Source: a virus (Duplodnaviria; Caudoviricetes). From it: a stretch of DNA of 51,303 bases. Shown piece after piece: positions 1 through 51,303 of the stretch. Each line of letters starts with the position of its first letter. Within the stretch, counting starts at the first letter, position 1. The notes under the pieces were generated by a model. The model was given only the letters and a program-made list of their open reading frames with translations, was not told the origin of the DNA and ran no database searches. Made by a program: the position numbers and the translations under genes. The stretch spans positions 1 to 51,303 of IMG/VR virus record IMGVR_UViG_3300038406_000089; one strand, written 5' to 3'.

Positions 1-127
1 TCGAGCTTGATGAGCTGCTTCTTGTCGGCCGGGTCGTAGGTCACGCCATCGACCGCCGCAAGATTGTCGTCGTCGTAGAGGTACTTGATCACGTCGTCGC
101 GAAGCTCGTTCTTGCCCAGCTTCTGCA
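1..127. repeat. 127-bp exact terminal overlap with 51177-51303 (circular assembly)
   Basis: TCGAGCTTGATGAGC...CTTCTGCA is identical at both ends, and an ORF reads through the join in frame. 127 is a common assembler k-mer length. Confidence 0.95.
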
Positions 128-827
128 TCAGCTTGATGCGCAGCTTGGCCTTCGGCAGCTCGCCCTCATCGGTGTCTCCCAACACCGCGAGCAGTGTTTC
201 CGCCGCGAGATCCTCGACGCCCGTGTCCTTTTTCTTGCTAGCAGGCTTGCCCTTGCCAGCCGGCGCCGCCTTGGCACCCTTCGCAGGCTTACCCGCCTTG
301 CCCTGTGCGGGCAGATCGTACACCGTCTCGACCTGGAGATCGCGGCGGTCGTACAGCTTGCCGTCCTTGCCCTTCTCCTGTCCCTGACGCTTCGTCCGCT
401 CCACGTTCACGACGTTGACCGTGCGGACCCGCGTGCCGATGATCGGCTCGTAGTTGATGGACTCCTCGTCATCCGACAGGCGCTCCTCGGGGAAGCCCTT
501 GGCGACGAGGGACGCGAGGAAGATGCCCGCCTCGCTGCTGCTCGGGATGCTCTGACCATCCGGCGTTTCGAGCGTCAGGCCATCGTCGCTCACATCGCCG
601 AAGTTAGCCGCATCACCGATCAGTAGCCTTTTGGAGACATCCTCGTCAGAACCGTCCACTCGGAAGGACGGCACGAACGACAGCGGAGTGAACTCCTCGC
701 CCTTACGCGGACCCCTCTTGATCTCGACGGTGTCCCCGACAACGAACTCGTATCCAGTGAGTACTGAGTCCACATTGCCAAGGAATCCGCCGCCGCCCTT
801 CTTGAACGAACTCGGTCTAGCTCCCAT
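1..827 (-). CDS. Join-spanning protein of about 277 aa (continues to stop at 51170-51172); possibly an ssDNA-binding or replication accessory protein
   Basis: ATG at 827 with AAGGAG RBS; MGARPSSFKKGGGGFLGNVDSVLTGYEF...KKQLIKLEA*; beta-rich N-domain, Lys/Ala/Gly linker, helical C-domain; lies in the replication arm. Missing from the supplied ORF track because it wraps. Function is a guess. Confidence 0.75.
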   Translation of the reverse strand, partial: MGARPSSFKKGGGGFLGNVDSVLTGYEFVVGDTVEIKRGPRKGEEFTPLSFVPSFRVDGSDEDVSKRLLIGDAANFGDVSDDGLTLETPDGQSIPSSSEAGIFLASLVAKGFPEERLSDDEESINYEPIIGTRVRTVNVVNVERTKRQGQEKGKDGKLYDRRDLQVETVYDLPAQGKAGKPAKGAKAAPAGKGKPASKKKDTGVEDLAAETLLAVLGDTDEGELPKAKLRIKLMQKLGKNELRDDVIKYLYDDDNLAAVDGVTYDPADKKQLIKL

Positions 828-851
828 GCGTACGCTCCTTTGAGAATCCTG

Positions 852-1073
852 TTATCGGCCGATACCCTTTGACGGTGCAAAGATCATGCCTACTTCTACT
901 CTACCTTGATCGAAGTCGATGCAGTGACCTTCAGCGCGCGCCCAGTCTCGCGCTTCCTGCTCAGCTTCTTCGCGCGAGGGATAGTACCCGATCCCTGTGC
1001 GGATAGGACCATCGCTGTCGTAGAGCACGGCGACCCATCCGCCAGTTTCCGATTGTACTCCTAGTCGGCTCAT
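852..1073 (-). CDS. Hypothetical protein
   Basis: MSRLGVQSETGGWVAVLY...YPSREEAEQEARDWAR; ATGA overlap with the upstream gene. Confidence 0.6.
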   Translation of the reverse strand: MSRLGVQSETGGWVAVLYDSDGPIRTGIGYYPSREEAEQEARDWARAEGHCIDFDQGRVEVGMIFAPSKGIGR

Positions 1074-1171
1074 CGGCTCACGCTCGCCGAACACGCTCGG
1101 CATAACTGAATAAACCCCCTATCGCTTCTGCGCCCGCACCTTGAGCAGTACACAGCTTTCTTGTCTGTCAT
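1070..1171 (-). CDS. Small Cys4 zinc-ribbon peptide
   Basis: MTDKKAVYCSRCGRRSDRGFIQLCRACSASVSR; ATGA coupling at both ends. Confidence 0.5.
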   Translation of the reverse strand: MTDKKAVYCSRCGRRSDRGFIQLCRACSASVSR

Positions 1172-1311
1172 CGGCTCACGCTCCGTCTGGTCGAGGCCGG
1201 ACGAACGACGATTTTCTTGCCGCAGATGGTACAGCGCATCACTCCCGGTCGGTCGCCCTCGTGATAGCGCCAGTCGTGAAGATGCACCGTCGGCTGCTTC
1301 TTCCTTCCCAT
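1168..1311 (-). CDS. Small His/Cys protein
   Basis: My translation: MGRKKQPTVHLHDWRYHEGDRPGVMRCTICGKKIVVRPASTRRSVSR; GGAG RBS. Confidence 0.5.
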   Translation of the reverse strand: MGRKKQPTVHLHDWRYHEGDRPGVMRCTICGKKIVVRPASTRRSVSR

Positions 1312-1329
1312 GTGTCACGCTCCGTCTCA

Positions 1330-1605
1330 TCAACATCCTCCTCGAATCACTCTCGCGTTGTGGATTGCTGCAACCGTCGTGCCGGCGGCAAATCCGATAG
1401 CGATGCCCTTCGCCAGCTTGCGCGGCTTCATGTTCGGTAGCGTGAACGAGAAGAACACCGTGCTCCCGCCTTTTGCCGCACCGATCAGATACGGGTTGCT
1501 CGACCAGTAGGTGCGCTCGACACAACCCCGGTTGAGTCCGATAGCCGTCGTCGTGATGTCCGCTCCCTGTGCCAGCCACAACCACAGCAGCAAGCCCTTC
1601 ATCAT
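1330..1605 (-). CDS. Small membrane protein
   Basis: Hydrophobic segments; AQGADITTT...NP...HN pattern; AGGAG RBS. Confidence 0.6.
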   Translation of the reverse strand: MMKGLLLWLWLAQGADITTTAIGLNRGCVERTYWSSNPYLIGAAKGGSTVFFSFTLPNMKPRKLAKGIAIGFAAGTTVAAIHNARVIRGGC

Positions 1606-1615
1606 TTCTCCTTTG

Positions 1616-1807
1616 TTATTTGAATCCTATGCTTCTCAATCCTCTGCGTTCCTTGTCTATCCAATCAAGCAGTGGCTGATTAGCATGATCGGCTCTCGGT
1701 TGTTCATGCACTGCTTCTATCAGTCTGATGAAGTCAAGCTGCGCAGCGGGATTGGAGATCCACGTTTCCATGAATCTCTCAAGCCTCGATACCAACCTCT
1801 TTGCCAT
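1616..1807 (-). CDS. Hypothetical protein
   Basis: 63-aa ORF with GGGAG RBS, fits gene tiling. Confidence 0.5.
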   Translation of the reverse strand: MAKRLVSRLERFMETWISNPAAQLDFIRLIEAVHEQPRADHANQPLLDWIDKERRGLRSIGFK

Positions 1808-1821
1808 TACTCATTCTCCCT

Positions 1822-2235
1822 TTGTGCCACTTCTTTGTGACATGCCAGTACGCCCCTATCTATAGATAGGGGGGCGTGTACTGACACGTGAGTTTGTGAC
1901 AAATACCCTACTTGGCACGTTGTCTCTGGTAGTAAAACGCCGTCTCTCGACCCCTCGGAGTGAACTTGTACGTGCCCCGCCCGGCGCCTTTAACTAGTTT
2001 CAAATCCAACAACTTATGAAGACTCCGGTAGAACGTCCTGCGATTCAAGTCGCTGGCGGTCTGCCAATCCTCGACGGTGAATACCTCGTCACTAGTGTTT
2101 TCTATTGTGACAGCACAAAGTAGCAAATCCCTCAATGAATCCGAAGTTAGTGACATGACATAAGGTGGCACAACCGTCGAATTTTCCAATGAAAGCACGA
2201 GACTCTGCTGGCACGAACGCACTCCCATTGTGACA
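1822..2235. other. Putative replication origin: 20-bp palindrome plus TTGTG(A/C)CA repeats
   Basis: CCCCTATCTATAGATAGGGG at 1853-1872; TTGTGMCA at 1822, 1835, 1894, 2105, 2228 and inverted at 2166; spans the 3' end of the helicase gene. Confidence 0.5.
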
Positions 2236-2945
2236 GGCTTCGCGCGCGGGTTGTCTCGCTGCTTGTCGTTGAGCAATTCGATGCCGGCGAGCTGCCCATC
2301 GCGCTCCTTGGACGTGACCTTGAACATCACGTCTACGTTGCCACGCAGCGCCGTATGCCCGCGCTCTGCCTCTCCGCCCTTGTTCGTGTGATGGACGATC
2401 AGCACAGCGCAGTTCGACTCCTGCGAGAGATGCCGCAGCTTCGAGACGAATAGCGCCATGTCGGTGCCGTTCTCGTCGCCGCCCATCATAAACTGGGAGA
2501 GCGTGTCTACCACCACGAGCCCCGGTGCTACGCCGGGCCGTACGCCCTCTTCGATGGTCAGGTCCGCGAGCGCCGCCTGCACATCCTCCACAACCTCATC
2601 CTCCAGAATCGGCAGCGGCCGACACTGGAAGTAAGCAGGGATACTCGCCACGTCCTTCTCCACCATCCACGCCTCGACACGCTTCTGGAGGGACGGGGCG
2701 CCTTCGCCGGCCATGTAGAGGATCGGAGCCTGGAGCGCCTTGAACTCCCCGAGCCAGGGCACGCCCGCTGCTACGCTCAGTGCCCAGTCGAGCGCTACGA
2801 ACGTCTTGCCTCCGTTCGGGCGCCCGTACAGCACACCAACCTCCTGCTGGTGAATGTGGTCTTCGATCAACCACTCAGGCTCGGGCACGTCGAGCAGCTC
2901 AGTGACGGCAAGTAGCTCGACGGGGATACGACTACTCATCTTCAC
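1908..2945 (-). CDS. RepA-like (AAA_25 / SF4-type) helicase with C-terminal winged-helix
   Basis: PEWLIE start, Walker A GRPNGGKT, YMAGEG, Walker B LVVVDTL, VLIVHH, RGHTALRG. Confidence 0.88.
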   Translation of the reverse strand: MKMSSRIPVELLAVTELLDVPEPEWLIEDHIHQQEVGVLYGRPNGGKTFVALDWALSVAAGVPWLGEFKALQAPILYMAGEGAPSLQKRVEAWMVEKDVASIPAYFQCRPLPILEDEVVEDVQAALADLTIEEGVRPGVAPGLVVVDTLSQFMMGGDENGTDMALFVSKLRHLSQESNCAVLIVHHTNKGGEAERGHTALRGNVDVMFKVTSKERDGQLAGIELLNDKQRDNPRAKPVTMGVRSCQQSLVLSLENSTVVPPYVMSLTSDSLRDLLLCAVTIENTSDEVFTVEDWQTASDLNRRTFYRSLHKLLDLKLVKGAGRGTYKFTPRGRETAFYYQRQRAK

Positions 2946-3126
2946 ACGCCTCCAGCCATTCGCCCAACTCGGTGTAGCCCAGTATCACACGACGCTTGTG
3001 ATTGTCCTTGGCGAGGTAGAACGTAAGCCCGCCTTCGACGCCACGAGTGAGACAAACACGCTCTGTCGTCCACCCTACAAGGGCTTCGGATATCTCATCA
3101 TCGCACTTTTCGGAGCTGTCGAGCAT
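2932..3126 (-). CDS. Hypothetical protein
   Basis: 64-aa ORF overlapping the helicase start. Confidence 0.5.
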   Translation of the reverse strand: MLDSSEKCDDEISEALVGWTTERVCLTRGVEGGLTFYLAKDNHKRRVILGYTELGEWLEACEDE

Positions 3127-3170
3127 ACCAACCCCCTATACTAGAGTAACTAGAGTAGAGCACCGTTGCT

Positions 3171-4223
3171 CTACTCAGTCTCGACCGCGCCGAGATGCGC
3201 ATCGGGAGCATCTGCTACGACGCCAAGGTGATCTTCCTCGAACTGCGCCTTGAGAAGTTGTTCCTTCCACCACTCAGGGAAGCCGCGCGTGATGCCTCGT
3301 GAGATGTGCGGCCATGCCCACTTCCACAACGCACGCTCGATTGCTTCCTTCTCCTCCTGCCCGGTGTCCTTCTGGATCTCGATGAGGAGCTTGCCGATGT
3401 CGCGTGGGCTATCCTCCAGCTCGCCACGCTCGCGCAGATGCTGCACGGCTTTGAGCCAGCGCCCCTCGACACGCAGGCCGGCGATGAGACGTTCGAGGAT
3501 GTCGCCGCTGTTCGGGCTCGTCTCCTTCCACGCCTGTTTGTGAGCTTCCTTGAAGCGCTCCGAGACGAACTTGCCCATCAGCGTCTTCTTGTCCACGCCG
3601 TACAGCTCGACCAGCGGCTTGATGACCACGCCCTCGATGAGCTGACCGCCGAGCACGGACTGGGTGTTGTCGAGGATGTTGCGAAGACTGTCCAAGGTGG
3701 CTCCGTGATAGCCCTGCTCGCTTTCGTTTAGGACAGGCACGCATTCGAGCCCGATACGCTCGAACTCGGCGCGCTTGTCGGTCGGATTCAACCACTCGTT
3801 GTCGCCTGTGCTCACGTCGAAGCCAATCAGGTTGTCGCTCGGCACGCGGTCATATGCGAGCGTATTGTGATTGCGCTTCGCTAGGTACTCCGCTCGATAC
3901 GTCCAGCCTGGGTGCAGAAGATGCAGGCGGAATTTCACGCTCTCTACCGCCTTCGTGAACATCTTCTCGGGCGCGTCAGGATTCATCACGCAGCCCTTCG
4001 AGCGAACACGTAGCTCCTGCACCGTGCCGACACCTGCCGGACAATCGCAGTTGAATAGTCCTACTGACCTGTTACAACCGAGACAGATTTGATCTTCAAA
4101 TAAACCAAACGAGAACTGTGAGCCATCGACCTTCTCTTCCACGATATGCGGGTAGTTCAGCAGCTCGCGCACGGCACGGTGCCCCAGGTTGTAGATCGAC
4201 GGATACGAAGTCCAGCTACTCAT
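3171..4223 (-). CDS. ATP-dependent RNA ligase (Rnl2-like)
   Basis: YPSI N-terminus, motif I EEKVDGSQ, IGFDV, motif IV EGVVIK, motif V KFVSERFKE; start at 4223 has GGAGG RBS. Confidence 0.85.
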   Translation of the reverse strand: MSSWTSYPSIYNLGHRAVRELLNYPHIVEEKVDGSQFSFGLFEDQICLGCNRSVGLFNCDCPAGVGTVQELRVRSKGCVMNPDAPEKMFTKAVESVKFRLHLLHPGWTYRAEYLAKRNHNTLAYDRVPSDNLIGFDVSTGDNEWLNPTDKRAEFERIGLECVPVLNESEQGYHGATLDSLRNILDNTQSVLGGQLIEGVVIKPLVELYGVDKKTLMGKFVSERFKEAHKQAWKETSPNSGDILERLIAGLRVEGRWLKAVQHLRERGELEDSPRDIGKLLIEIQKDTGQEEKEAIERALWKWAWPHISRGITRGFPEWWKEQLLKAQFEEDHLGVVADAPDAHLGAVETE

Positions 4224-4444
4224 CGTGTGTATCCTCCCACAAAGCAGTTCTCGCGCAGGGACCAAACGCCGACGTTCGTGATCGTGTCGCGCGTGTCTTC
4301 GAGCAGCGCTCTCGCCTCGCTCTCGACATCATCGCGCTCGGTCGGGGTCATCAGCCACTCGGACGTGAAGAAGCCCTTCTTCGTCTTGTGCGGGCGCGAG
4401 ACGCAGAAGCAGAAGGGGCCGTGATGGTTATCAAGAAACGTCAT
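4220..4444 (-). CDS. Hypothetical protein
   Basis: MTFLDNHHGPFCFCVSRP...; GGAGG RBS; overlaps ligase start. Confidence 0.6.
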   Translation of the reverse strand: MTFLDNHHGPFCFCVSRPHKTKKGFFTSEWLMTPTERDDVESEARALLEDTRDTITNVGVWSLRENCFVGGYTR

Positions 4445-4601
4445 CGGCCCTCCAGATAGCGCGCACCCGTGCAAGCTGAAAGCACACCAGCCCGCCCAAG
4501 CGAGTCCTGACGAGCAAATGCTTTCCGTTCGACCGTACTTCGAGAACGTCGTGACAGCAGAAGATCCCTTTGGTGCTGTAGTCGATGTTGATGCAGATCA
4601 T
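4431..4601 (-). CDS. 56-aa protein, paralog of 43112-43285
   Basis: My translation: MICINIDYSTKGIFCCHDVLEVRSNGKHLLVRTRLGGLVCFQLARVRAIWRADDVS; AAGGAG RBS; below the ORF-track cutoff. Confidence 0.7.
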   Translation of the reverse strand: MICINIDYSTKGIFCCHDVLEVRSNGKHLLVRTRLGGLVCFQLARVRAIWRADDVS

Positions 4602-4963
4602 CGCAGCTCCTTTGCCGCTTCACTCGGCGCCCACCCCTCGCGGATGATCTCTACCTCGACAGGCCGGCGCCCGAACTCCAGCGCTTCGTAGCACGACCAG
4701 AAGTAGAGATCGAGGATGCGGCCTTTGATCGCCGGCCCCGTATCCTGCACCGAGTAGATGCCATCCCAGCGGGGATCGCCGGCATCCACGCGCACGATGC
4801 TACCGAGCGGTAGCACGCGCGGGTCCGCCGCCGCCATGCCCCTCCGCACCTTGAGCCCGGTGGCGGTGTGCGTGCCCTTACAGTAGGCTGTGGCGGTCCA
4901 GCTCTGTGCGCTCAACGTAATCGACGCGAGCAGTGCGAAGATTACGAGTGCTACTCGACGCAT
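4598..4963 (-). CDS. 3D-domain (MltA-like) cell-wall protein with signal peptide
   Basis: ATAY...TATG...AAADPRVLPLGS...DTGPAIKGRILDLY...FGRR; three Asp of the 3D motif. Confidence 0.9.
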   Translation of the reverse strand: MRRVALVIFALLASITLSAQSWTATAYCKGTHTATGLKVRRGMAAADPRVLPLGSIVRVDAGDPRWDGIYSVQDTGPAIKGRILDLYFWSCYEALEFGRRPVEVEIIREGWAPSEAAKELR

Positions 4964-5160
4964 TATTCACCGTCCTTGATTGCAGCCAGCTCGTAGAGCA
5001 CCCATGTGACTAGCTCAGGATTCGAGTGCATGAGCAGCCTGAGCCCATCCCTGATAGTCTCGCGCGAGTGCTCGCGAACCAGCATGGCGGCTTTGAACAT
5101 ATCAGACATGCAATTCAGACAGTGAAGCTGTTTCACATTTACCTCCCGAACAGCAGCCAC
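4963..5160 (-). CDS. Hypothetical protein
   Basis: ORF tiles between neighbours; start uncertain. Confidence 0.45.
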   Translation of the reverse strand: MAAVREVNVKQLHCLNCMSDMFKAAMLVREHSRETIRDGLRLLMHSNPELVTWVLYELAAIKDGE

Positions 5161-5300
5161 TTCCAGCGTCCGAAGAATCCGCGTCCCGCGAGCGAGATGA
5201 ACTGAAGCCGCGTCAGGCCGATCTCTCGTGCGAGCGACTGAGCGACCACACGCCGCCCCTCGATCTTCGCTGCACGCTTCGTACGATTCTGATTACTCAT
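5139..5300 (-). CDS. Basic protein, possibly HTH-like
   Basis: MSNQNRTKRAAKIEGRRVVAQSLAREIGLTR; GGAGG RBS. Confidence 0.5.
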   Translation of the reverse strand: MSNQNRTKRAAKIEGRRVVAQSLAREIGLTRLQFISLAGRGFFGRWKWLLFGR

Positions 5301-5351
5301 GCGTTCCTCCAGCGGGCGAAGCTGCCCATTGCCACGTGTCTTGTGCATACC

Positions 5352-5684
5352 CTACTCCATGTTCACAATATCGTGAACACGCCACTCTGCGTGAACGTGG
5401 GCGTAATGCCCTGGAACTTGCCAGTAGACGAGCAGCCCGTGACCGTCGAGCCACTCAGCTAGTCCAGCAAGATCCGTGCCATGCCAATCGAGCGCTCGAT
5501 CCTCGTAGTGTGCGCTGTTGCGCGAGTGAACATGGTCATTCGCCGATACCACCGTTAGCTCATTCCCCGTGCGCACTGCCCAGATGTCCGCGATATCGAA
5601 CAGTGCGTGATTGAGCTGTCCCTCCAAGCGGACAGGAACGCGAAGCCCTTCAACTACCGTGGCCTGCCCGCTGCGGTAGGGGGG
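5352..5684 (-). CDS. Peptidase M15-type (Hedgehog/DD-peptidase fold) domain without a convincing start of its own
   Basis: SANDHVH...SAHYEDRALD...HVHAEW (H-x6-D...H zinc ligands); see the frameshift finding. Confidence 0.75.
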   Translation of the reverse strand, partial: PPYRSGQATVVEGLRVPVRLEGQLNHALFDIADIWAVRTGNELTVVSANDHVHSRNSAHYEDRALDWHGTDLAGLAEWLDGHGLLVYWQVPGHYAHVHAEWRVHDIVNME

Positions 5685-5884
5685 ACGACGTATCCTTGCT
5701 GCGAGAGCAGATCCTTGATGCCCTCGACTTCCTTGCTGAGTGCCTCGATGTGCTGAGCCTGGAGCCTCGCGCTCGCCTCGTACTGGTACAGGAGCTGCCC
5801 CGTCATGTGCCACACGAACGCAATCACGCCGGCCGCAAGCACCCACGGCAGAACGACCTGCTTGAACTCATCCCAGATCCTCAT
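5654..5884 (-). CDS. Membrane-anchored coiled-coil protein
   Basis: GAGGAGG RBS; N-terminal TM VVLPWVLAAGVIAFVW followed by heptads. Confidence 0.7.
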   Translation of the reverse strand: MRIWDEFKQVVLPWVLAAGVIAFVWHMTGQLLYQYEASARLQAQHIEALSKEVEGIKDLLSQQGYVVPPTAAGRPR

Positions 5885-6143
5885 TGAGCCTCCTCGTAGT
5901 GCCGATGGAACCGTATTCCTCGTCTTCGGGATCGTTCACCCAGAAGCGCTGTCCCTCGGTAGGCAGCTCGCTTCGGATGAGTGTGCCGCCCCACGACTTG
6001 CGTGGGATGACGCGAAACGTCAGCGGTGTTTCGATGAGGCGACGGCGTTCCTCGTGCGTGAGCGGCCGATTGCGCAACTTCTCAGCCGCACGCTTGAGCT
6101 TCTTGCCTACTTCCGGTGTTGGATCGAGTGGGTGTCCGCTCAT
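5868..6143 (-). CDS. Hypothetical protein
   Basis: MSGHPLDPTPEVGKKLK...; ATGA coupling. Confidence 0.55.
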   Translation of the reverse strand: MSGHPLDPTPEVGKKLKRAAEKLRNRPLTHEERRRLIETPLTFRVIPRKSWGGTLIRSELPTEGQRFWVNDPEDEEYGSIGTTRRLNEDLG

Positions 6144-6283
6144 CGGTTCTTCCCCCGCTTGATACGCCCGTGGTAGCACTTGCCCTTCGCGGTGCAAGCT
6201 CCCGTGCGCGTGTGTCCGACGTAGCCGGTGATCTTGCCCTTGTTCTGCGGGCCGAACTTGATGATGGCGGCTTTGGATGCCAT
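6140..6283 (-). CDS. Small basic protein
   Basis: My translation: MASKAAIIKFGPQNKGKITGYVGHTRTGACTAKGKCYHGRIKRGKNR. Confidence 0.5.
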   Translation of the reverse strand: MASKAAIIKFGPQNKGKITGYVGHTRTGACTAKGKCYHGRIKRGKNR

Positions 6284-6603
6284 TAGTCTTTGTTCCTCGC
6301 AATGATGCGTTCTTCACCGATCAACCGACCAGGGAGAACACGCCCGAGATTATGCACAGGATTCCCCACCGCACAACACACCTGGAACAGCTCAGTGTTC
6401 GGGTAGCTGGACAGAGCGGTTTCGAGGGTCTTGCGGCTCACTGCCACGTAGCGAGATCCCTTCGACAGCTCGGTCACGTCGCCGTGCCGCAGCTCACGCT
6501 CGTTGAACACATCGGGGAACAGCGTCTTCAGCACCCGCGCCGCATCGCCACACTTGCTCGCCGCCTCCAGCACTCGTTCGCTCGTGATCTTGAGTTCAGC
6601 CAT
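6283..6603 (-). CDS. Hypothetical phage protein
   Basis: MAELKITSERVLEAASKCGDAARVLKTLFPDVF; AAGGAGG RBS. Confidence 0.65.
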   Translation of the reverse strand: MAELKITSERVLEAASKCGDAARVLKTLFPDVFNERELRHGDVTELSKGSRYVAVSRKTLETALSSYPNTELFQVCCAVGNPVHNLGRVLPGRLIGEERIIARNKD

Positions 6604-6659
6604 CGACGTTGCCTCCTTCGCTGAAAAGTATCCGGGTTCTGCGATGCGAATATGACCGC

Positions 6660-6830
6660 TCACTTGTCTTCCTTCTCCTTCGTGCCGTCCACCGCAACCA
6701 CATGCCAGTTGCAGAGATTGAATCCTCCCTGCACAGGCTGCGGCTCGCCCACCTTGTAGGCGTCACGATGGTTGACTGCTTCGACAATGCGTGCTCTCGT
6801 CCACACTTCATAGACTACGAACTTTGCCAT
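6660..6830 (-). CDS. Hypothetical protein
   Basis: My translation: MAKFVVYEVWTRARIVEAVNHRDAY...FNLCNWHVVAVDG. Confidence 0.5.
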   Translation of the reverse strand: MAKFVVYEVWTRARIVEAVNHRDAYKVGEPQPVQGGFNLCNWHVVAVDGTKEKEDK

Positions 6831-7171
6831 TAGAGTAATCCTTTCAGGTAATCGAGCACCACGAGACGCGGGAAGTTGGTCGCGTAGTAGAAGTCATACC
6901 AGCTGCCAGTAACCAGTAGACCGGCGATGATGACAATGGTAAGACCGAAGAAGCCGGCGATGCCTTCTTCTCCCATTGTGAACTCGTAGACGATCATCAG
7001 AACGCCAAGCACAGCAAGTGCCACGCCAGCCCACCACCCTACCGTGGCCTGGAGAATCGCAGCTCCGACAATGTCCTGCAACACAGCCGGGAGCTGATCT
7101 GCGCCCGAGTTGGCAAGGTCGATCATCCGGCGAACGAACTCCTGAAGCGCGTCGGTAATCTCCGGTGTCAT
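6830..7171 (-). CDS. Two-TM membrane protein, first gene of the leftward arm
   Basis: AAGGAGGAG RBS; two hydrophobic helices; PRLVVLDYLKGLL C-terminus. Confidence 0.75.
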   Translation of the reverse strand: MTPEITDALQEFVRRMIDLANSGADQLPAVLQDIVGAAILQATVGWWAGVALAVLGVLMIVYEFTMGEEGIAGFFGLTIVIIAGLLVTGSWYDFYYATNFPRLVVLDYLKGLL

Positions 7172-7195
7172 ATGCTCCTCCTTCGTTCACTGGCA

Positions 7196-7535
7196 TGCAA
7201 CCTCCATGCCTGCCCCGGTCCAAGCGAGAATGGACTGCCCCGGTCCCGCCGAATCCAGACCCCGGCCTGCATGCAAAGCACGTGCCATGCGGCGACTGGC
7301 ACGCACCTTGCATGCGGCGCGCGCTTGGCACGGAGCTTGCTTGTGCTTCGTGTCCACTTCGCTGTCTCGGAATAGCACGCGCTAAACTACTCCAGTAGCA
7401 CGGCTTGTGCCAACCTGTTCCACCCTAGAACACGCCTATGTTTCGAGACGGAGCATACGCCAGCGTCCACGATTGCGGACAATCGGCGTTTTCCTTAGTG
7501 TTTTCGTGTCCTAACGGTATGGCATGACGTGTGCT
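7196..7535. promoter_or_regulatory. Divergent cluster of six sigma-54 (-24/-12) motifs
   Basis: Minus: AGGCATGGAGGTTGCA 7196-7211, TGGCACGTGCTTTGCA 7272-7287, TGGCACAAGCCGTGCT 7397-7412. Plus: TGGCACGCACCTTGCA 7297-7312, TGGCACGGAGCTTGCT 7326-7341, TGGCATGACGTGTGCT 7520-7535. All keep GG-N10-GC spacing. Confidence 0.8.
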
Positions 7536-7595
7536 CTATACGGTGGCGTGAGCCGATGGCGTGAGCCGACAAGCTCAAAGCACACGGAGGATGTC

Positions 7596-8090
7596 ATGCA
7601 ATCATGGCAGGGAAAGCCTGCCAGCGTCTTTTACTGGCCTGAACTCGGCCAATGGTTCGGCCGCGATGCGAACGGTTCGCACGTGGCGATTACTGAAAGG
7701 GAGGCGATAGAGCGTATGGCAGAGACAACTAGCGCACGTTGTTACGAGCACAGGGACAGAGACACGCTGCCGTCACTCTGTCACACGTGCCAGCGTATCG
7801 CAGTCGAGCGAGACATCGTTACGCGCGCTATCGATGCGCTCGTTTTGGCAGGCTATCAGGTTCGCGAGTCTGAAGACGGAGCATTTACGGATACCCGTTC
7901 CGTCTTGCTCAATCTGCTGTTTGACCTTGATGACGCGTTCGTTATCGCCAATCACAAGGAATCCGGTAAATCTGGCTGGGTTCGCTTCGTGTTCGGCAAT
8001 GACGGATACGACGTTATCAGCGACTACACTATCAGTCTTGAGTCTGTGCTAGCGCCAGTCAACGCTTACGCCGATACGCTGGCAGTCTAG
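7596..8090 (+). CDS. First early-region protein
   Basis: GGAGG RBS before ATG 7596; C-terminal GWVRFVFGNDGYDVISDY motif. Confidence 0.75.
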   Translation: MQSWQGKPASVFYWPELGQWFGRDANGSHVAITEREAIERMAETTSARCYEHRDRDTLPSLCHTCQRIAVERDIVTRAIDALVLAGYQVRESEDGAFTDTRSVLLNLLFDLDDAFVIANHKESGKSGWVRFVFGNDGYDVISDYTISLESVLAPVNAYADTLAV

Positions 8091-8102
8091 GAGCGCAAGC
8101 AC

Positions 8103-8297
8103 ATGAGCAAGTTTGACTACCGTGACCCTGGAACGGACGCGCGATACTGCAATGGCCTATCTCCGTATCCTGCCGCACCTGATGATGCCGAGTGCTGTGC
8201 ATGGTGCGGGGACATCCTTCCAGACGACAAGCACTATCCGTATTGCTGTTCACTGTGCGGCATTCATGCTGAGCAAGACTCAGCGGAAGGGAAGTAG
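8103..8297 (+). CDS. Early zinc-finger protein
   Basis: CAWC...YCCSLC; AGGAG RBS. Confidence 0.6.
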   Translation: MSKFDYRDPGTDARYCNGLSPYPAAPDDAECCAWCGDILPDDKHYPYCCSLCGIHAEQDSAEGK

Positions 8298-8299
8298 AC

Positions 8300-8506
8300 A
8301 TGACTGAGCTTATCGTAATCGCGCATGCTGTCGTTTTCTTGCTTGTCCTGTTCGCTGTGACTGCTGGTATCGTGGCACTCGCGAGCAGGGCGTATCGTCG
8401 GAGCGTTCGACCGTCCACGCATCGCCACTATACGCCGTATGGTGGCGCAAGGGAGATTGCACGCCGTAAGCGACAGCTAGAACGCGGTATCGTTCGGTGT
8501 AACTAA
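8300..8506 (+). CDS. Early single-TM protein with basic tail
   Basis: Long hydrophobic N-terminus; GAREIARRKRQL. Confidence 0.6.
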   Translation: MTELIVIAHAVVFLLVLFAVTAGIVALASRAYRRSVRPSTHRHYTPYGGAREIARRKRQLERGIVRCN

Positions 8507-8535
8507 ACTCGTCACACAGAAAGGGAGATTGCATC

Positions 8536-8772
8536 ATGCCTCGTATCGCTCGCAAACGTAACGCTGTTCTCGATTACCTCCGCAAGTGGAAAAGCGACAC
8601 GGATAGCAATATTGCGCTGTCGCTCGACATGCCTGCTCCGTCCGTCCGTCGATGCATTCAGGAACTCATTCACGAAGGACACAACGTCACTTTCGCTAGC
8701 GCGACTGGCCTGTATACGCTCACGTTCACTCAGGCGCCCGAGACTTCGGCGCCTAGCACGGAGGTTGTCTAA
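8536..8772 (+). CDS. Winged helix-turn-helix protein
   Basis: NAVLDYL...IALSLDMPAPSVRRCIQELIHEGH...GLYTL. Confidence 0.7.
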   Translation: MPRIARKRNAVLDYLRKWKSDTDSNIALSLDMPAPSVRRCIQELIHEGHNVTFASATGLYTLTFTQAPETSAPSTEVV

Positions 8773-8773
8773 C

Positions 8774-9127
8774 ATGGCAAAGGACCAAGCAATCACGCGC
8801 AATCTTGCGGACGCACAGACAGCGCACGCATACCGCAAGCTCGCTGCAGAGCGACAGGGCGATAGCGTCCTGTATACGCTCTACACCGAAGATTACCCGA
8901 ACCTTATCGAGCTTGTGTCTCGATACTTTCCGGGCGCTACGCTCTACTACGCGATTGGTTGGTGGCAGGGTGGCATAGAGTCTTCGCGCGTAATCGAGAT
9001 TGTCGGCAAGCATGACGACTTGCAGCGCATCGTCCACCTTGCTGGCGATATCCGCCACGTGAACAATCAATCGTCTGTGCTCGTCACGTGGGCGCCCGTC
9101 AATTCGCTGCTCGTATCGGAGCCTTAA
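8774..9127 (+). CDS. Early hypothetical protein (ferredoxin/PII-like pattern)
   Basis: GGAGG RBS; YFPGATLY...GWWQG..E.S.VIEI...NNQSSVLV. Confidence 0.65.
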   Translation: MAKDQAITRNLADAQTAHAYRKLAAERQGDSVLYTLYTEDYPNLIELVSRYFPGATLYYAIGWWQGGIESSRVIEIVGKHDDLQRIVHLAGDIRHVNNQSSVLVTWAPVNSLLVSEP

Positions 9128-9129
9128 CC

Positions 9130-9276
9130 ATGTCGCGCGCATTGTCCGCAGTGTGGGCACTCATCAAGCATAGGCTGTTCTGTCGCCATGAATACATCAG
9201 GCGATACGAGCGACATTGCATCTATCTGGAGTGCTTGCACTGTGGACGCGAAACGGAAGGATGGTTGATAGACTGA
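9130..9276 (+). CDS. Small Cys/His protein
   Basis: FCRHEY...CLHCGRET. Confidence 0.5.
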   Translation: MSRALSAVWALIKHRLFCRHEYIRRYERHCIYLECLHCGRETEGWLID

Positions 9277-9887
9277 TGCCGCGATGCCAATTCGACAAGC
9301 GCAAGGATGAACTCTGCGAGAACTTGCGCATGCTTTGGAACACTCGCGAGCTTGCAGATAACACGGATGGCGCCGCATGGTATCCGAAAGCGCAAGCTAT
9401 CGTTAGCGAGTGGGCGCAATCGTTCGGCATCCAACGTGAGACGGTTGCTTGTGTGGTTGCTGCACTGTCGCCACAAATCGACTGGGAACGCAATCTCATC
9501 ATCGCAGACGATATCTTGCATGGCTTACCGCCTAGTATCCGAGGATTGCAATCAAACGTCACGAAAGCGCAGCGTATCCTTGCTGATGGCGCTACCGATA
9601 CGCTGCTCTACTTCCCGCAAGGCCCCAAGGTGGCATCGTTCGCGCGCAACCTATGGGGCGATATGTCATTCGTGACGGTCGATACACACTGCATTCAGGC
9701 TGCTTTGAACGATGCCGCAAGCACAGTAACGCTCCGATGGACGCCGTATACCGTGTTCGCAGAATGCTACGCGACCGTCGCGCGTGAGCTTGACTTGCAG
9801 CCTGCTACGTTTCAGTCAATCATCTGGCACACGTGGAAGCGCTTGTATCCTCGCATGCGCAAGCATGCGCTTAGAAAGCGATGGTAA
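9276..9887 (+). CDS. Phage protein with DNA-glycosylase (HhH)-like motifs
   Basis: WY..A, AALSPQIDWERN, GPKVASFARN, VTVDTH, FQSIIW; catalytic-like Lys and Asp. Confidence 0.65.
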   Translation: MPRCQFDKRKDELCENLRMLWNTRELADNTDGAAWYPKAQAIVSEWAQSFGIQRETVACVVAALSPQIDWERNLIIADDILHGLPPSIRGLQSNVTKAQRILADGATDTLLYFPQGPKVASFARNLWGDMSFVTVDTHCIQAALNDAASTVTLRWTPYTVFAECYATVARELDLQPATFQSIIWHTWKRLYPRMRKHALRKRW

Positions 9888-10039
9888 GCCGTGATAATGC
9901 GTCTATGGTGCGCATGGTGCGTATGGAACACGGAACACAAACACATCAACGGTAACACGTGGCAATGCCTCGCATGTGAGCGATACGGCAAAGCTAGCGA
10001 AACACTGGCATCGGCACTCTACAAAAGGAGATAACGACA

Positions 10040-10303
10040 ATGAACGTAACGCACACTGATAACCTGAAACCGCGTCCGCTTTGCGTGATTGCTGCAGAGA
10101 TTGCGCGCGATTGGAAGCAACCGTATTTCGGCGCTGTTCCGTATCTGCAGGCCATGCGCAATCTTGGCGACATCAGCGAGGATTACGACTGCGATAGCGC
10201 TGTCTCGGTTGTGCTCTACTTCTTGAGCAACGCGAACACGTGGCGTGGGGAAACCGCAAGGCGCATCAAGGCGGAACTCAAATCGATTGTGAAGGGACGG
10301 TAA
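10040..10303 (+). CDS. Conserved early phage protein
   Basis: AAGGAG RBS; RPL..IA.EI..DW..PYFGAVPYL.AM...YFLSNA.TWRGETARRIKAELK. Confidence 0.75.
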   Translation: MNVTHTDNLKPRPLCVIAAEIARDWKQPYFGAVPYLQAMRNLGDISEDYDCDSAVSVVLYFLSNANTWRGETARRIKAELKSIVKGR

Positions 10304-10307
10304 GCAC

Positions 10308-10496
10308 ATGGCAACCATTCGACTGCTCGTAACGGTTGAAACGGACGATAGCGCTATTGCTGTCACTTCGCAGCAAATCAGAGACGAGATAGCGTCTAAC
10401 CTCGAATACGACCCCGGAGAATACGGCATCGTCTCGTCCGAGGTTGCTATCTGCGATGATTACCGTGGACGCATCGTAGGGAGTCACGAACGATGA
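10308..10496 (+). CDS. Small acidic early protein
   Basis: 62-aa Asp/Glu-rich ORF in a tiled operon. Confidence 0.55.
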   Translation: MATIRLLVTVETDDSAIAVTSQQIRDEIASNLEYDPGEYGIVSSEVAICDDYRGRIVGSHER

Positions 10497-10693
10497 GCGA
10501 CACATACCGCATCGTCCGACACTACTTCAACGGGCCTCCGTATCGACGCACAATCGAGACTGGCCTATCGTTGGAACAAGCACAAGCTCACTGCCAGAAC
10601 AAGGACATATCGTCAAGCACCGGCACATCAGCGAGCGCACGCAAGCGAACGCGTGAACGTGGTCCGTGGTTTGACGGATACGAACAGGAGTAG
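10493..10693 (+). CDS. Early hypothetical protein
   Basis: YRIVRHYF...TGLSLEQAQAHC...WFDGY. Confidence 0.65.
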   Translation: MSDTYRIVRHYFNGPPYRRTIETGLSLEQAQAHCQNKDISSSTGTSASARKRTRERGPWFDGYEQE

Positions 10694-10695
10694 TA

Positions 10696-10905
10696 ATGCC
10701 TGAGAAAACCGAACAGGAGTATCGACGCGATTGCAAGTGCAACGATTGCGAGGATACGCGCAAAGTGCTCACCCTGCTGGACGATATCGCTACTTCAGAT
10801 TGTGCAATGGGCATGTATGACGTTGATTGTCTGTGCGAAGCTCGCGAAGTGCTCGCACGCGTCATCGGCGCCAACTACAACGAAGGGACAAACCGCTATG
10901 ACTAA
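10696..10905 (+). CDS. Early hypothetical protein
   Basis: AGGAG RBS; Cys-containing and acidic. Confidence 0.5.
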   Translation: MPEKTEQEYRRDCKCNDCEDTRKVLTLLDDIATSDCAMGMYDVDCLCEAREVLARVIGANYNEGTNRYD

Positions 10906-11131
10906 GCCACATTTCGACCATGCAGCCTCAATGGTGCGCGCTATCCTCGCAGGCGAATGGACGAACGAGTTACCCGATTGGGCGCAATCGGTTGTCGCAT
11001 ACGGATACGATACGTATCCGCGTGTGCGTGCAGTGCAGACAGCAGAGGCATTCTTGCTGCTGTTCACGGCATTCAATCCACGTTTCAAACGTGATAGGTT
11101 TCTCAAAGCCTGCGGTTTGATTGGAGAGTGA
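10898..11131 (+). CDS. Early hypothetical protein
   Basis: MTKPHFD..A...NPRFKRDRFLKACG motif. Confidence 0.65.
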   Translation: MTKPHFDHAASMVRAILAGEWTNELPDWAQSVVAYGYDTYPRVRAVQTAEAFLLLFTAFNPRFKRDRFLKACGLIGE

Positions 11132-11134
11132 AGC

Positions 11135-11320
11135 ATGTCCCCAGACTTCGACTTGTGCGGTAACATCATGGCCTACGAATCTGGCGAGCTTGATGAAGTG
11201 GAGATAATCGAGCTTTTCCAGCACCTTGTCGATACTGGCCTAGTGTGGAGCCTGCAAGGTCATTACGGACGCATGGCCGAGCGGTTGATTGATTCGGGCC
11301 TCGTGATTGCGAAAGGATAG
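11135..11320 (+). CDS. Small acidic early protein
   Basis: [38 protein letters not shown]. Confidence 0.7.
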
Positions 11321-11324
11321 GCCA

Positions 11325-11504
11325 ATGAAACTAACCGATGATGAGCTTGCTTTGTGCAGCGAAGCGCTGAGGATTGCTAGCGCTTACCTGCTCGAACAGG
11401 CGGAATGGTTCGAGCGCACACTACCAAGGGCGAACGCTCCCGAGGTATTCCGCAAGTATGCCGAACAGATGCGCGATGTTCAGAAGCGCATTGAAGCGAG
11501 GTAA
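11325..11504 (+). CDS. Early helical protein
   Basis: AAGGA RBS; MKLTDDELAL... Confidence 0.55.
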   Translation: MKLTDDELALCSEALRIASAYLLEQAEWFERTLPRANAPEVFRKYAEQMRDVQKRIEAR

Positions 11505-11510
11505 GCACAT

Positions 11511-11717
11511 ATGAAAGTCTGCTCAAAGCATCCGAAGTATCGCGGCCTTTCGAAACCGCGTAGCACGTGCGAGCGTTGTTGGCAAATCTGGTTCGGTATC
11601 TGCGATTACTGCGTCAACAGCGGTTGCAGCGTGCTTGATACAGATTGCGACCTATGCTGCAGCGACACACCATACGATGAGGAGAATTGCGAAGTTGTTG
11701 TTCGCCGCAAGCGCTAG
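11511..11717 (+). CDS. Cys-rich early protein
   Basis: CSKHPKY.G...PRSTCERCWQIW plus further Cys pairs. Confidence 0.6.
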   Translation: MKVCSKHPKYRGLSKPRSTCERCWQIWFGICDYCVNSGCSVLDTDCDLCCSDTPYDEENCEVVVRRKR

Positions 11718-11730
11718 CCCGCCTGCACTC

Positions 11731-11773
11731 GGGACTATACTCTAGCAAGCTCTAGTAACTAGAGTATAGTCCC
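11731..11773. repeat. 15-bp perfect inverted repeat closing the early operon
   Basis: GGGACTATACTCTAG (11731-11745) / CTAGAGTATAGTCCC (11759-11773); no U-tract. Confidence 0.8.
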
Positions 11774-12161
11774 TCAATTCCCATTAGTAATGTATGTAGC
11801 GTTCGATTGTGTGTTGCTTTGGTGTGTCGATTAGGCGTGTTGACGTTCATCGCGCGTAACAATCATCAACAACACTCAGCACTCCATGTTACGGTGCATG
11901 CCTGCTCGCTATGTGCGATGCATCCATACTGCGCCGCGAGCATGAGCGCAGCATGCGGCATGCGCATCATTCGCGCCCCGATGCGCGCAGCTACTTACTG
12001 AGTTCTTGATATCAGTAAGTACATGCGTGATGCTAAGTACTTTGCGATGCAAAGCGCAGCCGGACCAGGTACGGGGGTGGACCCCCTCGCGAGGTAGTGC
12101 CGCCCCTGGGGCCGAAGGGTGGCTGCGCGAAAATTTTATAGCGGAGGGGTCTATTGCGGGT

Positions 12162-12236
12162 TGGGTGGGCGCCGGGACTCGAACCCTGATCGCTCGGTTC
12201 ACAGCCGAGTGCTCTGCCAGTTGAGCTAGCGCCCAC
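12162..12236 (-). tRNA. tRNA-His (GUG)
   Basis: G-1/TGGGCGC...GCGCCCA/C73-CCA; D arm GCTC/GAGC; anticodon arm CTCGG-CTGTGAA-CCGAG; TTCGAGT loop; irregular T-stem. Confidence 0.88.
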
Positions 12237-12503
12237 ATGAGTCACTGACGCCGCGATCTGCGGTCAGCCCAGTCGATGAGGAGCTGAAGCGCGATCATGG
12301 CGAAGATCGTGATGGCGATGGATGTAGCGGTCATCAGAGCACTCGATACAGCAGATCAACAGGACCGAACTGTGCCATGTAGCGGTTGAGCCAGTCGAGA
12401 AGGCTCATGCTGTTGTCAACGACGATGGTGTCCACCGAGCGCATGTCTCGGCACTGGATGATGTACTTTTCTGATCGCATCAGTATGCCTCTGTATTCTG
12501 TGG

Positions 12504-12580
12504 TGGTTGGGGAGGCAGGAATCGAACCTGCTCGATACCTCGGGTCCAGACCGAGTGACTCACCTTTTGTCCACTCCCCA
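12504..12580 (-). tRNA. tRNA with Gln-like body; anticodon ambiguous (CUG out of register, or UGG)
   Basis: TGGGGAG/CTCCCCA acceptor, A73, CCA; GAC/GTC D-stem; CTCGG-TCTGGAC-CCGAG; GCAGG-TTCGATT-CCTGC. Confidence 0.85.
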
Positions 12581-12585
12581 TCCCG

Positions 12586-12819
12586 CTAGTACAGCCTCTT
12601 CCCTTCCTTGACCATCCGCAGCGCCGCACGTAGCTTCGACGTGCCGCGCGCTTTGTTGTGCATGCGAGTGTGCTCGCCGCGCTCCATCACGCGGCGGTTC
12701 GTCTTCGAGTTGTCGGCCTTGTCTTCGTTCACGTGATCCACGACTTCGCTGGTCTTGAGCTTGCGCCCAAGCTCTACCTCAGTTAACGAGCGGTGATGAT
12801 CGGATTTTCTGTCCCGCAT
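12586..12819 (-). CDS. HNH endonuclease-like protein
   Basis: HR...E..LGRKL...EVVDHVNEDKADN...N..VM...EH.RMH. Confidence 0.75.
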   Translation of the reverse strand: MRDRKSDHHRSLTEVELGRKLKTSEVVDHVNEDKADNSKTNRRVMERGEHTRMHNKARGTSKLRAALRMVKEGKRLY

Positions 12820-12951
12820 TGGTAATCTCCGTAATCACGCCAAGTAGCGATGGGTAGCGAACTATCAGTGGAACTCCGCAGTAGAGCCTACCATCTCCGT
12901 AATCCAGTCCATGCTCACCTTCGCTCATGGGAAGGTGGCAAAGCTGGCAGA

Positions 12952-13230
12952 CTACCTGGATAGCTCTGAAGCTGCACTCGTCGGACTTTCGATCTCGTGG
13001 CATGATATGTAATACCTCCGAATGGTGTATGCTTCGTGCATTGTGGCAGCGACGATGACGGCTTCACGCAACTCAGTCGGCGTGTAGTTGGCGGCGTCGA
13101 GCTGGCACCGCAGTGAGTCAACGAGATGTCTGAACATGACATCTCTTTGGTAACGCTCCGCAGGCGGAAGATGCGCATACGTCGGTATCGTATCTGGGTC
13201 GAAGTTGCATTGCGAAGGTGATCCTATCAT
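12952..13230 (-). CDS. Hypothetical protein
   Basis: ERYQRDVMFRHLVD...YTPTELREA..VA; GGGAG RBS. Confidence 0.6.
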   Translation of the reverse strand: MIGSPSQCNFDPDTIPTYAHLPPAERYQRDVMFRHLVDSLRCQLDAANYTPTELREAVIVAATMHEAYTIRRYYISCHEIESPTSAASELSR

Positions 13231-13493
13231 ACGCTCTCCCTCTCTGTGGCGTTGGGGCGCCTCGCTGCGCTCGGCGCCCTATTCATCTCAAGCTCGAACT
13301 CGGGTACGACAGCGTGCCAAATCTCTCGAATCGGCGCACCGATGTAGTCCATCTCAAATAGCTTGTGTCGTGGCAGGTGCTCGTAGTACCACGCGCTCGG
13401 CGTGTCTACGACGAGCCCCTTGTCGAGCACCTGTGTCGGGTGCAGGATCTTGTTGCACTGGAGACACCTGTACGCAACGATGTGGCGGCTCAT
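13227..13493 (-). CDS. Hypothetical protein
   Basis: AGGAGG RBS; YRCLQC. Confidence 0.5.
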   Translation of the reverse strand: MSRHIVAYRCLQCNKILHPTQVLDKGLVVDTPSAWYYEHLPRHKLFEMDYIGAPIREIWHAVVPEFELEMNRAPSAARRPNATERESV

Positions 13494-13637
13494 TGTCCCT
13501 CCTGAAGCCATTCAGCGATGCTCGTCATGTAGTCGTAGTATCGGAGCTTGGCTGCACACTGCCGGCATACGTACGCCGTGTGCGTGCCACCTAGCCATTG
13601 TAGCAAGTCGAAGGTACCCTTGCACTCACAACAGCGC

Positions 13638-13838
13638 TTACGCTTGAACATGGTCTTGATCCTCGACAGAGATACCACCCGCCACCTTGCAGCGATCACA
13701 GCCCCAGACATTGTGTGGCGTGAATCGAGTCTCGGCACCCAGTAGCTTGCCGTAGTGATAGAGCATCGCTGTGTTGCCAATGAAGTCGAATACCTTGACA
13801 GTCCACGACACCGGCTGCTTGCAGAGTGTGCAGTTCAT
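13638..13838 (-). CDS. Small Cys4 protein, first gene of the tRNA operon
   Basis: MNCTLCK...CDRCK. Confidence 0.45.
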   Translation of the reverse strand: MNCTLCKQPVSWTVKVFDFIGNTAMLYHYGKLLGAETRFTPHNVWGCDRCKVAGGISVEDQDHVQA

Positions 13839-13850
13839 GCCCTTTATCCC

Positions 13851-13929
13851 TGCAAACACCGTGCCATCTGTGCTAATATGGAATGCGGGAGGCAGATGGT
13901 GTCCACTCGTCGCAGCAAGAAGCGTGCCA
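13851..13929 (-). promoter_or_regulatory. Two sigma-54 motifs (minus) bracketing a plus-strand extended -10
   Basis: TGGCACGGTGTTTGCA 13851-13866 and TGGCACGCTTCTTGCT 13914-13929 on the minus strand; TGCTAATAT on plus at 13871-13879. Confidence 0.7.
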
Positions 13930-14636
13930 AGAAGCCGGGTCGCCCTCGAAACCTGGGGCCACTCTCTCCCAAGCCCGTCGCTGAGGCACCGAACTCCCCG
14001 GCATCCCTCCCTCTGCCGGGTCGAGGCGATGAGACGCCATCTGCCCCCACTACCGCTCTGGAGCTGTCTACGCCGTGCCCGCGTTGCGGTGCCAAGCACA
14101 GTGCTGCTGCAACCGAATGCGGCCTATGCGGTCTGAACTTGCAGCAGTCGGTCGTCCCTGAGAAGAAGCCGCACTGGTGGCGCCCGGCTGACTCGGAGAT
14201 CCGCAAGAAGGCGATCAAGATCGTCCTCATGCGCTCGTCGGGCATGGAAGACGCGGAGATCGCTGCTGCTCTCGGAATCGGACTCAGGACTGTCTCCAAT
14301 TACGTACAGGTCGCGGGCAAGAACGGCTGGCTCGAATCCGATCTCGTCGCTGACCCGAAGGAGAGACTCGAATACGACCTGATGCACAAGGTCGTGCGCA
14401 ACATGGCAGAGTCGCTTGACAGCTACAATCCGGTGACGCGCCATGAAGCGGCGATGGAGATCGCGAAGGGTACGCTCTTCAAGAAGTTCGCAGAGGCCGG
14501 ACCCGCAGTTCAGAACACCAACGTCCTGAAGATCCAGATCATCCAGGCGCCCGGCCCGCCGATTCAGATTCGCGAGGAGACGACTGGCGGCATGCCAGCA
14601 TACGTCGAAGGTGAAGTCGTCGGGGAGAGCAAGTAA
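13896..14636 (+). CDS. Probable terminase small subunit (zinc ribbon + HTH)
   Basis: GGGAGG RBS at ATG 13896; CPRC...CGLC; GMEDAEIAAALGIGLRTVSNY HTH; immediately upstream of the large subunit. Confidence 0.65.
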   Translation: MVSTRRSKKRAKKPGRPRNLGPLSPKPVAEAPNSPASLPLPGRGDETPSAPTTALELSTPCPRCGAKHSAAATECGLCGLNLQQSVVPEKKPHWWRPADSEIRKKAIKIVLMRSSGMEDAEIAAALGIGLRTVSNYVQVAGKNGWLESDLVADPKERLEYDLMHKVVRNMAESLDSYNPVTRHEAAMEIAKGTLFKKFAEAGPAVQNTNVLKIQIIQAPGPPIQIREETTGGMPAYVEGEVVGESK

Positions 14637-14640
14637 CTGC

Positions 14641-16215
14641 ATGCTCAAGGAAACAAAACTCCCACCGGGTTGCGGAGCGGACCTGAACGAGCCGCTCCTG
14701 CACAATCCCTACCAGCAGGCATTTCAGGATGCGCGCCGGCAGCGGTTCTGTCTCAACTGTCGCACGATTGGCTCGATGGACATCAATAGCGTGTTCATCT
14801 GCCGACGTTGTCAGACTCGCCACTTCAGCAACCTGACCGCTCCGCGTCTCTTCGACCGCCTGCTTGTGCTTGCGGGTCGAGGCGGCGGCAAGACCCTCAT
14901 CGGTGCGCACGCTGCGCGCGAGGAGATGATGGTTCCTGACTCTATCGGGTGGGTCATGGGGCCGACGTACAAGATCCTCCACGACTCGACGTTCCCGACG
15001 CTCGTGCGGCGCATCCCGCCTGCGTGGGTGCAGCGGTGGGATCCCGAACACATGGAGATCCGCCTGACGAATGGCGCCCTCGTGGCCTTCCGTTCCCTCG
15101 AAGACCCCGAACGAGCGCGAGGCCCGCACGGTGTCTCCTGGGGCTGGTTCGATGAGGCTGCGCAGTCTCCCGAGCGCGCGTACGACGTGTTCGAGCCGAC
15201 GCTGATCAAAGCTGGCGGCATCGTGATCGCAACAACGACCGTGCTCGGCTACGACTGGACGTACGACAAGATCGAGAAGCGCGCCCAGGTCTACAAGGAG
15301 CCCGGCTACTGGGCGACCCGTTACTGGACGGAGGAGAATCCCCTGTTCAGGACGAGCCCGGTCATGGCGCGTCAGATCGAGCGTGCTCGCAAGACGATGT
15401 CTCCTGAGTTCTTCGCGCAGGAATACAGGGCCGAGCGCCGCAACGCAAGCGGGTTGATCTACAGCTACGAGCAGATCGAGAAGCAGACGCTGCTCGACGC
15501 CGAGGCGGTCAAGAAGTTCATCCCCGAGTGGCCGAACATCGATCCGTCGCGTCCTATCCTCATCGGGCTCGACTCCGGTGCGGACCATCCGTTCGGTGCC
15601 GTGCTGGTCGTCGTGACGCCGAAGGGGCTCGTAGTCGTCAAGGATTACCTGAAGCGCAATCAGGCGCTATCGCAGCATCTACCATCAGTGACGATGGACT
15701 TCGGTACGTCCAGATTCGTGGACGTTAAGTGGGCAGCGAACAAGAACGAGGCGAACCTGCGACTGGAGTGGGGTCTGAAGGGCGTTGGCATCATCCCTGC
15801 CGAGAACAAGCACGAGATCGGCATCCAGCGTGTGCAATCGTGGCTTCACAGCGGTCAGCTCTACTTCGCGTACACAGCAACCGCAACCATCGAGCAGATG
15901 CGCGCGTACCGCTACGCCGACAACCTGAAGTCTGACGGTCAGAAGCGTGTGAAGGAAGATGTCTTCAAGCTGAAGGACGAGCTTCCAGATGCACTACGCT
16001 ACGCGCTGATGGCGTGGCCGGCGCTCCCCGATGCTGATAGGCCGGCGATGACACCGCAGGAGGAACAGCGCTGGAACGCGCTCGATGATCGCAGCCGCGC
16101 TGATATCGAACGTCTGCGCGAGTTCAACAAGCGCAACACGGATCAGGATCTTCAGCCCGAGGAATCTGGCTTCCCCATCGGGAGCTTCTTCTCGCCGCTG
16201 TCTCAATCTTGGTAA
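14641..16215 (+). CDS. terL: Terminase large subunit
   Basis: Walker A AGRGGGKT, Walker B WFDEAA, motif III ATT, RNase H-like GLDSG and DELPDALRY. Confidence 0.92.
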   Translation: MLKETKLPPGCGADLNEPLLHNPYQQAFQDARRQRFCLNCRTIGSMDINSVFICRRCQTRHFSNLTAPRLFDRLLVLAGRGGGKTLIGAHAAREEMMVPDSIGWVMGPTYKILHDSTFPTLVRRIPPAWVQRWDPEHMEIRLTNGALVAFRSLEDPERARGPHGVSWGWFDEAAQSPERAYDVFEPTLIKAGGIVIATTTVLGYDWTYDKIEKRAQVYKEPGYWATRYWTEENPLFRTSPVMARQIERARKTMSPEFFAQEYRAERRNASGLIYSYEQIEKQTLLDAEAVKKFIPEWPNIDPSRPILIGLDSGADHPFGAVLVVVTPKGLVVVKDYLKRNQALSQHLPSVTMDFGTSRFVDVKWAANKNEANLRLEWGLKGVGIIPAENKHEIGIQRVQSWLHSGQLYFAYTATATIEQMRAYRYADNLKSDGQKRVKEDVFKLKDELPDALRYALMAWPALPDADRPAMTPQEEQRWNALDDRSRADIERLREFNKRNTDQDLQPEESGFPIGSFFSPLSQSW

Positions 16216-16227
16216 AGGAGAGGGAGT

Positions 16228-16554
16228 ATGTGGATCAGTCGTAAAACCTATGATGATTTGAGGTTGGATGCCGCGAAGTGCAACGCCGTGTGCACGGAGC
16301 AGGCGCGAACCATCGCGACACTACAGGCGACTCTCGATTGGTTCCGCGTGCGCATCACGCAGCTCGAAATCGAGCGAGCACAGCTTCTATTCAACTACAC
16401 TGGCGTGAAGGTGCCGACACCTGAGATCCAGCGAGCACCCGATCCCGGTCAGCAGCTCCATGCGCTCCCGCACTTCAACGACGTTGGCGACGACGAAGCC
16501 AAGCGTCTCGGTATCGGTTGGAACGATGACGGTACTGTCAGATACGGTAACTAA
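16228..16554 (+). CDS. Coiled-coil protein between terminase and portal
   Basis: GGAGAGGGAG RBS; 108 aa. Confidence 0.7.
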   Translation: MWISRKTYDDLRLDAAKCNAVCTEQARTIATLQATLDWFRVRITQLEIERAQLLFNYTGVKVPTPEIQRAPDPGQQLHALPHFNDVGDDEAKRLGIGWNDDGTVRYGN

Positions 16555-16556
16555 CT

Positions 16557-18965
16557 ATGCCTGACTTCAATCAGCTCTTCAAAGCATCTGAGCCCGCAAT
16601 CAAGACTCCACTCGCGAAGGAGACTGGAGACGCCGAAGGTATGGCGCTCGGGACGTACGACGACCAGGAGCTGCTCGATCTCTGGGAGCGACTGAAGCGG
16701 GAGTCCTTCGACTCGCGTTGGGTCTTCGAGCGTCAGTGGATGCGCAATATCTACTACATCCTCGGACGCCAGTGGATCGAGTATCACGCTCGTCACGGCG
16801 GGTGGAAGGACAAGCGCATGGCGGCGTGGATTCCGCGCCCCGTCACGAACAAGTGCAAGGAGACTGTGCAGGCGCTGCGTGCGGTCTTCACCGACATCCA
16901 TCTCGGCGTCAACGTGCGCCCGAACGGATCCGATCCGAAGAACGTCTCGGCGGCTGCTGTGGCTGACGAGCTGTCCAACGTGCTGCACGAGTCGCACAGC
17001 ATGGACTCGGTACTGAGCGAGTTCGACTTCTGGCTGCTCGCGACCGGCAATGCCTTCTTCCACACGTTCGTAGACTACGACATCAAGTACGGCACCATCC
17101 GAGACATGATGGAGCAGTGCGTGGCGTGTCAGGAGATCACGCCGTCGAGCAAGCTCGTAGGCGCCACCCCGGTATGCCCGTCGTGCGGAGCTAGCGAGTT
17201 CCAGCCTGCGCTCGATGACGAGGGTATGCCGATGGTCGATGAGAAGCCGGTGGGTCGTCCGAAGACGATTCCGCTGTCTCCGCTCGAACTGGCGTTCCCG
17301 AACTCGTATCCGCGCTTCGAGGAGCTTCCCTACGTCGTGCGCATGCGCTGGCGTACGAAGGCATACTTCGAGACGCATCCGAAGCTGAAGGAGCTGGTGC
17401 CGACAATCGTGTGGCAGAAGTCGCCGCAGGATCAGTCGCTCCAAATTTTCAAGTCGCTGGCGAATCACAACGATCTCGGTATCTCGCCCTCGTACTGGGC
17501 CGAGAGTGGCTCTCCGTCCCTGCAAGAAGACGGCATCACCGAGTACGAAGTGTGGATGAAGCCGAACGATGCGTACCCCGAGGGTCTGGTCTTCCGCGTC
17601 TACGGAGACTCGAAGCCCATAGTGGCGCATCTGGAGGATACCGAGGAGCTTCCTGGCCCACTCCCGTACAGGGACGCTGATGGCAAGCCGCTCTTCACGT
17701 TCACGCACGCCGGCTACGATCACGTTGGTGGTCGTATTCTCGCGTCCGGCCCCATCGACCAGATCGCGCAGAAGCAGGACCAGCTCAACCAGCTCGACTC
17801 CATGATTCTGCTCATCATTCAGCGCATGGCGAACCCCGTGTGGCTGGAGCCGAAGGGTGCGGAGATCGAGCGTCTCACGGGCGTTCCCGGTCTGGTGATC
17901 AAGTGGAACCCGCTGACGGTCGGTGGTCAGGCCAAGCCCGAGCGTATTCCTGGTGAAAACCCGCCAGCCTCGCTTTTCCAGATCCGCGAGCAGTATCTGC
18001 GCGATATCGAGGAGCTGGTTGGCACATACGATATCATCAAGGGTGCGAAACCGACAGGTATCGAAGCGTTCTCGGCGCTTCAGCTCCTGGTCGAGCGCTC
18101 GCAGTCGCGATTCTCGCCGATTTTCCAGGCTCGCGGCACTGCGTACAAGGACTGGTACAAGTTCGCCATCGAGTTGGAGCGCGAGTTCGGCCCCGAAGAG
18201 CGCACGAAGTCCGTTCTGTCGCCTTCGCGCACCTGGACGTTCCAACAGTTCAAGCGAACGCAGCTCCAGGGCTCGATTTCCATCATCGTGGAAGACGGCA
18301 GCACCGTGCCGAAGACGAATCTCGGTATGCGTGCGGCTATCGAGCACGCGAGTGGGCTCGGGATGTTGAATTTGCAAGATCCCGACCAGCAGTACGAAGG
18401 TCTGAAGATGTTCGGGCTCACGCGGCTCGTGCCATCGCTCGATATTCACGTTCAGCGAGCACTCCAGAAGCATCAGCAGTTCGAGGAGTGGCTGATGGAC
18501 GAGCAGCAGCTCGTGCAGTTCGTGCAGAACGCGGAGCAGGACCAGCTTGCATATCAGGAGCAGGCTCAGGTTGCACTGGCGCAGCCTCCACAGGTTGATC
18601 CTATGACCGGCATTGCTGCACCACCGCAGTTGCCGCCTGCGCCGTCGCCGCTCGAACACACGCCCCTGAAGTGGCGCCCGTGGTACAGCCCGCGCGTCCA
18701 CAAGCAGGAGTTCGAGAAGTGGGCAAACTCGGATCGCATGATCGAGCTGCTCGCAGCCAAGCCGTTTGCGGAAGGTCTACTGGAGGCACACTATGCGGAG
18801 ATCAATCTGGCACTCGCTGAGCAGGAAGGCATGGTCCCAGGTGAGAGCGGCGCTCCTGTTCCTCAAGGTCGAGGGATGGCGATGCGCAACAGCAATCGGG
18901 AGTCTACGCAGGGCGTAGAGCCGAAGGGACAGAGCCAGGGCAATCAGGGCGCTGGCCCGGTCTAG
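16557..18965 (+). CDS. Portal protein
   Basis: Position and size; YILGRQW, IAQKQDQLNQLDSMI...MANPVW, IEELVG, Gln/Pro-rich C-terminus. Confidence 0.88.
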   Translation: MPDFNQLFKASEPAIKTPLAKETGDAEGMALGTYDDQELLDLWERLKRESFDSRWVFERQWMRNIYYILGRQWIEYHARHGGWKDKRMAAWIPRPVTNKCKETVQALRAVFTDIHLGVNVRPNGSDPKNVSAAAVADELSNVLHESHSMDSVLSEFDFWLLATGNAFFHTFVDYDIKYGTIRDMMEQCVACQEITPSSKLVGATPVCPSCGASEFQPALDDEGMPMVDEKPVGRPKTIPLSPLELAFPNSYPRFEELPYVVRMRWRTKAYFETHPKLKELVPTIVWQKSPQDQSLQIFKSLANHNDLGISPSYWAESGSPSLQEDGITEYEVWMKPNDAYPEGLVFRVYGDSKPIVAHLEDTEELPGPLPYRDADGKPLFTFTHAGYDHVGGRILASGPIDQIAQKQDQLNQLDSMILLIIQRMANPVWLEPKGAEIERLTGVPGLVIKWNPLTVGGQAKPERIPGENPPASLFQIREQYLRDIEELVGTYDIIKGAKPTGIEAFSALQLLVERSQSRFSPIFQARGTAYKDWYKFAIELEREFGPEERTKSVLSPSRTWTFQQFKRTQLQGSISIIVEDGSTVPKTNLGMRAAIEHASGLGMLNLQDPDQQYEGLKMFGLTRLVPSLDIHVQRALQKHQQFEEWLMDEQQLVQFVQNAEQDQLAYQEQAQVALAQPPQVDPMTGIAAPPQLPPAPSPLEHTPLKWRPWYSPRVHKQEFEKWANSDRMIELLAAKPFAEGLLEAHYAEINLALAEQEGMVPGESGAPVPQGRGMAMRNSNRESTQGVEPKGQSQGNQGAGPV

Positions 18966-19018
18966 CAAGAACCATGCCAAGCGTGGTATAATCAGTCTCG
19001 TAAGCAAGTAGCTTGCCA
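18964..19018. promoter_or_regulatory. Extended -10 (TGGTATAAT, plus) between two minus-strand sigma-54 motifs
   Basis: TGGCATGGTTCTTGCT 18964-18979 and TGGCAAGCTACTTGCT 19003-19018 (minus); TGGTATAAT 18984-18992 (plus). Confidence 0.75.
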
Positions 19019-19053
19019 TCCCGGCCTCCATCCGGGTTACAAAGGAGTAAATC

Positions 19054-19887
19054 ATGGCAGCAGAGGGAACAGTTGACAACGGAGCCGTAGACACCACGAA
19101 GCCGGACACTACCACTACGGCGGTAGAGAAGCCCGGTGCAGTCGATCAGCGGAAGCCCGACACGACGAAGCAGGATACCAAACCTGAGCAAAAAACTGGG
19201 GATGATCGTCGCGATCAGGGCGTTCTCGCGGATCTCATCAAAGAGCGAAAAGCGCGTCAGGCGGCAGAAGCACTCGCAGCCAAGCATCAGACCGAACTCG
19301 AAGCCGAGCGGCGTCGGGTAGCGGCACTGGCTGGCGTCACTCCGCGCAGCAAAGACGAAATCGACGCCGAGGAAGTTCGACAGCAGTTCTCGCGCCTCTT
19401 TCCTGGGCTTGCCAAGCTGAACGATCAGCAGGTAATGGAAAAGTTGGAGAGGATTCTCTCCAACGCCGACACCCACGAAGACACGACGACTCGCTACTGG
19501 AACGACCGAGCGGCTCAGATGACGGGCGCTGTTGTGGAAGCAGTCTCCAAGGAGCTGGGAGGCGATCTCAGCGAGCGTCAGGTTCGGCGTATTCGTGCTG
19601 CGTACGCAAACGCAGCGGAGAGCGACCCCGAGTTCCTCCGCAGGCACGAAGAGGGCGACAAGACGCTCATCGCGGAGTTTGCGAAGGAGTGGATCGAGGA
19701 TTGGTTCGAGCCCGCTCGGCGTAAGGTGACATCAACCGAGGTTGACAGGCTGCGGCGCGTGCCCAGAGGAAATGACCGAACGGTCATCGCTGGCAAGCCG
19801 AAGCAGATCGACTTCAAGAACCCGAAGGCCGTTGAGGATGCGATGATCGAGTCTTATCGCGCTCACGGAGGCACGTTCGGGGAATAA
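19054..19887 (+). CDS. Capsid scaffolding protein
   Basis: Between portal and capsid; disordered N-terminus, KERKARQ coiled coil; AAGGAG RBS. Confidence 0.75.
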   Translation: MAAEGTVDNGAVDTTKPDTTTTAVEKPGAVDQRKPDTTKQDTKPEQKTGDDRRDQGVLADLIKERKARQAAEALAAKHQTELEAERRRVAALAGVTPRSKDEIDAEEVRQQFSRLFPGLAKLNDQQVMEKLERILSNADTHEDTTTRYWNDRAAQMTGAVVEAVSKELGGDLSERQVRRIRAAYANAAESDPEFLRRHEEGDKTLIAEFAKEWIEDWFEPARRKVTSTEVDRLRRVPRGNDRTVIAGKPKQIDFKNPKAVEDAMIESYRAHGGTFGE

Positions 19888-19899
19888 AGGCAGACACAC

Positions 19900-21192
19900 A
19901 TGGGCGCAGATACCACAGCTCTTTCCGGCCTTGCGAAAGACGTATTCGAGCAGGGCATTTCCGAGGGCGTCAACAACAGCTTCCCGCTGACCGAGGAGTT
20001 CCCGGTCGAGCAGGTTGACTGGAAGGGCGGGCTCGGGCATAAGTTCTCGCATCACCACGGGCGTAACGTCTCGCCGTTCTTCGCAGGCGAGGATTCAGCG
20101 TATCCGGTCGCCGGCCAGCAGCTCCACTCGCAGGGCCGTATCGACATGCGTAAGATGATGGCGCGTCTGCGGATGACCGAAGAGGCGATGGCCGATCTGG
20201 TCAGCTCCGAGGCGTCGTTCCGCAACGGCATGACCGACGAGAAGACGCGACTCGTGGACGACATCGCTCGTCGCGAGGAGCACGCGCTCGGCATGGACGG
20301 TCGCGGCGTTCTCGCGCTCGTTGACTCGGGCAGCTCTGGTACGACTATCGAGCTGGACGCTCCCGGCAACATTGCGGGCAACGACTTCGGCAACCGCTTC
20401 ATCGACGTGGGCATGTACATCGCGGCGGTCAACCCCGCCACGGGTGCGCTCCGCTCGAACGTCGAGAAGGTCACGGCTGTCAACAGCGACGGCTCGGACG
20501 TGACGGTCGAGGCCGATCCTTCGTGGACGGAGAACGACTACATCGTTCACGCCGCGAACACGTCGGTGACGGACATCCTCGATACGTCGTACGAGAAGGC
20601 GTACTGGGGTCTGCCGGCTCTGATCGATGACGGTACCAACCGCGACAACTACTACGGCATCCTGCGCTCGCAGGTCGAATCGCTGAAGTCGTACGTCGTG
20701 TCTTCGGTCGGCGCGCTCTCGCTCGACGTGGCGCAGCGGACCAGCGACGTGGTCTTCCAGAAGCTCGGCGGGATCATCAACGTGATCCTGATGCACCCGA
20801 GCGTTCGGCGCGAGTATATCAAGCTGCTCGACGCTGATCGGCGCTACACCAGTGGCGACCTTCAGAACCCGAACGGCGGAACCCGTGCGTTCACTCAGGG
20901 CGACCTGAGCATCGGCGAGGTTGCGATCAAGGCGCTGCGGTCAGTCGGACTGGCTCAGGTCTACTTCCTCGACACGAAGAAGTCGGGGTTCAAGCGTTAC
21001 GTTGCGGAGCCGGGCAAGTTTATGGACCGCGACGGAAGCGTCTGGGTGCGCGAGGGCAGCGGCACGACCGCTCGTCACGCGTACGAGGCGACCTACTTCT
21101 CGCGGAAGCAGTACTTCGCGAAGAATCCGGGGCTCAACGCGCGTTGGGATGGCGTGACCGGACAGACGCTCGTTGTCGTGCGTGACCTGTAA
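19900..21192 (+). CDS. Major capsid protein
   Basis: 430 aa, strong codon bias, GED...P...Q, DDIARREE...G.DG.G, GLPALI, ILMHP; followed by a strong hairpin. Confidence 0.85.
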   Translation: MGADTTALSGLAKDVFEQGISEGVNNSFPLTEEFPVEQVDWKGGLGHKFSHHHGRNVSPFFAGEDSAYPVAGQQLHSQGRIDMRKMMARLRMTEEAMADLVSSEASFRNGMTDEKTRLVDDIARREEHALGMDGRGVLALVDSGSSGTTIELDAPGNIAGNDFGNRFIDVGMYIAAVNPATGALRSNVEKVTAVNSDGSDVTVEADPSWTENDYIVHAANTSVTDILDTSYEKAYWGLPALIDDGTNRDNYYGILRSQVESLKSYVVSSVGALSLDVAQRTSDVVFQKLGGIINVILMHPSVRREYIKLLDADRRYTSGDLQNPNGGTRAFTQGDLSIGEVAIKALRSVGLAQVYFLDTKKSGFKRYVAEPGKFMDRDGSVWVREGSGTTARHAYEATYFSRKQYFAKNPGLNARWDGVTGQTLVVVRDL

Positions 21193-21200
21193 TAGTTAGC

Positions 21201-21230
21201 CACGGGGGTGGGAGCAATCTCACCCTCGTG
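21201..21230 (+). terminator. 13-bp GCAA-tetraloop hairpin after the capsid gene
   Basis: CACGGGGGTGGGA-GCAA-TCTCACCCTCGTG followed by CAATTTT; two G-U pairs favour the plus strand. Confidence 0.6.
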
Positions 21231-21250
21231 CAATTTTCAGGGGGAGAGGG

Positions 21251-21463
21251 ATGGGAACCACAGATCGCGTTCGGTGGTGTTCTGGTGGTTTTACCGAAGT
21301 CGGCGTCGATGGTAGTCTTCGTGGTTATGATTGCGAGCGCGAGGCAGACCACGAGGGACGGCACGAGAGTCGCCGCGCACAAGAGGCACTAGAGGAAGGG
21401 TTGATAGTTCGTAGTCCGGTCTACGTAACACCATACACACGTTACACGAGGGGGATTGAGTAA
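21251..21463 (+). CDS. Small Cys/His protein
   Basis: GGAGAGGG RBS; C...CEREADHEGRH. Confidence 0.5.
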   Translation: MGTTDRVRWCSGGFTEVGVDGSLRGYDCEREADHEGRHESRRAQEALEEGLIVRSPVYVTPYTRYTRGIE

Positions 21464-21464
21464 C

Positions 21465-21893
21465 ATGGGAATCTTTCACGAGCTGATCACTATCGTCAAC
21501 CGCGCGCCAGTTCCGCTGAGCGTATGCTTCGACGGACAGGCACAGACAATCCCGGTCGGGGAGAGCCCGCTGCCAAAGATCGTCGTAGCGTACGCGAAGA
21601 ACCAGAATCCTGTCATGGGCTCACACGATGCCGACAACCCGACGATCTCGGGTGGTCAGTATCTCGTCGGCGTGAAGGGCTCGAAGGACAATTGCACGCC
21701 GCTCACGAAGGAAGAGTGGGAAGAGCATCTGAATCGCCCGTGCCGTATCGATGAAGTGTCGTTCTTCGCTGATCGTCTTGGTCCGAAGGAGCACGTCGTT
21801 TCGCGCGGCAAGGGGCGTAAGACGCAGGCCAAGTCGAGCTTCGACGCTGGCGTGCGTGTGGCCACTAGCGAGCTGATCGAAGGCCGCGACTAA
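21465..21893 (+). CDS. Hypothetical late protein
   Basis: MGIFHELITIVNRAPVPLSVCFDG...; codon usage like the late genes. Confidence 0.7.
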   Translation: MGIFHELITIVNRAPVPLSVCFDGQAQTIPVGESPLPKIVVAYAKNQNPVMGSHDADNPTISGGQYLVGVKGSKDNCTPLTKEEWEEHLNRPCRIDEVSFFADRLGPKEHVVSRGKGRKTQAKSSFDAGVRVATSELIEGRD

Positions 21894-21894
21894 G

Positions 21895-22485
21895 ATGCGC
21901 GAGCCGAATCCGTGGATCGGGATCAACTACATTCCCGACAACCCGAAGATGGCAGAGCCGCCAGCATTCGTGCTGCAGCGGTTCTTCGACTTCGACGCCG
22001 ATCTGGTCATCCTGCCGAGCCGACACGTCCCGTTTGCGTATGTCATTGCGCGGCGCCGCCGACTCACAGCAGGGCTGACCGACAAGGCGCTCGAAGATAC
22101 GATCATCCAGCCCGACACGAAGATGTGCATGGCGAATGGGCTCGTTCCCGTCACGCTCATGTACCGCACGGGCTCGAACTGGAACATCGATCCGGTCATC
22201 GCCTCGCTGAAGTCCAGAGACATCTGGGAGCACGGTGGCGGCGACAAGTTCGCGGACAAGCTCGACGCTGCTGACGAGGCGCGCGAGAAGGCCACGAGGG
22301 CTCAGATCAAGGACGACATGTGGATGCGCTCAGGCGATGCTTGGCGGTCCTATCAAGCTCGAACCGGACAGCGAACAAAGTATCGCTACGGACACGAGAC
22401 GCGAACGGAGCGGCGTGAAACTCGAACGGCTCCCTCAACCTCTGGAAGCACGGCAGGATCGGGCATCGTTGTAGCGTACCGCTAA
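21895..22485 (+). CDS. Hypothetical late protein
   Basis: 196-aa ORF tiled in the operon. Confidence 0.7.
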   Translation: MREPNPWIGINYIPDNPKMAEPPAFVLQRFFDFDADLVILPSRHVPFAYVIARRRRLTAGLTDKALEDTIIQPDTKMCMANGLVPVTLMYRTGSNWNIDPVIASLKSRDIWEHGGGDKFADKLDAADEAREKATRAQIKDDMWMRSGDAWRSYQARTGQRTKYRYGHETRTERRETRTAPSTSGSTAGSGIVVAYR

Positions 22486-22518
22486 ACGGTGTGACTATCG
22501 GCTGGCGAGGTAACTCAC

Positions 22519-23004
22519 ATGGCTGTTTCTGTAGAGAATGCGAATCTGGTGTGGCAGAAGGTCAAGATCGCTCTGATGAACTCGAACCCGGCTGCGCAGG
22601 CGGCGTTCAAGGGTCTGAAGGAGTATCTGGCGCAGCAGAAGGGCAATCCCGACCTTCAGTTCATCCCGTTCGGTGACGCGAACGTCGTTGCAGCGACTGG
22701 TTACAGCCCGGTTGGCGCGGCTTGTACCGTCTACGGCGTCTGGTTCAAGAAGAACGGCACCGGAACTGGCACCGCGACCGACTCGTGGCTGACGCTCGCG
22801 AACGATACGTCGAATACGACGGACGCGACGAAGTTCGTGGCTCTGATGACTTCGATTGCGAATCAGGAAGTCTACGCCACGTACCCGAACGGTCTTGCGT
22901 TCGGCACGGACCTGACCATCTCGGGCGAGACTTCGGCCCAGGACGGTACGGAGTCCACTGCTGGCGACTCGGGCAGCGGCTTCGTCATCATCGGCGCGGC
23001 GTAA
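22519..23004 (+). CDS. Probable virion structural or decoration protein
   Basis: GAGG RBS; Thr/Gly/Ala-rich beta domain; capsid-like codon bias. Confidence 0.65.
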   Translation: MAVSVENANLVWQKVKIALMNSNPAAQAAFKGLKEYLAQQKGNPDLQFIPFGDANVVAATGYSPVGAACTVYGVWFKKNGTGTGTATDSWLTLANDTSNTTDATKFVALMTSIANQEVYATYPNGLAFGTDLTISGETSAQDGTESTAGDSGSGFVIIGAA

Positions 23005-23094
23005 TATCCAAATCCCGGCTTAGCGGGATCGTGAACCAAACCCGGAATGGCGGGGGACTAACGCTCCCCCGCATCTGCGGGAAAGGACGTTCTC

Positions 23095-23835
23095 ATGCCT
23101 GTTCGTGGTATCCTTCGTGACTCGGTGGTGCGCGGCTCCGCGTCTGCCAAGCACGCTCCCATCTACGTCGATTCTGACGACAACAAGCTCAAGTTCATTC
23201 CGGCCGGCACTGGCACGACCGAAGTCGAGCTACTCGACGGTACGACTGACCAGACGCTGACCGACAAGACGCTGACTGCGAACAACACACACACGGCGCA
23301 TACCGACAAGTTCCTCAACATCACGAACACTCAAAGCTCAACGAACGGCAGCACGAGCTACGAGCCCCTCCTGATGACGACGACGCTTTCGGGCGCTGGT
23401 CAGGTTGGCGGTCGCGCGAAGTTCCTGCTCGAAGTCTCGAACGTGGCTCTCGGCGGCTGGGCGAACGCGCTCAAGGCCGAGATCGACTTCAATACTTCGG
23501 GTAGCGTAACGGGTCTTGGCTCTGCATTCGTTGCTGAGATGACGCTGCCGGCTGCTACGCTCTCTGCTGGCACCTACGGCGTGATCGAAGCCGAGCTGAA
23601 CTGCCCGGCGTCGTGGGCTGGCACCGTTCCGGTGTCGTTCCTCTACCTGTCGGCTCAGGGCTCGACGGTGGATAACTTCCACGACAACGGCTACCTGATG
23701 GATATCGCTGGTCTTGGCTCGGCCACGTCTGGTGAAATCTTCCAGGCAAACACTGCTGCCGATGCTACGCATGCTCTGCGTATTCGTATCGACGGCGTGG
23801 CGTACTACATCATGCTCACGAATCAGGGCGCGTAA
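23095..23835 (+). CDS. Probable virion fibre or decoration protein
   Basis: DQTLTDKTLT fibre motif; LRIRIDGVAYYIML C-terminus. Confidence 0.65.
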   Translation: MPVRGILRDSVVRGSASAKHAPIYVDSDDNKLKFIPAGTGTTEVELLDGTTDQTLTDKTLTANNTHTAHTDKFLNITNTQSSTNGSTSYEPLLMTTTLSGAGQVGGRAKFLLEVSNVALGGWANALKAEIDFNTSGSVTGLGSAFVAEMTLPAATLSAGTYGVIEAELNCPASWAGTVPVSFLYLSAQGSTVDNFHDNGYLMDIAGLGSATSGEIFQANTAADATHALRIRIDGVAYYIMLTNQGA

Positions 23836-23888
23836 TCGTGATTGGGGAGTCGGGCGCAATCCCGACTCTCCAGTATTCTGGAGGGGAT

Positions 23889-24083
23889 ATGATTACCAAG
23901 GAACGTCTCGAAGCGCGACTCAAGGAACTCGGCGGCGAACTGACGAAGTGCGAGAACTACATCCGTCAGATGCAGGCAAAGGGCACTTCTATCGAGGGCG
24001 CCATCATCGTCGTCAGACAACTTCTTGCCGAGATCGACAGTCAGTCACCGGGCAATAGCGAACAAGCTGCTGAGGCCCAGTAA
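23889..24083 (+). CDS. Small coiled-coil protein (possible fibre chaperone)
   Basis: MITKERLEARLKEL...IEGAI; GGAGGGG RBS. Confidence 0.6.
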   Translation: MITKERLEARLKELGGELTKCENYIRQMQAKGTSIEGAIIVVRQLLAEIDSQSPGNSEQAAEAQ

Positions 24084-24097
24084 GATCGGATAACACA

Positions 24098-24481
24098 ATG
24101 CTTCTTTCAACCGCATCCGACTACCGCCACTTCTACCAGGATGTCAGTGGTGAGCTGAACGTCACGGCAACCACCGACGACACTGAGTTGGTGACGGTGC
24201 GTGATACCAAGCACACGCTGTTCATTCAGCGGATCATCTTCTACGTGACGACCGACGCCGCGCAGACGATGGGCTTTCAGGACGACAACACCACGCCGAA
24301 GAAGGTCGCTGAGATTCCGTCATCCCCTGGCGACGAGTCTCGGTGGGACTTCGACTACGGCGAAGAGGGCATTCCGCTCACCGAGGGCAAGAACTTCGAG
24401 ATGGCGGTCAGCGCTGTCGGGCTTGCTGGTCAGCTCAAGTGGTATGGCTACCAGAAGCTCACTGGCGTGGGAGCACCCTAA
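24098..24481 (+). CDS. Probable structural protein
   Basis: Beta-sandwich pattern; GIPLTEGK. Confidence 0.6.
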   Translation: MLLSTASDYRHFYQDVSGELNVTATTDDTELVTVRDTKHTLFIQRIIFYVTTDAAQTMGFQDDNTTPKKVAEIPSSPGDESRWDFDYGEEGIPLTEGKNFEMAVSAVGLAGQLKWYGYQKLTGVGAP

Positions 24482-25008
24482 TGCCGGCTATCAAAGCACT
24501 TCTCACGACAGGCGTTGCGTATCTTCGCAGCATCGGAGCTGGAGCCGGCACGGGGAGCATTATCCCCGCCGGCAAGCTCCATTCAGATGTGACGCAGGCG
24601 GCGACTGGGGCTAACACAGACCTGACGACGCTGGCAACCTATACGCTCCCGGCCAATACACTGAATCGCGATGGTATGGCAATCCGTATCCTCGCATTCG
24701 GTAAGACTGGCGAAACCGGCAACACGAAGAACTTCTTCATCACGCTTGGTGGGGATACGGTTCTCTCGCGCTCGTCATCTGGTAATAACGTCGGCTGGTG
24801 GGCAGAAGCGATCATCGTGCGCACCGGGTCGGGTACGTACGACTACACTGGCAACTCGACTTTCGGTACGTCGGCGTCGGCGGCTACTCCTGCTGCTGCG
24901 TCAGAAGACTTCACCACAGCGCTTACGATCACTGTCAAGGGACTCAACGGGACAGCGGCTGCTGGTGACTGCGTGCTCGACGGATGGGTCATCGAAGTAC
25001 TTCAGTAA
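24481..25008 (+). CDS. Probable fibre head or structural protein
   Basis: LATYTLPANTL...DG..IRI.A.G...WWAEAIIVRTGS. Confidence 0.6.
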   Translation: MPAIKALLTTGVAYLRSIGAGAGTGSIIPAGKLHSDVTQAATGANTDLTTLATYTLPANTLNRDGMAIRILAFGKTGETGNTKNFFITLGGDTVLSRSSSGNNVGWWAEAIIVRTGSGTYDYTGNSTFGTSASAATPAAASEDFTTALTITVKGLNGTAAAGDCVLDGWVIEVLQ

Positions 25009-25017
25009 GGGTGCGGC

Positions 25018-25743
25018 ATGGCAACGACTCTCGCAACGATCCGCGACAAATCTCGCAAGTCGCTGCTCGAAACGTCCGCGTCCTTCTGGAGCGAGGCTGA
25101 GCTTCTCGAACATCTGGTAGACGGCATCAAGGATCTCTGGGGTGCCGTCGTTGATCTGCATCAGGAGCACTTCGCAACCATCGACGCCACGAATGTCAGC
25201 ATGGCTGCGAGTTCGAGCACGCTCACGGGCGTGCCTGCGGACGTATTCCGCGTCCTGTTGATCGAGCCTCGTGATCTCAGCTCCAGCGGCAGCGGACGCA
25301 ACGTCCAATTCATCCCGCGCGATTACAACTCTCCAGAGTTCGCAGCCGCGCGCTCAATCAGCGCACAAGACCCCGCTGGCACGCTCTACGTGTACTATGC
25401 GGTGATCGGTGCGGGTGCGCCTACTGCGGCTCCGACGATCCAGGTTGCGCCGCAACTCTCAACCGCACTCAACCTGCGCTTGATGTATATTCCGACACTG
25501 GCGTCAACCGCATTTGACGATCCAGACACGGACAACAATCCCATCCCTGGCGAGTCCGACAATGCCTTGTTCGCATGGACAATGGCCTATGCGCGCGCCA
25601 AGGAACGCGAGGATCGCAGCCCTGACCCGAACTGGCTGGCGGTCTACGCGACCGAGAAGCAGAACGTGCTCACGCGGCTCACCCCACGGCAGGAGCAGGA
25701 GCCTGAGTACGTCAGTGGACTCTTCGATGAGTACTGGGCGTAA
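25018..25743 (+). CDS. Head-tail adaptor (tail tubular A-like)
   Basis: TLATIRDK.R..L.E....WSEAELL..L..G; P.......L.L.Y.P; IP...DNAL. Confidence 0.7.
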   Translation: MATTLATIRDKSRKSLLETSASFWSEAELLEHLVDGIKDLWGAVVDLHQEHFATIDATNVSMAASSSTLTGVPADVFRVLLIEPRDLSSSGSGRNVQFIPRDYNSPEFAAARSISAQDPAGTLYVYYAVIGAGAPTAAPTIQVAPQLSTALNLRLMYIPTLASTAFDDPDTDNNPIPGESDNALFAWTMAYARAKEREDRSPDPNWLAVYATEKQNVLTRLTPRQEQEPEYVSGLFDEYWA

Positions 25744-25746
25744 ATC

Positions 25747-25923
25747 ATGGTAGTGACCAAGACATTCTCCAACGAGACTCTCTCGACGTTGGAGTCCGAC
25801 CTGAATACGTTCCTTGCAACGCTAGATCCGAAGAACGTGCTCGACGTGATCTTCACGTTCAGTGCAACCAGCAAGTACGGGATGAACACGACGTACACGG
25901 CACTGGTTGTCTACAAGTCGTAA
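25747..25923 (+). CDS. 58-aa protein
   Basis: My translation: MVVTKTFSNETLSTLESDLNTFLATLDPKNVLDVIFTFS...YTALVVYKS; below the track cutoff. Confidence 0.65.
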   Translation: MVVTKTFSNETLSTLESDLNTFLATLDPKNVLDVIFTFSATSKYGMNTTYTALVVYKS

Positions 25924-25929
25924 GCGTCA

Positions 25930-27240
25930 ATGAAGCCAATCAACGTCTACAATCTGGGTGAAGAGGGCGTCAACGTCGATGTGGGCGACGTGCATCTGCG
26001 CGACGGCGAACTCCGCAGCGCGCAGAACGTGCAGATCGACCCCGCTGGTGGTCTGGGTGGCGTTCGGCGTCGAGACGGCATGGACCCGCTCAATGGCACT
26101 CCCCTCGCTGGCAGCGTGACGGGCGTAATCGCACTTCCGCTCCCCGACCGCTCGCAGCTCACGCGCTATTTCTACGCGCCCATCGACGGGTCGAGCAGCA
26201 ATCACTTCCGCAAGTCATCCGATGGCACGACTTGGGCGAACTCGACCGAAGGTGAAGTGCCGGCCGAGCGAGCTGACTTCGGGTCGTTCGGCACGGGCGC
26301 GCAGGAGCTGTACTCGGGTGCGCTCCGTTGGCAGGGATTCAAGAACAAGCTCTGGTATCCGGGCTCCGACTACACGAACAACTCGACCAAGCCGACGATT
26401 CACGTCTGGGATGGTGCTGCTGACTACAAGTTCGCAGACATTCCGAACAACCCGAACGCGAATGCGGTCGCTCAGGGCGTGATGAGCTTCGTGCCGTGGT
26501 CTGAGAATTTCCTGCTCGTCAGCACGTACGACGCCACGGCAAGCACCGGACGTGGTCGTATCATGCTGATGGACATCCGCACGGGCGCCTTCTCCGCGCT
26601 CGGCCCCGAGACGGATCTCCCCGGCCTGCCGATGAACATGGTCGTGTGGCAGGGACGAGTCTGGACCGGACTCGTGAATCTCGCAGGCGGCAGCGCCTCG
26701 ACCGTGCGCTGGGCTCGACCCGAGGACGCCACCTGGACGACCGATCTCACGCTACCGACGACGCTCGGTTACGTGATCGATCTTGCGGTCTTCCAGGGCA
26801 ACCTCTACATCTCCACGGCTGCGGATGTGGGCGACAGTGCTGAGATCCGCAAGCGCACGAGCGATGGTGCGTGGAGCATCCAGTATACGAGCGACGGCAC
26901 GGGCGCGAACAACTTCCTCGGCCCGTTCATCGTCAACGAAGACGATACGGAAATCTTCGCGATGCAGTCCACGGTGAGCGGTGGTGCGAAGAGTGCAACG
27001 ATCATCTCAAGCACGGATGGCACGACCTGGGCTGAGGAGTTCGACATCGATGCTGAGGTAAGCTCCTCGCACGCGAAGGCCGGTATGCCGATTCTCGATC
27101 CAGACACGGGCGACATCTACTGGCCGATCAAGTCCACTGGTGCGGGCGACGTAATCCTAAAGCGCACGGCAGCGGGCGTGTGGTCGTCCGTGGACAGCTC
27201 CGTAGACCTTCGTGGTCCGTTGGGCGTCATCCGCTTCTAA
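25930..27240 (+). CDS. Tail protein: nozzle-like N-terminus plus beta-propeller
   Basis: GVN...L.DGE..SAQNV....G.GGVRRRDG; Asp-box-like SSDGTTW and STDGTTW. Confidence 0.65.
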   Translation: MKPINVYNLGEEGVNVDVGDVHLRDGELRSAQNVQIDPAGGLGGVRRRDGMDPLNGTPLAGSVTGVIALPLPDRSQLTRYFYAPIDGSSSNHFRKSSDGTTWANSTEGEVPAERADFGSFGTGAQELYSGALRWQGFKNKLWYPGSDYTNNSTKPTIHVWDGAADYKFADIPNNPNANAVAQGVMSFVPWSENFLLVSTYDATASTGRGRIMLMDIRTGAFSALGPETDLPGLPMNMVVWQGRVWTGLVNLAGGSASTVRWARPEDATWTTDLTLPTTLGYVIDLAVFQGNLYISTAADVGDSAEIRKRTSDGAWSIQYTSDGTGANNFLGPFIVNEDDTEIFAMQSTVSGGAKSATIISSTDGTTWAEEFDIDAEVSSSHAKAGMPILDPDTGDIYWPIKSTGAGDVILKRTAAGVWSSVDSSVDLRGPLGVIRF

Positions 27241-27250
27241 GGAACCGAAC

Positions 27251-27460
27251 ATGGCACAACAGAGTGAGCGGGACAAACTCATCGAGGCTCAGCGGGATTA
27301 TGAGCGGCGCAAGAAAGGCGGCACGACTGGCGAGCAGGCGAGCCCGAGCGCACTGCTCGCAGCTCTGCGCGCGAAACAGCCTCTACGTAGTAAGAAAACA
27401 GTGAGCCCGATGGGCGCCCTGGCACCGAGCCTGAAAGCACTTCGTAGCTTCGACAAATAA
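27251..27460 (+). CDS. Small basic protein
   Basis: AAGGA RBS; contains the SLKALR motif that recurs in the ejection-type proteins. Confidence 0.55.
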   Translation: MAQQSERDKLIEAQRDYERRKKGGTTGEQASPSALLAALRAKQPLRSKKTVSPMGALAPSLKALRSFDK

Positions 27461-27462
27461 AC

Positions 27463-29067
27463 ATGGCATTCTACATCGCACTCGGCGGCACGTCGCTCTA
27501 CCGTCTCACGACGGCAGGGGCAGCGACTGCCCTGACGCTGCCTACCGGCGTGTCGGTGGTGTCTGGGCGCCGGCCGCGATTTTCGGTGGTCGGGCGTGAT
27601 GTGATCGGGACGAATGCTTTCTCGAGAAGCATCCTGATCGATCCTGACTTCAACGTCTACCCATTGCAGCTTCGCCCGCCCGCGAGCGCTCCGGTGCTCA
27701 GTTCATCTGTGTCTGGGAACCTGTCGGGTACGTTCAAGGTCAAGTACACGCACATCATCAAAGACCCGAATACCGGACGCCTCATTGCGGAGAGCGACTT
27801 CAGCCCCATCTCTGCGTCGAGCGGCGCGATCAGCAGCAAGCTCCTCAAGGCGGTCGTGGAAACGTCGCCAGACACGCAAGTCACGCATCGTCGTCTCTAC
27901 CGCACGACGACCGGACCCGGCACGACCTACTTCCCGTGGTTCGACATCGACGGCAATACGCTGACCAGCGGTTCCGACGACATGAGCGATGCGGCGTTGC
28001 AGCTTGTCGCCGCGCCGACGACGCTCGGCTCCGCACCTGGAATGGTGCCCGGCACGTTCATGCCCTTGTGCGTGGAGTGGAAGGGACGGCTCTGGGGCGT
28101 TGGTGATGTCGATCCCGACGTGCTGCGGCACACCGATTTGGAGAAGCCCTACGCGTGGAAGTCGAGCTTCGAGTTCCGCATTCCGCCTATCGGCTTCGAC
28201 CAGTATGGTGTGACGGCACTCATCCCGCGCCGTGACGAGCTTGGTGTGTTCAAGCGTAACTTCATGCACAAGATCGTGGGCAACACCAATGCCACGTTCG
28301 AGCGCATCCAGGTACAGAACGGCAAGGGATGCTACGCTCCCGAGTCTGCCATCGTGATTGATGACATCGCATACTACCTTGGCGAAGACGGCGTCTACAC
28401 GTGGGGGCCGGAAGGGATCACGCCGATCTCTAACGGGCGCGTGCGTAAGTGGTTCACGACCGACACGTACTTCAACCGCTCGCAGTTTCCGAATGCGTTC
28501 GCGAAGTACAATGCGAAGTACCACGGCTACGAGCTGCATCTTGCTGCAGCGGGCTCCTCGAACATCGACCGCTGGGTGTTCTACGATATCGAGCGTGGGA
28601 AGTGGTGGGGTCCGCACCTGACTGCGGCGTTCACGCCCACGTCGGCGCTCGGGTTCTTTATCGACACGAACTCGCTGACTGTCCCCATTGTAGGCGGCAG
28701 CGATGGCGTGATCTATCTCGGGAATAGGACGACCTTCAACGACGACGGGAGCGCGATTTCGATCAGCGCAGAGACAGCTCGACACAGCGCAGACACGCCC
28801 GACATCAAGAAGCTCTTCCACGGACCTAGCTTCATCTTCAAGAAGCAGTCGGCGGCTGGAAACCTTAGCGTGGCGTGCAAGGTTGGCGCACTCGATGCTT
28901 CAACGACACGGACTCTCTCGGTAACGCAGACGAAGCCGAATCGCGAGCGCTTCTCCCCGCTCGGCGAGGGCGAGTACGTGGGCTTCGTATTCACCGAGTC
29001 TACACTCAATCAGGGTTGCGAGCTTCACGGCTACGAACTGATGACACACGAGCTGGGACGCCGCTAA
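27463..29067 (+). CDS. Tail nozzle / tubular-B-like (stabilisation) protein
   Basis: WKGRLW, VTALI...LGVFK, GCYAPES...YYLGEDGVY.W...PIS, WVFYD...WW, TPDIKK. Confidence 0.7.
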   Translation: MAFYIALGGTSLYRLTTAGAATALTLPTGVSVVSGRRPRFSVVGRDVIGTNAFSRSILIDPDFNVYPLQLRPPASAPVLSSSVSGNLSGTFKVKYTHIIKDPNTGRLIAESDFSPISASSGAISSKLLKAVVETSPDTQVTHRRLYRTTTGPGTTYFPWFDIDGNTLTSGSDDMSDAALQLVAAPTTLGSAPGMVPGTFMPLCVEWKGRLWGVGDVDPDVLRHTDLEKPYAWKSSFEFRIPPIGFDQYGVTALIPRRDELGVFKRNFMHKIVGNTNATFERIQVQNGKGCYAPESAIVIDDIAYYLGEDGVYTWGPEGITPISNGRVRKWFTTDTYFNRSQFPNAFAKYNAKYHGYELHLAAAGSSNIDRWVFYDIERGKWWGPHLTAAFTPTSALGFFIDTNSLTVPIVGGSDGVIYLGNRTTFNDDGSAISISAETARHSADTPDIKKLFHGPSFIFKKQSAAGNLSVACKVGALDASTTRTLSVTQTKPNRERFSPLGEGEYVGFVFTESTLNQGCELHGYELMTHELGRR

Positions 29068-29939
29068 TGAACATCGGTGCAATCGCTCGCTGGAAGCAGA
29101 ACGACATCCTGCGTCCAGATCCCGAGCAGCTCAATCAGAACTTTGACCGCATGCGCGGCGATATCGTGCGCATGGCCGATGCGTTGAATGCCTACAAGAT
29201 CGACCTGTCTAGCTCCGATGACGTGACAGGCAATCTCCCTGTTGGTAATCTCGCGGACGGCAGCGGAGCGAGCGCGACGACGTTCTGGCGCGGAGACGGA
29301 TCGTGGGCCGAGCCCGATGGTGGGGCTCCGACGTTCGGTGAGCGTCGGTGGGGCGCGACTGCGGCAACCGGCACGACACTGGCGGGTATAGGATTCGCGG
29401 CGCCTACCGAGTCTGGAGCCGGCGCGTCGGCGTTGGATGCTGTGTCGGCGTGGCGTCCCTACACGTCCGGTGCGGCTGCTGGCAACAGCACCGGCAATAC
29501 AGGTGCGGCGTTCACACGTACGGCGCACGAGCCTACGTGGGAAATGTACATGGAGACGGGCTCGGACATTACCGGCGTGCGGTACTGGATGGGTCTGTCG
29601 TCTGCGGCTCAGACGAACGTGGACACTCACGGAGGTAGCTGTGTCAGCTTCCGCTACTCGACGGTGGCTGGCGACGGCGGATGGATCGGAGTGGCACGCG
29701 ACGGGAGTACTCAGGAAGTAACTGGCACGGTAGCGGCGATTGCGCTGAGCACTGCATATCGTCTGAAGATTCGTGTGGTTGCTGGGGTTGCTTACTTCTC
29801 GGTCGATGGCGGGACCGAGCTAAGTCTCTCAACGAATCTCCCTGGCGCGACGAACTTGCTGGTATCGAATCTCATATTCACAACGGCTGGTGGTGCTCGA
29901 AGCTGGCGTATGTCGAGATACTACATCGAGTCGAACTAA
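29067..29939 (+). CDS. Tail fibre or spike protein
   Basis: VTGNLPV.NL..G.GASATTFWRGDGSWA fibre motif; lectin-like C-domain. Confidence 0.7.
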   Translation: MNIGAIARWKQNDILRPDPEQLNQNFDRMRGDIVRMADALNAYKIDLSSSDDVTGNLPVGNLADGSGASATTFWRGDGSWAEPDGGAPTFGERRWGATAATGTTLAGIGFAAPTESGAGASALDAVSAWRPYTSGAAAGNSTGNTGAAFTRTAHEPTWEMYMETGSDITGVRYWMGLSSAAQTNVDTHGGSCVSFRYSTVAGDGGWIGVARDGSTQEVTGTVAAIALSTAYRLKIRVVAGVAYFSVDGGTELSLSTNLPGATNLLVSNLIFTTAGGARSWRMSRYYIESN

Positions 29940-29989
29940 GCTAGTTATAAGGCGCAAAATACGCTACAATAGATAGCGAAGGAACTCTC

Positions 29990-30607
29990 ATGGCCTACGA
30001 TCCCCGCTTCCCCAACATGCCGAACCCTCCGGTGTACAGCCCCGGAGCTGCCGCGTCCGTCACGCCTACGTCTCAGGCTGGATTGAAAGCTGTCGGCGGG
30101 CGCCGCCGCGTGACGCAGACAGGCACCGAGTATGACACGGAGTTCGGGCTCGGTCTTGAGGAAGAGCTGAGACTGCGCGAGCAGGCGAATACTGCTGCCC
30201 AGCAGCGCAACCTCGCAGCGCTCCGTGGTCTGTCTACAGGTACTGGTGCGCCCCGTACGACGGGCTCGCAGATTCCGTTCGATGAGGAAGCGGCGCGCAA
30301 TGCGGCGTTCGCTCGTGCGAAAGATCGTGCTGGGCAAACAGCCCGTGCGAGTCTCAACTCGCTCAGGGAGATGCTGGGACCGGGCGGGCTTGGCGGCGCG
30401 CGCGAATCGCAGCGCACGGCTGAAGTGCTTGGCGGCGCGGCCGGCGATATCGGCGAGTTCGAGCGCGAGCAGCTCATTCAGGATCTGGGACGTGCCGGCG
30501 AGATCGGTAATAGAGAGCGCGCGGCTGGTCTAACCGAGCGTGGGCAGGATCTGGATGCGCAGCGCGCGCTGTTCAGTCTGTTCAATCTCACAGGCGGGAT
30601 CTACTAA
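29990..30607 (+). CDS. Putative internal/ejection protein
   Basis: Ala/Gly/Arg/Gln-rich helical sequence; TERGQD motif; follows the tail genes. Confidence 0.6.
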   Translation: MAYDPRFPNMPNPPVYSPGAAASVTPTSQAGLKAVGGRRRVTQTGTEYDTEFGLGLEEELRLREQANTAAQQRNLAALRGLSTGTGAPRTTGSQIPFDEEAARNAAFARAKDRAGQTARASLNSLREMLGPGGLGGARESQRTAEVLGGAAGDIGEFEREQLIQDLGRAGEIGNRERAAGLTERGQDLDAQRALFSLFNLTGGIY

Positions 30608-30608
30608 C

Positions 30609-30980
30609 ATGGCCTTTGGTGTTGGCGTTCGCGCATACGACCCGAGCGCGCCGTTTGGTCGCCAAGGTCAACCACAGCCGATCTTCAAAGCAACGAAGAA
30701 GGCGACTGGCGGATCTTCTCGTCCCGCGCCTGCTCCGGTGTCGAGGCCGACTGCCCCGGTAGCGCCGGCTGCAACCGTTCCAGAACCGACAACGACAGCC
30801 GTGCCGATGCCGCCTGCTCCCGATACCGGCGATGCCACTCCCTCGATGCAGGCGCTTCGCGGGCCAATTGGCGGCGGGGGTGAAGCCTTCGGACCAGGAG
30901 CTGCCGTGCAGCTTCGTCGTGGGATTGGCTACCGTACGCCGCCGAGTCTCGCGGCGTTGCTCTCCGGGCTGAGGTACTAA
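30609..30980 (+). CDS. Pro-rich putative internal protein
   Basis: MAFGVGVRAYDP...; tightly tiled. Confidence 0.55.
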   Translation: MAFGVGVRAYDPSAPFGRQGQPQPIFKATKKATGGSSRPAPAPVSRPTAPVAPAATVPEPTTTAVPMPPAPDTGDATPSMQALRGPIGGGGEAFGPGAAVQLRRGIGYRTPPSLAALLSGLRY

Positions 30981-31342
30981 TGGCTTTCTCACCAGCAAAC
31001 CAGTCGCACTTCGCGAACCGGCGCCGGCAGCTTCAGGATCTGTACTGGCTGCGGCAGCTCAGCACAGGCTTCCGTCCAGACCCCGGAGGGCTGCACGGGC
31101 TCACGCGCCTTCGCGAGCAGGAGAAGTTCAAGCAGGGTGGCGGGATGTTCGGCCCTATCGGTCCTGGGACGCTCGCACCTGTCTTCGAGGCAACCGAGGC
31201 GATGAACCCCGGCGCGGATATCGAGATCGCGGGCGGGCGCGGACAAGATCCAACGTCGCGTCAATTTCGTGGCGACCTATCGCCCTCCATCGTAGCGTTG
31301 CGACGGACATCGCGGCAGCGGCAACTTCAAGGGGAACGGTAA
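30980..31342 (+). CDS. Putative internal protein
   Basis: TAATG coupling; SIVALRR. Confidence 0.55.
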   Translation: MAFSPANQSHFANRRRQLQDLYWLRQLSTGFRPDPGGLHGLTRLREQEKFKQGGGMFGPIGPGTLAPVFEATEAMNPGADIEIAGGRGQDPTSRQFRGDLSPSIVALRRTSRQRQLQGER

Positions 31343-32100
31343 TGGCGAACGGACTCGAAACACTTCTCCGTCTCAGACAGCAGCCCGGTAGTGCTGGTCA
31401 GATTCCTGCTGCCGCTTCAGAAGAGGGACAGCTCGGGGAGATGATTCCCGAGGAAGAGCTATTCAGCGCGCAGGATGCCTACGCACAGGCAGGCCGCGAG
31501 TCTGGAGTTCCATTCGCGGTACCCTCGCGCGAGGCGCTTCGCGGCTCAGGTGTGTCTGCGCTCCGTCGCATGTTCTCGCAGACTGCGGCCGAGGGCGAAG
31601 CGGCTGCACGCCCGCAACAGGTTGCCGGCATGTTCGGTCTGGAGCGCGAGCGTATCGCGCAGCGTGGCGGCATCGAGCGCGCGGCGCTAGAGGAGGCGGC
31701 GGCGGCATCTCGTGCCGAGCTTGGGCATTCGCGCAATCTGGAGCGGCAGCGTGAGCTTCAGGAAGCAATCACCGGGCGCACGAGGGAGACGCAAGAGTCT
31801 ATCGGTGAGCGCGCCTCTGGAACGCAGGCCGGGCTTGCCTCGCGTCAGCGGCTCAACGATCTTATGGTGCAGCGTCGAGCGCTCATGACACAGCAGCAGC
31901 GTCAGGGACCGGGATTCTTCGACCGTCTACGTGGACGCGACCCGCTACAGGACCAGATCAATGAGATTTCGATGCAGATCGATCAGCTCTCGTCTGGTGG
32001 CGGCGGCGTCGATGTTGGTGGCGGCGACGAGGATGTGGTCGAGCTGGATCTGACGCCTGAGCAGCTCGCGAATCTCCAGTCGATGCTTGGTGGACAGTAA
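31342..32100 (+). CDS. Putative ejection protein
   Basis: Gln/Glu/Arg coiled coil; TAATG coupling. Confidence 0.6.
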   Translation: MANGLETLLRLRQQPGSAGQIPAAASEEGQLGEMIPEEELFSAQDAYAQAGRESGVPFAVPSREALRGSGVSALRRMFSQTAAEGEAAARPQQVAGMFGLERERIAQRGGIERAALEEAAAASRAELGHSRNLERQRELQEAITGRTRETQESIGERASGTQAGLASRQRLNDLMVQRRALMTQQQRQGPGFFDRLRGRDPLQDQINEISMQIDQLSSGGGGVDVGGGDEDVVELDLTPEQLANLQSMLGGQ

Positions 32101-33065
32101 TGGCAAACGGAATCCCGCGCTACACAAACGCCGACGCAGCTCGCTATCTGCCCGGCCGCACGTCTGAAGATATCGTCAAGCCGATCATCCCCGAGGAGGA
32201 GCTGACCGGCCCCATCGATATCGATTCCGAACCCGAACCGAGTGTCGAGGCGCTTCTCGACGCAGCGCGCGGACAGCTATCCCGCGCCAACGAGTTCTCG
32301 ACGTATTACGATACCGAGCGACTCGCACGACTTCCTGCGTCCCTCGAAGCGCTTCAGGCGGCGAACGTCCCGCCCGGTTTCCGCGACGTACTGCGCGCCG
32401 GACAGGCGATGGGACGTGGACTCCAGACTGCCTCGCTGCCGCTCTCGTTCACGCCGGCTGCTCCTATCGGCGCGGCTGGCCTTGCGGCCGGTAGTGCCCT
32501 GGCGCTGCCCGAAGACATCCGGCAGATCATCGCCCCTGACGAGGATGAGTCGCGTCTGGGTGGTGCCATCGAGACAGCTTTCGACGTGGCGGGTGTCGGC
32601 CCTGCTGCTCGGGCGTTGCGATCTGCTGCGGGTGCGCGCGCTGCTCGTCCGACGATGCGTGTCGGCAAGGGTCGCGCTGAGATTCCGTTTGCTTCCCGTC
32701 AGCGCGCGACCGATCCGAATCAGGCGCTCGCGGTAGCGCGTGAGGTTGCCGAGGAAACTGGACAGCCAGTCGAAGCAGTGCTCGCAGGATCGCGCAAGAG
32801 CGGTCGAGAGGCTGGATTCACGCAGCAGTCCACTGCCGCGCTTCGTCGTTTGGCCGGCTCTGGCCCGAGAGCAACTCGCGCGCGCGTAGGGCAGCAGGTT
32901 GGTTTGGGCGCGCGAGCATCTGAGGAGATTGATCCGCGTCTGTTCCGTGGTGAGCGTACTATTCCTGGTGACAGACCGGAGCTTGAGGCGGCTTTCGGAA
33001 CGCCAGATGAAGCAATCACTGCGTTGGGTGCTCCTGCTTTGTGGCGACGATTTCTCGGACGGTAA
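32100..33065 (+). CDS. Putative ejection protein
   Basis: Gly/Ala hydrophobic stretch PIGAAGLAAGSALAL; TAATG coupling. Confidence 0.6.
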   Translation: MANGIPRYTNADAARYLPGRTSEDIVKPIIPEEELTGPIDIDSEPEPSVEALLDAARGQLSRANEFSTYYDTERLARLPASLEALQAANVPPGFRDVLRAGQAMGRGLQTASLPLSFTPAAPIGAAGLAAGSALALPEDIRQIIAPDEDESRLGGAIETAFDVAGVGPAARALRSAAGARAARPTMRVGKGRAEIPFASRQRATDPNQALAVAREVAEETGQPVEAVLAGSRKSGREAGFTQQSTAALRRLAGSGPRATRARVGQQVGLGARASEEIDPRLFRGERTIPGDRPELEAAFGTPDEAITALGAPALWRRFLGR

Positions 33066-33071
33066 GTAGCG

Positions 33072-33992
33072 ATGCCTAGAGTTCGCATTCGCATTCGTGG
33101 TGGCGCTCCTAGCGCTCCCGCCACTACCGCGCCTGATACCCTCACGGAAGCTCCCGAGCTGGGACCGCTTCTGCTCGGCGGAGCTGCGCTCGCGGGCGCT
33201 GGTGTGCTTGCGCGCCGGCCTGGGATGATCGGTAAGGGTTTCAGCGCGCTCAATTCCCTGCGTCAGCAATTGATGCTGTCTGGACTCGCGGTGCCGAAGT
33301 CGCTGCTTGGCAACGTCGGTGCGGGTGTGATTGCGTCGGCCGAGCGCCGGTCGCTCGCGCCCATCCGTGAAGTGCTCTCCCCGGCTACACTACGCGAGTT
33401 CATCAAGACGTACAAGGCGAACGTCCCGTATCCTGGCGCGACCCGCGTTCCTGGCCCGACGCCCGGTCGCGTCATGGGCGCGGCCGACGTTGCGACTCGA
33501 CAGGCACTTCAGCGCGCTGGATTGACCGAAGCTGAGGCTGCTGGAGAAGTCCTTCAGACGCCGCTCGGCGGTCAGCTCGGAGAAGCACTCGACAGCCCGG
33601 CTGCGCGCTATCTGATTCCGTTTCGTCGTACGCCCTTCAATCAGTTTCTCGAAGGGCTCAAGACGCTGAGCAAGGAGAACATTCGCAAGAACCCTGCATT
33701 GCTCGCTGCGGTCGGTAGCGCGGGCGCCGCACACGGCGCTGCCACGTCCGAGGAGCGCTATCCTCTGACGCTGGGGCTTGGCACAGCCGCGTCTGCTCGC
33801 TATGGTCTGCCGTATGCTCTCGGCGCCATCGCTGGACGACATCTTGCCGGTGGGCGCACCGGAGGCTCAATCGCGGGGACGATGCTGCCTGTGTCTGAGT
33901 TCGGTATCGAGACTGGCATCACGGACCCACTTAGACCGTTTACGGACCCGGCAGCGCTCGTAGCATTGCGCCGGCTTTCTGGAGGGCGCTAA
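33072..33992 (+). CDS. Putative ejection protein
   Basis: Gly/Ala-rich helices; LIPFRRTPFN motif of the kind seen in podovirus internal proteins. Confidence 0.6.
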   Translation: MPRVRIRIRGGAPSAPATTAPDTLTEAPELGPLLLGGAALAGAGVLARRPGMIGKGFSALNSLRQQLMLSGLAVPKSLLGNVGAGVIASAERRSLAPIREVLSPATLREFIKTYKANVPYPGATRVPGPTPGRVMGAADVATRQALQRAGLTEAEAAGEVLQTPLGGQLGEALDSPAARYLIPFRRTPFNQFLEGLKTLSKENIRKNPALLAAVGSAGAAHGAATSEERYPLTLGLGTAASARYGLPYALGAIAGRHLAGGRTGGSIAGTMLPVSEFGIETGITDPLRPFTDPAALVALRRLSGGR

Positions 33993-34213
33993 TGCCTGAG
34001 TACCTCACGACAGACGAGTTCACGCGATGGGCGGAATCATTCGACCGAAAGCTGAACGAGATCACGGATATTCGCAAGGACACGATCCAGAACACAATCG
34101 ATGTCGGGATTGTGAAGGCTTCCTGCGCGCGGTCGAAAAGTGTCAACGGTACCATCTCGGCTATCGTCGCCGGCATCACCAGTGCTCTCGTGACGTTCGG
34201 AGCCAGCCGCTAA
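33992..34213 (+). CDS. Holin-like or membrane-anchored lysis protein
   Basis: Coiled coil plus C-terminal hydrophobic helix; directly upstream of the endolysin candidate. Confidence 0.5.
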   Translation: MPEYLTTDEFTRWAESFDRKLNEITDIRKDTIQNTIDVGIVKASCARSKSVNGTISAIVAGITSALVTFGASR

Positions 34214-34515
34214 TGTCGTATCTAAAATTCAAGGCCGGCGTCATCATCCCGAAGTCAGCGATCCTCGCCGCCGCTGCGCACAACGCGCGCCTTCAGCTCG
34301 GGTTGAAGGGCGATACGTTCGTTACGAGCGCGAACGACAGCATCCACATGCGCGGCTCGAAACACTACACCGACGAGGCGGTCGATCTTCGCATTCACGG
34401 GCTCGATGCCGACGAGATCAAGGCATGGGCCGCAGCGATCAAGAAGCGACTCGGGCGCGACTATGATATCGTGATCGAGAAGGACCACATTCACGCGGAG
34501 TTCGACCCCAAATGA
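34213..34515 (+). CDS. Peptidase M15-type endolysin
   Basis: VTSANDSIHMRGSKHYTDEAVDLR...EKDHIHAEFDPK. Confidence 0.8.
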   Translation: MSYLKFKAGVIIPKSAILAAAAHNARLQLGLKGDTFVTSANDSIHMRGSKHYTDEAVDLRIHGLDADEIKAWAAAIKKRLGRDYDIVIEKDHIHAEFDPK

Positions 34516-34892
34516 CCTACCGCACCGTCGAACCCAGACCGGGCATCTTCATTCCCATCCTGGGTGAAGGTGAGCCCCTCACCGACGATTACATTTCTGT
34601 ACTCGATGGCGCGCTCAGGAGCGACGGCTGTACGGGGGTCAAGGACTGGCACCGTCCCTGCTGCGTCGTGCATGATTTGGCTTGTGAGCACCATCTTGAC
34701 CCTTGGGGGCGCGTAATTACCCGTGCGGCTGGCGACGTTGGGCTCAGGCGCTGCATCCAGTCTCGTTCTCACGTCTCCATCCCCTACTGGCCGGGAAAGC
34801 GCCTCACGGTCAACCTGGGGCGACTTTCGCCTATGTCCTGGTGGCGCTGGGCCGGCGTCCGCTCGTACGCCATCCTGACCGGAAAGCAGTAG
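34512..34892 (+). CDS. Phospholipase A2-like protein
   Basis: SDGCT...CCVVHD...AGD..LRRC...GVR. Confidence 0.55.
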   Translation: MTYRTVEPRPGIFIPILGEGEPLTDDYISVLDGALRSDGCTGVKDWHRPCCVVHDLACEHHLDPWGRVITRAAGDVGLRRCIQSRSHVSIPYWPGKRLTVNLGRLSPMSWWRWAGVRSYAILTGKQ

Positions 34893-34893
34893 T

Positions 34894-34968
34894 TGGCACG
34901 CTTCTTGCGCTGCTTTCGTGTGAATCTACCCCCACTCATCCGCAAGTAGTAGTGGCACTGCTCTTGCA
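34894..34968 (+). promoter_or_regulatory. Tandem sigma-54 motifs upstream of the accessory block
   Basis: TGGCACGCTTCTTGCG 34894-34909; TGGCACTGCTCTTGCA 34953-34968; then GGAGGAG RBS and ATG 35001. Confidence 0.78.
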
Positions 34969-35000
34969 CCCTACAAGAGCATCATTACCAGGAGGAGTGT

Positions 35001-35705
35001 ATGCGCAGAGTTCTGCTCGCCACCGTCTTCTCGCTCACGATGCTCTCTGGCACGTCTTTTGCACAGCAGTGTAACCCCAACGACCCGGCTGTCCTTTGCA
35101 CCCTGAAAACGCTTCGAGCCGAGTACCCGACGCCCATGTCGAAGGGGCAGCTCGGGGCGATGCTCGACCGCACCGTCGCCTCTCACGCCGGTTGGCGACT
35201 CTACCGCAAGCCACAGGGCAACAACTGTCCTCAGCCGATGACGGGAGTGCCCATCTCGTGTGACATCATCGTCCAGACGCACGGGCTGGTCGGCACGATG
35301 TTCGATGTCCTGATCGACCAGGACAACGCAGCCACGCCAGGATGGCGAGAGGTTGGCGAGACAGACGACACGGAGAAGTGGATTCGACCTGTATCGGGCT
35401 CGACATCGCCCGAGCCGACGCCGCCACCCACGCCTCAACCCTCCGACGATGTTCTGAACGAGCTTCGTCGTCTTCAGGAGACACAGACGCAAATCGACGC
35501 CAAGGTCCAGCAGCTCCTTGCCGAGATTGCTGCTCACGAGTACCTTCAGCAGGCCGAGCGCGACAGGCAGGAAGCCGAGCGCATCGAACAGGCCAAGTTC
35601 CGCGAAGGTGTTCGTAGCGAGTATCGCCGCTTCGCCGTGTTCACATCCAAGTACGTTCTCCCCGCAATCGTCGCATTCTTCGGCGGTCGCGCTATCGCCA
35701 ACTAA
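35001..35705 (+). CDS. Exported protein with Pro linker, coiled coil and C-terminal hydrophobic anchor
   Basis: Signal peptide ending SFA; four Cys; PEPTPPPTPQP; YVLPAIVAFFGG. Confidence 0.75.
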   Translation: MRRVLLATVFSLTMLSGTSFAQQCNPNDPAVLCTLKTLRAEYPTPMSKGQLGAMLDRTVASHAGWRLYRKPQGNNCPQPMTGVPISCDIIVQTHGLVGTMFDVLIDQDNAATPGWREVGETDDTEKWIRPVSGSTSPEPTPPPTPQPSDDVLNELRRLQETQTQIDAKVQQLLAEIAAHEYLQQAERDRQEAERIEQAKFREGVRSEYRRFAVFTSKYVLPAIVAFFGGRAIAN

Positions 35706-35722
35706 CAACGAAAGGGTTTCCA

Positions 35723-37051
35723 GTGGGAAACAACATCTCAGGCGAGTACGCAAAGTGCCACAACTGCCCAACACATATCAGGCGTCGTGATAGCAAGTCT
35801 GGGCTGTGTGCGCAATGCTATCGGCAGTCTCTGAAAGGAATAGAAGCCAAGCCGGGATCACAGCTCAGCGACAGCATCACAGAGACGGCCAACACGCGAG
35901 AGATTGTCAAGACTGTGGAAGGGAGGGTCAAGACACTCGAAGACATGATACGGGTGTGTGAGATCGATACCGAGCAGTGGGAAATCGAGCGGTGGGTGTG
36001 CAACAAGTGGGAAGTGGGAATGAAGCCCGAGACAGAAAAAGGGACACCGTTGGTTCCTGTTATCTCGGAGCTTTTCCAGATCAAGGTGTGGCTGCGTCGG
36101 AAAGCAGGACACATCCTGACACTACAGGCGCTGCGCAAAGGGCTTGTCGAAGACATTCGCAAGGCTGTCCAAGGCGCACCTGCCATCATCCCAGCGAGAT
36201 CGTTCACAGAGGGTGATTGGTTGTTCGAGTTCTCTCCCTTCGATTTGCACATGGGGAAGTACTCTTGGAATGAGGAGACTGTCACCGACTACGATACAGA
36301 CATCGCAGCCGATCTCTTCAACGCCTCATTGGACTTCCTTCTTGACCGTGCCATGCGGTTGACAGGGGGCAAACTCGACCGCATCCTCTGCGTCTTCGGC
36401 AACGACGTTTCTCACACTGATAGCAAGCGAGCGCAGACGACATCTGGTACCCCGATGGACGTAGACACGCGGTACATCAAAGTGTATCGACGTATCTGTG
36501 AGATTCATCGCAGGGCAGTAGATATCCTTCGCGGAATCGCACCTGTCGATGTAAAGGTCGTGGCTGGAAACCACGACGAGCTGACGAGCTTCCATCTCGG
36601 GGAGATCATCGCGACTCGATACGAAGGTGATCGCTACGTGACCGTGGACAACAGCCCGCGCCTTCGCAAGTACTACGACTACGGTGTGAATCTCTTCGGT
36701 TTCACACACGGGGACTCTGAAAAAGTCTCCGAGCTGCCCTTGACGATGGCGCGTGAGCAGCCCGAGCTGTGGGCTAGATGTCCTAGTCGAGAGTGGCACA
36801 TCGGACACAAGCACATCTCCGAGAAGGTTGAACTGCGCAACCCGTCTAGTCTCGTACAGGACTTTTTCAGCGACAAGGGTGTACGAATCCGTCGCCTGAC
36901 ATCGCTCTCTGGTCACGATGCGTGGCATACCAAACACGCCTACATGGATCGGAGAGCGTGTGAGGCATTTGTGTTTCACAAGACCGCTGGGTTCACTGAT
37001 CACCTTAGCTTCAACGTGGATCACTTCACAGGGAAGGCTGTGAGCAGATGA
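35723..37051 (+). CDS. Calcineurin-like metallophosphoesterase with N-terminal zinc finger
   Basis: DLHMG, GNDVSH, GNHD, THGD, GHKH; CHNC...CAQC. Confidence 0.85.
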   Translation: MGNNISGEYAKCHNCPTHIRRRDSKSGLCAQCYRQSLKGIEAKPGSQLSDSITETANTREIVKTVEGRVKTLEDMIRVCEIDTEQWEIERWVCNKWEVGMKPETEKGTPLVPVISELFQIKVWLRRKAGHILTLQALRKGLVEDIRKAVQGAPAIIPARSFTEGDWLFEFSPFDLHMGKYSWNEETVTDYDTDIAADLFNASLDFLLDRAMRLTGGKLDRILCVFGNDVSHTDSKRAQTTSGTPMDVDTRYIKVYRRICEIHRRAVDILRGIAPVDVKVVAGNHDELTSFHLGEIIATRYEGDRYVTVDNSPRLRKYYDYGVNLFGFTHGDSEKVSELPLTMAREQPELWARCPSREWHIGHKHISEKVELRNPSSLVQDFFSDKGVRIRRLTSLSGHDAWHTKHAYMDRRACEAFVFHKTAGFTDHLSFNVDHFTGKAVSR

Positions 37052-37359
37052 TCGCCACCTACGCAGCGTGGGCTGTCTTTCTCGTAGTGCAGAATGCCTC
37101 TTTTACGTTCGTTAGCCGTGCTCGCAATTCCGGTAGTTACGCACTGCACGCAATCGCGGCAGTTCTGTCGAACGGCGTCTGGATAGCCTCGCAGTTCGTA
37201 TCGCTGTCTATTCTGCTCGACGTGATACACAACGGGTCGTGGGGGCAAGCGCTTTTCGTCGGTGCGTTCTACACTACATTCACTGTACTTGGGTCGATAG
37301 GCATGCACTGGGTCGGCATCAACTACATTGAAAAGGGGAAGCGAAGGGTGGGTGCATGA
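37048..37359 (+). CDS. Three-TM membrane protein
   Basis: QNASFTFVSRARNSGS...LSNGVW; hydrophobic helices. Confidence 0.7.
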   Translation: MIATYAAWAVFLVVQNASFTFVSRARNSGSYALHAIAAVLSNGVWIASQFVSLSILLDVIHNGSWGQALFVGAFYTTFTVLGSIGMHWVGINYIEKGKRRVGA

Positions 37360-37502
37360 GCGCTCCTCTTCTCGCGGCTGTGACGCTCGCATACCTATGG
37401 GTCGCCATCGGGTATGCGCGCGAACACAGATACGGCATGACAGTTGCATTCCTCGCATATGCGCTCGCCAATGTCGGTTTCATACTCGATCTACGGAGGT
37501 AG
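37356..37502 (+). CDS. Small two-TM protein
   Basis: My translation: MSAPLLAAVTLAYLWVAIGYAREHRYGMTVAFLAYALANVGFILDLRR. Confidence 0.6.
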   Translation: MSAPLLAAVTLAYLWVAIGYAREHRYGMTVAFLAYALANVGFILDLRR

Positions 37503-37504
37503 CG

Positions 37505-37933
37505 ATGGCTCTGCTAGCGGCGCCCCCTGACGTGCTTCGCTGGTGTCCACGGTCGGCCGGGCATGGTGACTGCGCGGTCGCCGCCCTGGAGATTGCCTGT
37601 GGAGTCACGTATGAGAATGCGCTCTCGGCTGCGCTCGGTGTGTGTCCCGACGTACTTGCTGATGGGATGACGTGGCGCGAGATTCGCAAGGCTGCGGTCT
37701 TGATGGGCTTCAAGACACAGCTCAAGCGGAAGTACGATCTGGAGGAGGATACGGGCATCATCGAGGTTTGCCAGCCTCACGTGAAAGGGTCGTCGCATGT
37801 CGTCTACTTGTGGGAGGGACGCATCATCGAGCCAATGAGCGACCGTCAGCAGCTCTGGCTCGACTCGCGCTCGTTCCTGAGCCACTACCACTACGTTGCT
37901 GGATCACTGCTCGTTCTCAGGAGGGACGAATGA
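37505..37933 (+). CDS. Peptidase C39-like (papain-fold) protein
   Basis: GGAGG RBS; GDCAVAAL...SHVVYL...IIEP. Confidence 0.65.
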   Translation: MALLAAPPDVLRWCPRSAGHGDCAVAALEIACGVTYENALSAALGVCPDVLADGMTWREIRKAAVLMGFKTQLKRKYDLEEDTGIIEVCQPHVKGSSHVVYLWEGRIIEPMSDRQQLWLDSRSFLSHYHYVAGSLLVLRRDE

Positions 37934-38346
37934 TCTACCTGATCGGCTCACTACGCAATCCCGAGTGTCCGAAGATTGCGAACAAACTTCGGACAGAAGG
38001 GTGGGAGGTTTTCGATGACTGGTACGCCGCTGGACCCGAAGCCGACGACAAATGGCGAGACTACGAGAAGCAGCGAGGGCGTACTTATACTGAAGCCCTC
38101 TATGGATTGGCTGCGAACCATGTGTTCGGGTTTGACCTTCAGCATCTTGATCGATGCGAAGCGGCACTGCTGGTGCTTCCTGCCGGAAGGAGCGGACATC
38201 TCGAACTCGGCTACGTGGTTGGATCAGGTAGACCTGGCTACATTCTTCTCGACAACCCCGAACGCTGGGACGTGATGTACAGGTTCGCTACCGGAGTGTT
38301 CACCAGCTTGGAGGAGTTGATCAATGGGCTTCGTCGTCAAAGATAG
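37930..38346 (+). CDS. Nucleoside 2-deoxyribosyltransferase-like protein 1
   Basis: IYLIGS, FGFDLQHLDRC, PAGRSGHLELGY. Confidence 0.75.
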   Translation: MIYLIGSLRNPECPKIANKLRTEGWEVFDDWYAAGPEADDKWRDYEKQRGRTYTEALYGLAANHVFGFDLQHLDRCEAALLVLPAGRSGHLELGYVVGSGRPGYILLDNPERWDVMYRFATGVFTSLEELINGLRRQR

Positions 38347-38719
38347 CGGAAGGCGGCAAGAGTTCTCGGGAGGGATGGTTCGCGACACGCAAGAGGGGAA
38401 AATCGACTGGTGGCGCGTGCTCGTTGGGCCTATCGTGCGGCGTCTCGCTGAGCATGTCACGAAGGGCGCCGTGAAGTACCCTGATGTACAGCCTGGGGTG
38501 CCGAACTGGACGCTCGCGGCCGGCGAGGAAGAGTACCAGCGCTTCAAGGCGAGTGCATTCCGACACTTCGTCCAGTGGTACCAGGGAGACACGGACGAGG
38601 ATCACGCGGCGGCTGTGGTGTTCAACATCAATGGAGCTGAATATGTCCGCGAGAAAAACGCGAATCTACGTAGCGGCGCCGTGGGTAAGGCGGGAGGAAG
38701 CGCGAGCAGCGGCGTGTAG
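38324..38719 (+). CDS. dATP/dGTP diphosphohydrolase-like protein (DUF5664 type)
   Basis: KDSG.RQEF.GG.VRD...GK, GAVKY...NW, SAFRH...EDHAAAV.FN. Confidence 0.8.
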   Translation: MGFVVKDSGRRQEFSGGMVRDTQEGKIDWWRVLVGPIVRRLAEHVTKGAVKYPDVQPGVPNWTLAAGEEEYQRFKASAFRHFVQWYQGDTDEDHAAAVVFNINGAEYVREKNANLRSGAVGKAGGSASSGV

Positions 38720-39062
38720 GCTCGAAGAGAACGGCTTCGAGGTTGTGTCGCGTTGGTTGCGTATCCACGATGATGACACGAAAGACCCGTGGGCGCGTAG
38801 ACGCGAGGCTCAAGCCGACTGGGCGGATGTGCTCGACTCCGACGTGCTGCTGCTCCTGAACCTGGAGAAGTCGGAAGGTAAGGCCGTCGAGCAGGGCATC
38901 GCGCTTCAGGCCGGCATCCCGATCATCGCCGTGGGAGACACCTACTCGAACGTCTTTCAGCATCTAGAGAACCTGGAAGACCCGCACCGGAAGGGCGGTC
39001 ACTATACGTGGGTGCCGACACTCTCTAAGGCGATGGAAGAAATGCCTACCTTCGACTCGTAG
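38643..39062 (+). CDS. Nucleoside 2-deoxyribosyltransferase-like protein 2
   Basis: RIYVAA, VVSRW, DWADV..SD, SEGKAVEQGIA, NVFQHL. Confidence 0.75.
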   Translation: MSARKTRIYVAAPWVRREEARAAACRLEENGFEVVSRWLRIHDDDTKDPWARRREAQADWADVLDSDVLLLLNLEKSEGKAVEQGIALQAGIPIIAVGDTYSNVFQHLENLEDPHRKGGHYTWVPTLSKAMEEMPTFDS

Positions 39063-39122
39063 AGCCGTGGTAGACTGGAGGGGTGAGATAATTTCTTACC
39101 CCTCTGGTCTGGAGTCACGTAC

Positions 39123-39755
39123 ATGGCTTGTATTCGCACATTCCTCGCCGCTTTCCTCCTCTCAGTCTCACTCCTTTTCTCGGGCTGTAGCGTTGCGCGA
39201 GTACTCGACGCCTCGCCTCGCCTTGTCGAGAACATCCAGCCACTACGCACCCAGGACGGACAGACCTTCTGCACGGCGTTTGCGATCAATCAGGTCGAGC
39301 GCCTGTGGGCAACGGCCGGGCACTGCGCTGATGCTGCTGCCAAACGTGACTGGGAGATGCGCATTGCTGAGCGGCCGGCGACTGCCGTGTTCGTCAAGTA
39401 CGACGCCACACGCGACTACGCGATCCTCCAGGCTGAGGTTGCCGGGCGCCCACTCCTCCTCGCGAACGTAGCGCCGCAAGTCGATGACGTGCTCGTGATC
39501 AAGGGCTTCCCCTACGGTCTGCCGGCGCTGGCCGTCACCCGAGGCACGCTCGCTGCCAAGAGTGTGCCGATTCCGAACCGTCCGATCAGCGACGTGCTCG
39601 ACATCACCGTGGCCGGCGGCAACAGCGGCTCGCCCGTGTTGAAGGATGGCAAGGTCGTCGGCATTCTGTGGGGCGGATTCCTCGCCTCACCGCACTCGCT
39701 CTCGATCCCGTGGGAGACACTGAGGCGGGAACTGGCAGTGTACTGGGAGCAGTAA
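39123..39755 (+). CDS. Trypsin-like serine protease, probable lipoprotein
   Basis: TAGHC, DYAIL, GNSGSPV triad; LLFSGC lipobox-like signal. Confidence 0.85.
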   Translation: MACIRTFLAAFLLSVSLLFSGCSVARVLDASPRLVENIQPLRTQDGQTFCTAFAINQVERLWATAGHCADAAAKRDWEMRIAERPATAVFVKYDATRDYAILQAEVAGRPLLLANVAPQVDDVLVIKGFPYGLPALAVTRGTLAAKSVPIPNRPISDVLDITVAGGNSGSPVLKDGKVVGILWGGFLASPHSLSIPWETLRRELAVYWEQ

Positions 39756-39768
39756 GAGACAGGGGGAG

Positions 39769-39996
39769 ATGATGACTGTCGAGCAGGACGAGGCACTGAA
39801 GGCGGTCTGTCACGGGATTGTTGTGGGCGCCGTGCTGCCTGTGCTAGCGTACAACATCGGCGCCCGCAATCTCAAGAACGTGCTGCTTTACCTCGCGCTG
39901 GAGATCGTTGAGGGGGTGCAGATCGCGCGACACGTGCGAGATGCTCGTTCCACCGTTCGCATGCCTTACACCCACGATGATCCAGCCAACGTCTAA
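39769..39996 (+). CDS. Small membrane protein, last gene of the rightward arm
   Basis: GGGGAG RBS; two hydrophobic segments. Confidence 0.55.
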   Translation: MMTVEQDEALKAVCHGIVVGAVLPVLAYNIGARNLKNVLLYLALEIVEGVQIARHVRDARSTVRMPYTHDDPANV

Positions 39997-40141
39997 CGAG
40001 TGCAGTCCAGCCAAGTGATCGAGGGTGGCCCTCCACGCGACCACGCTCGATCACCTGCTGATTGATCCGCACTTCCACGTTGTAGTTCGCAGCGTGGTCA
40101 GGGCCGCTGCCGTCGTTGTGGAAGGTGAGAATCAACGCCAT
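39872..40141 (-). CDS. Hypothetical protein, last gene of the leftward arm
   Basis: MALILTFHNDGSG...ANYNV.V.IN...GRVEGHPRSLGW..LV. Confidence 0.55.
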   Translation of the reverse strand: MALILTFHNDGSGPDHAANYNVEVRINQQVIERGRVEGHPRSLGWTALVRRWLDHRGCKACERWNEHLARVARSAPPQRSPARGKAARS

Positions 40142-40145
40142 CGGA

Positions 40146-40469
40146 TTACGTGCCCCAGATGATGTGATCGTCAGCGCTGAGCCGCTGCGTTTCGCTCTGT
40201 TGATCCTCGACAGGAACACCCGAGAGCGACAGCTCGTCAGCGACAGCCTGCAACTCGATCTCCATCGCCTCCAAGAAGCTGTCGTAGGAGCCTACCGCGA
40301 TACCGCTGCGAAGCTCGTAGCAGCGCTCCGCGAGCACATCGAGCTTGCTCACGAGAACCTCACGGACGTTCGCCATCGTATCGATTTCCTGAACCTCCAC
40401 TCCGCGCTCACAACTCCCGCAGCCGCCGCCCTGCATCACGACCGTGTCCGTGTAGATGACTGTCTGCAT
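40146..40469 (-). CDS. Acidic hypothetical protein
   Basis: AGGAGG RBS; 107 aa. Confidence 0.6.
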   Translation of the reverse strand: MQTVIYTDTVVMQGGGCGSCERGVEVQEIDTMANVREVLVSKLDVLAERCYELRSGIAVGSYDSFLEAMEIELQAVADELSLSGVPVEDQQSETQRLSADDHIIWGT

Positions 40470-40477
40470 CTGCCCTC

Positions 40478-40879
40478 CTATTTTGGCCTCTTGCCGGTGT
40501 ACTCGACGGTGGACTTCGCTGAGTCGATCCTGAAGTTGTGCCGAAGGTAGTCTGCTCGAATAACCTCCGTAATCGTGTCCAAGAAACGCATGTTATCGAA
40601 GTGTCGGGTGCGTCCCTGGCTGGCGATGCGCGAGAAGTCTTCGGCATTCACGACCTGACCCCGCATCGCGAGCTGAAGGCACACGTGAGCGGCCAGCCGA
40701 GTGCGTCCTGTCGCGCGGGAGCGGTCCTGGTCGAAGAACCACATCAACACAGGGAGTGCGAACTCCTGTAGCGCTGTGAGCCGTCGTGACTCGTTCGCAG
40801 GGTGATCCGGCGATAGCGTGTTCGCGAGACGCTCGGGAAGATCGGGCATGAACGGATTGTCGTTTGGTTTCTTACTCAC
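40478..40879 (-). CDS. Hypothetical protein
   Basis: GGAGGG RBS; RATGRT degenerate P-loop-like motif. Confidence 0.55.
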   Translation of the reverse strand: MSKKPNDNPFMPDLPERLANTLSPDHPANESRRLTALQEFALPVLMWFFDQDRSRATGRTRLAAHVCLQLAMRGQVVNAEDFSRIASQGRTRHFDNMRFLDTITEVIRADYLRHNFRIDSAKSTVEYTGKRPK

Positions 40880-40888
40880 CTATCCCTC

Positions 40889-41314
40889 CTAATCGATTAC
40901 TAGCAACGAACCGCCCTTCCCCATCTTGCGTGCTTGCTTCATCGTCCAGCAACCGCCCGACTTGACGTGTGTATCGGTCCCGCAGTGGTAGCAGCGGTCG
41001 AAGCGCATCCCAGCGTAGCCGGGCGGGAGTCTGCGTAGTGTAATACACACCACGATGTCGCTCGCGCGCGCGATCCTGAGATTGCGCGGCTTGTAGCCTG
41101 TCTCCCAGCTCAGTGTCTCGGGCGGGTACTCCTCGTATGCGAGCCCGAGCTTCTTCGCCTCCTCAACCGCCCACACGTCGATACCGCCGAGATGGCACGC
41201 ACCGCTTACGACGGTATCGCCGGGCACTAGTAGATCACGGATGAGTTCACGTGCCTTGCGCTCTGTCTCGGGCGTGAACTTCGCTCCCTCGCTCCCGACG
41301 ATGCCGATACGCAT
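40889..41314 (-). CDS. SLOG (DprA/YspA-like) nucleotide-binding protein
   Basis: MRIGIVGS, VVSGA..GGID..A, RN..IA..SD, SGG..T..ARK.GK. Confidence 0.75.
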   Translation of the reverse strand: MRIGIVGSEGAKFTPETERKARELIRDLLVPGDTVVSGACHLGGIDVWAVEEAKKLGLAYEEYPPETLSWETGYKPRNLRIARASDIVVCITLRRLPPGYAGMRFDRCYHCGTDTHVKSGGCWTMKQARKMGKGGSLLVID

Positions 41315-41652
41315 TAGTATGTAGCACCTAACGCGCTACGTACCATCCTGTTCATGTTCGAGGCGGCTTGCGATCTCACGCACGAGATGTCGCCGCACGT
41401 CACAGCAAAGTAGGCGCCTCCCTTACCGTGTCGCACTCGTACAGTGTGCATCGGCTCACCGCACTTGGGACACGCAACCTCGATATCGAGGAAGTGTGTA
41501 GGATCGCCTTGTACCTCGATGCGCCACTTGCTGCATCTCAGCCTCTTGCTGAGTCGTCGCCATAGAGGATGCTGTAGGATTGTCACTTTGCCCTTCTCCC
41601 CTACATTCCGAAATTGTACAGGAACCAGCGCTTGTGTCCGGTGCGACAGCAT
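41314..41652 (-). CDS. Zinc-ribbon protein
   Basis: CPKCG...CGDISC. Confidence 0.55.
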   Translation of the reverse strand: MLSHRTQALVPVQFRNVGEKGKVTILQHPLWRRLSKRLRCSKWRIEVQGDPTHFLDIEVACPKCGEPMHTVRVRHGKGGAYFAVTCGDISCVRSQAASNMNRMVRSALGATY

Positions 41653-41856
41653 TCGCGCTCGACATATCTATCGAACTCTTTGCGGCAGTGCCCGTTGCGG
41701 GGTCGTAACTGTTCCGAGCCGGTGGGGTGCCAGCAATGCCGGCTATCCCACAGGCTGTAACCCATCATCCCCAGACCAACAACGATAGTTGCTGCAAAAG
41801 TTCCTATCAGAGCAAAATCCACAAGAGAAAGGTGAAGATGGTAGATTTCTCCCAAC

Positions 41857-42225
41857 TTATTCCTCCTCTTTTTCACCCGGCGCAGTGATCTTCGTGTACT
41901 CCTTCTTCGGCTTCGTGTCCTGGCACTCGTTGTAGAGCGAGAGATCCCCACCCTTGCGGACGAACTGCTCCTTGTCGAAGAAGGTCTGATGCCCCTTCAC
42001 GCGAGTGATCTTGAAAGACTCGAAAGCGAACTTGTCGGCGCCAACTTCCGCGCGCACCGCTTCGACCAGATCGCCCTGCTTCGCGAGCGCAGCCTTGAGC
42101 GCCTTGGCCTGCTGATTCAGCTCAGCCCAGACCTTTAGCGCCTTACGGAGCTTGACCTTCTGGACCGGCTTGAGCGTGACTTCCTGTTTCGTCGTCGTCG
42201 TGACGGTTGCTTGGAGTCTCGGCAT
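41857..42225 (-). CDS. Coiled-coil phage protein
   Basis: TGATG coupling to PNK; strong codon bias. Confidence 0.65.
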   Translation of the reverse strand: MPRLQATVTTTTKQEVTLKPVQKVKLRKALKVWAELNQQAKALKAALAKQGDLVEAVRAEVGADKFAFESFKITRVKGHQTFFDKEQFVRKGGDLSLYNECQDTKPKKEYTKITAPGEKEEE

Positions 42226-43112
42226 CAGAAATTCCCTTCAGCGACCTGGAAACACGTCAGGCCGATACTGCGCCACATCTTGACGACCTGATCTCGGTCA
42301 TCGAGTACGAAGAGTACGTTGTACTTGCCGCGCACGTGCTTGTCGAACAGTTCGCACTTCACGATGGCGTCCTTGCGTGTGTCGCCCCCGGCGCGCATGT
42401 AGAGCGGACCCAGCGGACAACTATGTTTCGAGAGGAACTCCAGCGTCTGCGGGCGATACGTGTCGAAGCGCCCTGAGAGGTAGATGATCTGGACGAAGTA
42501 GCCGTTCATCGCACGAAGGCACTTGTACACCGGGACGTTCAGGTCATCCTCGTTGCACTTGCTCGCGTCATACGGCCCGCGATGCCCCTTCTCCTTGAAG
42601 AGGGAGAGCGTGCCATCGAGATCGCAGATCACAGCCGGCATCAGCTCGGGTTGGTAGACGGCGGGGAGGAAGCTCGCGGGTTGTAGTTCCACGTATTGAG
42701 CTGCCATTTTGCGGATCACTTCCTCCCCGACACGTGCTTTGCCCTCGCGTTGCGCATCGCGGCGGATGCACTCCTCGACGGGCGTATCGAAGCGCTTGAT
42801 CTCGAACTCGGCGCCGTTCTCGCGAGCGAGCTGCTCCAGATTGATCTTGTGCTTGCGTCCGAAGTTGGTATCGTCGGAGATCACCACTTGCGCTCCGCTG
42901 TGCAGGGATCGGACGATGCGCGTGTCGCGAATAAGCAGAACACGATTCTCGCCCTCTCGCGACCAGCTCCATCCTTCCGACTCCAGCTCGCGACGAATAT
43001 CGTCTTTGTTTACACGCACCGTGTTGAGGCAATTAGAACTGGCCTGCTGTTCTTTCGCCCATGTCGTCTTGCCGCTACCGGGAAGTCCCTGACACATGAT
43101 GAGCTTGGGCAT
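42225..43112 (-). CDS. pseT: Polynucleotide 5'-kinase / 3'-phosphatase (T4 PseT-like)
   Basis: GLPGSGKTTW, VNKDDIR, DDTN, ECIRRD..R; HAD motif DLDGT, SGR, LYMR..GD.RKD..VK, DDR.QVV.MWR..GL.CFQVA.GNF. Confidence 0.93.
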   Translation of the reverse strand: MPKLIMCQGLPGSGKTTWAKEQQASSNCLNTVRVNKDDIRRELESEGWSWSREGENRVLLIRDTRIVRSLHSGAQVVISDDTNFGRKHKINLEQLARENGAEFEIKRFDTPVEECIRRDAQREGKARVGEEVIRKMAAQYVELQPASFLPAVYQPELMPAVICDLDGTLSLFKEKGHRGPYDASKCNEDDLNVPVYKCLRAMNGYFVQIIYLSGRFDTYRPQTLEFLSKHSCPLGPLYMRAGGDTRKDAIVKCELFDKHVRGKYNVLFVLDDRDQVVKMWRSIGLTCFQVAEGNF

Positions 43113-43285
43113 CAGTCCTCCCACTGCTGATAGATTGCTCGCACGCGATCCATTCTAGGCGCTACCAGACACTCGGTACCATAACGGAAACGTATGTGCA
43201 GTGACAAGCCATCCGAGTAGACTCTGGAGACGTTATGGTACACGAAGAAGCCCTTCCGTCCGTAGTCTATTATGACTGTACGCAT
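43112..43285 (-). CDS. 57-aa protein, paralog of 4431-4601
   Basis: MRTVIIDYGRKGFFVYHNVSRVYSDGLSLHIRFRYG...RVRAIY; coupled to PNK. Confidence 0.7.
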   Translation of the reverse strand: MRTVIIDYGRKGFFVYHNVSRVYSDGLSLHIRFRYGTECLVAPRMDRVRAIYQQWED

Positions 43286-43725
43286 CAGAACCTCTTCCCG
43301 TGCTTGTACGGGCGCGTCGAGTTGTAGTTGTGCTTGGTGATCATCTGAGCCTCGCTGTCGATGCCCACCGACTCGCACACGTCAAGCATACGGATCTGCG
43401 CGTCAGCAATCTCGACAGGGAAGCCCTCAGGCTTGCCACCTTCGCTCGCGTATACCTCGTTGACGCCGTGGCCGGCGCGTAGCTCCTCGTGCGCCTCGCA
43501 CAGCTCACCAATCACGAGCAGGAGCTTGCGTTCGAGCATAGCCTTCTTGTAGTCGGCAAGAATGCGTTCCACCGCATCGATAATAGTCGTATCAAGAGCG
43601 AGATCGCCTTGGCGCAGGAATGCGATATCCTGTTCTACGAGAGCTACGTCCTTCTCGTAGTCGTAGAATCCCTTGTCGCGATTGAGCTTGTGAACGACGG
43701 TCTGCCAGTCGTGGATGAATCTCAT
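43285..43725 (-). CDS. MazG-like NTP pyrophosphohydrolase
   Basis: LLLVIGELCEAHEELR, KPEGFPVEIADAQIRMLD, K..YN.TRPYKHGKRF. Confidence 0.85.
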   Translation of the reverse strand: MRFIHDWQTVVHKLNRDKGFYDYEKDVALVEQDIAFLRQGDLALDTTIIDAVERILADYKKAMLERKLLLVIGELCEAHEELRAGHGVNEVYASEGGKPEGFPVEIADAQIRMLDVCESVGIDSEAQMITKHNYNSTRPYKHGKRF

Positions 43726-46439
43726 CAGAACTCCTTAAAGTCGGCCCAGTTGAGCCCCCAGTCGCCGCTCGTCTCAATCGGCACGCTGAGCCCCTTGGCG
43801 GTCTGGGTCATACACTCGACCATTAGAGGATTCACTTCTCGTGCCAAGTCTTCGTTCTCGAACTCCATCACCATGTCGTCGTGAATCTGGATGAGCGGCT
43901 CAATCCAGCGGCCCTGTCTCCAATAAGGGACAAGGATGTCCTCCCAGATGGACGCCTCGTTCTGCTTCATCACCCACTGGGCGCCCTCTTGGATCGGGGT
44001 CGAGAACGCGAACCGCTCGGCCTCAGAGCGCACCCGCTCGTCCCTGGAGCGGATACCCCCTATGTAGCGAATACGACCGCTCAGGCACCGAATGTAGCCG
44101 TTCCTGCGGGCTTCCTCGATCATTCCCTTCTGGTACGCCGGCACGCCCTTGTAGAGTCTCATCGTCTCGTCTATCCAGCGCTGGGCGTCATCCTCGTCAA
44201 CCATCACGCCGTTCTTGCGCAGTTCGACCGCCAGCCCCATGTTCGTCATACCCATAGGCAGGCCGAAGTTTACCGCCTTCGCCGGCAGACGGTGCTTGGA
44301 GCCGTCCTGGTCTTTCGGCTTCACTCCGAAGATCCGCTCCGCGAGCGCCGCGTGTAGGTCGATCTTCGAGCCATCGGGATTCCGCATCTCGCCACGGAAG
44401 ATGGCGAGCATGACGGGGTCTTGCGACAGGGTTGCGAGAACCCTCAGCTCGATCTGTGAGAGATCCCAGCTTCCGAGCACGTGGCCGGGCTCTGGCACCC
44501 ATCCGCGCCGGAAGTCCTTGGCGAACTTTCCGTGTTTCGGCATAGCGAGTAGGTTGGGATCGGATGCAGCGAGGCGTCCGGTGACGACACGTGTAGTCCT
44601 GAAGGTGCTATGAATACGACCGTCGAAGGGATAACGATGAACGAAGTCGGGCAAGCGGTCAACGAACGTGTTCTTGAGCTTGAAGACTTCTCGATACGCT
44701 CTGATGTCGGTGATGACTTCGAGTCCATACTCGCGCTCCAGTCCTTCGAGGATCTTGTCGTTCGTGCTGAATCGCCCCTCGCGCGTCTTCTTGCCGCCAT
44801 CGAGCCCGAGCGAGTCGAAGAGGAATGCCGCTACTTGGTCCCCGGAGTTGGCGTTGAAGTCGGGATCGCCAGTCGCGTCAACCAGTCGTCCACGGATGTC
44901 TTCAATTTCTCCAACCAGTCGAGTTGAGAGTGCGGCGAAGTGGGCAAGGTCGGGCTTAATCCCAATCCGCTGCATTCGGTCGATGAGTGGGTAGGTGCCA
45001 AGCTCAAGGCGATAAACTTCCCTAAGACCGAGTGCGTCAATTCGTCGCCCGAGTTCAGGTTCGACACGAACAGTGGCGTCGGCGTCCCTGGCTCCGTAAT
45101 GCACAGCAGTGGCCACTGGTACGTAATCAAGAGTGGCTTCTGGCATGGACCCCAGCCGATTGTAACCGGCCACTTGAATGTCTTCGACTTGCTTGAGCCA
45201 CAACTTTCGAGCGTCCTTGGACTGGAGGCATCGGGAGACGGACTTGAAGAGATCGGACTTGGGCAACTTGGGATGCACTTTGAGTCGGCGCCCCGGCTGC
45301 GTCTTCCCCCTCGAATCAACGTAAGGAGTGGTCGTGAGTCTGATGAACTCTTCTTCACATCGTCGCTCATAGTCTTCCTGCTCCATGTCGTAGAGCCACG
45401 TCAGGTAATCAGCGGCGAGACGTTGGCTCGCGTCCCCGAGAACCTCGTCGTAGCTCTGCATCCGCATGTTACAATGGCGCGTCGAGAGCGGCTTCAAACC
45501 CTGCGGCTCGATCTGGAGCAGATACGCCATCACCATCGTGTCGTCTATTTCGACGCCAAGATCGATGAGATCGATGCCGAGTGATCGGAAGACAGGTAGA
45601 TCGTGAAGCGACGAATGGAAGATGATTCGGACTCTCTTTCGATTTCGACGCAGCCAGTCAGCAAAGGCTCGGACGACATCGTGAGAGCTAGCTCTAAGAA
45701 GGTACGCGACACCTGGAACGAAACTGAACTGGAGGGACCAGGGCTTGCGAGCATAGCCTTCGGAATCGGAACCAAGTCTGATAACAGACCTATCCGCCCC
45801 ACCTTGAGACTCTGTTTGTCGAACCCCGCGAAGAACTTCTCCGAGTCGCTCGACGGTTGTGATCTCTTCATAGACAGGCTCCGGGTATGGATCATCGTAG
45901 AGTTTACGAGCTTGGGATTCCCCACGCAGGAACTCCCCGAGACGCTTGAAGCCGGCGACGGTGTACGCCGCCATCTCTGAGTTGTGGAAGCCAGCCGCAG
46001 GATGGTGGATTGGCAATACTGTAGTGTCTTTGCTTAGAAATGCCAGTTTGCCCACGTCGGGCAATACCGTCTCTTCGGGCAAATACCACGGAATGCCCCA
46101 CACATCGTCCATGTCTACGTCGCCCATGAACCAGCGGGTCGCGTAGCGGCCGAGCGGGATGATGATTTGTGGCTTGGCGCGTTTCAGCTCAGCGAGCAGC
46201 TCGGGCTCATCACGGGCAAGATCCTCGGACGTGTAGACGTAGTCCTTCCCCTTGAACTCCCTGAAGAGATTCGTGAGGAAGACTTCACGACGCGAAAGCC
46301 CCAGGTCGGCAAGGAAGCGATTCAGCTCATCGCCTGTCTTGCCCACGAAGGGCTTACCGTCGCGATCTTCTTGCCACCCTGGCCCCTCCCCGCATACGAC
46401 GATGCGACACGGAGAGGGGCCGATGCCTGATACGCGCAT
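43725..46439 (-). CDS. polA: Family A DNA polymerase with N-terminal uracil-DNA-glycosylase-like domain and 3'-5' exonuclease
   Basis: GEGPG..ED..G.PFVG..G and HPAA (UDG family 4-like); DSE, DDTM, YGARDA (exonuclease); TGRL...PNL, DLSQIELR, R..AKAVNFG, HDD. Confidence 0.93.
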   Translation of the reverse strand: MRVSGIGPSPCRIVVCGEGPGWQEDRDGKPFVGKTGDELNRFLADLGLSRREVFLTNLFREFKGKDYVYTSEDLARDEPELLAELKRAKPQIIIPLGRYATRWFMGDVDMDDVWGIPWYLPEETVLPDVGKLAFLSKDTTVLPIHHPAAGFHNSEMAAYTVAGFKRLGEFLRGESQARKLYDDPYPEPVYEEITTVERLGEVLRGVRQTESQGGADRSVIRLGSDSEGYARKPWSLQFSFVPGVAYLLRASSHDVVRAFADWLRRNRKRVRIIFHSSLHDLPVFRSLGIDLIDLGVEIDDTMVMAYLLQIEPQGLKPLSTRHCNMRMQSYDEVLGDASQRLAADYLTWLYDMEQEDYERRCEEEFIRLTTTPYVDSRGKTQPGRRLKVHPKLPKSDLFKSVSRCLQSKDARKLWLKQVEDIQVAGYNRLGSMPEATLDYVPVATAVHYGARDADATVRVEPELGRRIDALGLREVYRLELGTYPLIDRMQRIGIKPDLAHFAALSTRLVGEIEDIRGRLVDATGDPDFNANSGDQVAAFLFDSLGLDGGKKTREGRFSTNDKILEGLEREYGLEVITDIRAYREVFKLKNTFVDRLPDFVHRYPFDGRIHSTFRTTRVVTGRLAASDPNLLAMPKHGKFAKDFRRGWVPEPGHVLGSWDLSQIELRVLATLSQDPVMLAIFRGEMRNPDGSKIDLHAALAERIFGVKPKDQDGSKHRLPAKAVNFGLPMGMTNMGLAVELRKNGVMVDEDDAQRWIDETMRLYKGVPAYQKGMIEEARRNGYIRCLSGRIRYIGGIRSRDERVRSEAERFAFSTPIQEGAQWVMKQNEASIWEDILVPYWRQGRWIEPLIQIHDDMVMEFENEDLAREVNPLMVECMTQTAKGLSVPIETSGDWGLNWADFKEF

Positions 46440-46441
46440 GA

Positions 46442-46744
46442 TTAGTGAGCAGTCGGTGCCGTGTAGCGAATCTCGGCCTCTTCCACGTCGAGCCAGCCGT
46501 TGAACATCCGCGTGATGCCGGTGCGGACTTCACCATCCTCGAACCAGCCAGTGACGAAGATCAGCCGCTCTGCGTCGTGTTGGATCGTATGCGCCTGGAC
46601 CTGAATCTCCTGTAACGCCTTGTTATCGTACGGGTGTTCAGGATGATACCGCCGCACGATGAACGTACGCATCGGCGGGAGCGACGGCGACTGCTGCTGC
46701 GGCTTATTCGGGTCGATCAAGATTCCACCTTGCGGAGCTGGCAT
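46442..46744 (-). CDS. Hypothetical protein
   Basis: AGGAG RBS; 100 aa. Confidence 0.65.
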   Translation of the reverse strand: MPAPQGGILIDPNKPQQQSPSLPPMRTFIVRRYHPEHPYDNKALQEIQVQAHTIQHDAERLIFVTGWFEDGEVRTGITRMFNGWLDVEEAEIRYTAPTAH

Positions 46745-46753
46745 TGTTTACTC

Positions 46754-47503
46754 CTATCTGAGTTCTCGTAGCGAGGCTACGATTTTGGCCGCATTCGCCA
46801 AACCGATGCGGCGCTCCTTCCCGTCTTCGTCTGCGGTCGTCAGCTCCGACAGCTCCTCGGCTGTCACCTGAAGGAGACGCCCTAGTGACCCATCCACGTG
46901 ACGCTCGATGGCGAGCGACGTGCGGACGCCAACACCGTCCAGCCGACAGATCATCTCACGGAAGTCACTGATCGGCACGATACGCGGCGGCGTGTAGATG
47001 GCGATATGCGAGCCGTGCTTGTCGAGATCCGTATCCGTCCAGGTGTGGTACAGGGCTTCGATGGACTTGACGGTCGCTCGCTGGTTCTGCGTCCACCAGG
47101 GATTCAACCCTCCTCTCAGATGCAAGACGTATACCCGCTTCAGCAGCTCTCCGACTGTCATGTGCCCGGCGACGGGCTTGAAGTCTCGCCGGCCAGCGCG
47201 GCGCAGGAGCTGCCCTCGGCGGTTGTAGAGCAGCTCCCCCTCCACGAACAGGTACTTGAAGTCGTACCCATCCTCCTGCATCTTGAGGAGCTGGTGTCCC
47301 TGGAGGCGGTTTGTCCGAAGACTGCCGACTAATTCGGACAGATGCTTGTACTCGATGCCGATGGCGACAGGGGCGCCCTTCTCGCCCCTGCCCTCGAAGT
47401 AGATATCGGCCGAGTTCAGCGTCGTCTCCTCGACATCAAGACCGCACTCGCGCAGCGGCTTGACGAGCTGCTTGCTGCCCTCGCGTCCGTCTACGAAGAT
47501 CAC
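46754..47503 (-). CDS. ERCC4/XPF-like nuclease with C-terminal HhH motifs
   Basis: IFVDGRE, L.SADI, IEYK..SELVGS...RL, GVG and RIG HhH; GTG start. Confidence 0.85.
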   Translation of the reverse strand: MIFVDGREGSKQLVKPLRECGLDVEETTLNSADIYFEGRGEKGAPVAIGIEYKHLSELVGSLRTNRLQGHQLLKMQEDGYDFKYLFVEGELLYNRRGQLLRRAGRRDFKPVAGHMTVGELLKRVYVLHLRGGLNPWWTQNQRATVKSIEALYHTWTDTDLDKHGSHIAIYTPPRIVPISDFREMICRLDGVGVRTSLAIERHVDGSLGRLLQVTAEELSELTTADEDGKERRIGLANAAKIVASLRELR

Positions 47504-47862
47504 GCCGAGAACTCCGCACGCCACAACTCTTCGAGAACTTTACGCTTCTCATCGTAGTCGTAGTACTCGCAGTCATCGGGTGCCTCGAATCCGTACTCGT
47601 CAACTTCGTGAATACGAAGACGAGCAGCAGCTCGATTGAACAAGTCGAGATCCTGCCTGTCGTCTCTCTTGCACATTTTGAGCTGCTTCATTCGACCGTT
47701 GTAGTGCTCAAGCGTGCCGAGAATGCAGCAGTCGCCGTTCTCGAACTCGTACTGATCTTCGTGCTCGCGCATCGTCTTGCGCCAGTTTGGCACCTTCCTG
47801 TCGAGCAGCTTCGCGCCGCGCTTCACCCGCCTCGCAAGATCCGCAAGATATCCGATCATCAC
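47500..47862 (-). CDS. Hypothetical protein
   Basis: RVKRGAKLLD.KVPNW...CCILG...YGF. Confidence 0.65.
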   Translation of the reverse strand: MMIGYLADLARRVKRGAKLLDRKVPNWRKTMREHEDQYEFENGDCCILGTLEHYNGRMKQLKMCKRDDRQDLDLFNRAAARLRIHEVDEYGFEAPDDCEYYDYDEKRKVLEELWRAEFSA

Positions 47863-48065
47863 TTCCTCTCCTTCGCGTAGTCGTTCTTGTGAAAGCCCGC
47901 ACCCTTCAGTACGAAGTTCGGTGCAGGAGGAGCTACCTCCAACCGCACATGGCAGTCGTCACAGACGATGTGGGTGAGCCAGCGATCCCGATCTTCGGCT
48001 GATACGAAGGTCAGCCCCTCGAACAGACGCGAACACTTCGGACAGCGGAGATCCCAACGAGGCAT
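47859..48065 (-). CDS. FmdB-family zinc ribbon protein
   Basis: MP.WD.RC.KC...C.DC...FVLKGAGFHKNDY. Confidence 0.75.
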   Translation of the reverse strand: MPRWDLRCPKCSRLFEGLTFVSAEDRDRWLTHIVCDDCHVRLEVAPPAPNFVLKGAGFHKNDYAKERK

Positions 48066-48833
48066 CTATTCCCAGTCGCTTTCTTCCGAGTCGGGGAACA
48101 CGAGCTGCCCTAGCTCGGGCCACGTCAGCGCTTCGTACTCCTGCCCGGCCACGCCCATGTTCTGTCGGCAGTTCAAGACGTTCACGACGAAGCCGCGCTC
48201 GACGTTCCACGAGTGACTCAGATTCGCCTGCACGATGTAGCCGGCCTCCTTGAAGCCAGTCGGCTCCATCTCGCCAGTCGGGTAGGGGCTATCGACGGAG
48301 CGTCCATCGCGGTTGACCTTCTTGATCGTGCCCCAGCGCTCCTTGACCTTCTGAATGAGCTGGAGGTTGACGTGCGAGTCGTACGCCCGCTGAATCAGGT
48401 CACGATACTTGGCGTTGAGCGCCACGTAGTTCTTCGGCGCATCCGACATCTCACCGAACTCAGCATACCGGAACAGCTCCCACAGCTCCGTCTCGGTATC
48501 CCACTGGATCGTCCGCGCCATCGTCAGCGCGAGTTCGTAGTCTTCGATGAAGCGGTCGCGAATCTCGATGGCCGCTTCCTGAGACTGGTCCTGCTTGTCG
48601 AACTCGTACTCGGTGTACCGGACTTCCTTCCCCTCGCGACGGAACTTCTCGACCACACCCTCCATGCCGATGTCGAAAGACTGGATGGCGACGGGACCGG
48701 GACCAGTCAGTGCGAAGTGGCTCTTGCCCGACTTCTCGGGACCATACGAGCGCACGATGAGACGATAGAGTTCGGTTTCGTCCGCGAGCTTGAAGCGACC
48801 CCACTCCGACGACTTGCTAGAAGCCTTCGCCAT
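48066..48833 (-). CDS. AAA_24 / Sak4-like ATPase
   Basis: YGPEKSGKSHFALT.PGP...FD.G; TIQWDT; neighbours are nucleases. Confidence 0.75.
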   Translation of the reverse strand: MAKASSKSSEWGRFKLADETELYRLIVRSYGPEKSGKSHFALTGPGPVAIQSFDIGMEGVVEKFRREGKEVRYTEYEFDKQDQSQEAAIEIRDRFIEDYELALTMARTIQWDTETELWELFRYAEFGEMSDAPKNYVALNAKYRDLIQRAYDSHVNLQLIQKVKERWGTIKKVNRDGRSVDSPYPTGEMEPTGFKEAGYIVQANLSHSWNVERGFVVNVLNCRQNMGVAGQEYEALTWPELGQLVFPDSEESDWE

Positions 48834-49383
48834 TCGTAACCTCCGATTTGTCGAATCCGTAACGCTCGCGCACCTTGCACAACCGCTCTGGAGTCGTGTA
48901 CTTGTGAGTGATCACCACGGGCGGGACGTGTATTGGTGTCCAGTGCTCCCCTCTCACGACCCCCCGCGTGGTTAGCGCGACCTGATGCGTCGAGATGTCA
49001 AACGACGCAAGCACTTCGTCAATGGAGCCCTCGATCACGATTAGATGATAGGGCAACGTGTGTCCTGGTAGCTCGACACTCGCGACACGGCGCAGGCGCA
49101 GGATTGTGTGATAGCCCTCGAAGGTGCTCAGCAGTTGGCTGTTGGCAAGTGTGCGATCATCTTGGAATCGTCGTCGCGGGCTACCCTCGCCATCCTCCTC
49201 CTGGTGCGATACGTTGCTATCGATCAAGTGCTGGAGAATACCCGCGCGCACAGCATTGCACTGGCCTACTTCGACAGACACCCAGATATCGACATCTGAT
49301 GCCAGCGCGGGGCACGCCGCGAAACCCCCGGCGATGAATGCCGACTCGTGATACTGCTCAGGAAGCAGACTTCTCGGAATCAT
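48817..49383 (-). CDS. Small nucleotidyltransferase resembling the CCA/poly(A) polymerase head domain
   Basis: FIAGGFA...SDVDIW; VLASFDIS..QVA; ERL.K...RY; GGAGGAGG RBS. Confidence 0.65.
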   Translation of the reverse strand: MIPRSLLPEQYHESAFIAGGFAACPALASDVDIWVSVEVGQCNAVRAGILQHLIDSNVSHQEEDGEGSPRRRFQDDRTLANSQLLSTFEGYHTILRLRRVASVELPGHTLPYHLIVIEGSIDEVLASFDISTHQVALTTRGVVRGEHWTPIHVPPVVITHKYTTPERLCKVRERYGFDKSEVTNGEGF

Positions 49384-49714
49384 TGGCTCCTCCTCCAATA
49401 ATCAGCACCGTCCGCCCGTCAAGTCGAGCGATGAGAATGTCCTTTGCCGGCTGATAGCCCGAGCGCACTGCGGCGACGTATACCGGGAGCTTCTGTGTCT
49501 CGTTGGCCGCAGCGAACGCCACAACCTGCTCGACGGTAAGCCCGCTCTTCAATTGCGCGCCGAGGATGCCGCGATTTCTGTTGATCTTGAGGCTGAGAAG
49601 AAACGCGAGCCCCACAGCGGCAAGCCCGCTCACGGCGAGTGAGAAGGGGTGCGGGTAGTAGCTCCCCGCCATGAAGACAAGCGAGAGACAGCCGATGACG
49701 AGAGCTGGAATCAC
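49358..49714 (-). CDS. Two-TM membrane protein
   Basis: Hydrophobic N-terminal half; GAGGAGG RBS. Confidence 0.6.
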   Translation of the reverse strand: MIPALVIGCLSLVFMAGSYYPHPFSLAVSGLAAVGLAFLLSLKINRNRGILGAQLKSGLTVEQVVAFAAANETQKLPVYVAAVRSGYQPAKDILIARLDGRTVLIIGGGANDSEKSAS

Positions 49715-49896
49715 TGTAACCTCCTCTTGTTGTCGTAGGTGTCGAATCGTCTAGTCCACGAGACTACAGCCTCCGCAACACGGCGGATTCTTAGAGCCCA
49801 CTGCGGCGTCACCACGTAGACGATGCGGTAGCTGTAGTCGTCTGGGTCGCGGTAGTGATACTCAGCGCCAGTCGGCGTGTAAGGTTGCTTCAGCAT
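49711..49896 (-). CDS. Hypothetical protein
   Basis: MLKQPYTPTGAEYHYRD... Confidence 0.5.
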   Translation of the reverse strand: MLKQPYTPTGAEYHYRDPDDYSYRIVYVVTPQWALRIRRVAEAVVSWTRRFDTYDNKRRLQ

Positions 49897-49900
49897 CGTC

Positions 49901-50023
49901 TCACCAGATCGCGTTAGGTGGTGGCGTGTAGAAGACGAGATCCGCGAGCCACCAGATAATGAGAAGCACAATTGCTGCCATTGGCGCAGCGTAGAACGGC
50001 AGCTTAGGGTTCTGTGTAGTCAT
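49901..50023 (-). CDS. Small single-TM protein
   Basis: My translation: MTTQNPKLPFYAAPMAAIVLLIIWWLADLVFYTPPPNAIW. Confidence 0.4.
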   Translation of the reverse strand: MTTQNPKLPFYAAPMAAIVLLIIWWLADLVFYTPPPNAIW

Positions 50024-50237
50024 GCGTTGCCAGTCTCTTGCCGCCACCGAGCGGCCACTCTTCGATGAACATATAGCGGTCTTTGAGAGAGTACTTGGGA
50101 CCGCGTTCTCTTACCTCGCGCAGACACATCATCGCGGTAGAGAGCACATCGAAGATACCGTAGATCCAAGCACCGTCGTAGTCCGACTCCATCGCAACGA
50201 ACAGCACCTTAGACGATGAGCCCTGCGTGCTTGCCAT
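50004..50237 (-). CDS. Hypothetical protein
   Basis: DYDGAWIYGIFD...A...FIEEWPL. Confidence 0.55.
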   Translation of the reverse strand: MASTQGSSSKVLFVAMESDYDGAWIYGIFDVLSTAMMCLREVRERGPKYSLKDRYMFIEEWPLGGGKRLATHDYTEP

Positions 50238-50784
50238 GATTCTTCACCATCGTCCACTCGTCGCGCATCTCGCGAGCGGTGAACTCGATATCCCACGCCA
50301 ACAGCTCGGGCCTGGGCGGGCGGTAGTCTCCATTCACGAAGAACGCGAGCAGGCGCTGCTGCGGGAGTTCCAGGTGATGCCCGTAACACTTCATCTGCGT
50401 GAGGTACTTAGCGAACTTGGGATGGAACGCCGTGGCAGAGACGCGCGGCACGTCGCGGCTCGACATCCACGTGAGCTTGATTTCCCCAAGCCGCGTGACC
50501 GTCTCGTAGATGATGAGATCGGGCGTGAAGATAATGCCCTCGTCCTTCGTGACGAACTCACCAGGGCGTTCGCCAAGGCGCCGCTTCAGCCCCTCTTCGA
50601 GCACTTCCTCTAGCGCCAGTCCGGCTTCCATCCGCAGCTTGTCGGGCGCGCTTCCTTTCACGTACCGCTTCGGCTCCAGCTCCTGATAGAGCGAGTTGTA
50701 GAGATCGCTCATGTGCAGGCCGGCCGTGCGGGGCGCCGTCGAGAGTGCGAGATTGAGCCCGTGCGGGACTGGCGTTATCTTCAT
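50209..50784 (-). CDS. PD-(D/E)XK (Cas4/RecB-like) nuclease
   Basis: GLHMSDL, G.ALE, TPD...GEIK, Q.K.Y. Confidence 0.8.
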   Translation of the reverse strand: MKITPVPHGLNLALSTAPRTAGLHMSDLYNSLYQELEPKRYVKGSAPDKLRMEAGLALEEVLEEGLKRRLGERPGEFVTKDEGIIFTPDLIIYETVTRLGEIKLTWMSSRDVPRVSATAFHPKFAKYLTQMKCYGHHLELPQQRLLAFFVNGDYRPPRPELLAWDIEFTAREMRDEWTMVKNHGKHAGLIV

Positions 50785-50794
50785 GGATTAGCCT

Positions 50795-51168
50795 GAATGG
50801 TCGTAAGGATGGCTTGTGCGTTTTCTTCAGCGCTCCCATCCGGCATCTGGGCTTCGCCATCCCTACGAATCCTCGGGTCTACCGGAATTACCCGATTCTC
50901 AAACTGAGCGCAGTTTCTGGCGAGGGAGATACGGTCGGATTTCGCGATGCTCCAGGGTGGCTCGTATTGGTGCTAGCCGTCCTCGCCTGTTTTCCCTGTC
51001 TCTCGTTCCGATACTCCGCTCGCCACTTCATCGGCAGGAGCAGTGCTCTACTGCCTGTCTCAAGGTGTGGGCCGTTTACCGGGAACGCCACGGCTCCTAC
51101 AGCGTTCGATTTTCGATCAACCTACTGCCTTTGGCAGTGGTGTTGTCCCTTGTCTCGGTGGTAGTCCG
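50795..51168 (-). ncRNA. Candidate large structured non-coding RNA
   Basis: About 370-nt gap in a tightly packed arm, filled with stems (13-bp 50801-50813/50856-50868 and others); G-U pairs favour the minus strand. Confidence 0.6.
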
Positions 51169-51169
51169 A

Positions 51170-51303
51170 TTACGCTTCGAGCTTGATGAGCTGCTTCTTG
51201 TCGGCCGGGTCGTAGGTCACGCCATCGACCGCCGCAAGATTGTCGTCGTCGTAGAGGTACTTGATCACGTCGTCGCGAAGCTCGTTCTTGCCCAGCTTCT
51301 GCA
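51170..51303 (-). CDS. 3' end of the join-spanning gene that starts at 827
   Basis: In frame ...KKQLIKLEA with TAA at 51170-51172. Confidence 0.8.
   Translation of the reverse strand, partial: QKLGKNELRDDVIKYLYDDDNLAAVDGVTYDPADKKQLIKLEA

Follow-up and report, generated by a model that had tools for sequence, protein, structure and literature searches.

Why should a phage genome with 306 copies of GATC in its 51303 bases (direct count) be entirely free of that word over some five kilobases, and why should those five kilobases coincide with a single block of small genes? The window, that is, the whole stretch of DNA analysed, is the full 51,303-nt record IMGVR_UViG_3300038406_000089, a metagenome assembly of an uncultured phage of ~51 kb.

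The gap and its null models

Before the gap, GATC last occurs at 7121-7124, and it first reappears at 12188-12191, both positions as given by a first-pass annotation of the same DNA (the nine sites that it counted in the first kilobase are in fact ten): the gap measures 5067 bases, against 839 for its runner-up in the window. The segment's own composition predicts 19.4 sites from base frequencies, 24.1 from a first-order and 28.2 from a second-order model; the rate of the remaining genome predicts 33.5, and the Poisson tail for complete absence is ~6e-13. The segment is less GC-rich (55.0% vs 59.7%) and its word usage differs (CATG, CTAG, TGCA and TATA are commoner in it), and the annotation had itself named local base or codon composition as a possible way out. 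When synonymous codons were shuffled in the 15 called CDS of the block (1334 codons), 5000 shuffles gave a mean of 16.8 GATC and a minimum of 3, and none reached zero; across the null models, 17-34 sites are expected where none is observed. Isoleucine after a codon ending in G is never written ATC (0/15; 11 ATT, 4 ATA), as the annotation had perceived, while 43 of the block's 53 other isoleucines are ATC (Fisher p 7e-9); aspartate before a codon starting with C is GAC in 6/6 cases, compared with 36/85 elsewhere (p 0.008). The choice of isoleucine and aspartate codons changes exactly where GATC would arise, and the depletion is explained neither by composition nor by codon usage.

GGCC, TCGA and AGCT are not excluded, as the annotation had said (17, 29 and 17 copies in the segment). 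Outside the block, 305 GATC stand against 388 expected, which falls short of genome-wide avoidance; what the window contains is a delimited segment significantly lacking two words that are common elsewhere. The second of these is GTAC. A count of the kind that the annotation had proposed as a check ranks GATC first and GTAC second in depletion among 2728 strand-symmetric 4-6-mers, and the two words hold the same ranks for largest gap among 1460 words. GTAC has 165 sites in the rest of the genome; its largest gap (5786-12019) spans 6233 bases and the next largest 1202. Within 7125-12187 there are 3 GTAC where 18-20 are expected, and within the block CDS none against 13.5 (0/5000 shuffles reach 0). 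The right ends of the two zones lie at most 170 bases apart, beyond the last ORF of the block; on the left, the GTAC-free zone begins 1.3 kb earlier than the GATC-free one and so takes in DNA that contains 10 GATC. The GTAC gap is absent from the first-pass annotation, as are the glycosylase-like hallmark gene and the thought of import from a GATC-free relative.

Layout of the block and its borders

The block is a single plus-strand unit of ~16 small ORFs, mostly of no assigned function (Table 1), flanked by a divergent promoter-like region on one side and by a minus-strand tRNA-His on the other. The GATC-free zone begins at the promoter-like region: the final sites before the gap, at 6992, 7096 and 7121, lie inside the last gene of the leftward arm. 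Exact copies of TGGCAC-N5-TTGC stand at 7273-7287 (minus strand), 7297-7311 and 7326-7340 (both plus). Units of the window are headed by promoter-like motifs of sigma-54 type, and the replication arm, tRNA block and 35-kb block likewise have TGGCAC-N5-TTGC in front of them, so that the gene block is not demonstrably earlier than those. Of the annotation's equation of the gap with the early region, the discrete small-ORF unit stands; its genes are "early" by presumption. At the far end, the inverted repeat sits in a 445-bp non-coding stretch (11718-12162), and the tRNA-His is the first gene of a minus-strand block that also contains tRNA-Pro and an HNH gene.

Table 1. Features of the block, its borders and the two site-free segments
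Feature	Positions	Strand	Remarks
GTAC-free segment	5787..12018	strandless	overlaps GATC-free segment; largest GTAC gap of genome
Last gene of leftward arm, 113 aa	6830..7171	-	weak membrane-protein PHROG match
GATC-free segment	7125..12187	strandless	0 sites vs 19-34 expected
Non-coding divergent region	7172..7523	strandless	exact TGGCAC-N5-TTGC motifs
First ORF, 188 aa (164 aa from 7596)	7524..8090	+	acidic, pI 4.7-4.9; phrog_4158
64-aa acidic ORF, 7 Cys	8103..8297	+	no family
68-aa basic ORF, hydrophobic N-terminus	8300..8506	+	40% homolog in G001
78-aa ORF	8536..8772	+	weak IclR-type HTH match, 20.3 bits (below cut-off of 22)
117-aa ORF	8774..9127	+	phrog_16022
62-aa ORF, 4 Cys	9088..9276	+	weak phrog_4188 match
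DUF7178 protein, 208 aa, hallmark gene	9261..9887	+	predicted HhH-GPD DNA glycosylase/lyase fold
47-aa ORF, 4 Cys	9891..10034	+	homolog in L027
87-aa basic protein (pI 8.7)	10040..10303	+	phrog_13953
62-aa acidic ORF (pI 4.3)	10308..10496	+	
66-aa ORF	10493..10693	+	homologs in L027, L029, L034
69-aa acidic ORF, 6 Cys	10696..10905	+	homologs in L028, L029, L041
77-aa ORF	10898..11131	+	homologs in L028, L029, L033, L034, L043
61-aa acidic DUF7417 protein (pI 4.2)	11135..11320	+	phrog_3908
59-aa ORF	11325..11504	+	no family
68-aa ORF, 10 Cys, last of block	11511..11717	+	
Perfect 15-bp inverted repeat, 13-nt loop	11731..11773	strandless	directly 3' of last ORF
tRNA-His	12163..12236	-	contains first GATC past gap (12188)

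The annotation had gone on to propose that the segment encodes an inhibitor of a GATC-directed defence, a proposal that gains nothing from a search of the block proteins against known anti-restriction families, in which none matched. Three of its candidates (11135-11320, 10308-10496 and 7596-8090) are acidic, pI 4.2-4.7, as described; the other, at 10040-10303, is basic. This last protein is 55-63% identical to 5 aligned relatives and gives a confident structure model, yet a clear fold match was not found. The first ORF has a 42% homolog in the related phage G001, and the ORF at 8774..9127 is conserved in G001 and in 11/18 metagenome loci (L027-L029, L033-L040). That no methyltransferase is encoded holds up: six-frame searches of the window with PF02086, PF01555, PF05869, PF00145 and PF05063, at E up to 1, detected their positive controls and gave no match. 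PurZ/adenylosuccinate synthetase (PF00709), the marker of a 2-aminoadenine (Z) genome, had no match in the window, and a phage RNA polymerase had none among the window ORFs scanned. A dATP/dGTP diphosphohydrolase N-domain match (35 bits) is seen at 38324-38719.

When the source run was assembled independently, a single Logan contig ran across 4626-12322. Two further samples gave matching contigs, one over 7264-7548 (0 differences) and one over 11787-12238 (1 difference); the latter and the spanning contig make both junctions real. Depth, weak evidence as a single figure per contig, lends no support to the annotation's alternative of a long terminal repeat: 13.6 for the spanning contig and 10.2-15 for its neighbours, with no doubling. 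The assembly closes as a circle with a 127-base overlap, which is also compatible with headful packaging, in which case there would be no fixed leading end. Among isolates, the terminases nearest to that of the window are T5-like but share only 22-26% identity with it, a weak hint of fixed ends. Contigs of related records (G001, L039, L037/L036, L029) end close together, 2-3 kb to the left of where the block starts; if this is the true terminus, the block in the window would be preceded by ~2.5 kb of DNA rich in GATC (4.6-7.1 kb).

The hallmark gene and the phages that carry it

The structure model of DUF7178 (pLDDT 90.3) was compared with 48,161 PDB representatives: the top 22, comprising all with Z of at least 5, belong to the HhH-GPD superfamily, the next chain scores 4.5, and no HALFPIPE-fold chain is among the matches. 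The best (3n0u_A: Z 12.2, rmsd 3.8, 174 residues aligned) is in keeping with a predicted two-domain helical HhH-GPD fold. A sequence-level search of PDB chains gave no match; hhalign, at an E of only 0.009, pairs GPKV...VTVDTH of DUF7178 with GRKT...IAVDTH of E. coli Nth (endonuclease III), and so Lys123 with Lys120 and Asp141 with Asp138, which we take to be the catalytic residues of Nth. Lys123 and Asp141 are invariant in 14 sequences, and the alignment contains the hairpin motif, the catalytic Asp following it and the Lys that goes with lyase activity in HhH-GPD proteins. Homologs in isolate phages are annotated as N-glycosylase/DNA lyase. The resemblance to HhH-GPD glycosylases (Ogg2, endonuclease III, MagIII), in modelled fold and aligned Lys/Asp, touches this one gene of the block and not its motif-free property. 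These enzymes are known to be specific for lesions, not for sequence.

Is the site-poor state peculiar to the window? In 19 distinct loci carrying DUF7178 the gene itself holds no GATC, where 53 are expected; within 1.5 kb to either side, 46.5 kb over all the loci, there are 4 GATC vs 217 expected and 18 GTAC vs 171. The median pairwise nucleotide identity of these loci is only 0.56, so that the state has been maintained, not just inherited; the comparison supports selection against GATC as a long-standing property of the module in all 19. In G001 avoidance takes in the entire record (GATC 0 vs 203 expected over 50.5 kb, GTAC 2 vs 108), and it is contig-wide in L037 (0 vs 58), L033 (1 vs 70) and L039/L040 (0). 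L029 is a second lineage with a bounded block: GATC is 0 there vs 12-17 expected and GTAC 0 vs 15-17, the right flank has 10 GATC and 4 GTAC, and the left flank has 4 GTAC and no GATC. GTAC avoidance is thus limited to the L029 block on both sides, while GATC resumes at the right edge and its absence continues leftward to the contig end. L038 has 2 GATC in a 3.1-kb block between site-rich flanks. Three loci (window, L029, L038) do carry sites next to the block, on one flank or both, and in these the block holds 0, 0 and 2 GATC: none is half-filled.

Compared with G001 and L037, early genes (39-59%) and flanking genes (32-68%) of the window have diverged similarly, which would fit co-descent. 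Block GC3 is alike in four lineages (0.58-0.64) whose backbones differ (0.73-0.86), a uniformity suggesting that the module could move between backbones. G002, whose capsid genes make it the nearest complete relative, has another early region, and tblastn (E 1e-6, at least 60 aa) detects in it no homolog of the early genes or the polymerase gene of the window; it has no localised palindrome gap and is GATC-normal (216 vs 280 expected). Three related records without DUF7178 are GATC-normal. An unselected block would soon acquire a site: 99 + 128 neutral one-step routes lead to one, and the probability of no new site at 5% neutral divergence is 0.02.

Proposed selection on the operon and its rivals

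We tentatively favour the reading (probability roughly 0.4) that selection at the DNA level keeps two Type II-like sites, GATC and GTAC, out of an early operon. The agents would likely be host Type II-like nucleases cutting at these words, and the operon would have to remain uncut and expressed during their activity, either 1) as the first DNA to enter, in the manner of the T5 first-step-transfer and the T7/Murciavirus leading regions, or 2) because a cut within it would block the phage from ever producing protective functions. The remaining 46 kb, it is proposed, could tolerate their 305 GATC and 165 GTAC because they would be exposed, or needed, only once protective functions act; relatives lacking such protection would have purged both words genome-wide. 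This account builds on the depletion, its codon signature, its coincidence with an operon, its persistence in relatives that have diverged deeply and the bounded block of L029; restriction as the agent, the order or timing of entry, and a protective function are what it would add.

The staged-entry precedents to which the annotation appealed are real. In T5-like phages (Tequintavirus), according to PMC10644984, R-M is effective only when sites fall in the first-transferred region: this is a sub-genomic segment of early genes, as the block is presumed to be, and its freedom from sites decides sensitivity; T5 likewise tolerates many sites elsewhere, and protection of its remainder is given as unexplained. 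The T5 segment, however, lies within a terminal repeat of ~10 kb, and its entry in two steps is proven, while the window has undoubled contig depth and is a 51-kb genome with podovirus-like internal virion protein matches and only distantly T5-like terminases. Its depletion is the stronger, two 4-base palindromes being wholly absent as against T5's few missing 6-base sites. For Murciavirus, motifs count only within the first-injected region (PMC12455610); in it and the T7-like Autographiviridae, as is proposed for the block, R-M selection is focused on first-injected DNA, and the early genes of the leading region are variable and accompanied by anti-defence genes. The motif there is a single one, of Type I, and the phages have their own RNA polymerase and known ends, whereas the window has sigma-54-type promoter-like motifs and no RNA polymerase match in the ORFs scanned. 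Avoidance of the type of phiX174, described as GATC-devoid (PMC5014478), is shared by G001, L037, L033 and L039/L040 over everything sampled, but not by the window.

Could the pattern be a passive legacy? Recombination at its intergenic or tRNA borders might have brought the module, not long ago, out of a site-free relative and into a backbone that tolerates sites, so that it would be too young there to have gained any. Carriers free of sites over whole records or contigs are many, so that donors would be plentiful; the backbones of the window and of G002 are GATC-normal; block and backbone GC3 are decoupled in 4/4 lineages tested; the borders, at a promoter region on one side and a tRNA gene on the other, are typical exchange points; and gene content is mosaic, as the missing G002 homologs attest. 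We nevertheless consider import, the main rival, rather unlikely: it requires less than ~4-5% neutral divergence since the event, yet a search of 5.8 billion proteins found no relative of the window's DUF7178 closer than 64% identity. It would also require three histories for the L029 contig, and it sits poorly with the want of half-filled blocks, with block and flanks being about equally diverged from G001 and L037, and with a GTAC-free zone that oversteps the GATC-free one across 10 GATC. An artefact (chance, local composition, or a chimera of GATC-free and GATC-rich phages) is very improbable indeed: the record is a metagenome assembly and the segment's GC and word usage do deviate, but codon-preserving shuffles never lose GATC, the Poisson tail is minute, and independent contigs bear out the borders.

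Selection by host nucleases has one further competitor, to which we give little credence: an early enzyme of the module, DUF7178 being the candidate, would attack GATC/GTAC in host DNA, and phage DNA present with it would need to contain neither word, which in G001-like phages would apply genome-wide and in the window just to the block exposed first. GATC is depleted around the gene in all soil-clade DUF7178 loci, the related records without the gene are GATC-normal, the zero of G001 is absolute, and the predicted fold with its invariant Lys/Asp aligns with endonuclease III. The lesion specificity of HhH-GPD enzymes tells against it; so do distant homologs (29-35%) in GATC-normal genomes (Rockstar, 332 GATC vs 372 expected; S-CBP42, 324 vs 311), with GATC inside the gene. 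The window's 305 other sites would still call for staged exposure, and the co-occurrence may merely reflect common ancestry and hosts. For one avoided word, GTAC, a specific restriction enzyme that works by base excision does exist: R.PabI, which has AP-lyase activity, is however a host R-M component of HALFPIPE fold and not a phage early gene, and homology to the window was not found. How T5 spares its own first-transferred DNA during host-DNA degradation is called unclear in PMC10644984.

Should this improbable reading nonetheless be true, DUF7178 would be a phage-borne, word-specific base-excision weapon, motif-free DNA would mark what coexists with it, and the arrangement would be this clade's answer to the problem of sparing first-entering DNA while the host chromosome is destroyed.

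Two palindromes and the early-type block

GATC occurs 306 times in the window, and one gap between successive sites, from 7121 to 12188, spans 5067 bases (the second-largest spans 839). From its own composition the segment should hold 19.4, 24.1 or 28.2 sites (orders 0, 1 and 2), and at the rate seen elsewhere in the genome 33.5. (A technical note: the first-pass annotation had counted nine GATC in the first kilobase; the recount gives ten.) Shuffling synonymous codons with proteins and codon pool held fixed (15 called coding sequences of the block, 1334 codons, 5000 shuffles) leaves a mean of 16.8 sites and a minimum of 3: zero is reached in 0/5000. The codon rule that had been read off by eye, that Ile after a G-ending codon is not written ATC, stands up to counting (0/15, against 43/53 at other positions; p 7e-9), and GAC is the choice for Asp in 6/6 cases where the next codon starts with C, versus 36/85 elsewhere (p 0.008).

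Word counts over the segment likewise bear out the statement that other palindromes are not excluded from it. The first-pass annotation did not mention a second avoided word, GTAC, of which the segment holds 3 against 18-20 expected, at 12019, 12037 and 12069, all in its non-coding right end. The coding sequences of the block contain none (13.5 expected), a result that synonymous shuffling again reaches in 0/5000 trials, and the genome's largest GTAC gap, from 5786 to 12019 (6233 bases; next 1202), overlies the block. Among 2728 strand-symmetric words of 4-6 bases, none is depleted as strongly as GATC and GTAC, and when 1460 words are ranked by their largest gap these two again head the list (GATC with ln p about -24.5, then GTAC at about -15.3). 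The finding is genuine, of high significance, and wider than had been noted. (A gap of another kind, for ATCA/TGAT, is also unusually long: 2308 bases at 29134-31442 in the structural arm, 65% GC, ln p about -13.)

The record and the anatomy of its block

Because 127 bases at one end of the 51303-base IMG/VR record recur exactly at the other, the assembly can be closed into a circle of 51176 bases. DNA searches with the block and with 14-34 kb against 50,697 isolate phage records turned up nothing near-identical. Might the site-free segment have been stitched in by assembly? When the probable source run was assembled independently, a single contig covered 4626-12322 and with it both gap edges. 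Two other sediment samples supply contigs of low depth that match at 7264-7548 with no differences and at 11787-12238 with one; a chimera is therefore unlikely. (A source-run contig of depth 3.9, versus about 14, skips 256 bases including tRNA-Pro, window 12331-12588, and has 7 different letters there: a strain variant without tRNA-Pro.)

Features of the record and its early-type block, in window coordinates
Feature	Positions	Strand	Basis or remark
Leftward arm	~40146 through record end to 7171		codon-usage gene call
Non-coding region, 352 bases	after 6830-7171		exact TGGCAC-N5-TTGC motifs: one leftward, two rightward
Rightward block of small ORFs	7524-11717		codon-usage gene call
About 16 tightly packed small ORFs		+	
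DUF7178	9261-9887	+	family in block
DUF7417	11135-11320		family in block
PHROGs 4158, 16022, 13953, 3908			in block; all of unknown function
HTH match			in block; sub-threshold
Perfect 15-bp inverted repeat	11731-11773		
Non-coding stretch, 445 bases	up to tRNA-His		tRNA-His contains the next GATC
Short leftward block: tRNA-His, tRNA-Pro, HNH gene	12163-13511		codon-usage gene call
Rightward arm	13755-39996		codon-usage gene call
Terminase large subunit	14611-16215		family scan
Portal	16557-18965		family scan
Major head protein	19900-21192		family scan
Internal virion protein-like genes; primase/helicase			family scans
RNA ligase and polynucleotide kinase/phosphatase	3171-4265 and 42225-43124	- and -	family scans
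Family A DNA polymerase, N-terminal UDG (uracil-DNA-glycosylase)-superfamily domain	43725-46439	-	72 bits

The first gene of the leftward arm (6830-7171) still contributes 47 bases to the GATC-free zone, which begins within it. By the codon-usage gene call, GC3 is 0.54-0.66 in the block versus 0.58-0.84 elsewhere (at least 0.65 in most outside genes). Early modules of four lineages (the window's block; positions 2169-4315 of G001rc, 3485-5632 of L037 and 788-2130 of L040, all from relatives) have GC3 of 0.58-0.64 on backbones of 0.73-0.86: the composition of the early module is decoupled from that of its genome. The RNA ligase and polynucleotide kinase/phosphatase form a T4-like tRNA repair pair, alongside two tRNA genes.

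A scan of 6.5-14.5 kb found no excess of sigma-70 promoters or terminators over shuffles. The motif TGGCAC-N5-TTGC, which we take to be of the sigma-54 -24/-12 type, occurs nine times exactly in the window (5467, 7273, 7297, 7326, 13852, 13915, 34894, 34953, 35048) and 17 times with one mismatch, versus 3.3 expected; the copies stand as pairs or triplets heading non-structural units, and the motif is also exact in four relatives (G001, L007, L037, L039).

Four proteins of the block had been proposed as inhibitors of a GATC-directed defence; the three described as acidic are so indeed (pI 4.2-4.7), and the fourth, 10040-10303, is basic. Structure comparison did not advance two of them: the first ORF (7596-8090) retrieves only viral hypothetical clusters from the ESM Atlas, its NERD-like rows being meaningless at TM 0.3, and the 87-aa protein at 10040-10303, confidently modeled, has its best match (Z 6.8, arenavirus L N-terminal domain) within background.

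Relatives and the DUF7178 module

G001, a syntenic 50.5-kb IMG/VR record with protein identities of 30-65%, has no GATC where 203 are expected and two GTAC where 108 are; a 7.8-kb fragment whose terminase is 72% identical has 2 GATC versus 29, and no GTAC versus 13. (G001 is also depleted in CATG, 142 vs 253, GGCC, 204 vs 324, and CTAG, 39 vs 81; the last two are depleted in the window's backbone too, and in neither early block.) The complete 48-kb genome of G002, a relative with 78% identity in the capsid and 67% in the terminase, lacks the early genes of the window and is GATC-normal, with 216 versus 280 expected, and no significant localised palindrome gap was found in it, its own early region included.

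A metagenome scan with an alignment of DUF7178, the hallmark protein of the block, yielded 18 loci, 14 of which lack GATC altogether; identity over the best tblastn segment is 48-58%, with two short partial matches higher, at 64-70%. Genome contigs added one short MAG contig, and viral contigs gave G001 only. The pooled set comprises the window, G001, the MAG contig L044 and, once L036 and L040 were set aside as near-duplicates of L037 and L039, 16 of the 18 metagenome loci: 19 distinct loci in all. Over these the DUF7178 gene has 0 GATC versus 53 expected, and the surroundings to 1.5 kb on either side (46.5 kb) have 4 versus 217, with 18 GTAC versus 171. Median pairwise nucleotide identity in this set is 0.56; the avoidance is therefore old, and maintained in the DUF7178 module.

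How far it extends varies. L037, L033 and L039/L040 are clean throughout the 6-15 kb sampled, which takes in terminase and portal. The block of L029 has no GATC (12-17 expected) and no GTAC (15-17); its right flank has 10 GATC and 4 GTAC, its left flank 4 GTAC and no GATC. L029 thus resembles the window, with its GTAC avoidance confined to the block. L038, with site-rich flanks, has two adjacent GATC within its 3.1-kb block. (These lie at 1509-1519, 7 bases apart, and the tblastn match to the DUF7178 gene lies about 70 bases downstream; possibly the pair is a regulatory site.) No gene of the block stood out when its gene content was compared between backbones rich in sites and backbones free of them.

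DUF7178 is modeled with confidence (pLDDT 90.3). A Foldseek-independent comparison with 48,161 PDB representatives gives 22 chains with Z of at least 5, all of them members of the HhH-GPD superfamily (the next chain scores 4.5) and headed by 3n0u_A (Z 12.2, rmsd 3.8, 174 residues aligned). The DUF7178 profile finds no match among PDB sequences at E up to 10, and hhalign to E. coli endonuclease III (Nth) is weak overall (E 0.009); it pairs GPKV...VTVDTH with GRKT...IAVDTH, which places Lys123 on Lys120 and Asp141 on Asp138, presumably the catalytic residues of Nth. Lys123 and Asp141 do not vary across 14 sequences. Among isolate phages, 131 records have distant homologs (29-35%), some annotated as N-glycosylase/DNA lyase: that of Mycobacterium phage Rockstar is third from the right end (gp77; L046 45553-46128), and that of the T7-like cyanophage S-CBP42 is among small genes upstream of RNA polymerase (gp36; L047 30543-31139). 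We take both positions, Rockstar being a cluster A mycobacteriophage, to be early or leading gene sets. No paper in the library searched mentions 'DUF7178'; the family is a widespread, probably early, glycosylase-like gene of phages.

Restriction, import and the order of entry

Neutral single steps lead from the block to GATC by 99 routes and to GTAC by 128, and at 5% neutral divergence an unconstrained block would already have acquired a site with a probability of 98%. That leaves two possibilities: selection that continues to act, or a very recent arrival of the block from a donor without sites. The odds that the absence is actively maintained are about even, and most of that weight (a probability of roughly 0.4) goes to selection on the DNA itself by Type II-like nucleases of the host. 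A small remainder goes to avoidance of the phage's own enzyme: although the DUF7178 gene is GATC-free throughout the pooled loci, the genomes of Rockstar and S-CBP42 are GATC-normal, with GATC inside the homolog itself, and the enzyme family overall is therefore not tied to the word. Recent import, with the absence a passive legacy, is less likely but a serious rival: site-free donors are plentiful among the relatives, the phage group is mosaic, block GC3 is 0.58-0.64 irrespective of the backbone (0.73-0.86), and block borders are typical exchange points. Against it, the three blocks with site-bearing flanks hold 0, 0 and 2 GATC, L029 would require three histories, divergence from G001 and from L037 is alike within the block and outside, and the closest relative of the DUF7178 protein among 5.8 billion proteins is 64% identical.

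If host nucleases are the agent, what covers the 305 sites outside the block? As the first-pass annotation had it, no methyltransferase is apparent: five DNA methyltransferase families have no six-frame match, and neither does PurZ, which speaks against a Z-genome as cover; controls were recovered in both searches. A protein with a dATP/dGTP diphosphohydrolase N-domain (38324-38719, 35 bits) lies beside a nucleoside deoxyribosyltransferase-like ORF (38484-39062) that at 25.9 bits is below the 28.8 cut-off, and tblastn finds neither of these genes (35-39 kb) in G001; base modification is therefore a lead rather than a finding. (The stretches 37930-39062 and 43285-43725 may together serve the nucleotide pool or base modification.)

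Avoidance of restriction sites in only part of a genome has direct precedent. Work on T5-like phages (PMC10644984) reports it experimentally, restriction-modification being effective there only against sites within the first-transferred region, and describes protection of the remaining DNA as unknown; a 2025 study of one T7-like genus, Murciavirus (PMC12455610), reports that a Type I motif counts only in the first-injected region, where its authors argue that selection concentrates. The terminase of the window bears weak similarity to those of T5-like phages. With such precedent the earlier interpretation is plausible; leading-end position, restriction as agent and an encoded inhibitor are three links that we infer.

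Depth in the source-run Logan contigs, one figure per contig, is not doubled over the block. Four relatives have contig ends clustered 2-3 kb to the left of the block, which could mark a physical terminus or a variable spot that breaks assembly; if it is a true terminus, then in the window GATC-rich DNA would enter together with the block or ahead of it. (The ends are the starts of G001rc, L039, L037/L036 and L029, at about window 4.2-5.1 kb, syntenically within about 1 kb, adjoining homologs of window 4223-4597 and 5142-5351; the window's own-run Logan contigs also break, at 3738/3808 and 4421/4626.) Selection by host nucleases could dispense with staged entry: the operon would need only to stay uncut until expressed, a variant that fits because both motif-free zones track the operon borders.

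The same avoidance signature now appears in an uncultured soil and sediment clade without a close isolate, and is unusually clean there, with two palindromes, not one site of either, and sharp edges. The relatives provide a natural contrast series, with sisters site-free throughout, L029 with block-limited GTAC avoidance, and a relative with another module and no avoidance. Known inhibitors of Type II-like enzymes are few. If host restriction is indeed the agent, the conserved unknown proteins of the block would be candidates for such inhibitors, and motif-gap scans could, from sequence alone, locate vulnerable early DNA and anti-defence cargo in uncultured phages and also reveal the restriction specificities of their hosts.

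Follow-up and report, generated by a model that had tools for sequence, protein, structure and literature searches.

Bacterial promoters of the sigma-54 (RpoN) class, of the glnAp2/NtrC, pspA/PspF and nifH/NifA type, reportedly follow the consensus TGGCAC-N5-TTGCW with GG and GC 10 nt apart, and without an activator sigma-54 complexes remain closed. Phage transcription is generally taken to start from sigma-70 promoters or to rely on a polymerase or sigma factor that the phage itself supplies. The elements of sigma-54 promoters are located at −24 and −12 (PMC11704786). In the papers examined, phage use of activator-dependent sigma-54 was documented only for Pseudomonas aeruginosa phage YuA (Ceyssens et al. 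2008; NC_010116), whose development is reported in passages of PMC5053324 and PMC10914365 to depend on host sigma-54. The YuA record NC_010116 contains three promoter-trap fragments labelled '-24/-12 consensus, high activity', one of which is directly ahead of the scaffold gene. In E. coli, intragenic and antisense sigma-54 sites have been described (Bonocora et al. 2015, PMC4591121, citing Zafar et al. 2014), and a section of PMC4591121 reports that sigma-54 represses where its site overlaps another promoter.

The window, i.e., the whole stretch of DNA analysed (51,303 nt), is the complete genome of an uncultured sediment phage of 51.3 kb with 59% G+C. Approximately 10% of it is intergenic DNA, compared to 7–23% across six genomes (the window and five relatives), with gene boundaries taken from a crude in-house caller. 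No close cultured relative was found; the DNA polymerase and terminase match cultured phages only distantly, and a search of the capsid protein alignment against 185,579 bacterial and archaeal species genomes gave no host match. A Gram-negative host is suggested by features judged by eye, namely ribosome sites of a strong GGAGG type, signal peptides, and an N-terminus resembling a lipobox. The likeness of YuA to this phage lies in the lack of its own RNA polymerase, the reported reliance on host sigma-54 (in the relevant passages of PMC5053324 and PMC10914365), and the lack of an annotated bacterial enhancer-binding protein (bEBP) product in NC_010116. In contrast, the two phages are unrelated, and no common descent was found between them.

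The strict pattern TGGCAY-N5-KTGCW occurs 12 times in the window, whereas 100 dinucleotide shuffles gave 0.24 on average and at most 2. Perfect sites (TGGCAC-N5-TTGC) number nine against 0.17 expected from 60 Markov-2 simulations, none of which gave more than one, and sites with at most one mismatch number 17 against 2.6 expected from the same number of such simulations. YuA, in contrast, has no site with at most one mismatch to TGGCAC-N5-TTGC in 58.7 kb. The GG/GC spacing is fixed as GG-N10-GC in all window sites. Relatives G001, G002, G003, and G005 carry 7, 3, 3, and 4 perfect sites, respectively, whereas their reversed-sequence controls carry 0, 0, 0, and 1. The excess is therefore present in four of five related phage genomes and holds against shuffled sequence and in relatives alike; the fifth, G004, has zero sites even though structural genes are common to it and the window. 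Eleven unrelated viral loci (118.6 kb) contain eight one-mismatch sites and no perfect one, which marks the excess as specific to the clade. At positions left unconstrained by the search, the base after TGGCAC is G in 34 of 60 sites, and TTGC is followed by A or T in 50 of the 60, across the six genomes, so that the agreement with the RpoN consensus extends beyond the searched letters, and covers its secondary positions as well as the GG-N10-GC core.

The densest group of sites occupies a 424-bp divergent region (7172–7595), here called the hub, where all six motifs of an earlier note on this DNA were recovered with exact GG-N10-GC spacing, three per strand, within 340 bp. The leftmost site, the sigma-54-like AGGCATGGAGGTTGCA (7196–7211, minus strand), has two mismatches, and its inferred +1 at about 7185 is just 5′ of the ribosome site AAGGAGGAG of gene 6830–7171. 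The perfect sites TGGCACGTGCTTTGCA (7272–7287, minus strand, leftward) and TGGCACGCACCTTGCA (7297–7312, plus strand, rightward) are back to back, as in the earlier note, with 9 nt between them and form a 19-nt inverted repeat. A further perfect rightward site, TGGCACGGAGCTTGCT (7326–7341, plus strand), stands in tandem 29 nt after 7297, and the sigma-54-like site TGGCACAAGCCGTGCT (7397–7412, minus strand) points leftward and faces both 7297 and 7326. The sixth site, the sigma-54-like TGGCATGACGTGTGCT (7520–7535, plus strand), is located 60 nt ahead of gene 7596–8090. This crowding of six sites into 340 bp of a virus genome, with tandem, back-to-back and face-to-face pairs, sets the hub apart from bacterial sigma-54 promoters.

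Additional features of the hub include two exact copies of CTGCCCCGGTCC (7210–7221 and 7235–7246, plus strand), which are 25 nt apart, occur nowhere else in the window and are a candidate operator or enhancer, and the tandem 13-nt repeat CGGTGGCGTGAGC/CGATGGCGTGAGC (7541–7566, plus strand), which is located at roughly +1 to +20 relative to the 7520 site and is a candidate operator. A terminator-like hairpin with a T-run (7470–7495, plus strand) could end a 145–170-nt RNA begun at 7297 or 7326; this putative RNA has a fold z-score of −2.6, and an Rfam search of the hub found no family. No sigma-70 consensus promoter is present in the hub, and the whole window has only 10, two of which are mostly intergenic. 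The first gene of the leftward arm (6830–7171, minus strand) encodes a membrane-like protein of 113 aa with a weak NfeD_membrane match and zero relatives in IMG/VR. The first gene of the rightward small-gene arm (7596–8090, plus strand) encodes a protein of 164 aa (phrog_4158) for which an ESM Atlas look-up gave no function; it matches only distant phages, via its C-terminal half, and the matching loci of those phages show no motif excess. No close relative carrying the hub itself was found. A 285-nt contig from another sediment DNA run is identical to window 7264–7548. Among the contigs of four sediment DNA runs, which gave no usable variation at the motifs, a 151-nt contig covers 5434–5584 with 17 differences. 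No RNA sequencing run was listed as containing the phage.

Outside the hub, the outlying pairs of the earlier note are all present, two of them on the minus strand and one on the plus strand. The perfect site at 13851–13866 (minus strand) precedes the leftward HNH/tRNA operon and overlaps an opposite-strand box, TGCTAATAT (13871–13879), ahead of the terS-like gene, and its perfect tandem partner at 13914–13929 (minus strand) is within the first 34 nt of ORF 13896–14636. The sigma-54 site TGGCACGCTTCTTGCG (34894–34909, plus strand) is the first of a tandem set before 35001–35705 and the exonuclease gene 35723–37051. This set continues with a perfect plus-strand site at 34953–34968, 32 nt ahead of ATG 35001 and with an AGGAGG ribosome site downstream of its inferred +1. 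A further perfect plus-strand site, at 35048–35063, is located 48 nt into ORF 35001–35705. The third pair is antisense and consists of sigma-54-like sites on the minus strand, at 18964–18979 at the portal stop and at 19003–19018 (TGGCAAGCTACTTGCT) ahead of the scaffold-position gene 19054–19887. Another perfect site (5466–5481, minus strand) is located inside ORF 5352–5627 in sense orientation, 117 nt ahead of gene 5139–5348, and its identical 16-mer is found in relative G002. Further minus-strand sites are located at 7008 and 1369. The inferred starts of 7196, 7520, and 34953 are located directly upstream of ribosome sites.

The earlier statement that all sites stand at operon boundaries is too broad, as only nine of the 17 window sites with at most one mismatch are intergenic and the others are inside ORFs. 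Some one-mismatch sites inside genes occur in chance-level numbers, and the window sites 26094, 28279, and 34647, all inside ORFs, are probably due to chance. Across the six genomes, 24 of 37 strict matches are fully intergenic, and 36 of 60 sites with at most one mismatch are intergenic. Of these 36, 28 face the next gene from a promoter-like distance, upstream of it and in its orientation, whereas the remaining eight point away from the next gene and are all located at the portal-scaffold junction or beside an opposite-strand −10 box. The GG and GC 10 nt apart, the TGGCAC-N5-TTGCW consensus, and the location 30–100 nt before genes resemble those of bacterial sigma-54 promoters.

The site positions are kept in the relatives despite diverged flanks. 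Sites divergent from the terS-like gene and sites at the early divergence point are each found in five of five motif-bearing genomes, the early-divergence site of G002 being a single one-mismatch site inside the first gene according to the in-house gene calls. Sites are also found ahead of the exonuclease cluster in the window, G003, and G005, ahead of cluster 21 in G002, G003, and G005, and ahead of the polymerase-exonuclease gene in G001 and G002. In the window, the early, replication/exonuclease, and tRNA/HNH operons have sense sites ahead of them, and the structural arm has no sense site. The proposal that the phage runs largely on RpoN is thus in line with the former operons and does not extend to the structural arm. 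In this respect the window differs from YuA, which has weakly matching sites, oriented in sense, within its structural region, whereas the scaffold-proximal sites of the window are antisense.

The structural arm instead has extended −10 boxes of sigma-70 type that antisense sigma-54 sites overlap. Antisense sites directly follow the portal gene in 13 of 17 related loci, and the portal-scaffold junction holds 21 antisense and no sense sites, against 0 and 2 in the controls. An extended −10 box is located on the opposite strand 4 nt past the −24 element at window sites 13851 and 18964 and in relatives; for the latter window site, this is TGGTATAAT (18984–18992, plus strand), which begins 4 nt past 18964–18979. 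In this geometry, the reverse-complemented −12 box reads as a −35-like TTGCAA, GTGCCA is in the spacer, and the extended −10 follows 4 nt on, so that the two recognition sequences physically overlap. A −10-like hexamer at the exact offset is found at seven of 60 sites against 0.47 expected, and in six of the 13 loci having antisense junction sites. The possibility that all sites are the −35 and spacer of opposite-strand sigma-70 promoters was rejected, as only 7/60 have a correctly placed −10. From its sequence, the junction resembles an overlap of sigma-54 and sigma-70 late promoters. The overlap of a sigma-54 site with another promoter, and sites facing away from the adjacent gene, are in line with the occlusion in E. 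coli as described in part of PMC4591121. In contrast to E. coli, the overlap geometry of the phage is fixed, its antisense sites recur at one junction in 13 of 17 loci, six of which have the −10 at that exact offset, and repression is predicted. The antisense sigma-54 sites after the portal gene are a new element of this analysis.

In six-frame HMM searches, the window yielded no sigma-54, sigma-70, bEBP, or T7-type RNA polymerase gene and no Sigma54_DBD or Sigma54_CBD, in agreement with the earlier note, where no enhancer-binding protein, sigma factor, or polymerase was seen. The activator domain PF00158 was not found in any of the six frames, either in the window or in the five relatives; PF00940 also gave no match in the window, a weak negative since the control genomes were silent too. 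Comparison of 56 window proteins with Pfam and PHROGs brought up PNKP kinase P-loops, an AAA_25 helicase, and a weakly matching AAA_24 domain, and no bEBP. Enumeration of 8-mers at −220 to −8 of all sites gave no convincing shared upstream enhancer. Both the cognate AAA+ enhancer-binding protein and the upstream activator sequence are accordingly missing from the phage as searched, and the absence of a nearby activator gene and of a recognizable upstream activator sequence is unlike bacterial sigma-54 promoters. This absence weakens the case for a self-contained sigma-54 system and not the case for sigma-54 promoters. Two candidate DNA-binding proteins that had been proposed do have helix-turn-helix (HTH) matches, but these are weak: 8536–8772 has an IclR-type HTH match, and 13896–14636, with an HTH_23 match and a zinc ribbon, occupies the small-terminase position.

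Taken from the sequence, the motifs are best explained, with moderate confidence and assuming a host with rpoN, as binding sites of the host sigma-54 holoenzyme that the phage uses as promoters. The promoter reading already put forward in the earlier note gains support from the counts against randomized sequence, from the tendency of the sites to be intergenic and co-directional, from the consensus match at free positions, and from the positions conserved in diverged relatives. The leftward hub sites 7196, 7272, and 7397 would feed an arm of approximately 18 kb for replication and nucleotide metabolism, the rightward sites 7297 and 7326 would feed a short RNA possibly ending at the 7470–7495 hairpin, and the rightward 7520 would feed the small-gene arm. 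Likewise, 13851 and 13914 would drive the HNH/tRNA operon, and 34894 and 34953 the exonuclease operon. Since no phage bEBP is recognizable, promoter opening would need an enhancer-binding protein of the host, which might act from solution, or a phage protein of a novel type. Early phage transcription via an activator-dependent sigma factor is unusual, which counts against this explanation. Sites just 12–15 nt from the start codon (13851 in the window, 7150 and 43245 in G001, and 23667 in G002) would give near-leaderless mRNAs that lack the apparent ribosome site and also count against the promoter reading. Further points against it are the missing bEBP and shared enhancer, the eight intergenic sites that face away from the next gene, and the lack of sites in G004.

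In the late arm, where the antisense motif overlaps a putative extended −10 promoter of sigma-70 type, bound sigma-54 polymerase or an antisense transcript may hold the late promoters down during the sigma-54 programme. A tentative and rather doubtful extension of this idea is a two-way timing, in which either a phage factor outside the AAA+ class or a host activator working independently of enhancers would fire approximately 10 early and replication promoters, while antisense-parked sigma-54 polymerase would silence the virion genes until its release. If true, competition between the two sigma families would serve the virus as its early-to-late switch.

The sites may also bind sigma-54 polymerase and yet remain mostly unfired, with closed complexes acting as a decoy, as operon insulators, or as promoter occluders. 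The finding of neither an activator gene nor a shared enhancer is in line with such silent complexes, as are the antisense sites overlapping extended −10 boxes and the tight packing of the hub, where 29-nt tandem and 9-nt back-to-back spacing leaves too little room for joint occupancy. Moreover, sigma-54 is described in part of PMC4591121 as binding inactively and repressing overlapping promoters. However, the co-directional placement of 28 of the 36 intergenic sites at promoter-like distances, the retention of sites ahead of specific orthologous operons, and a hub with no alternative sigma-70 promoter to regulate make this alternative unlikely.

The motif could instead be the operator of a phage or host DNA-binding protein unrelated to RpoN, with a mere resemblance to the −24/−12 elements. 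Its half-sites TGGCA and TTGCA, 11 nt apart, can be read as a direct repeat on one helix face, it is found in both orientations relative to genes, and the small HTH-like proteins 8536–8772 and 13896–14636 are present in the phage. This is improbable, however, because the match to the RpoN consensus reaches unselected positions and the spacing is invariant. In addition, no HTH protein is common to all motif-bearing relatives besides the terS-like one, which sits in the small-terminase place.

A hub that serves chiefly as a replication origin, in which the promoters would give priming or activating transcripts and the short repeats would be iterons, is very improbable as the main function, and is compatible with the sigma-54 promoter reading. 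The hub heads the replication arm at the cumulative GC skew minimum (about 8–10 kb), contains two pairs of short direct repeats, and has a leftward leader RNA that folds strongly (z-score −3.4). On the other hand, the skew minimum is also the gene strand switch, each repeat occurs only twice, and the motif is found at many places that are not all possible origins.

An excess due to chance or composition, for which the 59% G+C and the chance-level one-mismatch sites inside genes might speak, has a negligible probability, as it is already refuted by the shuffle, Markov-2, and related-locus results, with nine perfect sites against 0.17 and with window sites that recur in relatives. Other candidate functions were ruled out: a terminase pac site given the scatter of the motif across the genome, a promoter for a phage sigma-70-family sigma factor or of T7 type given the 5-nt spacer and the lack of matching genes in the HMM searches, and a restriction site because phages avoid rather than enrich such sites.

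Judging from these sites, much of the gene expression in this clade probably depends on host sigma-54. The sigma-54 sites of the clade are far clearer and denser than those of YuA, and they are kept before orthologous operons without an activator gene. The combination of conserved sites with no activator gene raises the question of how such promoters would be opened in an infected cell. The fixed geometry in which antisense sigma-54 sites overlap the late extended −10 boxes suggests that late-gene timing may operate through sigma factor competition.

All six sigma-54-like motifs of the hub, the divergent gap at 7172-7595, are found as the earlier note described, together with the pairs at 13851/13914, 18964/19003 and 34894/34953, and the GG-N10-GC spacing is exact in each. 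A pattern scan against shuffled sequence gives 12 strict matches (TGGCAY-N5-KTGCW) in the window versus a mean of 0.24 and a maximum of 2 in 100 shuffles. In 60 second-order Markov simulations, 0.17 perfect sites (TGGCAC-N5-TTGC) and 2.6 sites with at most one mismatch are expected, against 9 and 17 in the window. The reversed window sequence, used as a control, has 0 perfect sites and 2 with at most one mismatch, and eleven unrelated viral loci (118.6 kb) have 0 perfect sites and 8 with one mismatch. Among 60 sites in six genomes (the window and its near-full-length relatives), the unselected position after TGGCAC is G in 34 and that after TTGC is A or T in 50; the positions left free by the search fit the RpoN consensus.

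The claim that all sites lie at operon boundaries stands in part: 9 of the 17 are intergenic by our own gene calls, against approximately 10% intergenic DNA, whereas the rest fall within ORFs. Intra-ORF sites include those at 5466, 7008, 1369 and 35048, in sense orientation, and 13914, which is not; three one-mismatch sites within structural genes correspond to the chance level. Strict matches in all six genomes together number 37, of which 24 are fully intergenic; when one mismatch is allowed, 36 sites are intergenic and 28 of them are aimed at the next gene. At 7196, 7520 and 34953 the predicted start is closely followed by a ribosome-binding site, as the sequence reading had anticipated.

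The window record is complete in IMG/VR (51,303 bp). Its ends have a 127-bp exact overlap in common (1-127, 51177-51303), across which ORF 3-827 (-) runs past the left end, and the window is therefore best treated as a circle; rather than a physical terminal repeat, the "direct terminal repeat" may be an overlap left by the assembly of a genome that is circular or circularly permuted. The window phage is a tailed phage, for which no close cultured relative was found. It encodes a large terminase (14641-16215), portal (16557-18965), major head protein (19900-21192), internal-virion-like proteins, family-A DNA polymerase (43725-46439), AAA_25 helicase (1908-2945) and Mre11-like exonuclease (35723-37051). 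According to a simple gene caller of our own, from which the layout and intergenic counts are taken, a leftward replication and nucleotide-metabolism arm extends from 7171 through the junction of the ends to 40146 (-), and the 424-bp gap at 7172-7595 divides it from 13 small genes that make up a rightward arm (7596-11717, +). Near 13866 begins a short HNH/tRNA operon that runs leftward (-), whereas the structural arm (13896-34892, +) and an exonuclease/peptidase arm (35001-39996, +) run rightward.

An RNA ligase (3171-4223, -), a polynucleotide kinase-phosphatase (AAA_33 and HAD_PNKP; 42225-43112, -) and the two tRNA genes, tRNA-His (12163-12236, -) and tRNA-Pro (12504-12580, -), resemble a tRNA-repair kit of the sort that phages use against anticodon nucleases. 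The tRNA-Pro is called by ARAGORN and not by Rfam at the gathering threshold. In one contig from the run that is the likely source, 256 nt are missing at 12331-12588 and 7 other letters stand in their place, which takes out ORF 12334-12480 and the tRNA-Pro gene; a natural deletion variant lacking both may coexist. The early-arm protein at 9276-9887 (+) has a strong DUF7178 match (E 4e-38). Long palindromes of CTATACT/CTAGAGTA-like words at gene-block ends (11730-11765, 3127-3165 and 1855-1880) are probably bidirectional terminators.

The hub contains three leftward sites (7196-7211, 7272-7287 and 7397-7412, -) and three rightward sites (7297-7312, 7326-7341 and 7520-7535, +). The sites at 7272 and 7297 are arranged back to back, separated by 9 nt, and form a 19-nt inverted repeat, while 7297 and 7326 form a 29-nt tandem, an arrangement that recurs as 28-30-nt tandems in the relatives G003 and G005. 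Site 7397 opposes both of these rightward sites face to face. Because the footprints would overlap, the hub sites could not all be occupied simultaneously. A terminator-like hairpin at 7470-7485, followed by a T-run, could end a 145-170-nt RNA begun at 7297 or 7326; the fold of this candidate is modestly better than that of shuffles (z-score -2.6), and no Rfam family was found for it. Two short sequences are directly repeated, CTGCCCCGGTCC within 7210-7246 and a 13-mer within 7541-7566, with two copies apiece, and are taken as candidate operators or enhancers. When scanned for the sigma-70-type consensus, 6800-8200 has no promoter and the whole window only 10, two of them mostly intergenic. 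The hub 12-mer GGCGTGAGCCGA (within 7545-7569, +) also has one-mismatch copies at 1073-1084 (-) and 1171-1182 (-), both in the far left arm and separated by 98 nt, where about 0.2 extra matches are expected by chance on our rough estimate; the copies are possibly a regulator site.

With the window capsid protein as query, 17 related loci are retrieved from IMG/VR (62-85% identity), and five near-full-length IMG/VR records (G001-G005) were compared. Four of the five have the same excess, with 7, 7, 5 and 6 strict matches versus 0, 0, 1 and 1 in reversed controls. Early and replication genes of the relatives are mostly not alignable to those of the window; the motif positions match nonetheless. 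Each of the five motif-bearing genomes has sites divergent from the terS-like gene and aimed into the HNH/small-gene operon, mostly in tandem pairs, and four of the five have sites within the early divergent gap; at the early divergence of G002 there is a single one-mismatch site (29353), inside the first gene by our own calls. Sites also precede the exonuclease operon (window, G003 and G005), an orthologous 280-aa gene by 57-75 nt (G002, G003 and G005) and the polymerase-exonuclease gene (G001 and G002). G004, whose structural genes in common with the window are 33-62% identical, has no sigma-54-like site, also when one mismatch is allowed, although chance alone would give 2.2. Its host may lack RpoN, or the phage may follow another programme, making it a natural negative control.

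That no sigma factor, activator or RNA polymerase is encoded is borne out by six-frame HMM searches of the window, in which Sigma54_DBD, Sigma54_CBD, Sigma70_r2, Sigma54_activat and T7-type polymerase are absent; the T7-type negative is weak, since control genomes were silent. Sigma54_activat is absent from G001-G005 as well, and Pfam and PHROGs reveal no AAA+ enhancer-binding protein (bEBP) among 56 window proteins. The two DNA-binding proteins proposed earlier as candidates do have HTH matches, but these are weak, and ORF 13896-14636 lies immediately ahead of the large terminase, in a small-terminase-like position. No shared 8-mer upstream of the sites was found as a common enhancer.

The sites are quite probably genuine binding sites of RpoN holoenzyme; with less assurance, the sense sites are favoured as active promoters that drive the early, replication/exonuclease and tRNA/HNH operons. 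We infer all functional steps of such a programme from sequence. Candidate activators are a host bEBP, which might act from solution, and a novel kind of phage protein. Against the promoter reading, the distance to a start codon is only 12-15 nt at several sites, so that their mRNAs would be almost leaderless, an activator-dependent start of infection is unusual, and G004 does without the sites. The sigma-54 promoter interpretation is supported in part: it gains from the motif excess, the intergenic and co-directional placement, the fit of the free positions to the consensus and the positional conservation, but does not extend to the structural genes, which face antisense sites only.

All 8 intergenic sites aimed away from the next gene face structural genes. 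In 900 bp around the portal-scaffold junction of the 17 related loci there are 21 antisense and 0 sense sites (controls 0 and 2), and antisense sites, often paired, occur in 13 of the 17. On the strand opposite to the motif, which is the sense strand of the structural genes, an extended -10 box often lies exactly 4 nt past the TGGCAC end, as with TGGTATAAT (18984-18992) opposite site 18964 and TGCTAATAT (13871-13879) ahead of the terS-like gene; comparable boxes are present in G001, G002, G003 and G005. The fixed offset recurs at 18964-19053 and 13851-13895 in the window and, upstream of the scaffold gene, among the related loci L001-L016. A -10-like hexamer stands at the exact 4-nt offset in 7 of 60 sites versus 0.47 expected, and, among the 13 loci with a junction motif, at the exact offset in 6 and within 1 nt in 8. 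Read on the sense strand, the reverse-complemented -12 box becomes a -35-like TTGCAA, with GTGCCA in the spacer and then the extended -10; a sigma-70-type late promoter would therefore overlap the sigma-54 site. The junction pair of G001 is 15 nt ahead of an antisense HNH endonuclease ORF (HNH_3, 156 aa, 43276-43746, equal to L045 3276-3746, +), which lies between the portal and scaffold genes and starts 15 nt past a perfect site. A small hairpin (cccgg...ccggg, 19021-19037) is present just ahead of the ribosome site of the scaffold gene, and by eye also in L002, L005 and L008.

At these late promoters, bound sigma-54 polymerase might exclude sigma-70 polymerase; alternatively, antisense transcription over the portal 3' end might damp late expression during the sigma-54 programme. 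E. coli sigma-54 is described as binding in an inactive state and repressing where its site overlaps another promoter (PMC4591121).

In full-text literature (main texts), Pseudomonas phage YuA is the one documented case of phage sigma-54 promoters found, and no precedent was found for the antisense composite with an extended -10. YuA reportedly relies on the sigma-54 of its host (PMC5053324), and one of its promoters, mapped by ONT-cappable-seq, has been tied to a sigma-54-like promoter region (PMC10914365). The YuA GenBank record labels three promoter fragments "-24/-12 consensus", each sense-oriented and within the structural region; none has TGGCAC-N5-TTGC with at most one mismatch, and the 58.7-kb genome has 0 such sites. 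Htm, a phage protein with a bEBP-like structure, lacks the GAFTGA loop (bioRxiv 10.64898/2026.10.06.757011), and a Pectobacterium phage has a sigma-54-like HHpred match (PMC7693777); neither paper reports phage sigma-54 promoters. The earlier observation is confirmed and extended. What is new is that a clade of phages lacking an activator gene carries a dense, near-consensus and conserved set of sigma-54 sites, and that the overlap of such sites with late promoters of the extended -10 type is conserved too. Both the sites and the overlap are surprising for phage transcription, and testable in vitro.

What the first reader, a model, noticed from the sequence alone, without database searches (positions are those of the whole stretch)
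50795..51168. About 370-nt multi-domain structured RNA candidate with a possible kissing loop
Seen: this is the largest gap in an arm where genes otherwise abut or overlap, and it is almost fully pairable on the minus (transcribed) strand. (i) CAAGG/CCUUG (51148-52/51061-65) closes a junction containing CCACUGCC-AAA-GGCAGUAGG, UCGA-AAA-UCGA and GCCGU...ACGGC. (ii) GGCAG-UA-GAGC-ACU-GCUC-CUGCC (51033-55). (iii) GGCGAGG-ACGG...CCGU...CCUCGCC (50977-87/50919-34). (iv) AAACUG-CGCU-CAGUUU (50901-16). (v) UCGGGU-[AAUUCCGGUAG]-ACCCGA (50873-95). (vi) A 13-bp stem UCGUAGGGAUGGC/GCCAUCCUUACGA closes a three-way junction with CCCA-[GAUGCCGGA]-UGGG and GCG-[CUGAAGAAAA]-CGC. Loop (v) UCCGGUA is complementary over 7 bp (one G-U) to loop (vi) UGCCGGA, and a loop in (i) also carries CCGGUA. 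Inference: a tertiary-folded, possibly multimerising phage RNA. I do not recognise it as tmRNA, RNase P, SRP, a group I/II intron or a known small ribozyme.
Basis: partly seen in the sequence, partly recalled or inferred. Interest (0 to 1): 0.82.

Follow-up and report, generated by a model that had tools for sequence, protein, structure and literature searches.

The report
Phage gene spacer with conserved hairpin
The 385-base gap is real non-coding sequence with several hairpins, one of them conserved in related phages, but nothing shows that it folds into one large RNA with a kissing loop.

Summary
The gap 50785-51169 is non-coding: it has no codon signature, and ORF 50888-51091 has no homologue.

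As one ~370-nt folded RNA it does not hold up.
- The whole-gap folding z is -2.56, and 4 of 36 same-size windows of this genome score lower.
- Only two pieces stand out alone: the 13-bp-stem three-way junction (z -3.64) and the first hairpin after the stop codon (z -3.78).
- The 7-bp loop-loop match is at chance level (65 of 200 shuffles).
- Rfam gives only a sub-threshold "drum" hit (20.9 bits against a cut-off of 43).
- The 3' part has no homologue in 316 kb of syntenic relatives.

In relatives this gap is a hypervariable slot filled with unrelated small ORFs, and once with a tRNA.

It recurs once per genome at the same place in 11 other loci, with compensatory changes. A natural strain variant replaces the first hairpin with a different one, loses the junction-closing stem, and carries a 65-nt replacement in hairpin iv.

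Verdict: a modular intercistronic spacer, not an ornate RNA. Interest is low.

The parts
50785..51169 (-). Whole non-coding gap between the 277-aa gene (stop codon 51172-51170) and the nuclease-like gene (ATG at 50784)
   Evidence: GC at codon positions is flat (0.53-0.61) in all frames, against 0.63/0.40/0.8 in neighbouring genes. Codon log-odds are negative in all six frames. No tRNA. No Rfam family reaches its gathering score.
51117..51144 (-). First hairpin after the stop codon (CCACUGCC-AAA-GGCAGUAGG, one bulged A)
   Evidence: z -3.78, 0 of 200 shuffles. In the variant strain the same place holds a different hairpin: z -2.97 for the window form and -4.07 for the variant form.
51106..51116 (-). 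Small hairpin UCGA-AAA-UCGA
   Evidence: Present in the sequence. Not significant alone: z -0.53 in the window form, and no fold in the variant form.
51066..51101 (-). Conserved hairpin: UGU-A-GG-A-GCCGU ... ACGGC-CC-ACA. The core GGAGCCG / CGGCC is shared with relatives.
   Evidence: Model R2 hits 51049-51112 at 38.7 bits, the only copy in the 51-kb genome. It aligns with 11 other syntenic loci and shows compensatory pairs. The variant strain has G-C changed to G-U at 51100/51067 and loop changes at 51077.
51033..51055 (-). Hairpin ii: GGCAG-UA-GAGC-ACU-GCUC-CUGCC
   Evidence: z -2.05, 6 of 200 shuffles. Locus L004 has, at the aligned place, an outer stem differing by A-U to G-U and an inner stem of different sequence. 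That pairing was read by eye from the printed sequences.
50919..50987 (-). Domain iii: GGCGAGG ... CCUCGCC with internal pairings
   Evidence: Present in the sequence. z -1.43, 15 of 200 shuffles. No homologue found.
50901..50916 (-). Hairpin iv: AAACUG-CGCU-CAGUUU
   Evidence: z -0.64, 46 of 200 shuffles. In run X2 one contig replaces 50904-50907 with 65 other letters (table 5).
50873..50895 (-). Hairpin v: UCGGGU-[11 nt]-ACCCGA
   Evidence: z -0.53, 54 of 200 shuffles. A competing hairpin AUCGGG/UCCGGU forms in the 111-nt fold.
50801..50868 (-). Domain vi: 13-bp stem closing a three-way junction with two small hairpins. It ends 16 nt before the nuclease ATG.
   Evidence: z -3.64, 1 of 200 shuffles. 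Inverted repeat I1. Model R1 finds no other copy in 316,236 bases of relatives. Loop-pattern scans found 0 hits in IMG/VR, and the 2 hits in GTDB genomes do not match R1.
50209..50784 (-). Downstream gene: 191-aa nuclease-like protein
   Evidence: 241 homologues at E <= 1e-10. D89, E101 and K103 are invariant in 30 sequences. No Pfam, PHROG or PDB sequence match. The PD-(D/E)XK reading rests on the motif only.
51170..51303 (-). 3' end of the upstream 277-aa gene. The rest is at 827-3, because the record ends in a direct terminal repeat.
   Evidence: Homologues sit upstream of the nuclease gene in 35 fetched loci. No Pfam or PHROG match. There are weak structural leads to OB-fold phage families DUF669 and DUF3127, with TM below 0.5.

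Best explanation
The gap is a modular intercistronic spacer in the replication and recombination operon of an uncultured sediment phage. It is not one large folded RNA.

The 5' ~140 nt are the family's usual set of hairpins after the 277-aa gene. First comes a stable hairpin about 25 nt after the stop codon. Then comes a conserved hairpin (core GGAGCCG...CGGCC, 51066-51101), followed by hairpin ii. In most relatives the conserved hairpin is followed by a short U-run and then the next small gene. I therefore read it as a terminator or attenuator type of element, or an element that protects the mRNA end, at the close of the 277-aa gene's message.

The window's copy has lost the U-run, so here transcription probably reads through to the nuclease gene.

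The 3' ~250 nt (iii-vi) are lineage-specific filler in a slot where related phages carry unrelated small genes. The three-way junction with the 13-bp stem, just before the nuclease ribosome-binding site, may act as a 5' stabilising structure for that message.

Shown: the region is non-coding, the hairpins exist, one is conserved with compensatory changes, and the slot is hypervariable.
Inferred: all functions, including termination, read-through and mRNA stabilisation.
For: Non-coding.

Synteny. The 277-aa gene, a gap of 145-1896 nt and the nuclease gene appear in that order in 31 loci. The small ORFs that abut the nuclease gene fall into 26 unrelated clusters among 35. One relative has tRNA-Phe in the slot.

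No trace of the window's gap in relatives. There is no DNA match to the 385 nt by nhmmer or blastn, no peptide match and no match to the v+vi model.

Conserved hairpin.
- 12 of 52 sources searched (the window plus 51 loci) hold it at E <= 0.006. All 12 lie upstream of the nuclease gene; in the 11 where the 277-aa gene is on the contig, they lie between the two genes.
- 86% of cells are paired against 73% in shuffles. The covariation score is 0.282 against 0.083, reached by 0 of 500 shuffles. Slid controls give 0.063 or less.
- One pair shows UA:7, AU:2, CG:2, GC:1. Locus L048 differs on both sides at three pairs.
- It is single-copy in the window and in the two whole records that have it.
- A U-run of 3 or more begins 1-5 nt after the stem in 8 of the 12 copies. 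The window has 2 U in 14 nt.

Many relatives show textbook hairpin-plus-U-run terminators just after the 277-aa gene. This was read by eye from the folds.

Strain variant (X2 and X4 contigs).
- 20 substitutions (19 of them in 51067-51159, plus 51176) and 11 indels in 51114-51166.
- No difference in 50908-51066, and one difference in the coding part 51170-51303.
- The first hairpin is still a hairpin.
Against: - The window's copy of the conserved hairpin has no U-run. The terminator scan found 0 sites in 50300-51303, so a terminator role is not shown here.
- In relatives the U-run is offset 1-5 nt from the last modelled pair, which is not canonical.
- The stem sequence GCCG/CGGC is invariant, or nearly so. 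That could mean a sequence-specific protein site rather than a plain terminator.
- The covariation test is biased. 8 of the 11 training sequences were picked from a regex that required GCCG...CGGC plus at least 2 more pairs, and L048 was found with a structure-aware model.
- Domain vi and the first hairpin fold better than nearly all shuffles, so a specific function for them is not excluded.
- No promoter-like site was found, but only the sigma-70 consensus was scanned.
- The variant rests on contigs of depth 2-3. The same changes do appear in two runs of two studies.
Confidence: 0.55

Rival explanations
1. The 3' part, especially hairpin v plus the three-way junction vi (about 100 nt), is a lineage-specific functional structured RNA. 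It would be carried as cargo in the variable slot: a riboregulator of the nuclease gene or a stand-alone small RNA, possibly using the CCGG loops for a tertiary or intermolecular contact.
For: - Domain vi has z -3.64, with 1 of 200 shuffles as good. With the start region included, z is -2.68, with 1 of 200.
- The gap has more candidate hairpins than shuffles: 47 against 38.5 with stems of 4 or more, and 20 against 12.6 with stems of 5 or more.
- The slot holds variable cargo in relatives.
- There are no differences between strains over 50908-51066. Coding flanks are also about 99% identical, so this says little.
Against: - No homologue anywhere searched, so there is no covariation.
- Hairpin v is not significant and has a competing fold.
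- Loop-loop complementarity is at chance level.
- About nine comparable inverted repeats (13 nt or more, at least 86% complementary, arms not overlapping) occur among the 25 listed for the 51-kb genome.
- The nearest relative has a coding ORF at this place.
Confidence: 0.17
2. The 3' part is decayed remains of small genes that once filled the slot, or of a recombination scar. It would have no function of its own, and its hairpins would be incidental.
For: - All but the window among the relatives with enough upstream sequence have an ORF abutting the nuclease start.
- The slot turns over fast.
- The variant strain shows a 100-nt patch of about 30% divergence and a 65-nt replacement inside otherwise near-identical sequence. 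This is typical of recombination mosaics.
- The whole-gap z is unremarkable for this genome.
Against: - No residual protein similarity between any six-frame peptide of the gap and the relatives, or to 1.84 billion representatives for the 67-aa ORF.
- Domain vi and the first hairpin are more stable than chance.
Confidence: 0.18
3. The hairpins act on DNA. They would form a replication origin or a single-strand initiation site within the replication module, between an SSB-like gene and a nuclease.
For: - Position among helicase (AAA_25), Sak4-like and nuclease genes.
- Short repeats in the gap: AGGCAGUAG twice and GAGACAGG twice.
- The plus strand also folds somewhat better than shuffles, z -1.85.
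Against: - The repeats are at chance frequency for 385 nt (my estimate: about 0.3 expected 9-mer pairs and about 1 expected 8-mer pair).
- No iterons or AT-rich stretch.
- G-U pairs in the 13-bp stem, and the G-C to G-U change in the variant, fit RNA rather than DNA.
- GC skew shows no switch here. The profile stops at 50,000, so the gap itself was not covered.
Confidence: 0.07
4. The 3' 93 nt (50813-50905) are a divergent member of the drum RNA family (Rfam RF02958).
For: A full-length model alignment at 20.9 bits, E 0.16 for the 704-nt search. It shares a CCGGUA loop, GGA, AGGG and GAAGAAAACGC.
Against: - The score is below the gathering score of 43.
- Non-canonical marks fall on most pairs of the first and last helices.
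- Nothing passes when the whole record is searched, and 9 of 14 control genomes also give sub-threshold hits.
- No terminator follows.
- No DUF3800 gene in the phage.
Confidence: 0.03

Closest known systems
Intercistronic hairpins and intrinsic (Rho-independent) terminators or attenuators of phage operons
   Same: G+C-rich hairpins sit directly after a gene. A U-run follows in 8 of 12 copies of the conserved hairpin. It sits at an operon junction, where other relatives carry textbook terminators.
   Different: The stem core is conserved in sequence as well as in pairing. It is single-copy per genome at one specific junction. The U-run is offset by 1-5 nt and is missing in the window's copy. 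The terminator scan does not call it.
drum RNA (Rfam RF02958; Weinberg et al. 2017, PMC5737381, passages read through the 'find' mode)
   Same: A weak full-length alignment with shared loop and linker letters. The paper's main text describes drum as an RNA of unknown, possibly sophisticated function.
   Different: 20.9 bits against a cut-off of 43. Helices are not supported. No 3' terminator, which the paper describes for drum. The paper's text on the associated protein is in a supplement I could not open.
Large ornate RNAs of phages and bacteria (GOLLD, ROOL, raiA, OLE). Names and properties are recalled, apart from ROOL and raiA, which PMC5737381 mentions.
   Different: No Rfam match. No conserved architecture in relatives. 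Folding is not exceptional for the genome. A natural variant breaks one proposed junction stem and carries a 65-nt replacement.
Kissing-loop three-way-junction leaders noted elsewhere in this scan (for example e1-5890178, an AI note that is unchecked)
   Same: A structured module in a gap next to an SSB-like gene, in a spot where related phages carry interchangeable modules.
   Different: Here the loop-loop match has no covariation support and is at chance level. No second copy or homologue exists.

Membership tests
drum RNA (RF02958) | Score at or above Rfam's gathering score (43 bits) | tested here: not met
   20.9 bits, E 0.16. No hit when the whole record is searched. 9 of 14 control genomes ring below the cut-off.
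drum RNA (RF02958) | The model's helices are formed | tested here: not met
   In the cmscan alignment, non-canonical marks fall on 3 of 4 pairs of the first helix and on the last hairpin. Part of the second helix is deleted.
drum RNA (RF02958) | Rho-independent terminator at the 3' end (PMC5737381, main text) | tested here: not met
   0 terminator-like sites in 50300-51303.
drum RNA (RF02958) | Association with a particular protein domain encoded nearby | not testable with these tools
   The domain is named only in the paper's supplementary text, which is closed. DUF3800, which the main text says may be related, is absent from the record.
Intrinsic terminator | G+C-rich stem-loop | tested here: met
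   The conserved hairpin has a 5-8 bp G+C-rich stem in all 12 copies.
Intrinsic terminator | U-tract directly after the stem | tested here: not met
   The window's copy has 2 U in the next 14 nt. In relatives, 8 of 12 copies have a U-run of 3 or more, offset 1-5 nt. The scan finds none in the window's gap.
Large multi-domain structured RNA (GOLLD/ROOL/OLE kind) | Architecture conserved across homologues, with covariation in most helices | tested here: not met
   No homologue of the 385 nt in the related loci (59 loci) and none of iii-vi (60 fetched loci plus the window). Only one hairpin is conserved, plus hairpin ii in one locus.
Large multi-domain structured RNA (GOLLD/ROOL/OLE kind) | Match to a curated family | tested here: not met
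   The only Rfam hit at gathering score in the window is a tRNA at 12165-12235.
Kissing-loop RNA | Loop-loop pairs that covary or exceed chance | tested here: not met
   65 of 200 shuffles reach 7 complementary loop bases. There are no homologues with which to test covariation.
tRNA / tmRNA | Cloverleaf recognised by ARAGORN or Rfam | tested here: not met
   0 genes in 50700-51303. No Rfam tRNA hit there.
Protein-coding gene (ORF 50888-51091) | Codon signature and homologues | tested here: not met
   Codon log-odds -0.05 against +0.16 to +0.53 for neighbouring genes. GC3 is 0.61 against 0.68-0.83. 0 hits among 1.84 billion representatives. No Pfam or PHROG match.

The most novel reading that the evidence does not exclude
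The v-vi module, perhaps with iii-iv, is a lineage-specific structured RNA carried as cargo in a hypervariable slot next to the SSB-like gene. It would be one of many interchangeable RNA or small-gene modules that this phage group swaps at that junction. It might serve, for example, as a decoy or regulator used against host defence, with the CCGG loops mediating a contact.
Probability: 0.12. Interest if true: 0.6.

Novelty: new member of a known kind. Interest (0 to 1): 0.25.

Why it matters
The result is mostly a correction. An attractive 370-nt 'ornate RNA' candidate resolves into an ordinary modular spacer.

Two small findings remain. The first is an uncatalogued, single-copy, structure-conserved hairpin that marks the end of the SSB-like gene in a group of uncultured soil, groundwater and sediment phages. 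The second is a fast-evolving accessory slot between that gene and a Cas4-like nuclease, where small genes, a tRNA or non-coding sequence replace each other. Such slots are good places to look for accessory or anti-defence functions. If the orphan three-way junction proved to be a functional RNA, it would be an example of RNA cargo in such a slot.

Tried and rejected
- Whole-gap similarity searches found nothing: blastn against INPHARED phages, nhmmer and blastn against 7 and then 59 related loci, and earlier scan notes by sequence.
- The pattern GTAGGAGCCG-N6-30-CGGCCCACA in IMG/VR gave 5 stretches. One is L004 again. By eye, three lie in coding sequence of the other strand. My estimate of the chance expectation is of the same order, so I dropped them.
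- Neither half of that motif recurs in the window beyond chance as a promoter-like repeat. The first half gave 55 matches against 52.6 expected. The second gave 4 against 0.49, but the 3 extra matches each have 3 mismatches and lie in genes.
- The MAFFT/RNAalifold alignment of the window, L004 and L053 was too poorly aligned in the second hairpin to use.
- SD sequestration by domain vi: the folds disagree depending on the ends chosen, so I make no claim.
- The look-up of sequencing runs listed no RNA holder. Parts of the stretch without contig cover in X2-X5 carry no weight. The three differences of the X2 contig in 50843-50903 were not itemised by the tool, so hairpin v and the 5' strand of vi could not be compared.
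- A GTDB genome scan with the nuclease profile found no prophage relative, so there is no host clue.
- The supplementary text of PMC5737381 on drum's neighbouring protein could not be read.
- The genome-wide z control stopped at 36 of 133 windows for lack of time.

Full report
WHAT AND WHERE. The window is a complete 51,303-bp virus record with a direct terminal repeat. On the minus strand a 277-aa gene runs 827-3 and continues at 51303-51170. A 385-nt gap follows (51169-50785), and then a 191-aa gene (50784-50209). Around it lie an AAA_25 helicase, a weak Sak4-like ATPase and a weak nucleotidyltransferase match, so this is a replication and recombination module. The 191-aa protein has 241 homologues at E <= 1e-10, and D89, E101 and K103 are invariant in 30 of them. 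It has no Pfam, PHROG or PDB sequence match, so the PD-(D/E)XK label rests on that motif. The 277-aa protein is a phage hypothetical protein with only weak structural leads to OB-fold families.

THE OBSERVATION. As a whole they are not beyond chance. The gap's z is -2.56 (1 of 100 shuffles as good), and the plus strand gives -1.85. I planned 133 same-size windows of the minus strand as a control, and 36 finished. Of those, 4 had lower z than the gap, down to -3.67.

Piece by piece, only domain vi (z -3.64) and the first hairpin after the stop codon (z -3.78) stand out. Hairpin ii and junction i are marginal, at about -2. Domains iii, iv and v and the GCCGU/ACGGC hairpin are not significant alone. 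Hairpin v competes with an alternative hairpin that buries its CCGG, and it is absent from the whole-gap MFE.

The 7-bp loop-loop match is reached by 65 of 200 shuffles when any local hairpin may supply the loops. If only MFE loops are used, 0 of 150 shuffles reach 7, but the real sequence then scores only 3.

NOT A GENE. Codon-position G+C is flat, and codon log-odds are negative in all six frames, unlike the neighbouring genes. ORF 50888-51091 has no homologue among 1.84 billion representative proteins and none in Pfam or PHROGs. No six-frame peptide of the gap matches related loci.

KNOWN RNA FAMILIES. At gathering scores Rfam finds only a tRNA elsewhere in the window. A permissive scan of 50600-51303 gives one lead: drum (RF02958) over 50813-50905, at 20.9 bits against a cut-off of 43, E 0.16, with most pairs of two helices non-canonical. 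Searching the whole record gives nothing, and 9 of 14 control genomes show such sub-threshold hits. According to its describing paper drum carries a 3' terminator (PMC5737381, passages read), and none is found here. DUF3800, which that paper loosely links to drum's neighbour genes, is absent. I do not file the region under drum. ARAGORN finds no tRNA or tmRNA.

RELATIVES. The nuclease gene brought in 7 loci from IMG/VR, one more with a profile, and 51 from metagenomes. The best of these is 76% identical. Homologues of the 277-aa gene lie upstream in 35 loci, and in 31 loci the order gene, gap, nuclease is measurable, with gaps of 145-1896 nt.

In the relatives the gap is not empty. Nearly every one has a small ORF abutting the nuclease start. 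These ORFs fall into 26 unrelated clusters among 35, and one locus has tRNA-Phe there. The slot is therefore hypervariable.

The window's 385 nt match none of these loci by nhmmer or blastn. A covariance model of v+vi finds only itself in 316,236 bases. Loop-pattern scans gave 0 hits in IMG/VR and 2 chance hits in GTDB genomes that do not fit the model. In the nearest relative (L009) the 155 nt before the nuclease gene are the end of a coding-looking ORF that overlaps the start codon.

A CONSERVED HAIRPIN. Locus L004 shares about 100 nt with the gap (positions 59-158 of the gap). The local alignment score is 51 against 29.0 +/- 4.9 for shuffles, reached by 1 of 500. L053 matches L004 over the same hairpin. 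Reading the first 220 nt of each relative's gap showed the same core, GGAGCCG...CGGCC, in more loci.

Eleven sequences aligned well. A model built from them found the 11, plus L048 in the syntenic gap (E 0.006), plus one weak non-syntenic hit. There was no second copy in the window. In five whole virus records the model hit once in each of two records and not at all in three.

Pair counts:
- 86.1% of cells are paired, against 73.2% in shuffles.
- The covariation score is 0.282 against 0.083, reached by 0 of 500 shuffles.
- Slid controls give 0.063 or less.
- One pair shows UA:7, AU:2, CG:2, GC:1.
- L048 differs on both sides at three pairs.

Caveat: 8 of the 11 training sequences were chosen from a regex that demanded GCCG...CGGC and at least two more pairs, and L048 came from a structure-aware search. 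The statistics therefore overstate the case. The C-G to G-C swap between the otherwise alike L005/L043 and L016 copies, and the three swaps in L048, are the fairest evidence.

A U-run of 3 or more starts 1-5 nt after the stem in 8 of the 12 copies. The window's copy has 2 U in 14 nt. Hairpin ii has a counterpart in L004, with the outer stem kept (A-U to G-U) and an inner stem of different sequence. I read this by eye.

A NATURAL VARIANT. Logan contigs from two other sediment metagenome runs of two studies (X2, X4) carry a strain that is near-identical in the flanking genes. In the 5' 100 nt of the gap they list 20 substitutions (19 of them in 51067-51159, plus 51176) and 11 indels in 51114-51166. 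There are no differences in 50908-51066 and one difference in 51170-51303.

I rebuilt the variant in a script and found:
- The first hairpin is replaced by another hairpin of different sequence. Its z is -2.97 in the window form and -4.07 in the variant form.
- The small second hairpin is not significant in either form.
- The conserved hairpin changes G-C to G-U at one pair, plus a loop base.
- The CAAGG strand of the stem that should close junction i is altered so that it no longer pairs with CCUUG.

One X2 contig also replaces 50904-50907, in the 3' strand of hairpin iv, with 65 other letters. These contigs have depth 2-3, and the indel placement is the tool's.

HOW IT MOST LIKELY WORKS. The 5' part (first hairpin, conserved hairpin, hairpin ii) is the family's end-of-gene hairpin set for the 277-aa gene. 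Given the U-runs and the textbook terminators that other relatives carry at the same place (by eye), I infer a terminator or attenuator role, or protection of the mRNA 3' end. The window's copy has lost the U-run and probably allows read-through to the nuclease gene. The invariant stem core leaves room for a protein-binding role.

The 3' part is lineage-specific. Its one strong feature, the three-way junction with the 13-bp stem 16 nt before the nuclease ATG, may stabilise the downstream message. That is inference only. Rivals are a functional orphan RNA module, decayed gene remnants, a DNA-level origin, and a divergent drum RNA. They are given with odds in their own sections.

COMPARISON AND VERDICT. 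The closest known kind is the intercistronic hairpin or intrinsic terminator of phage operons. The conserved hairpin is an uncatalogued member of that kind, with an unusually conserved stem core and strict single-copy placement. The large, tertiary-folded, multimerising RNA is not supported. It offers an analogy for the boldest reading left open, but it is no evidence here. Interest 0.25.

Noticed in passing
window 1600-1915 (minus strand): Another gene gap, between the AAA_25 helicase gene and a 91-aa ORF, folds much better than the gap under study. Its z is -4.38, with 0 of 100 shuffles as good, and it has a long, nearly perfect hairpin.
   Followed up: partly
window 13091-13475, 7316-7700, 11551-11935 (minus strand): These 385-nt windows have folding z of -3.67, -3.19 and -3.10 in the genome control. 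They lie in or near the early/tRNA region.
   Followed up: no
L004 2350-2425: A related phage carries tRNA-Phe (GAA) in the same slot, just after its copy of the conserved hairpin and hairpin ii.
   Followed up: partly
L007 2400-2475 and L008 1243-1316: Two relatives share a 75-nt segment at 89% identity that forms a long hairpin right after the 277-aa gene, while the rest of their gaps is only 66% alike. It is a different conserved structure at the same junction.
   Followed up: no
window 51067-51166: A 100-nt patch differs by 19 substitutions and 11 indels between two strains that are otherwise about 99% identical over the stretches covered. It is a very local mosaic or hypervariable patch just after a stop codon.
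   Followed up: partly
L053 1330-1349 and 1430-1470: This relative has the conserved hairpin, and about 100 nt later a second, partial copy of its 3' half (GGCCACAUUUUGAGGAG) directly before an ATG.
   Followed up: no
window 50209-50784 and 3-827: Both flanking proteins are widespread in uncultured soil, groundwater and sediment phages but match no Pfam or PHROG family. No prophage relative was found in 185,579 GTDB species genomes, so the host is unknown.
   Followed up: partly
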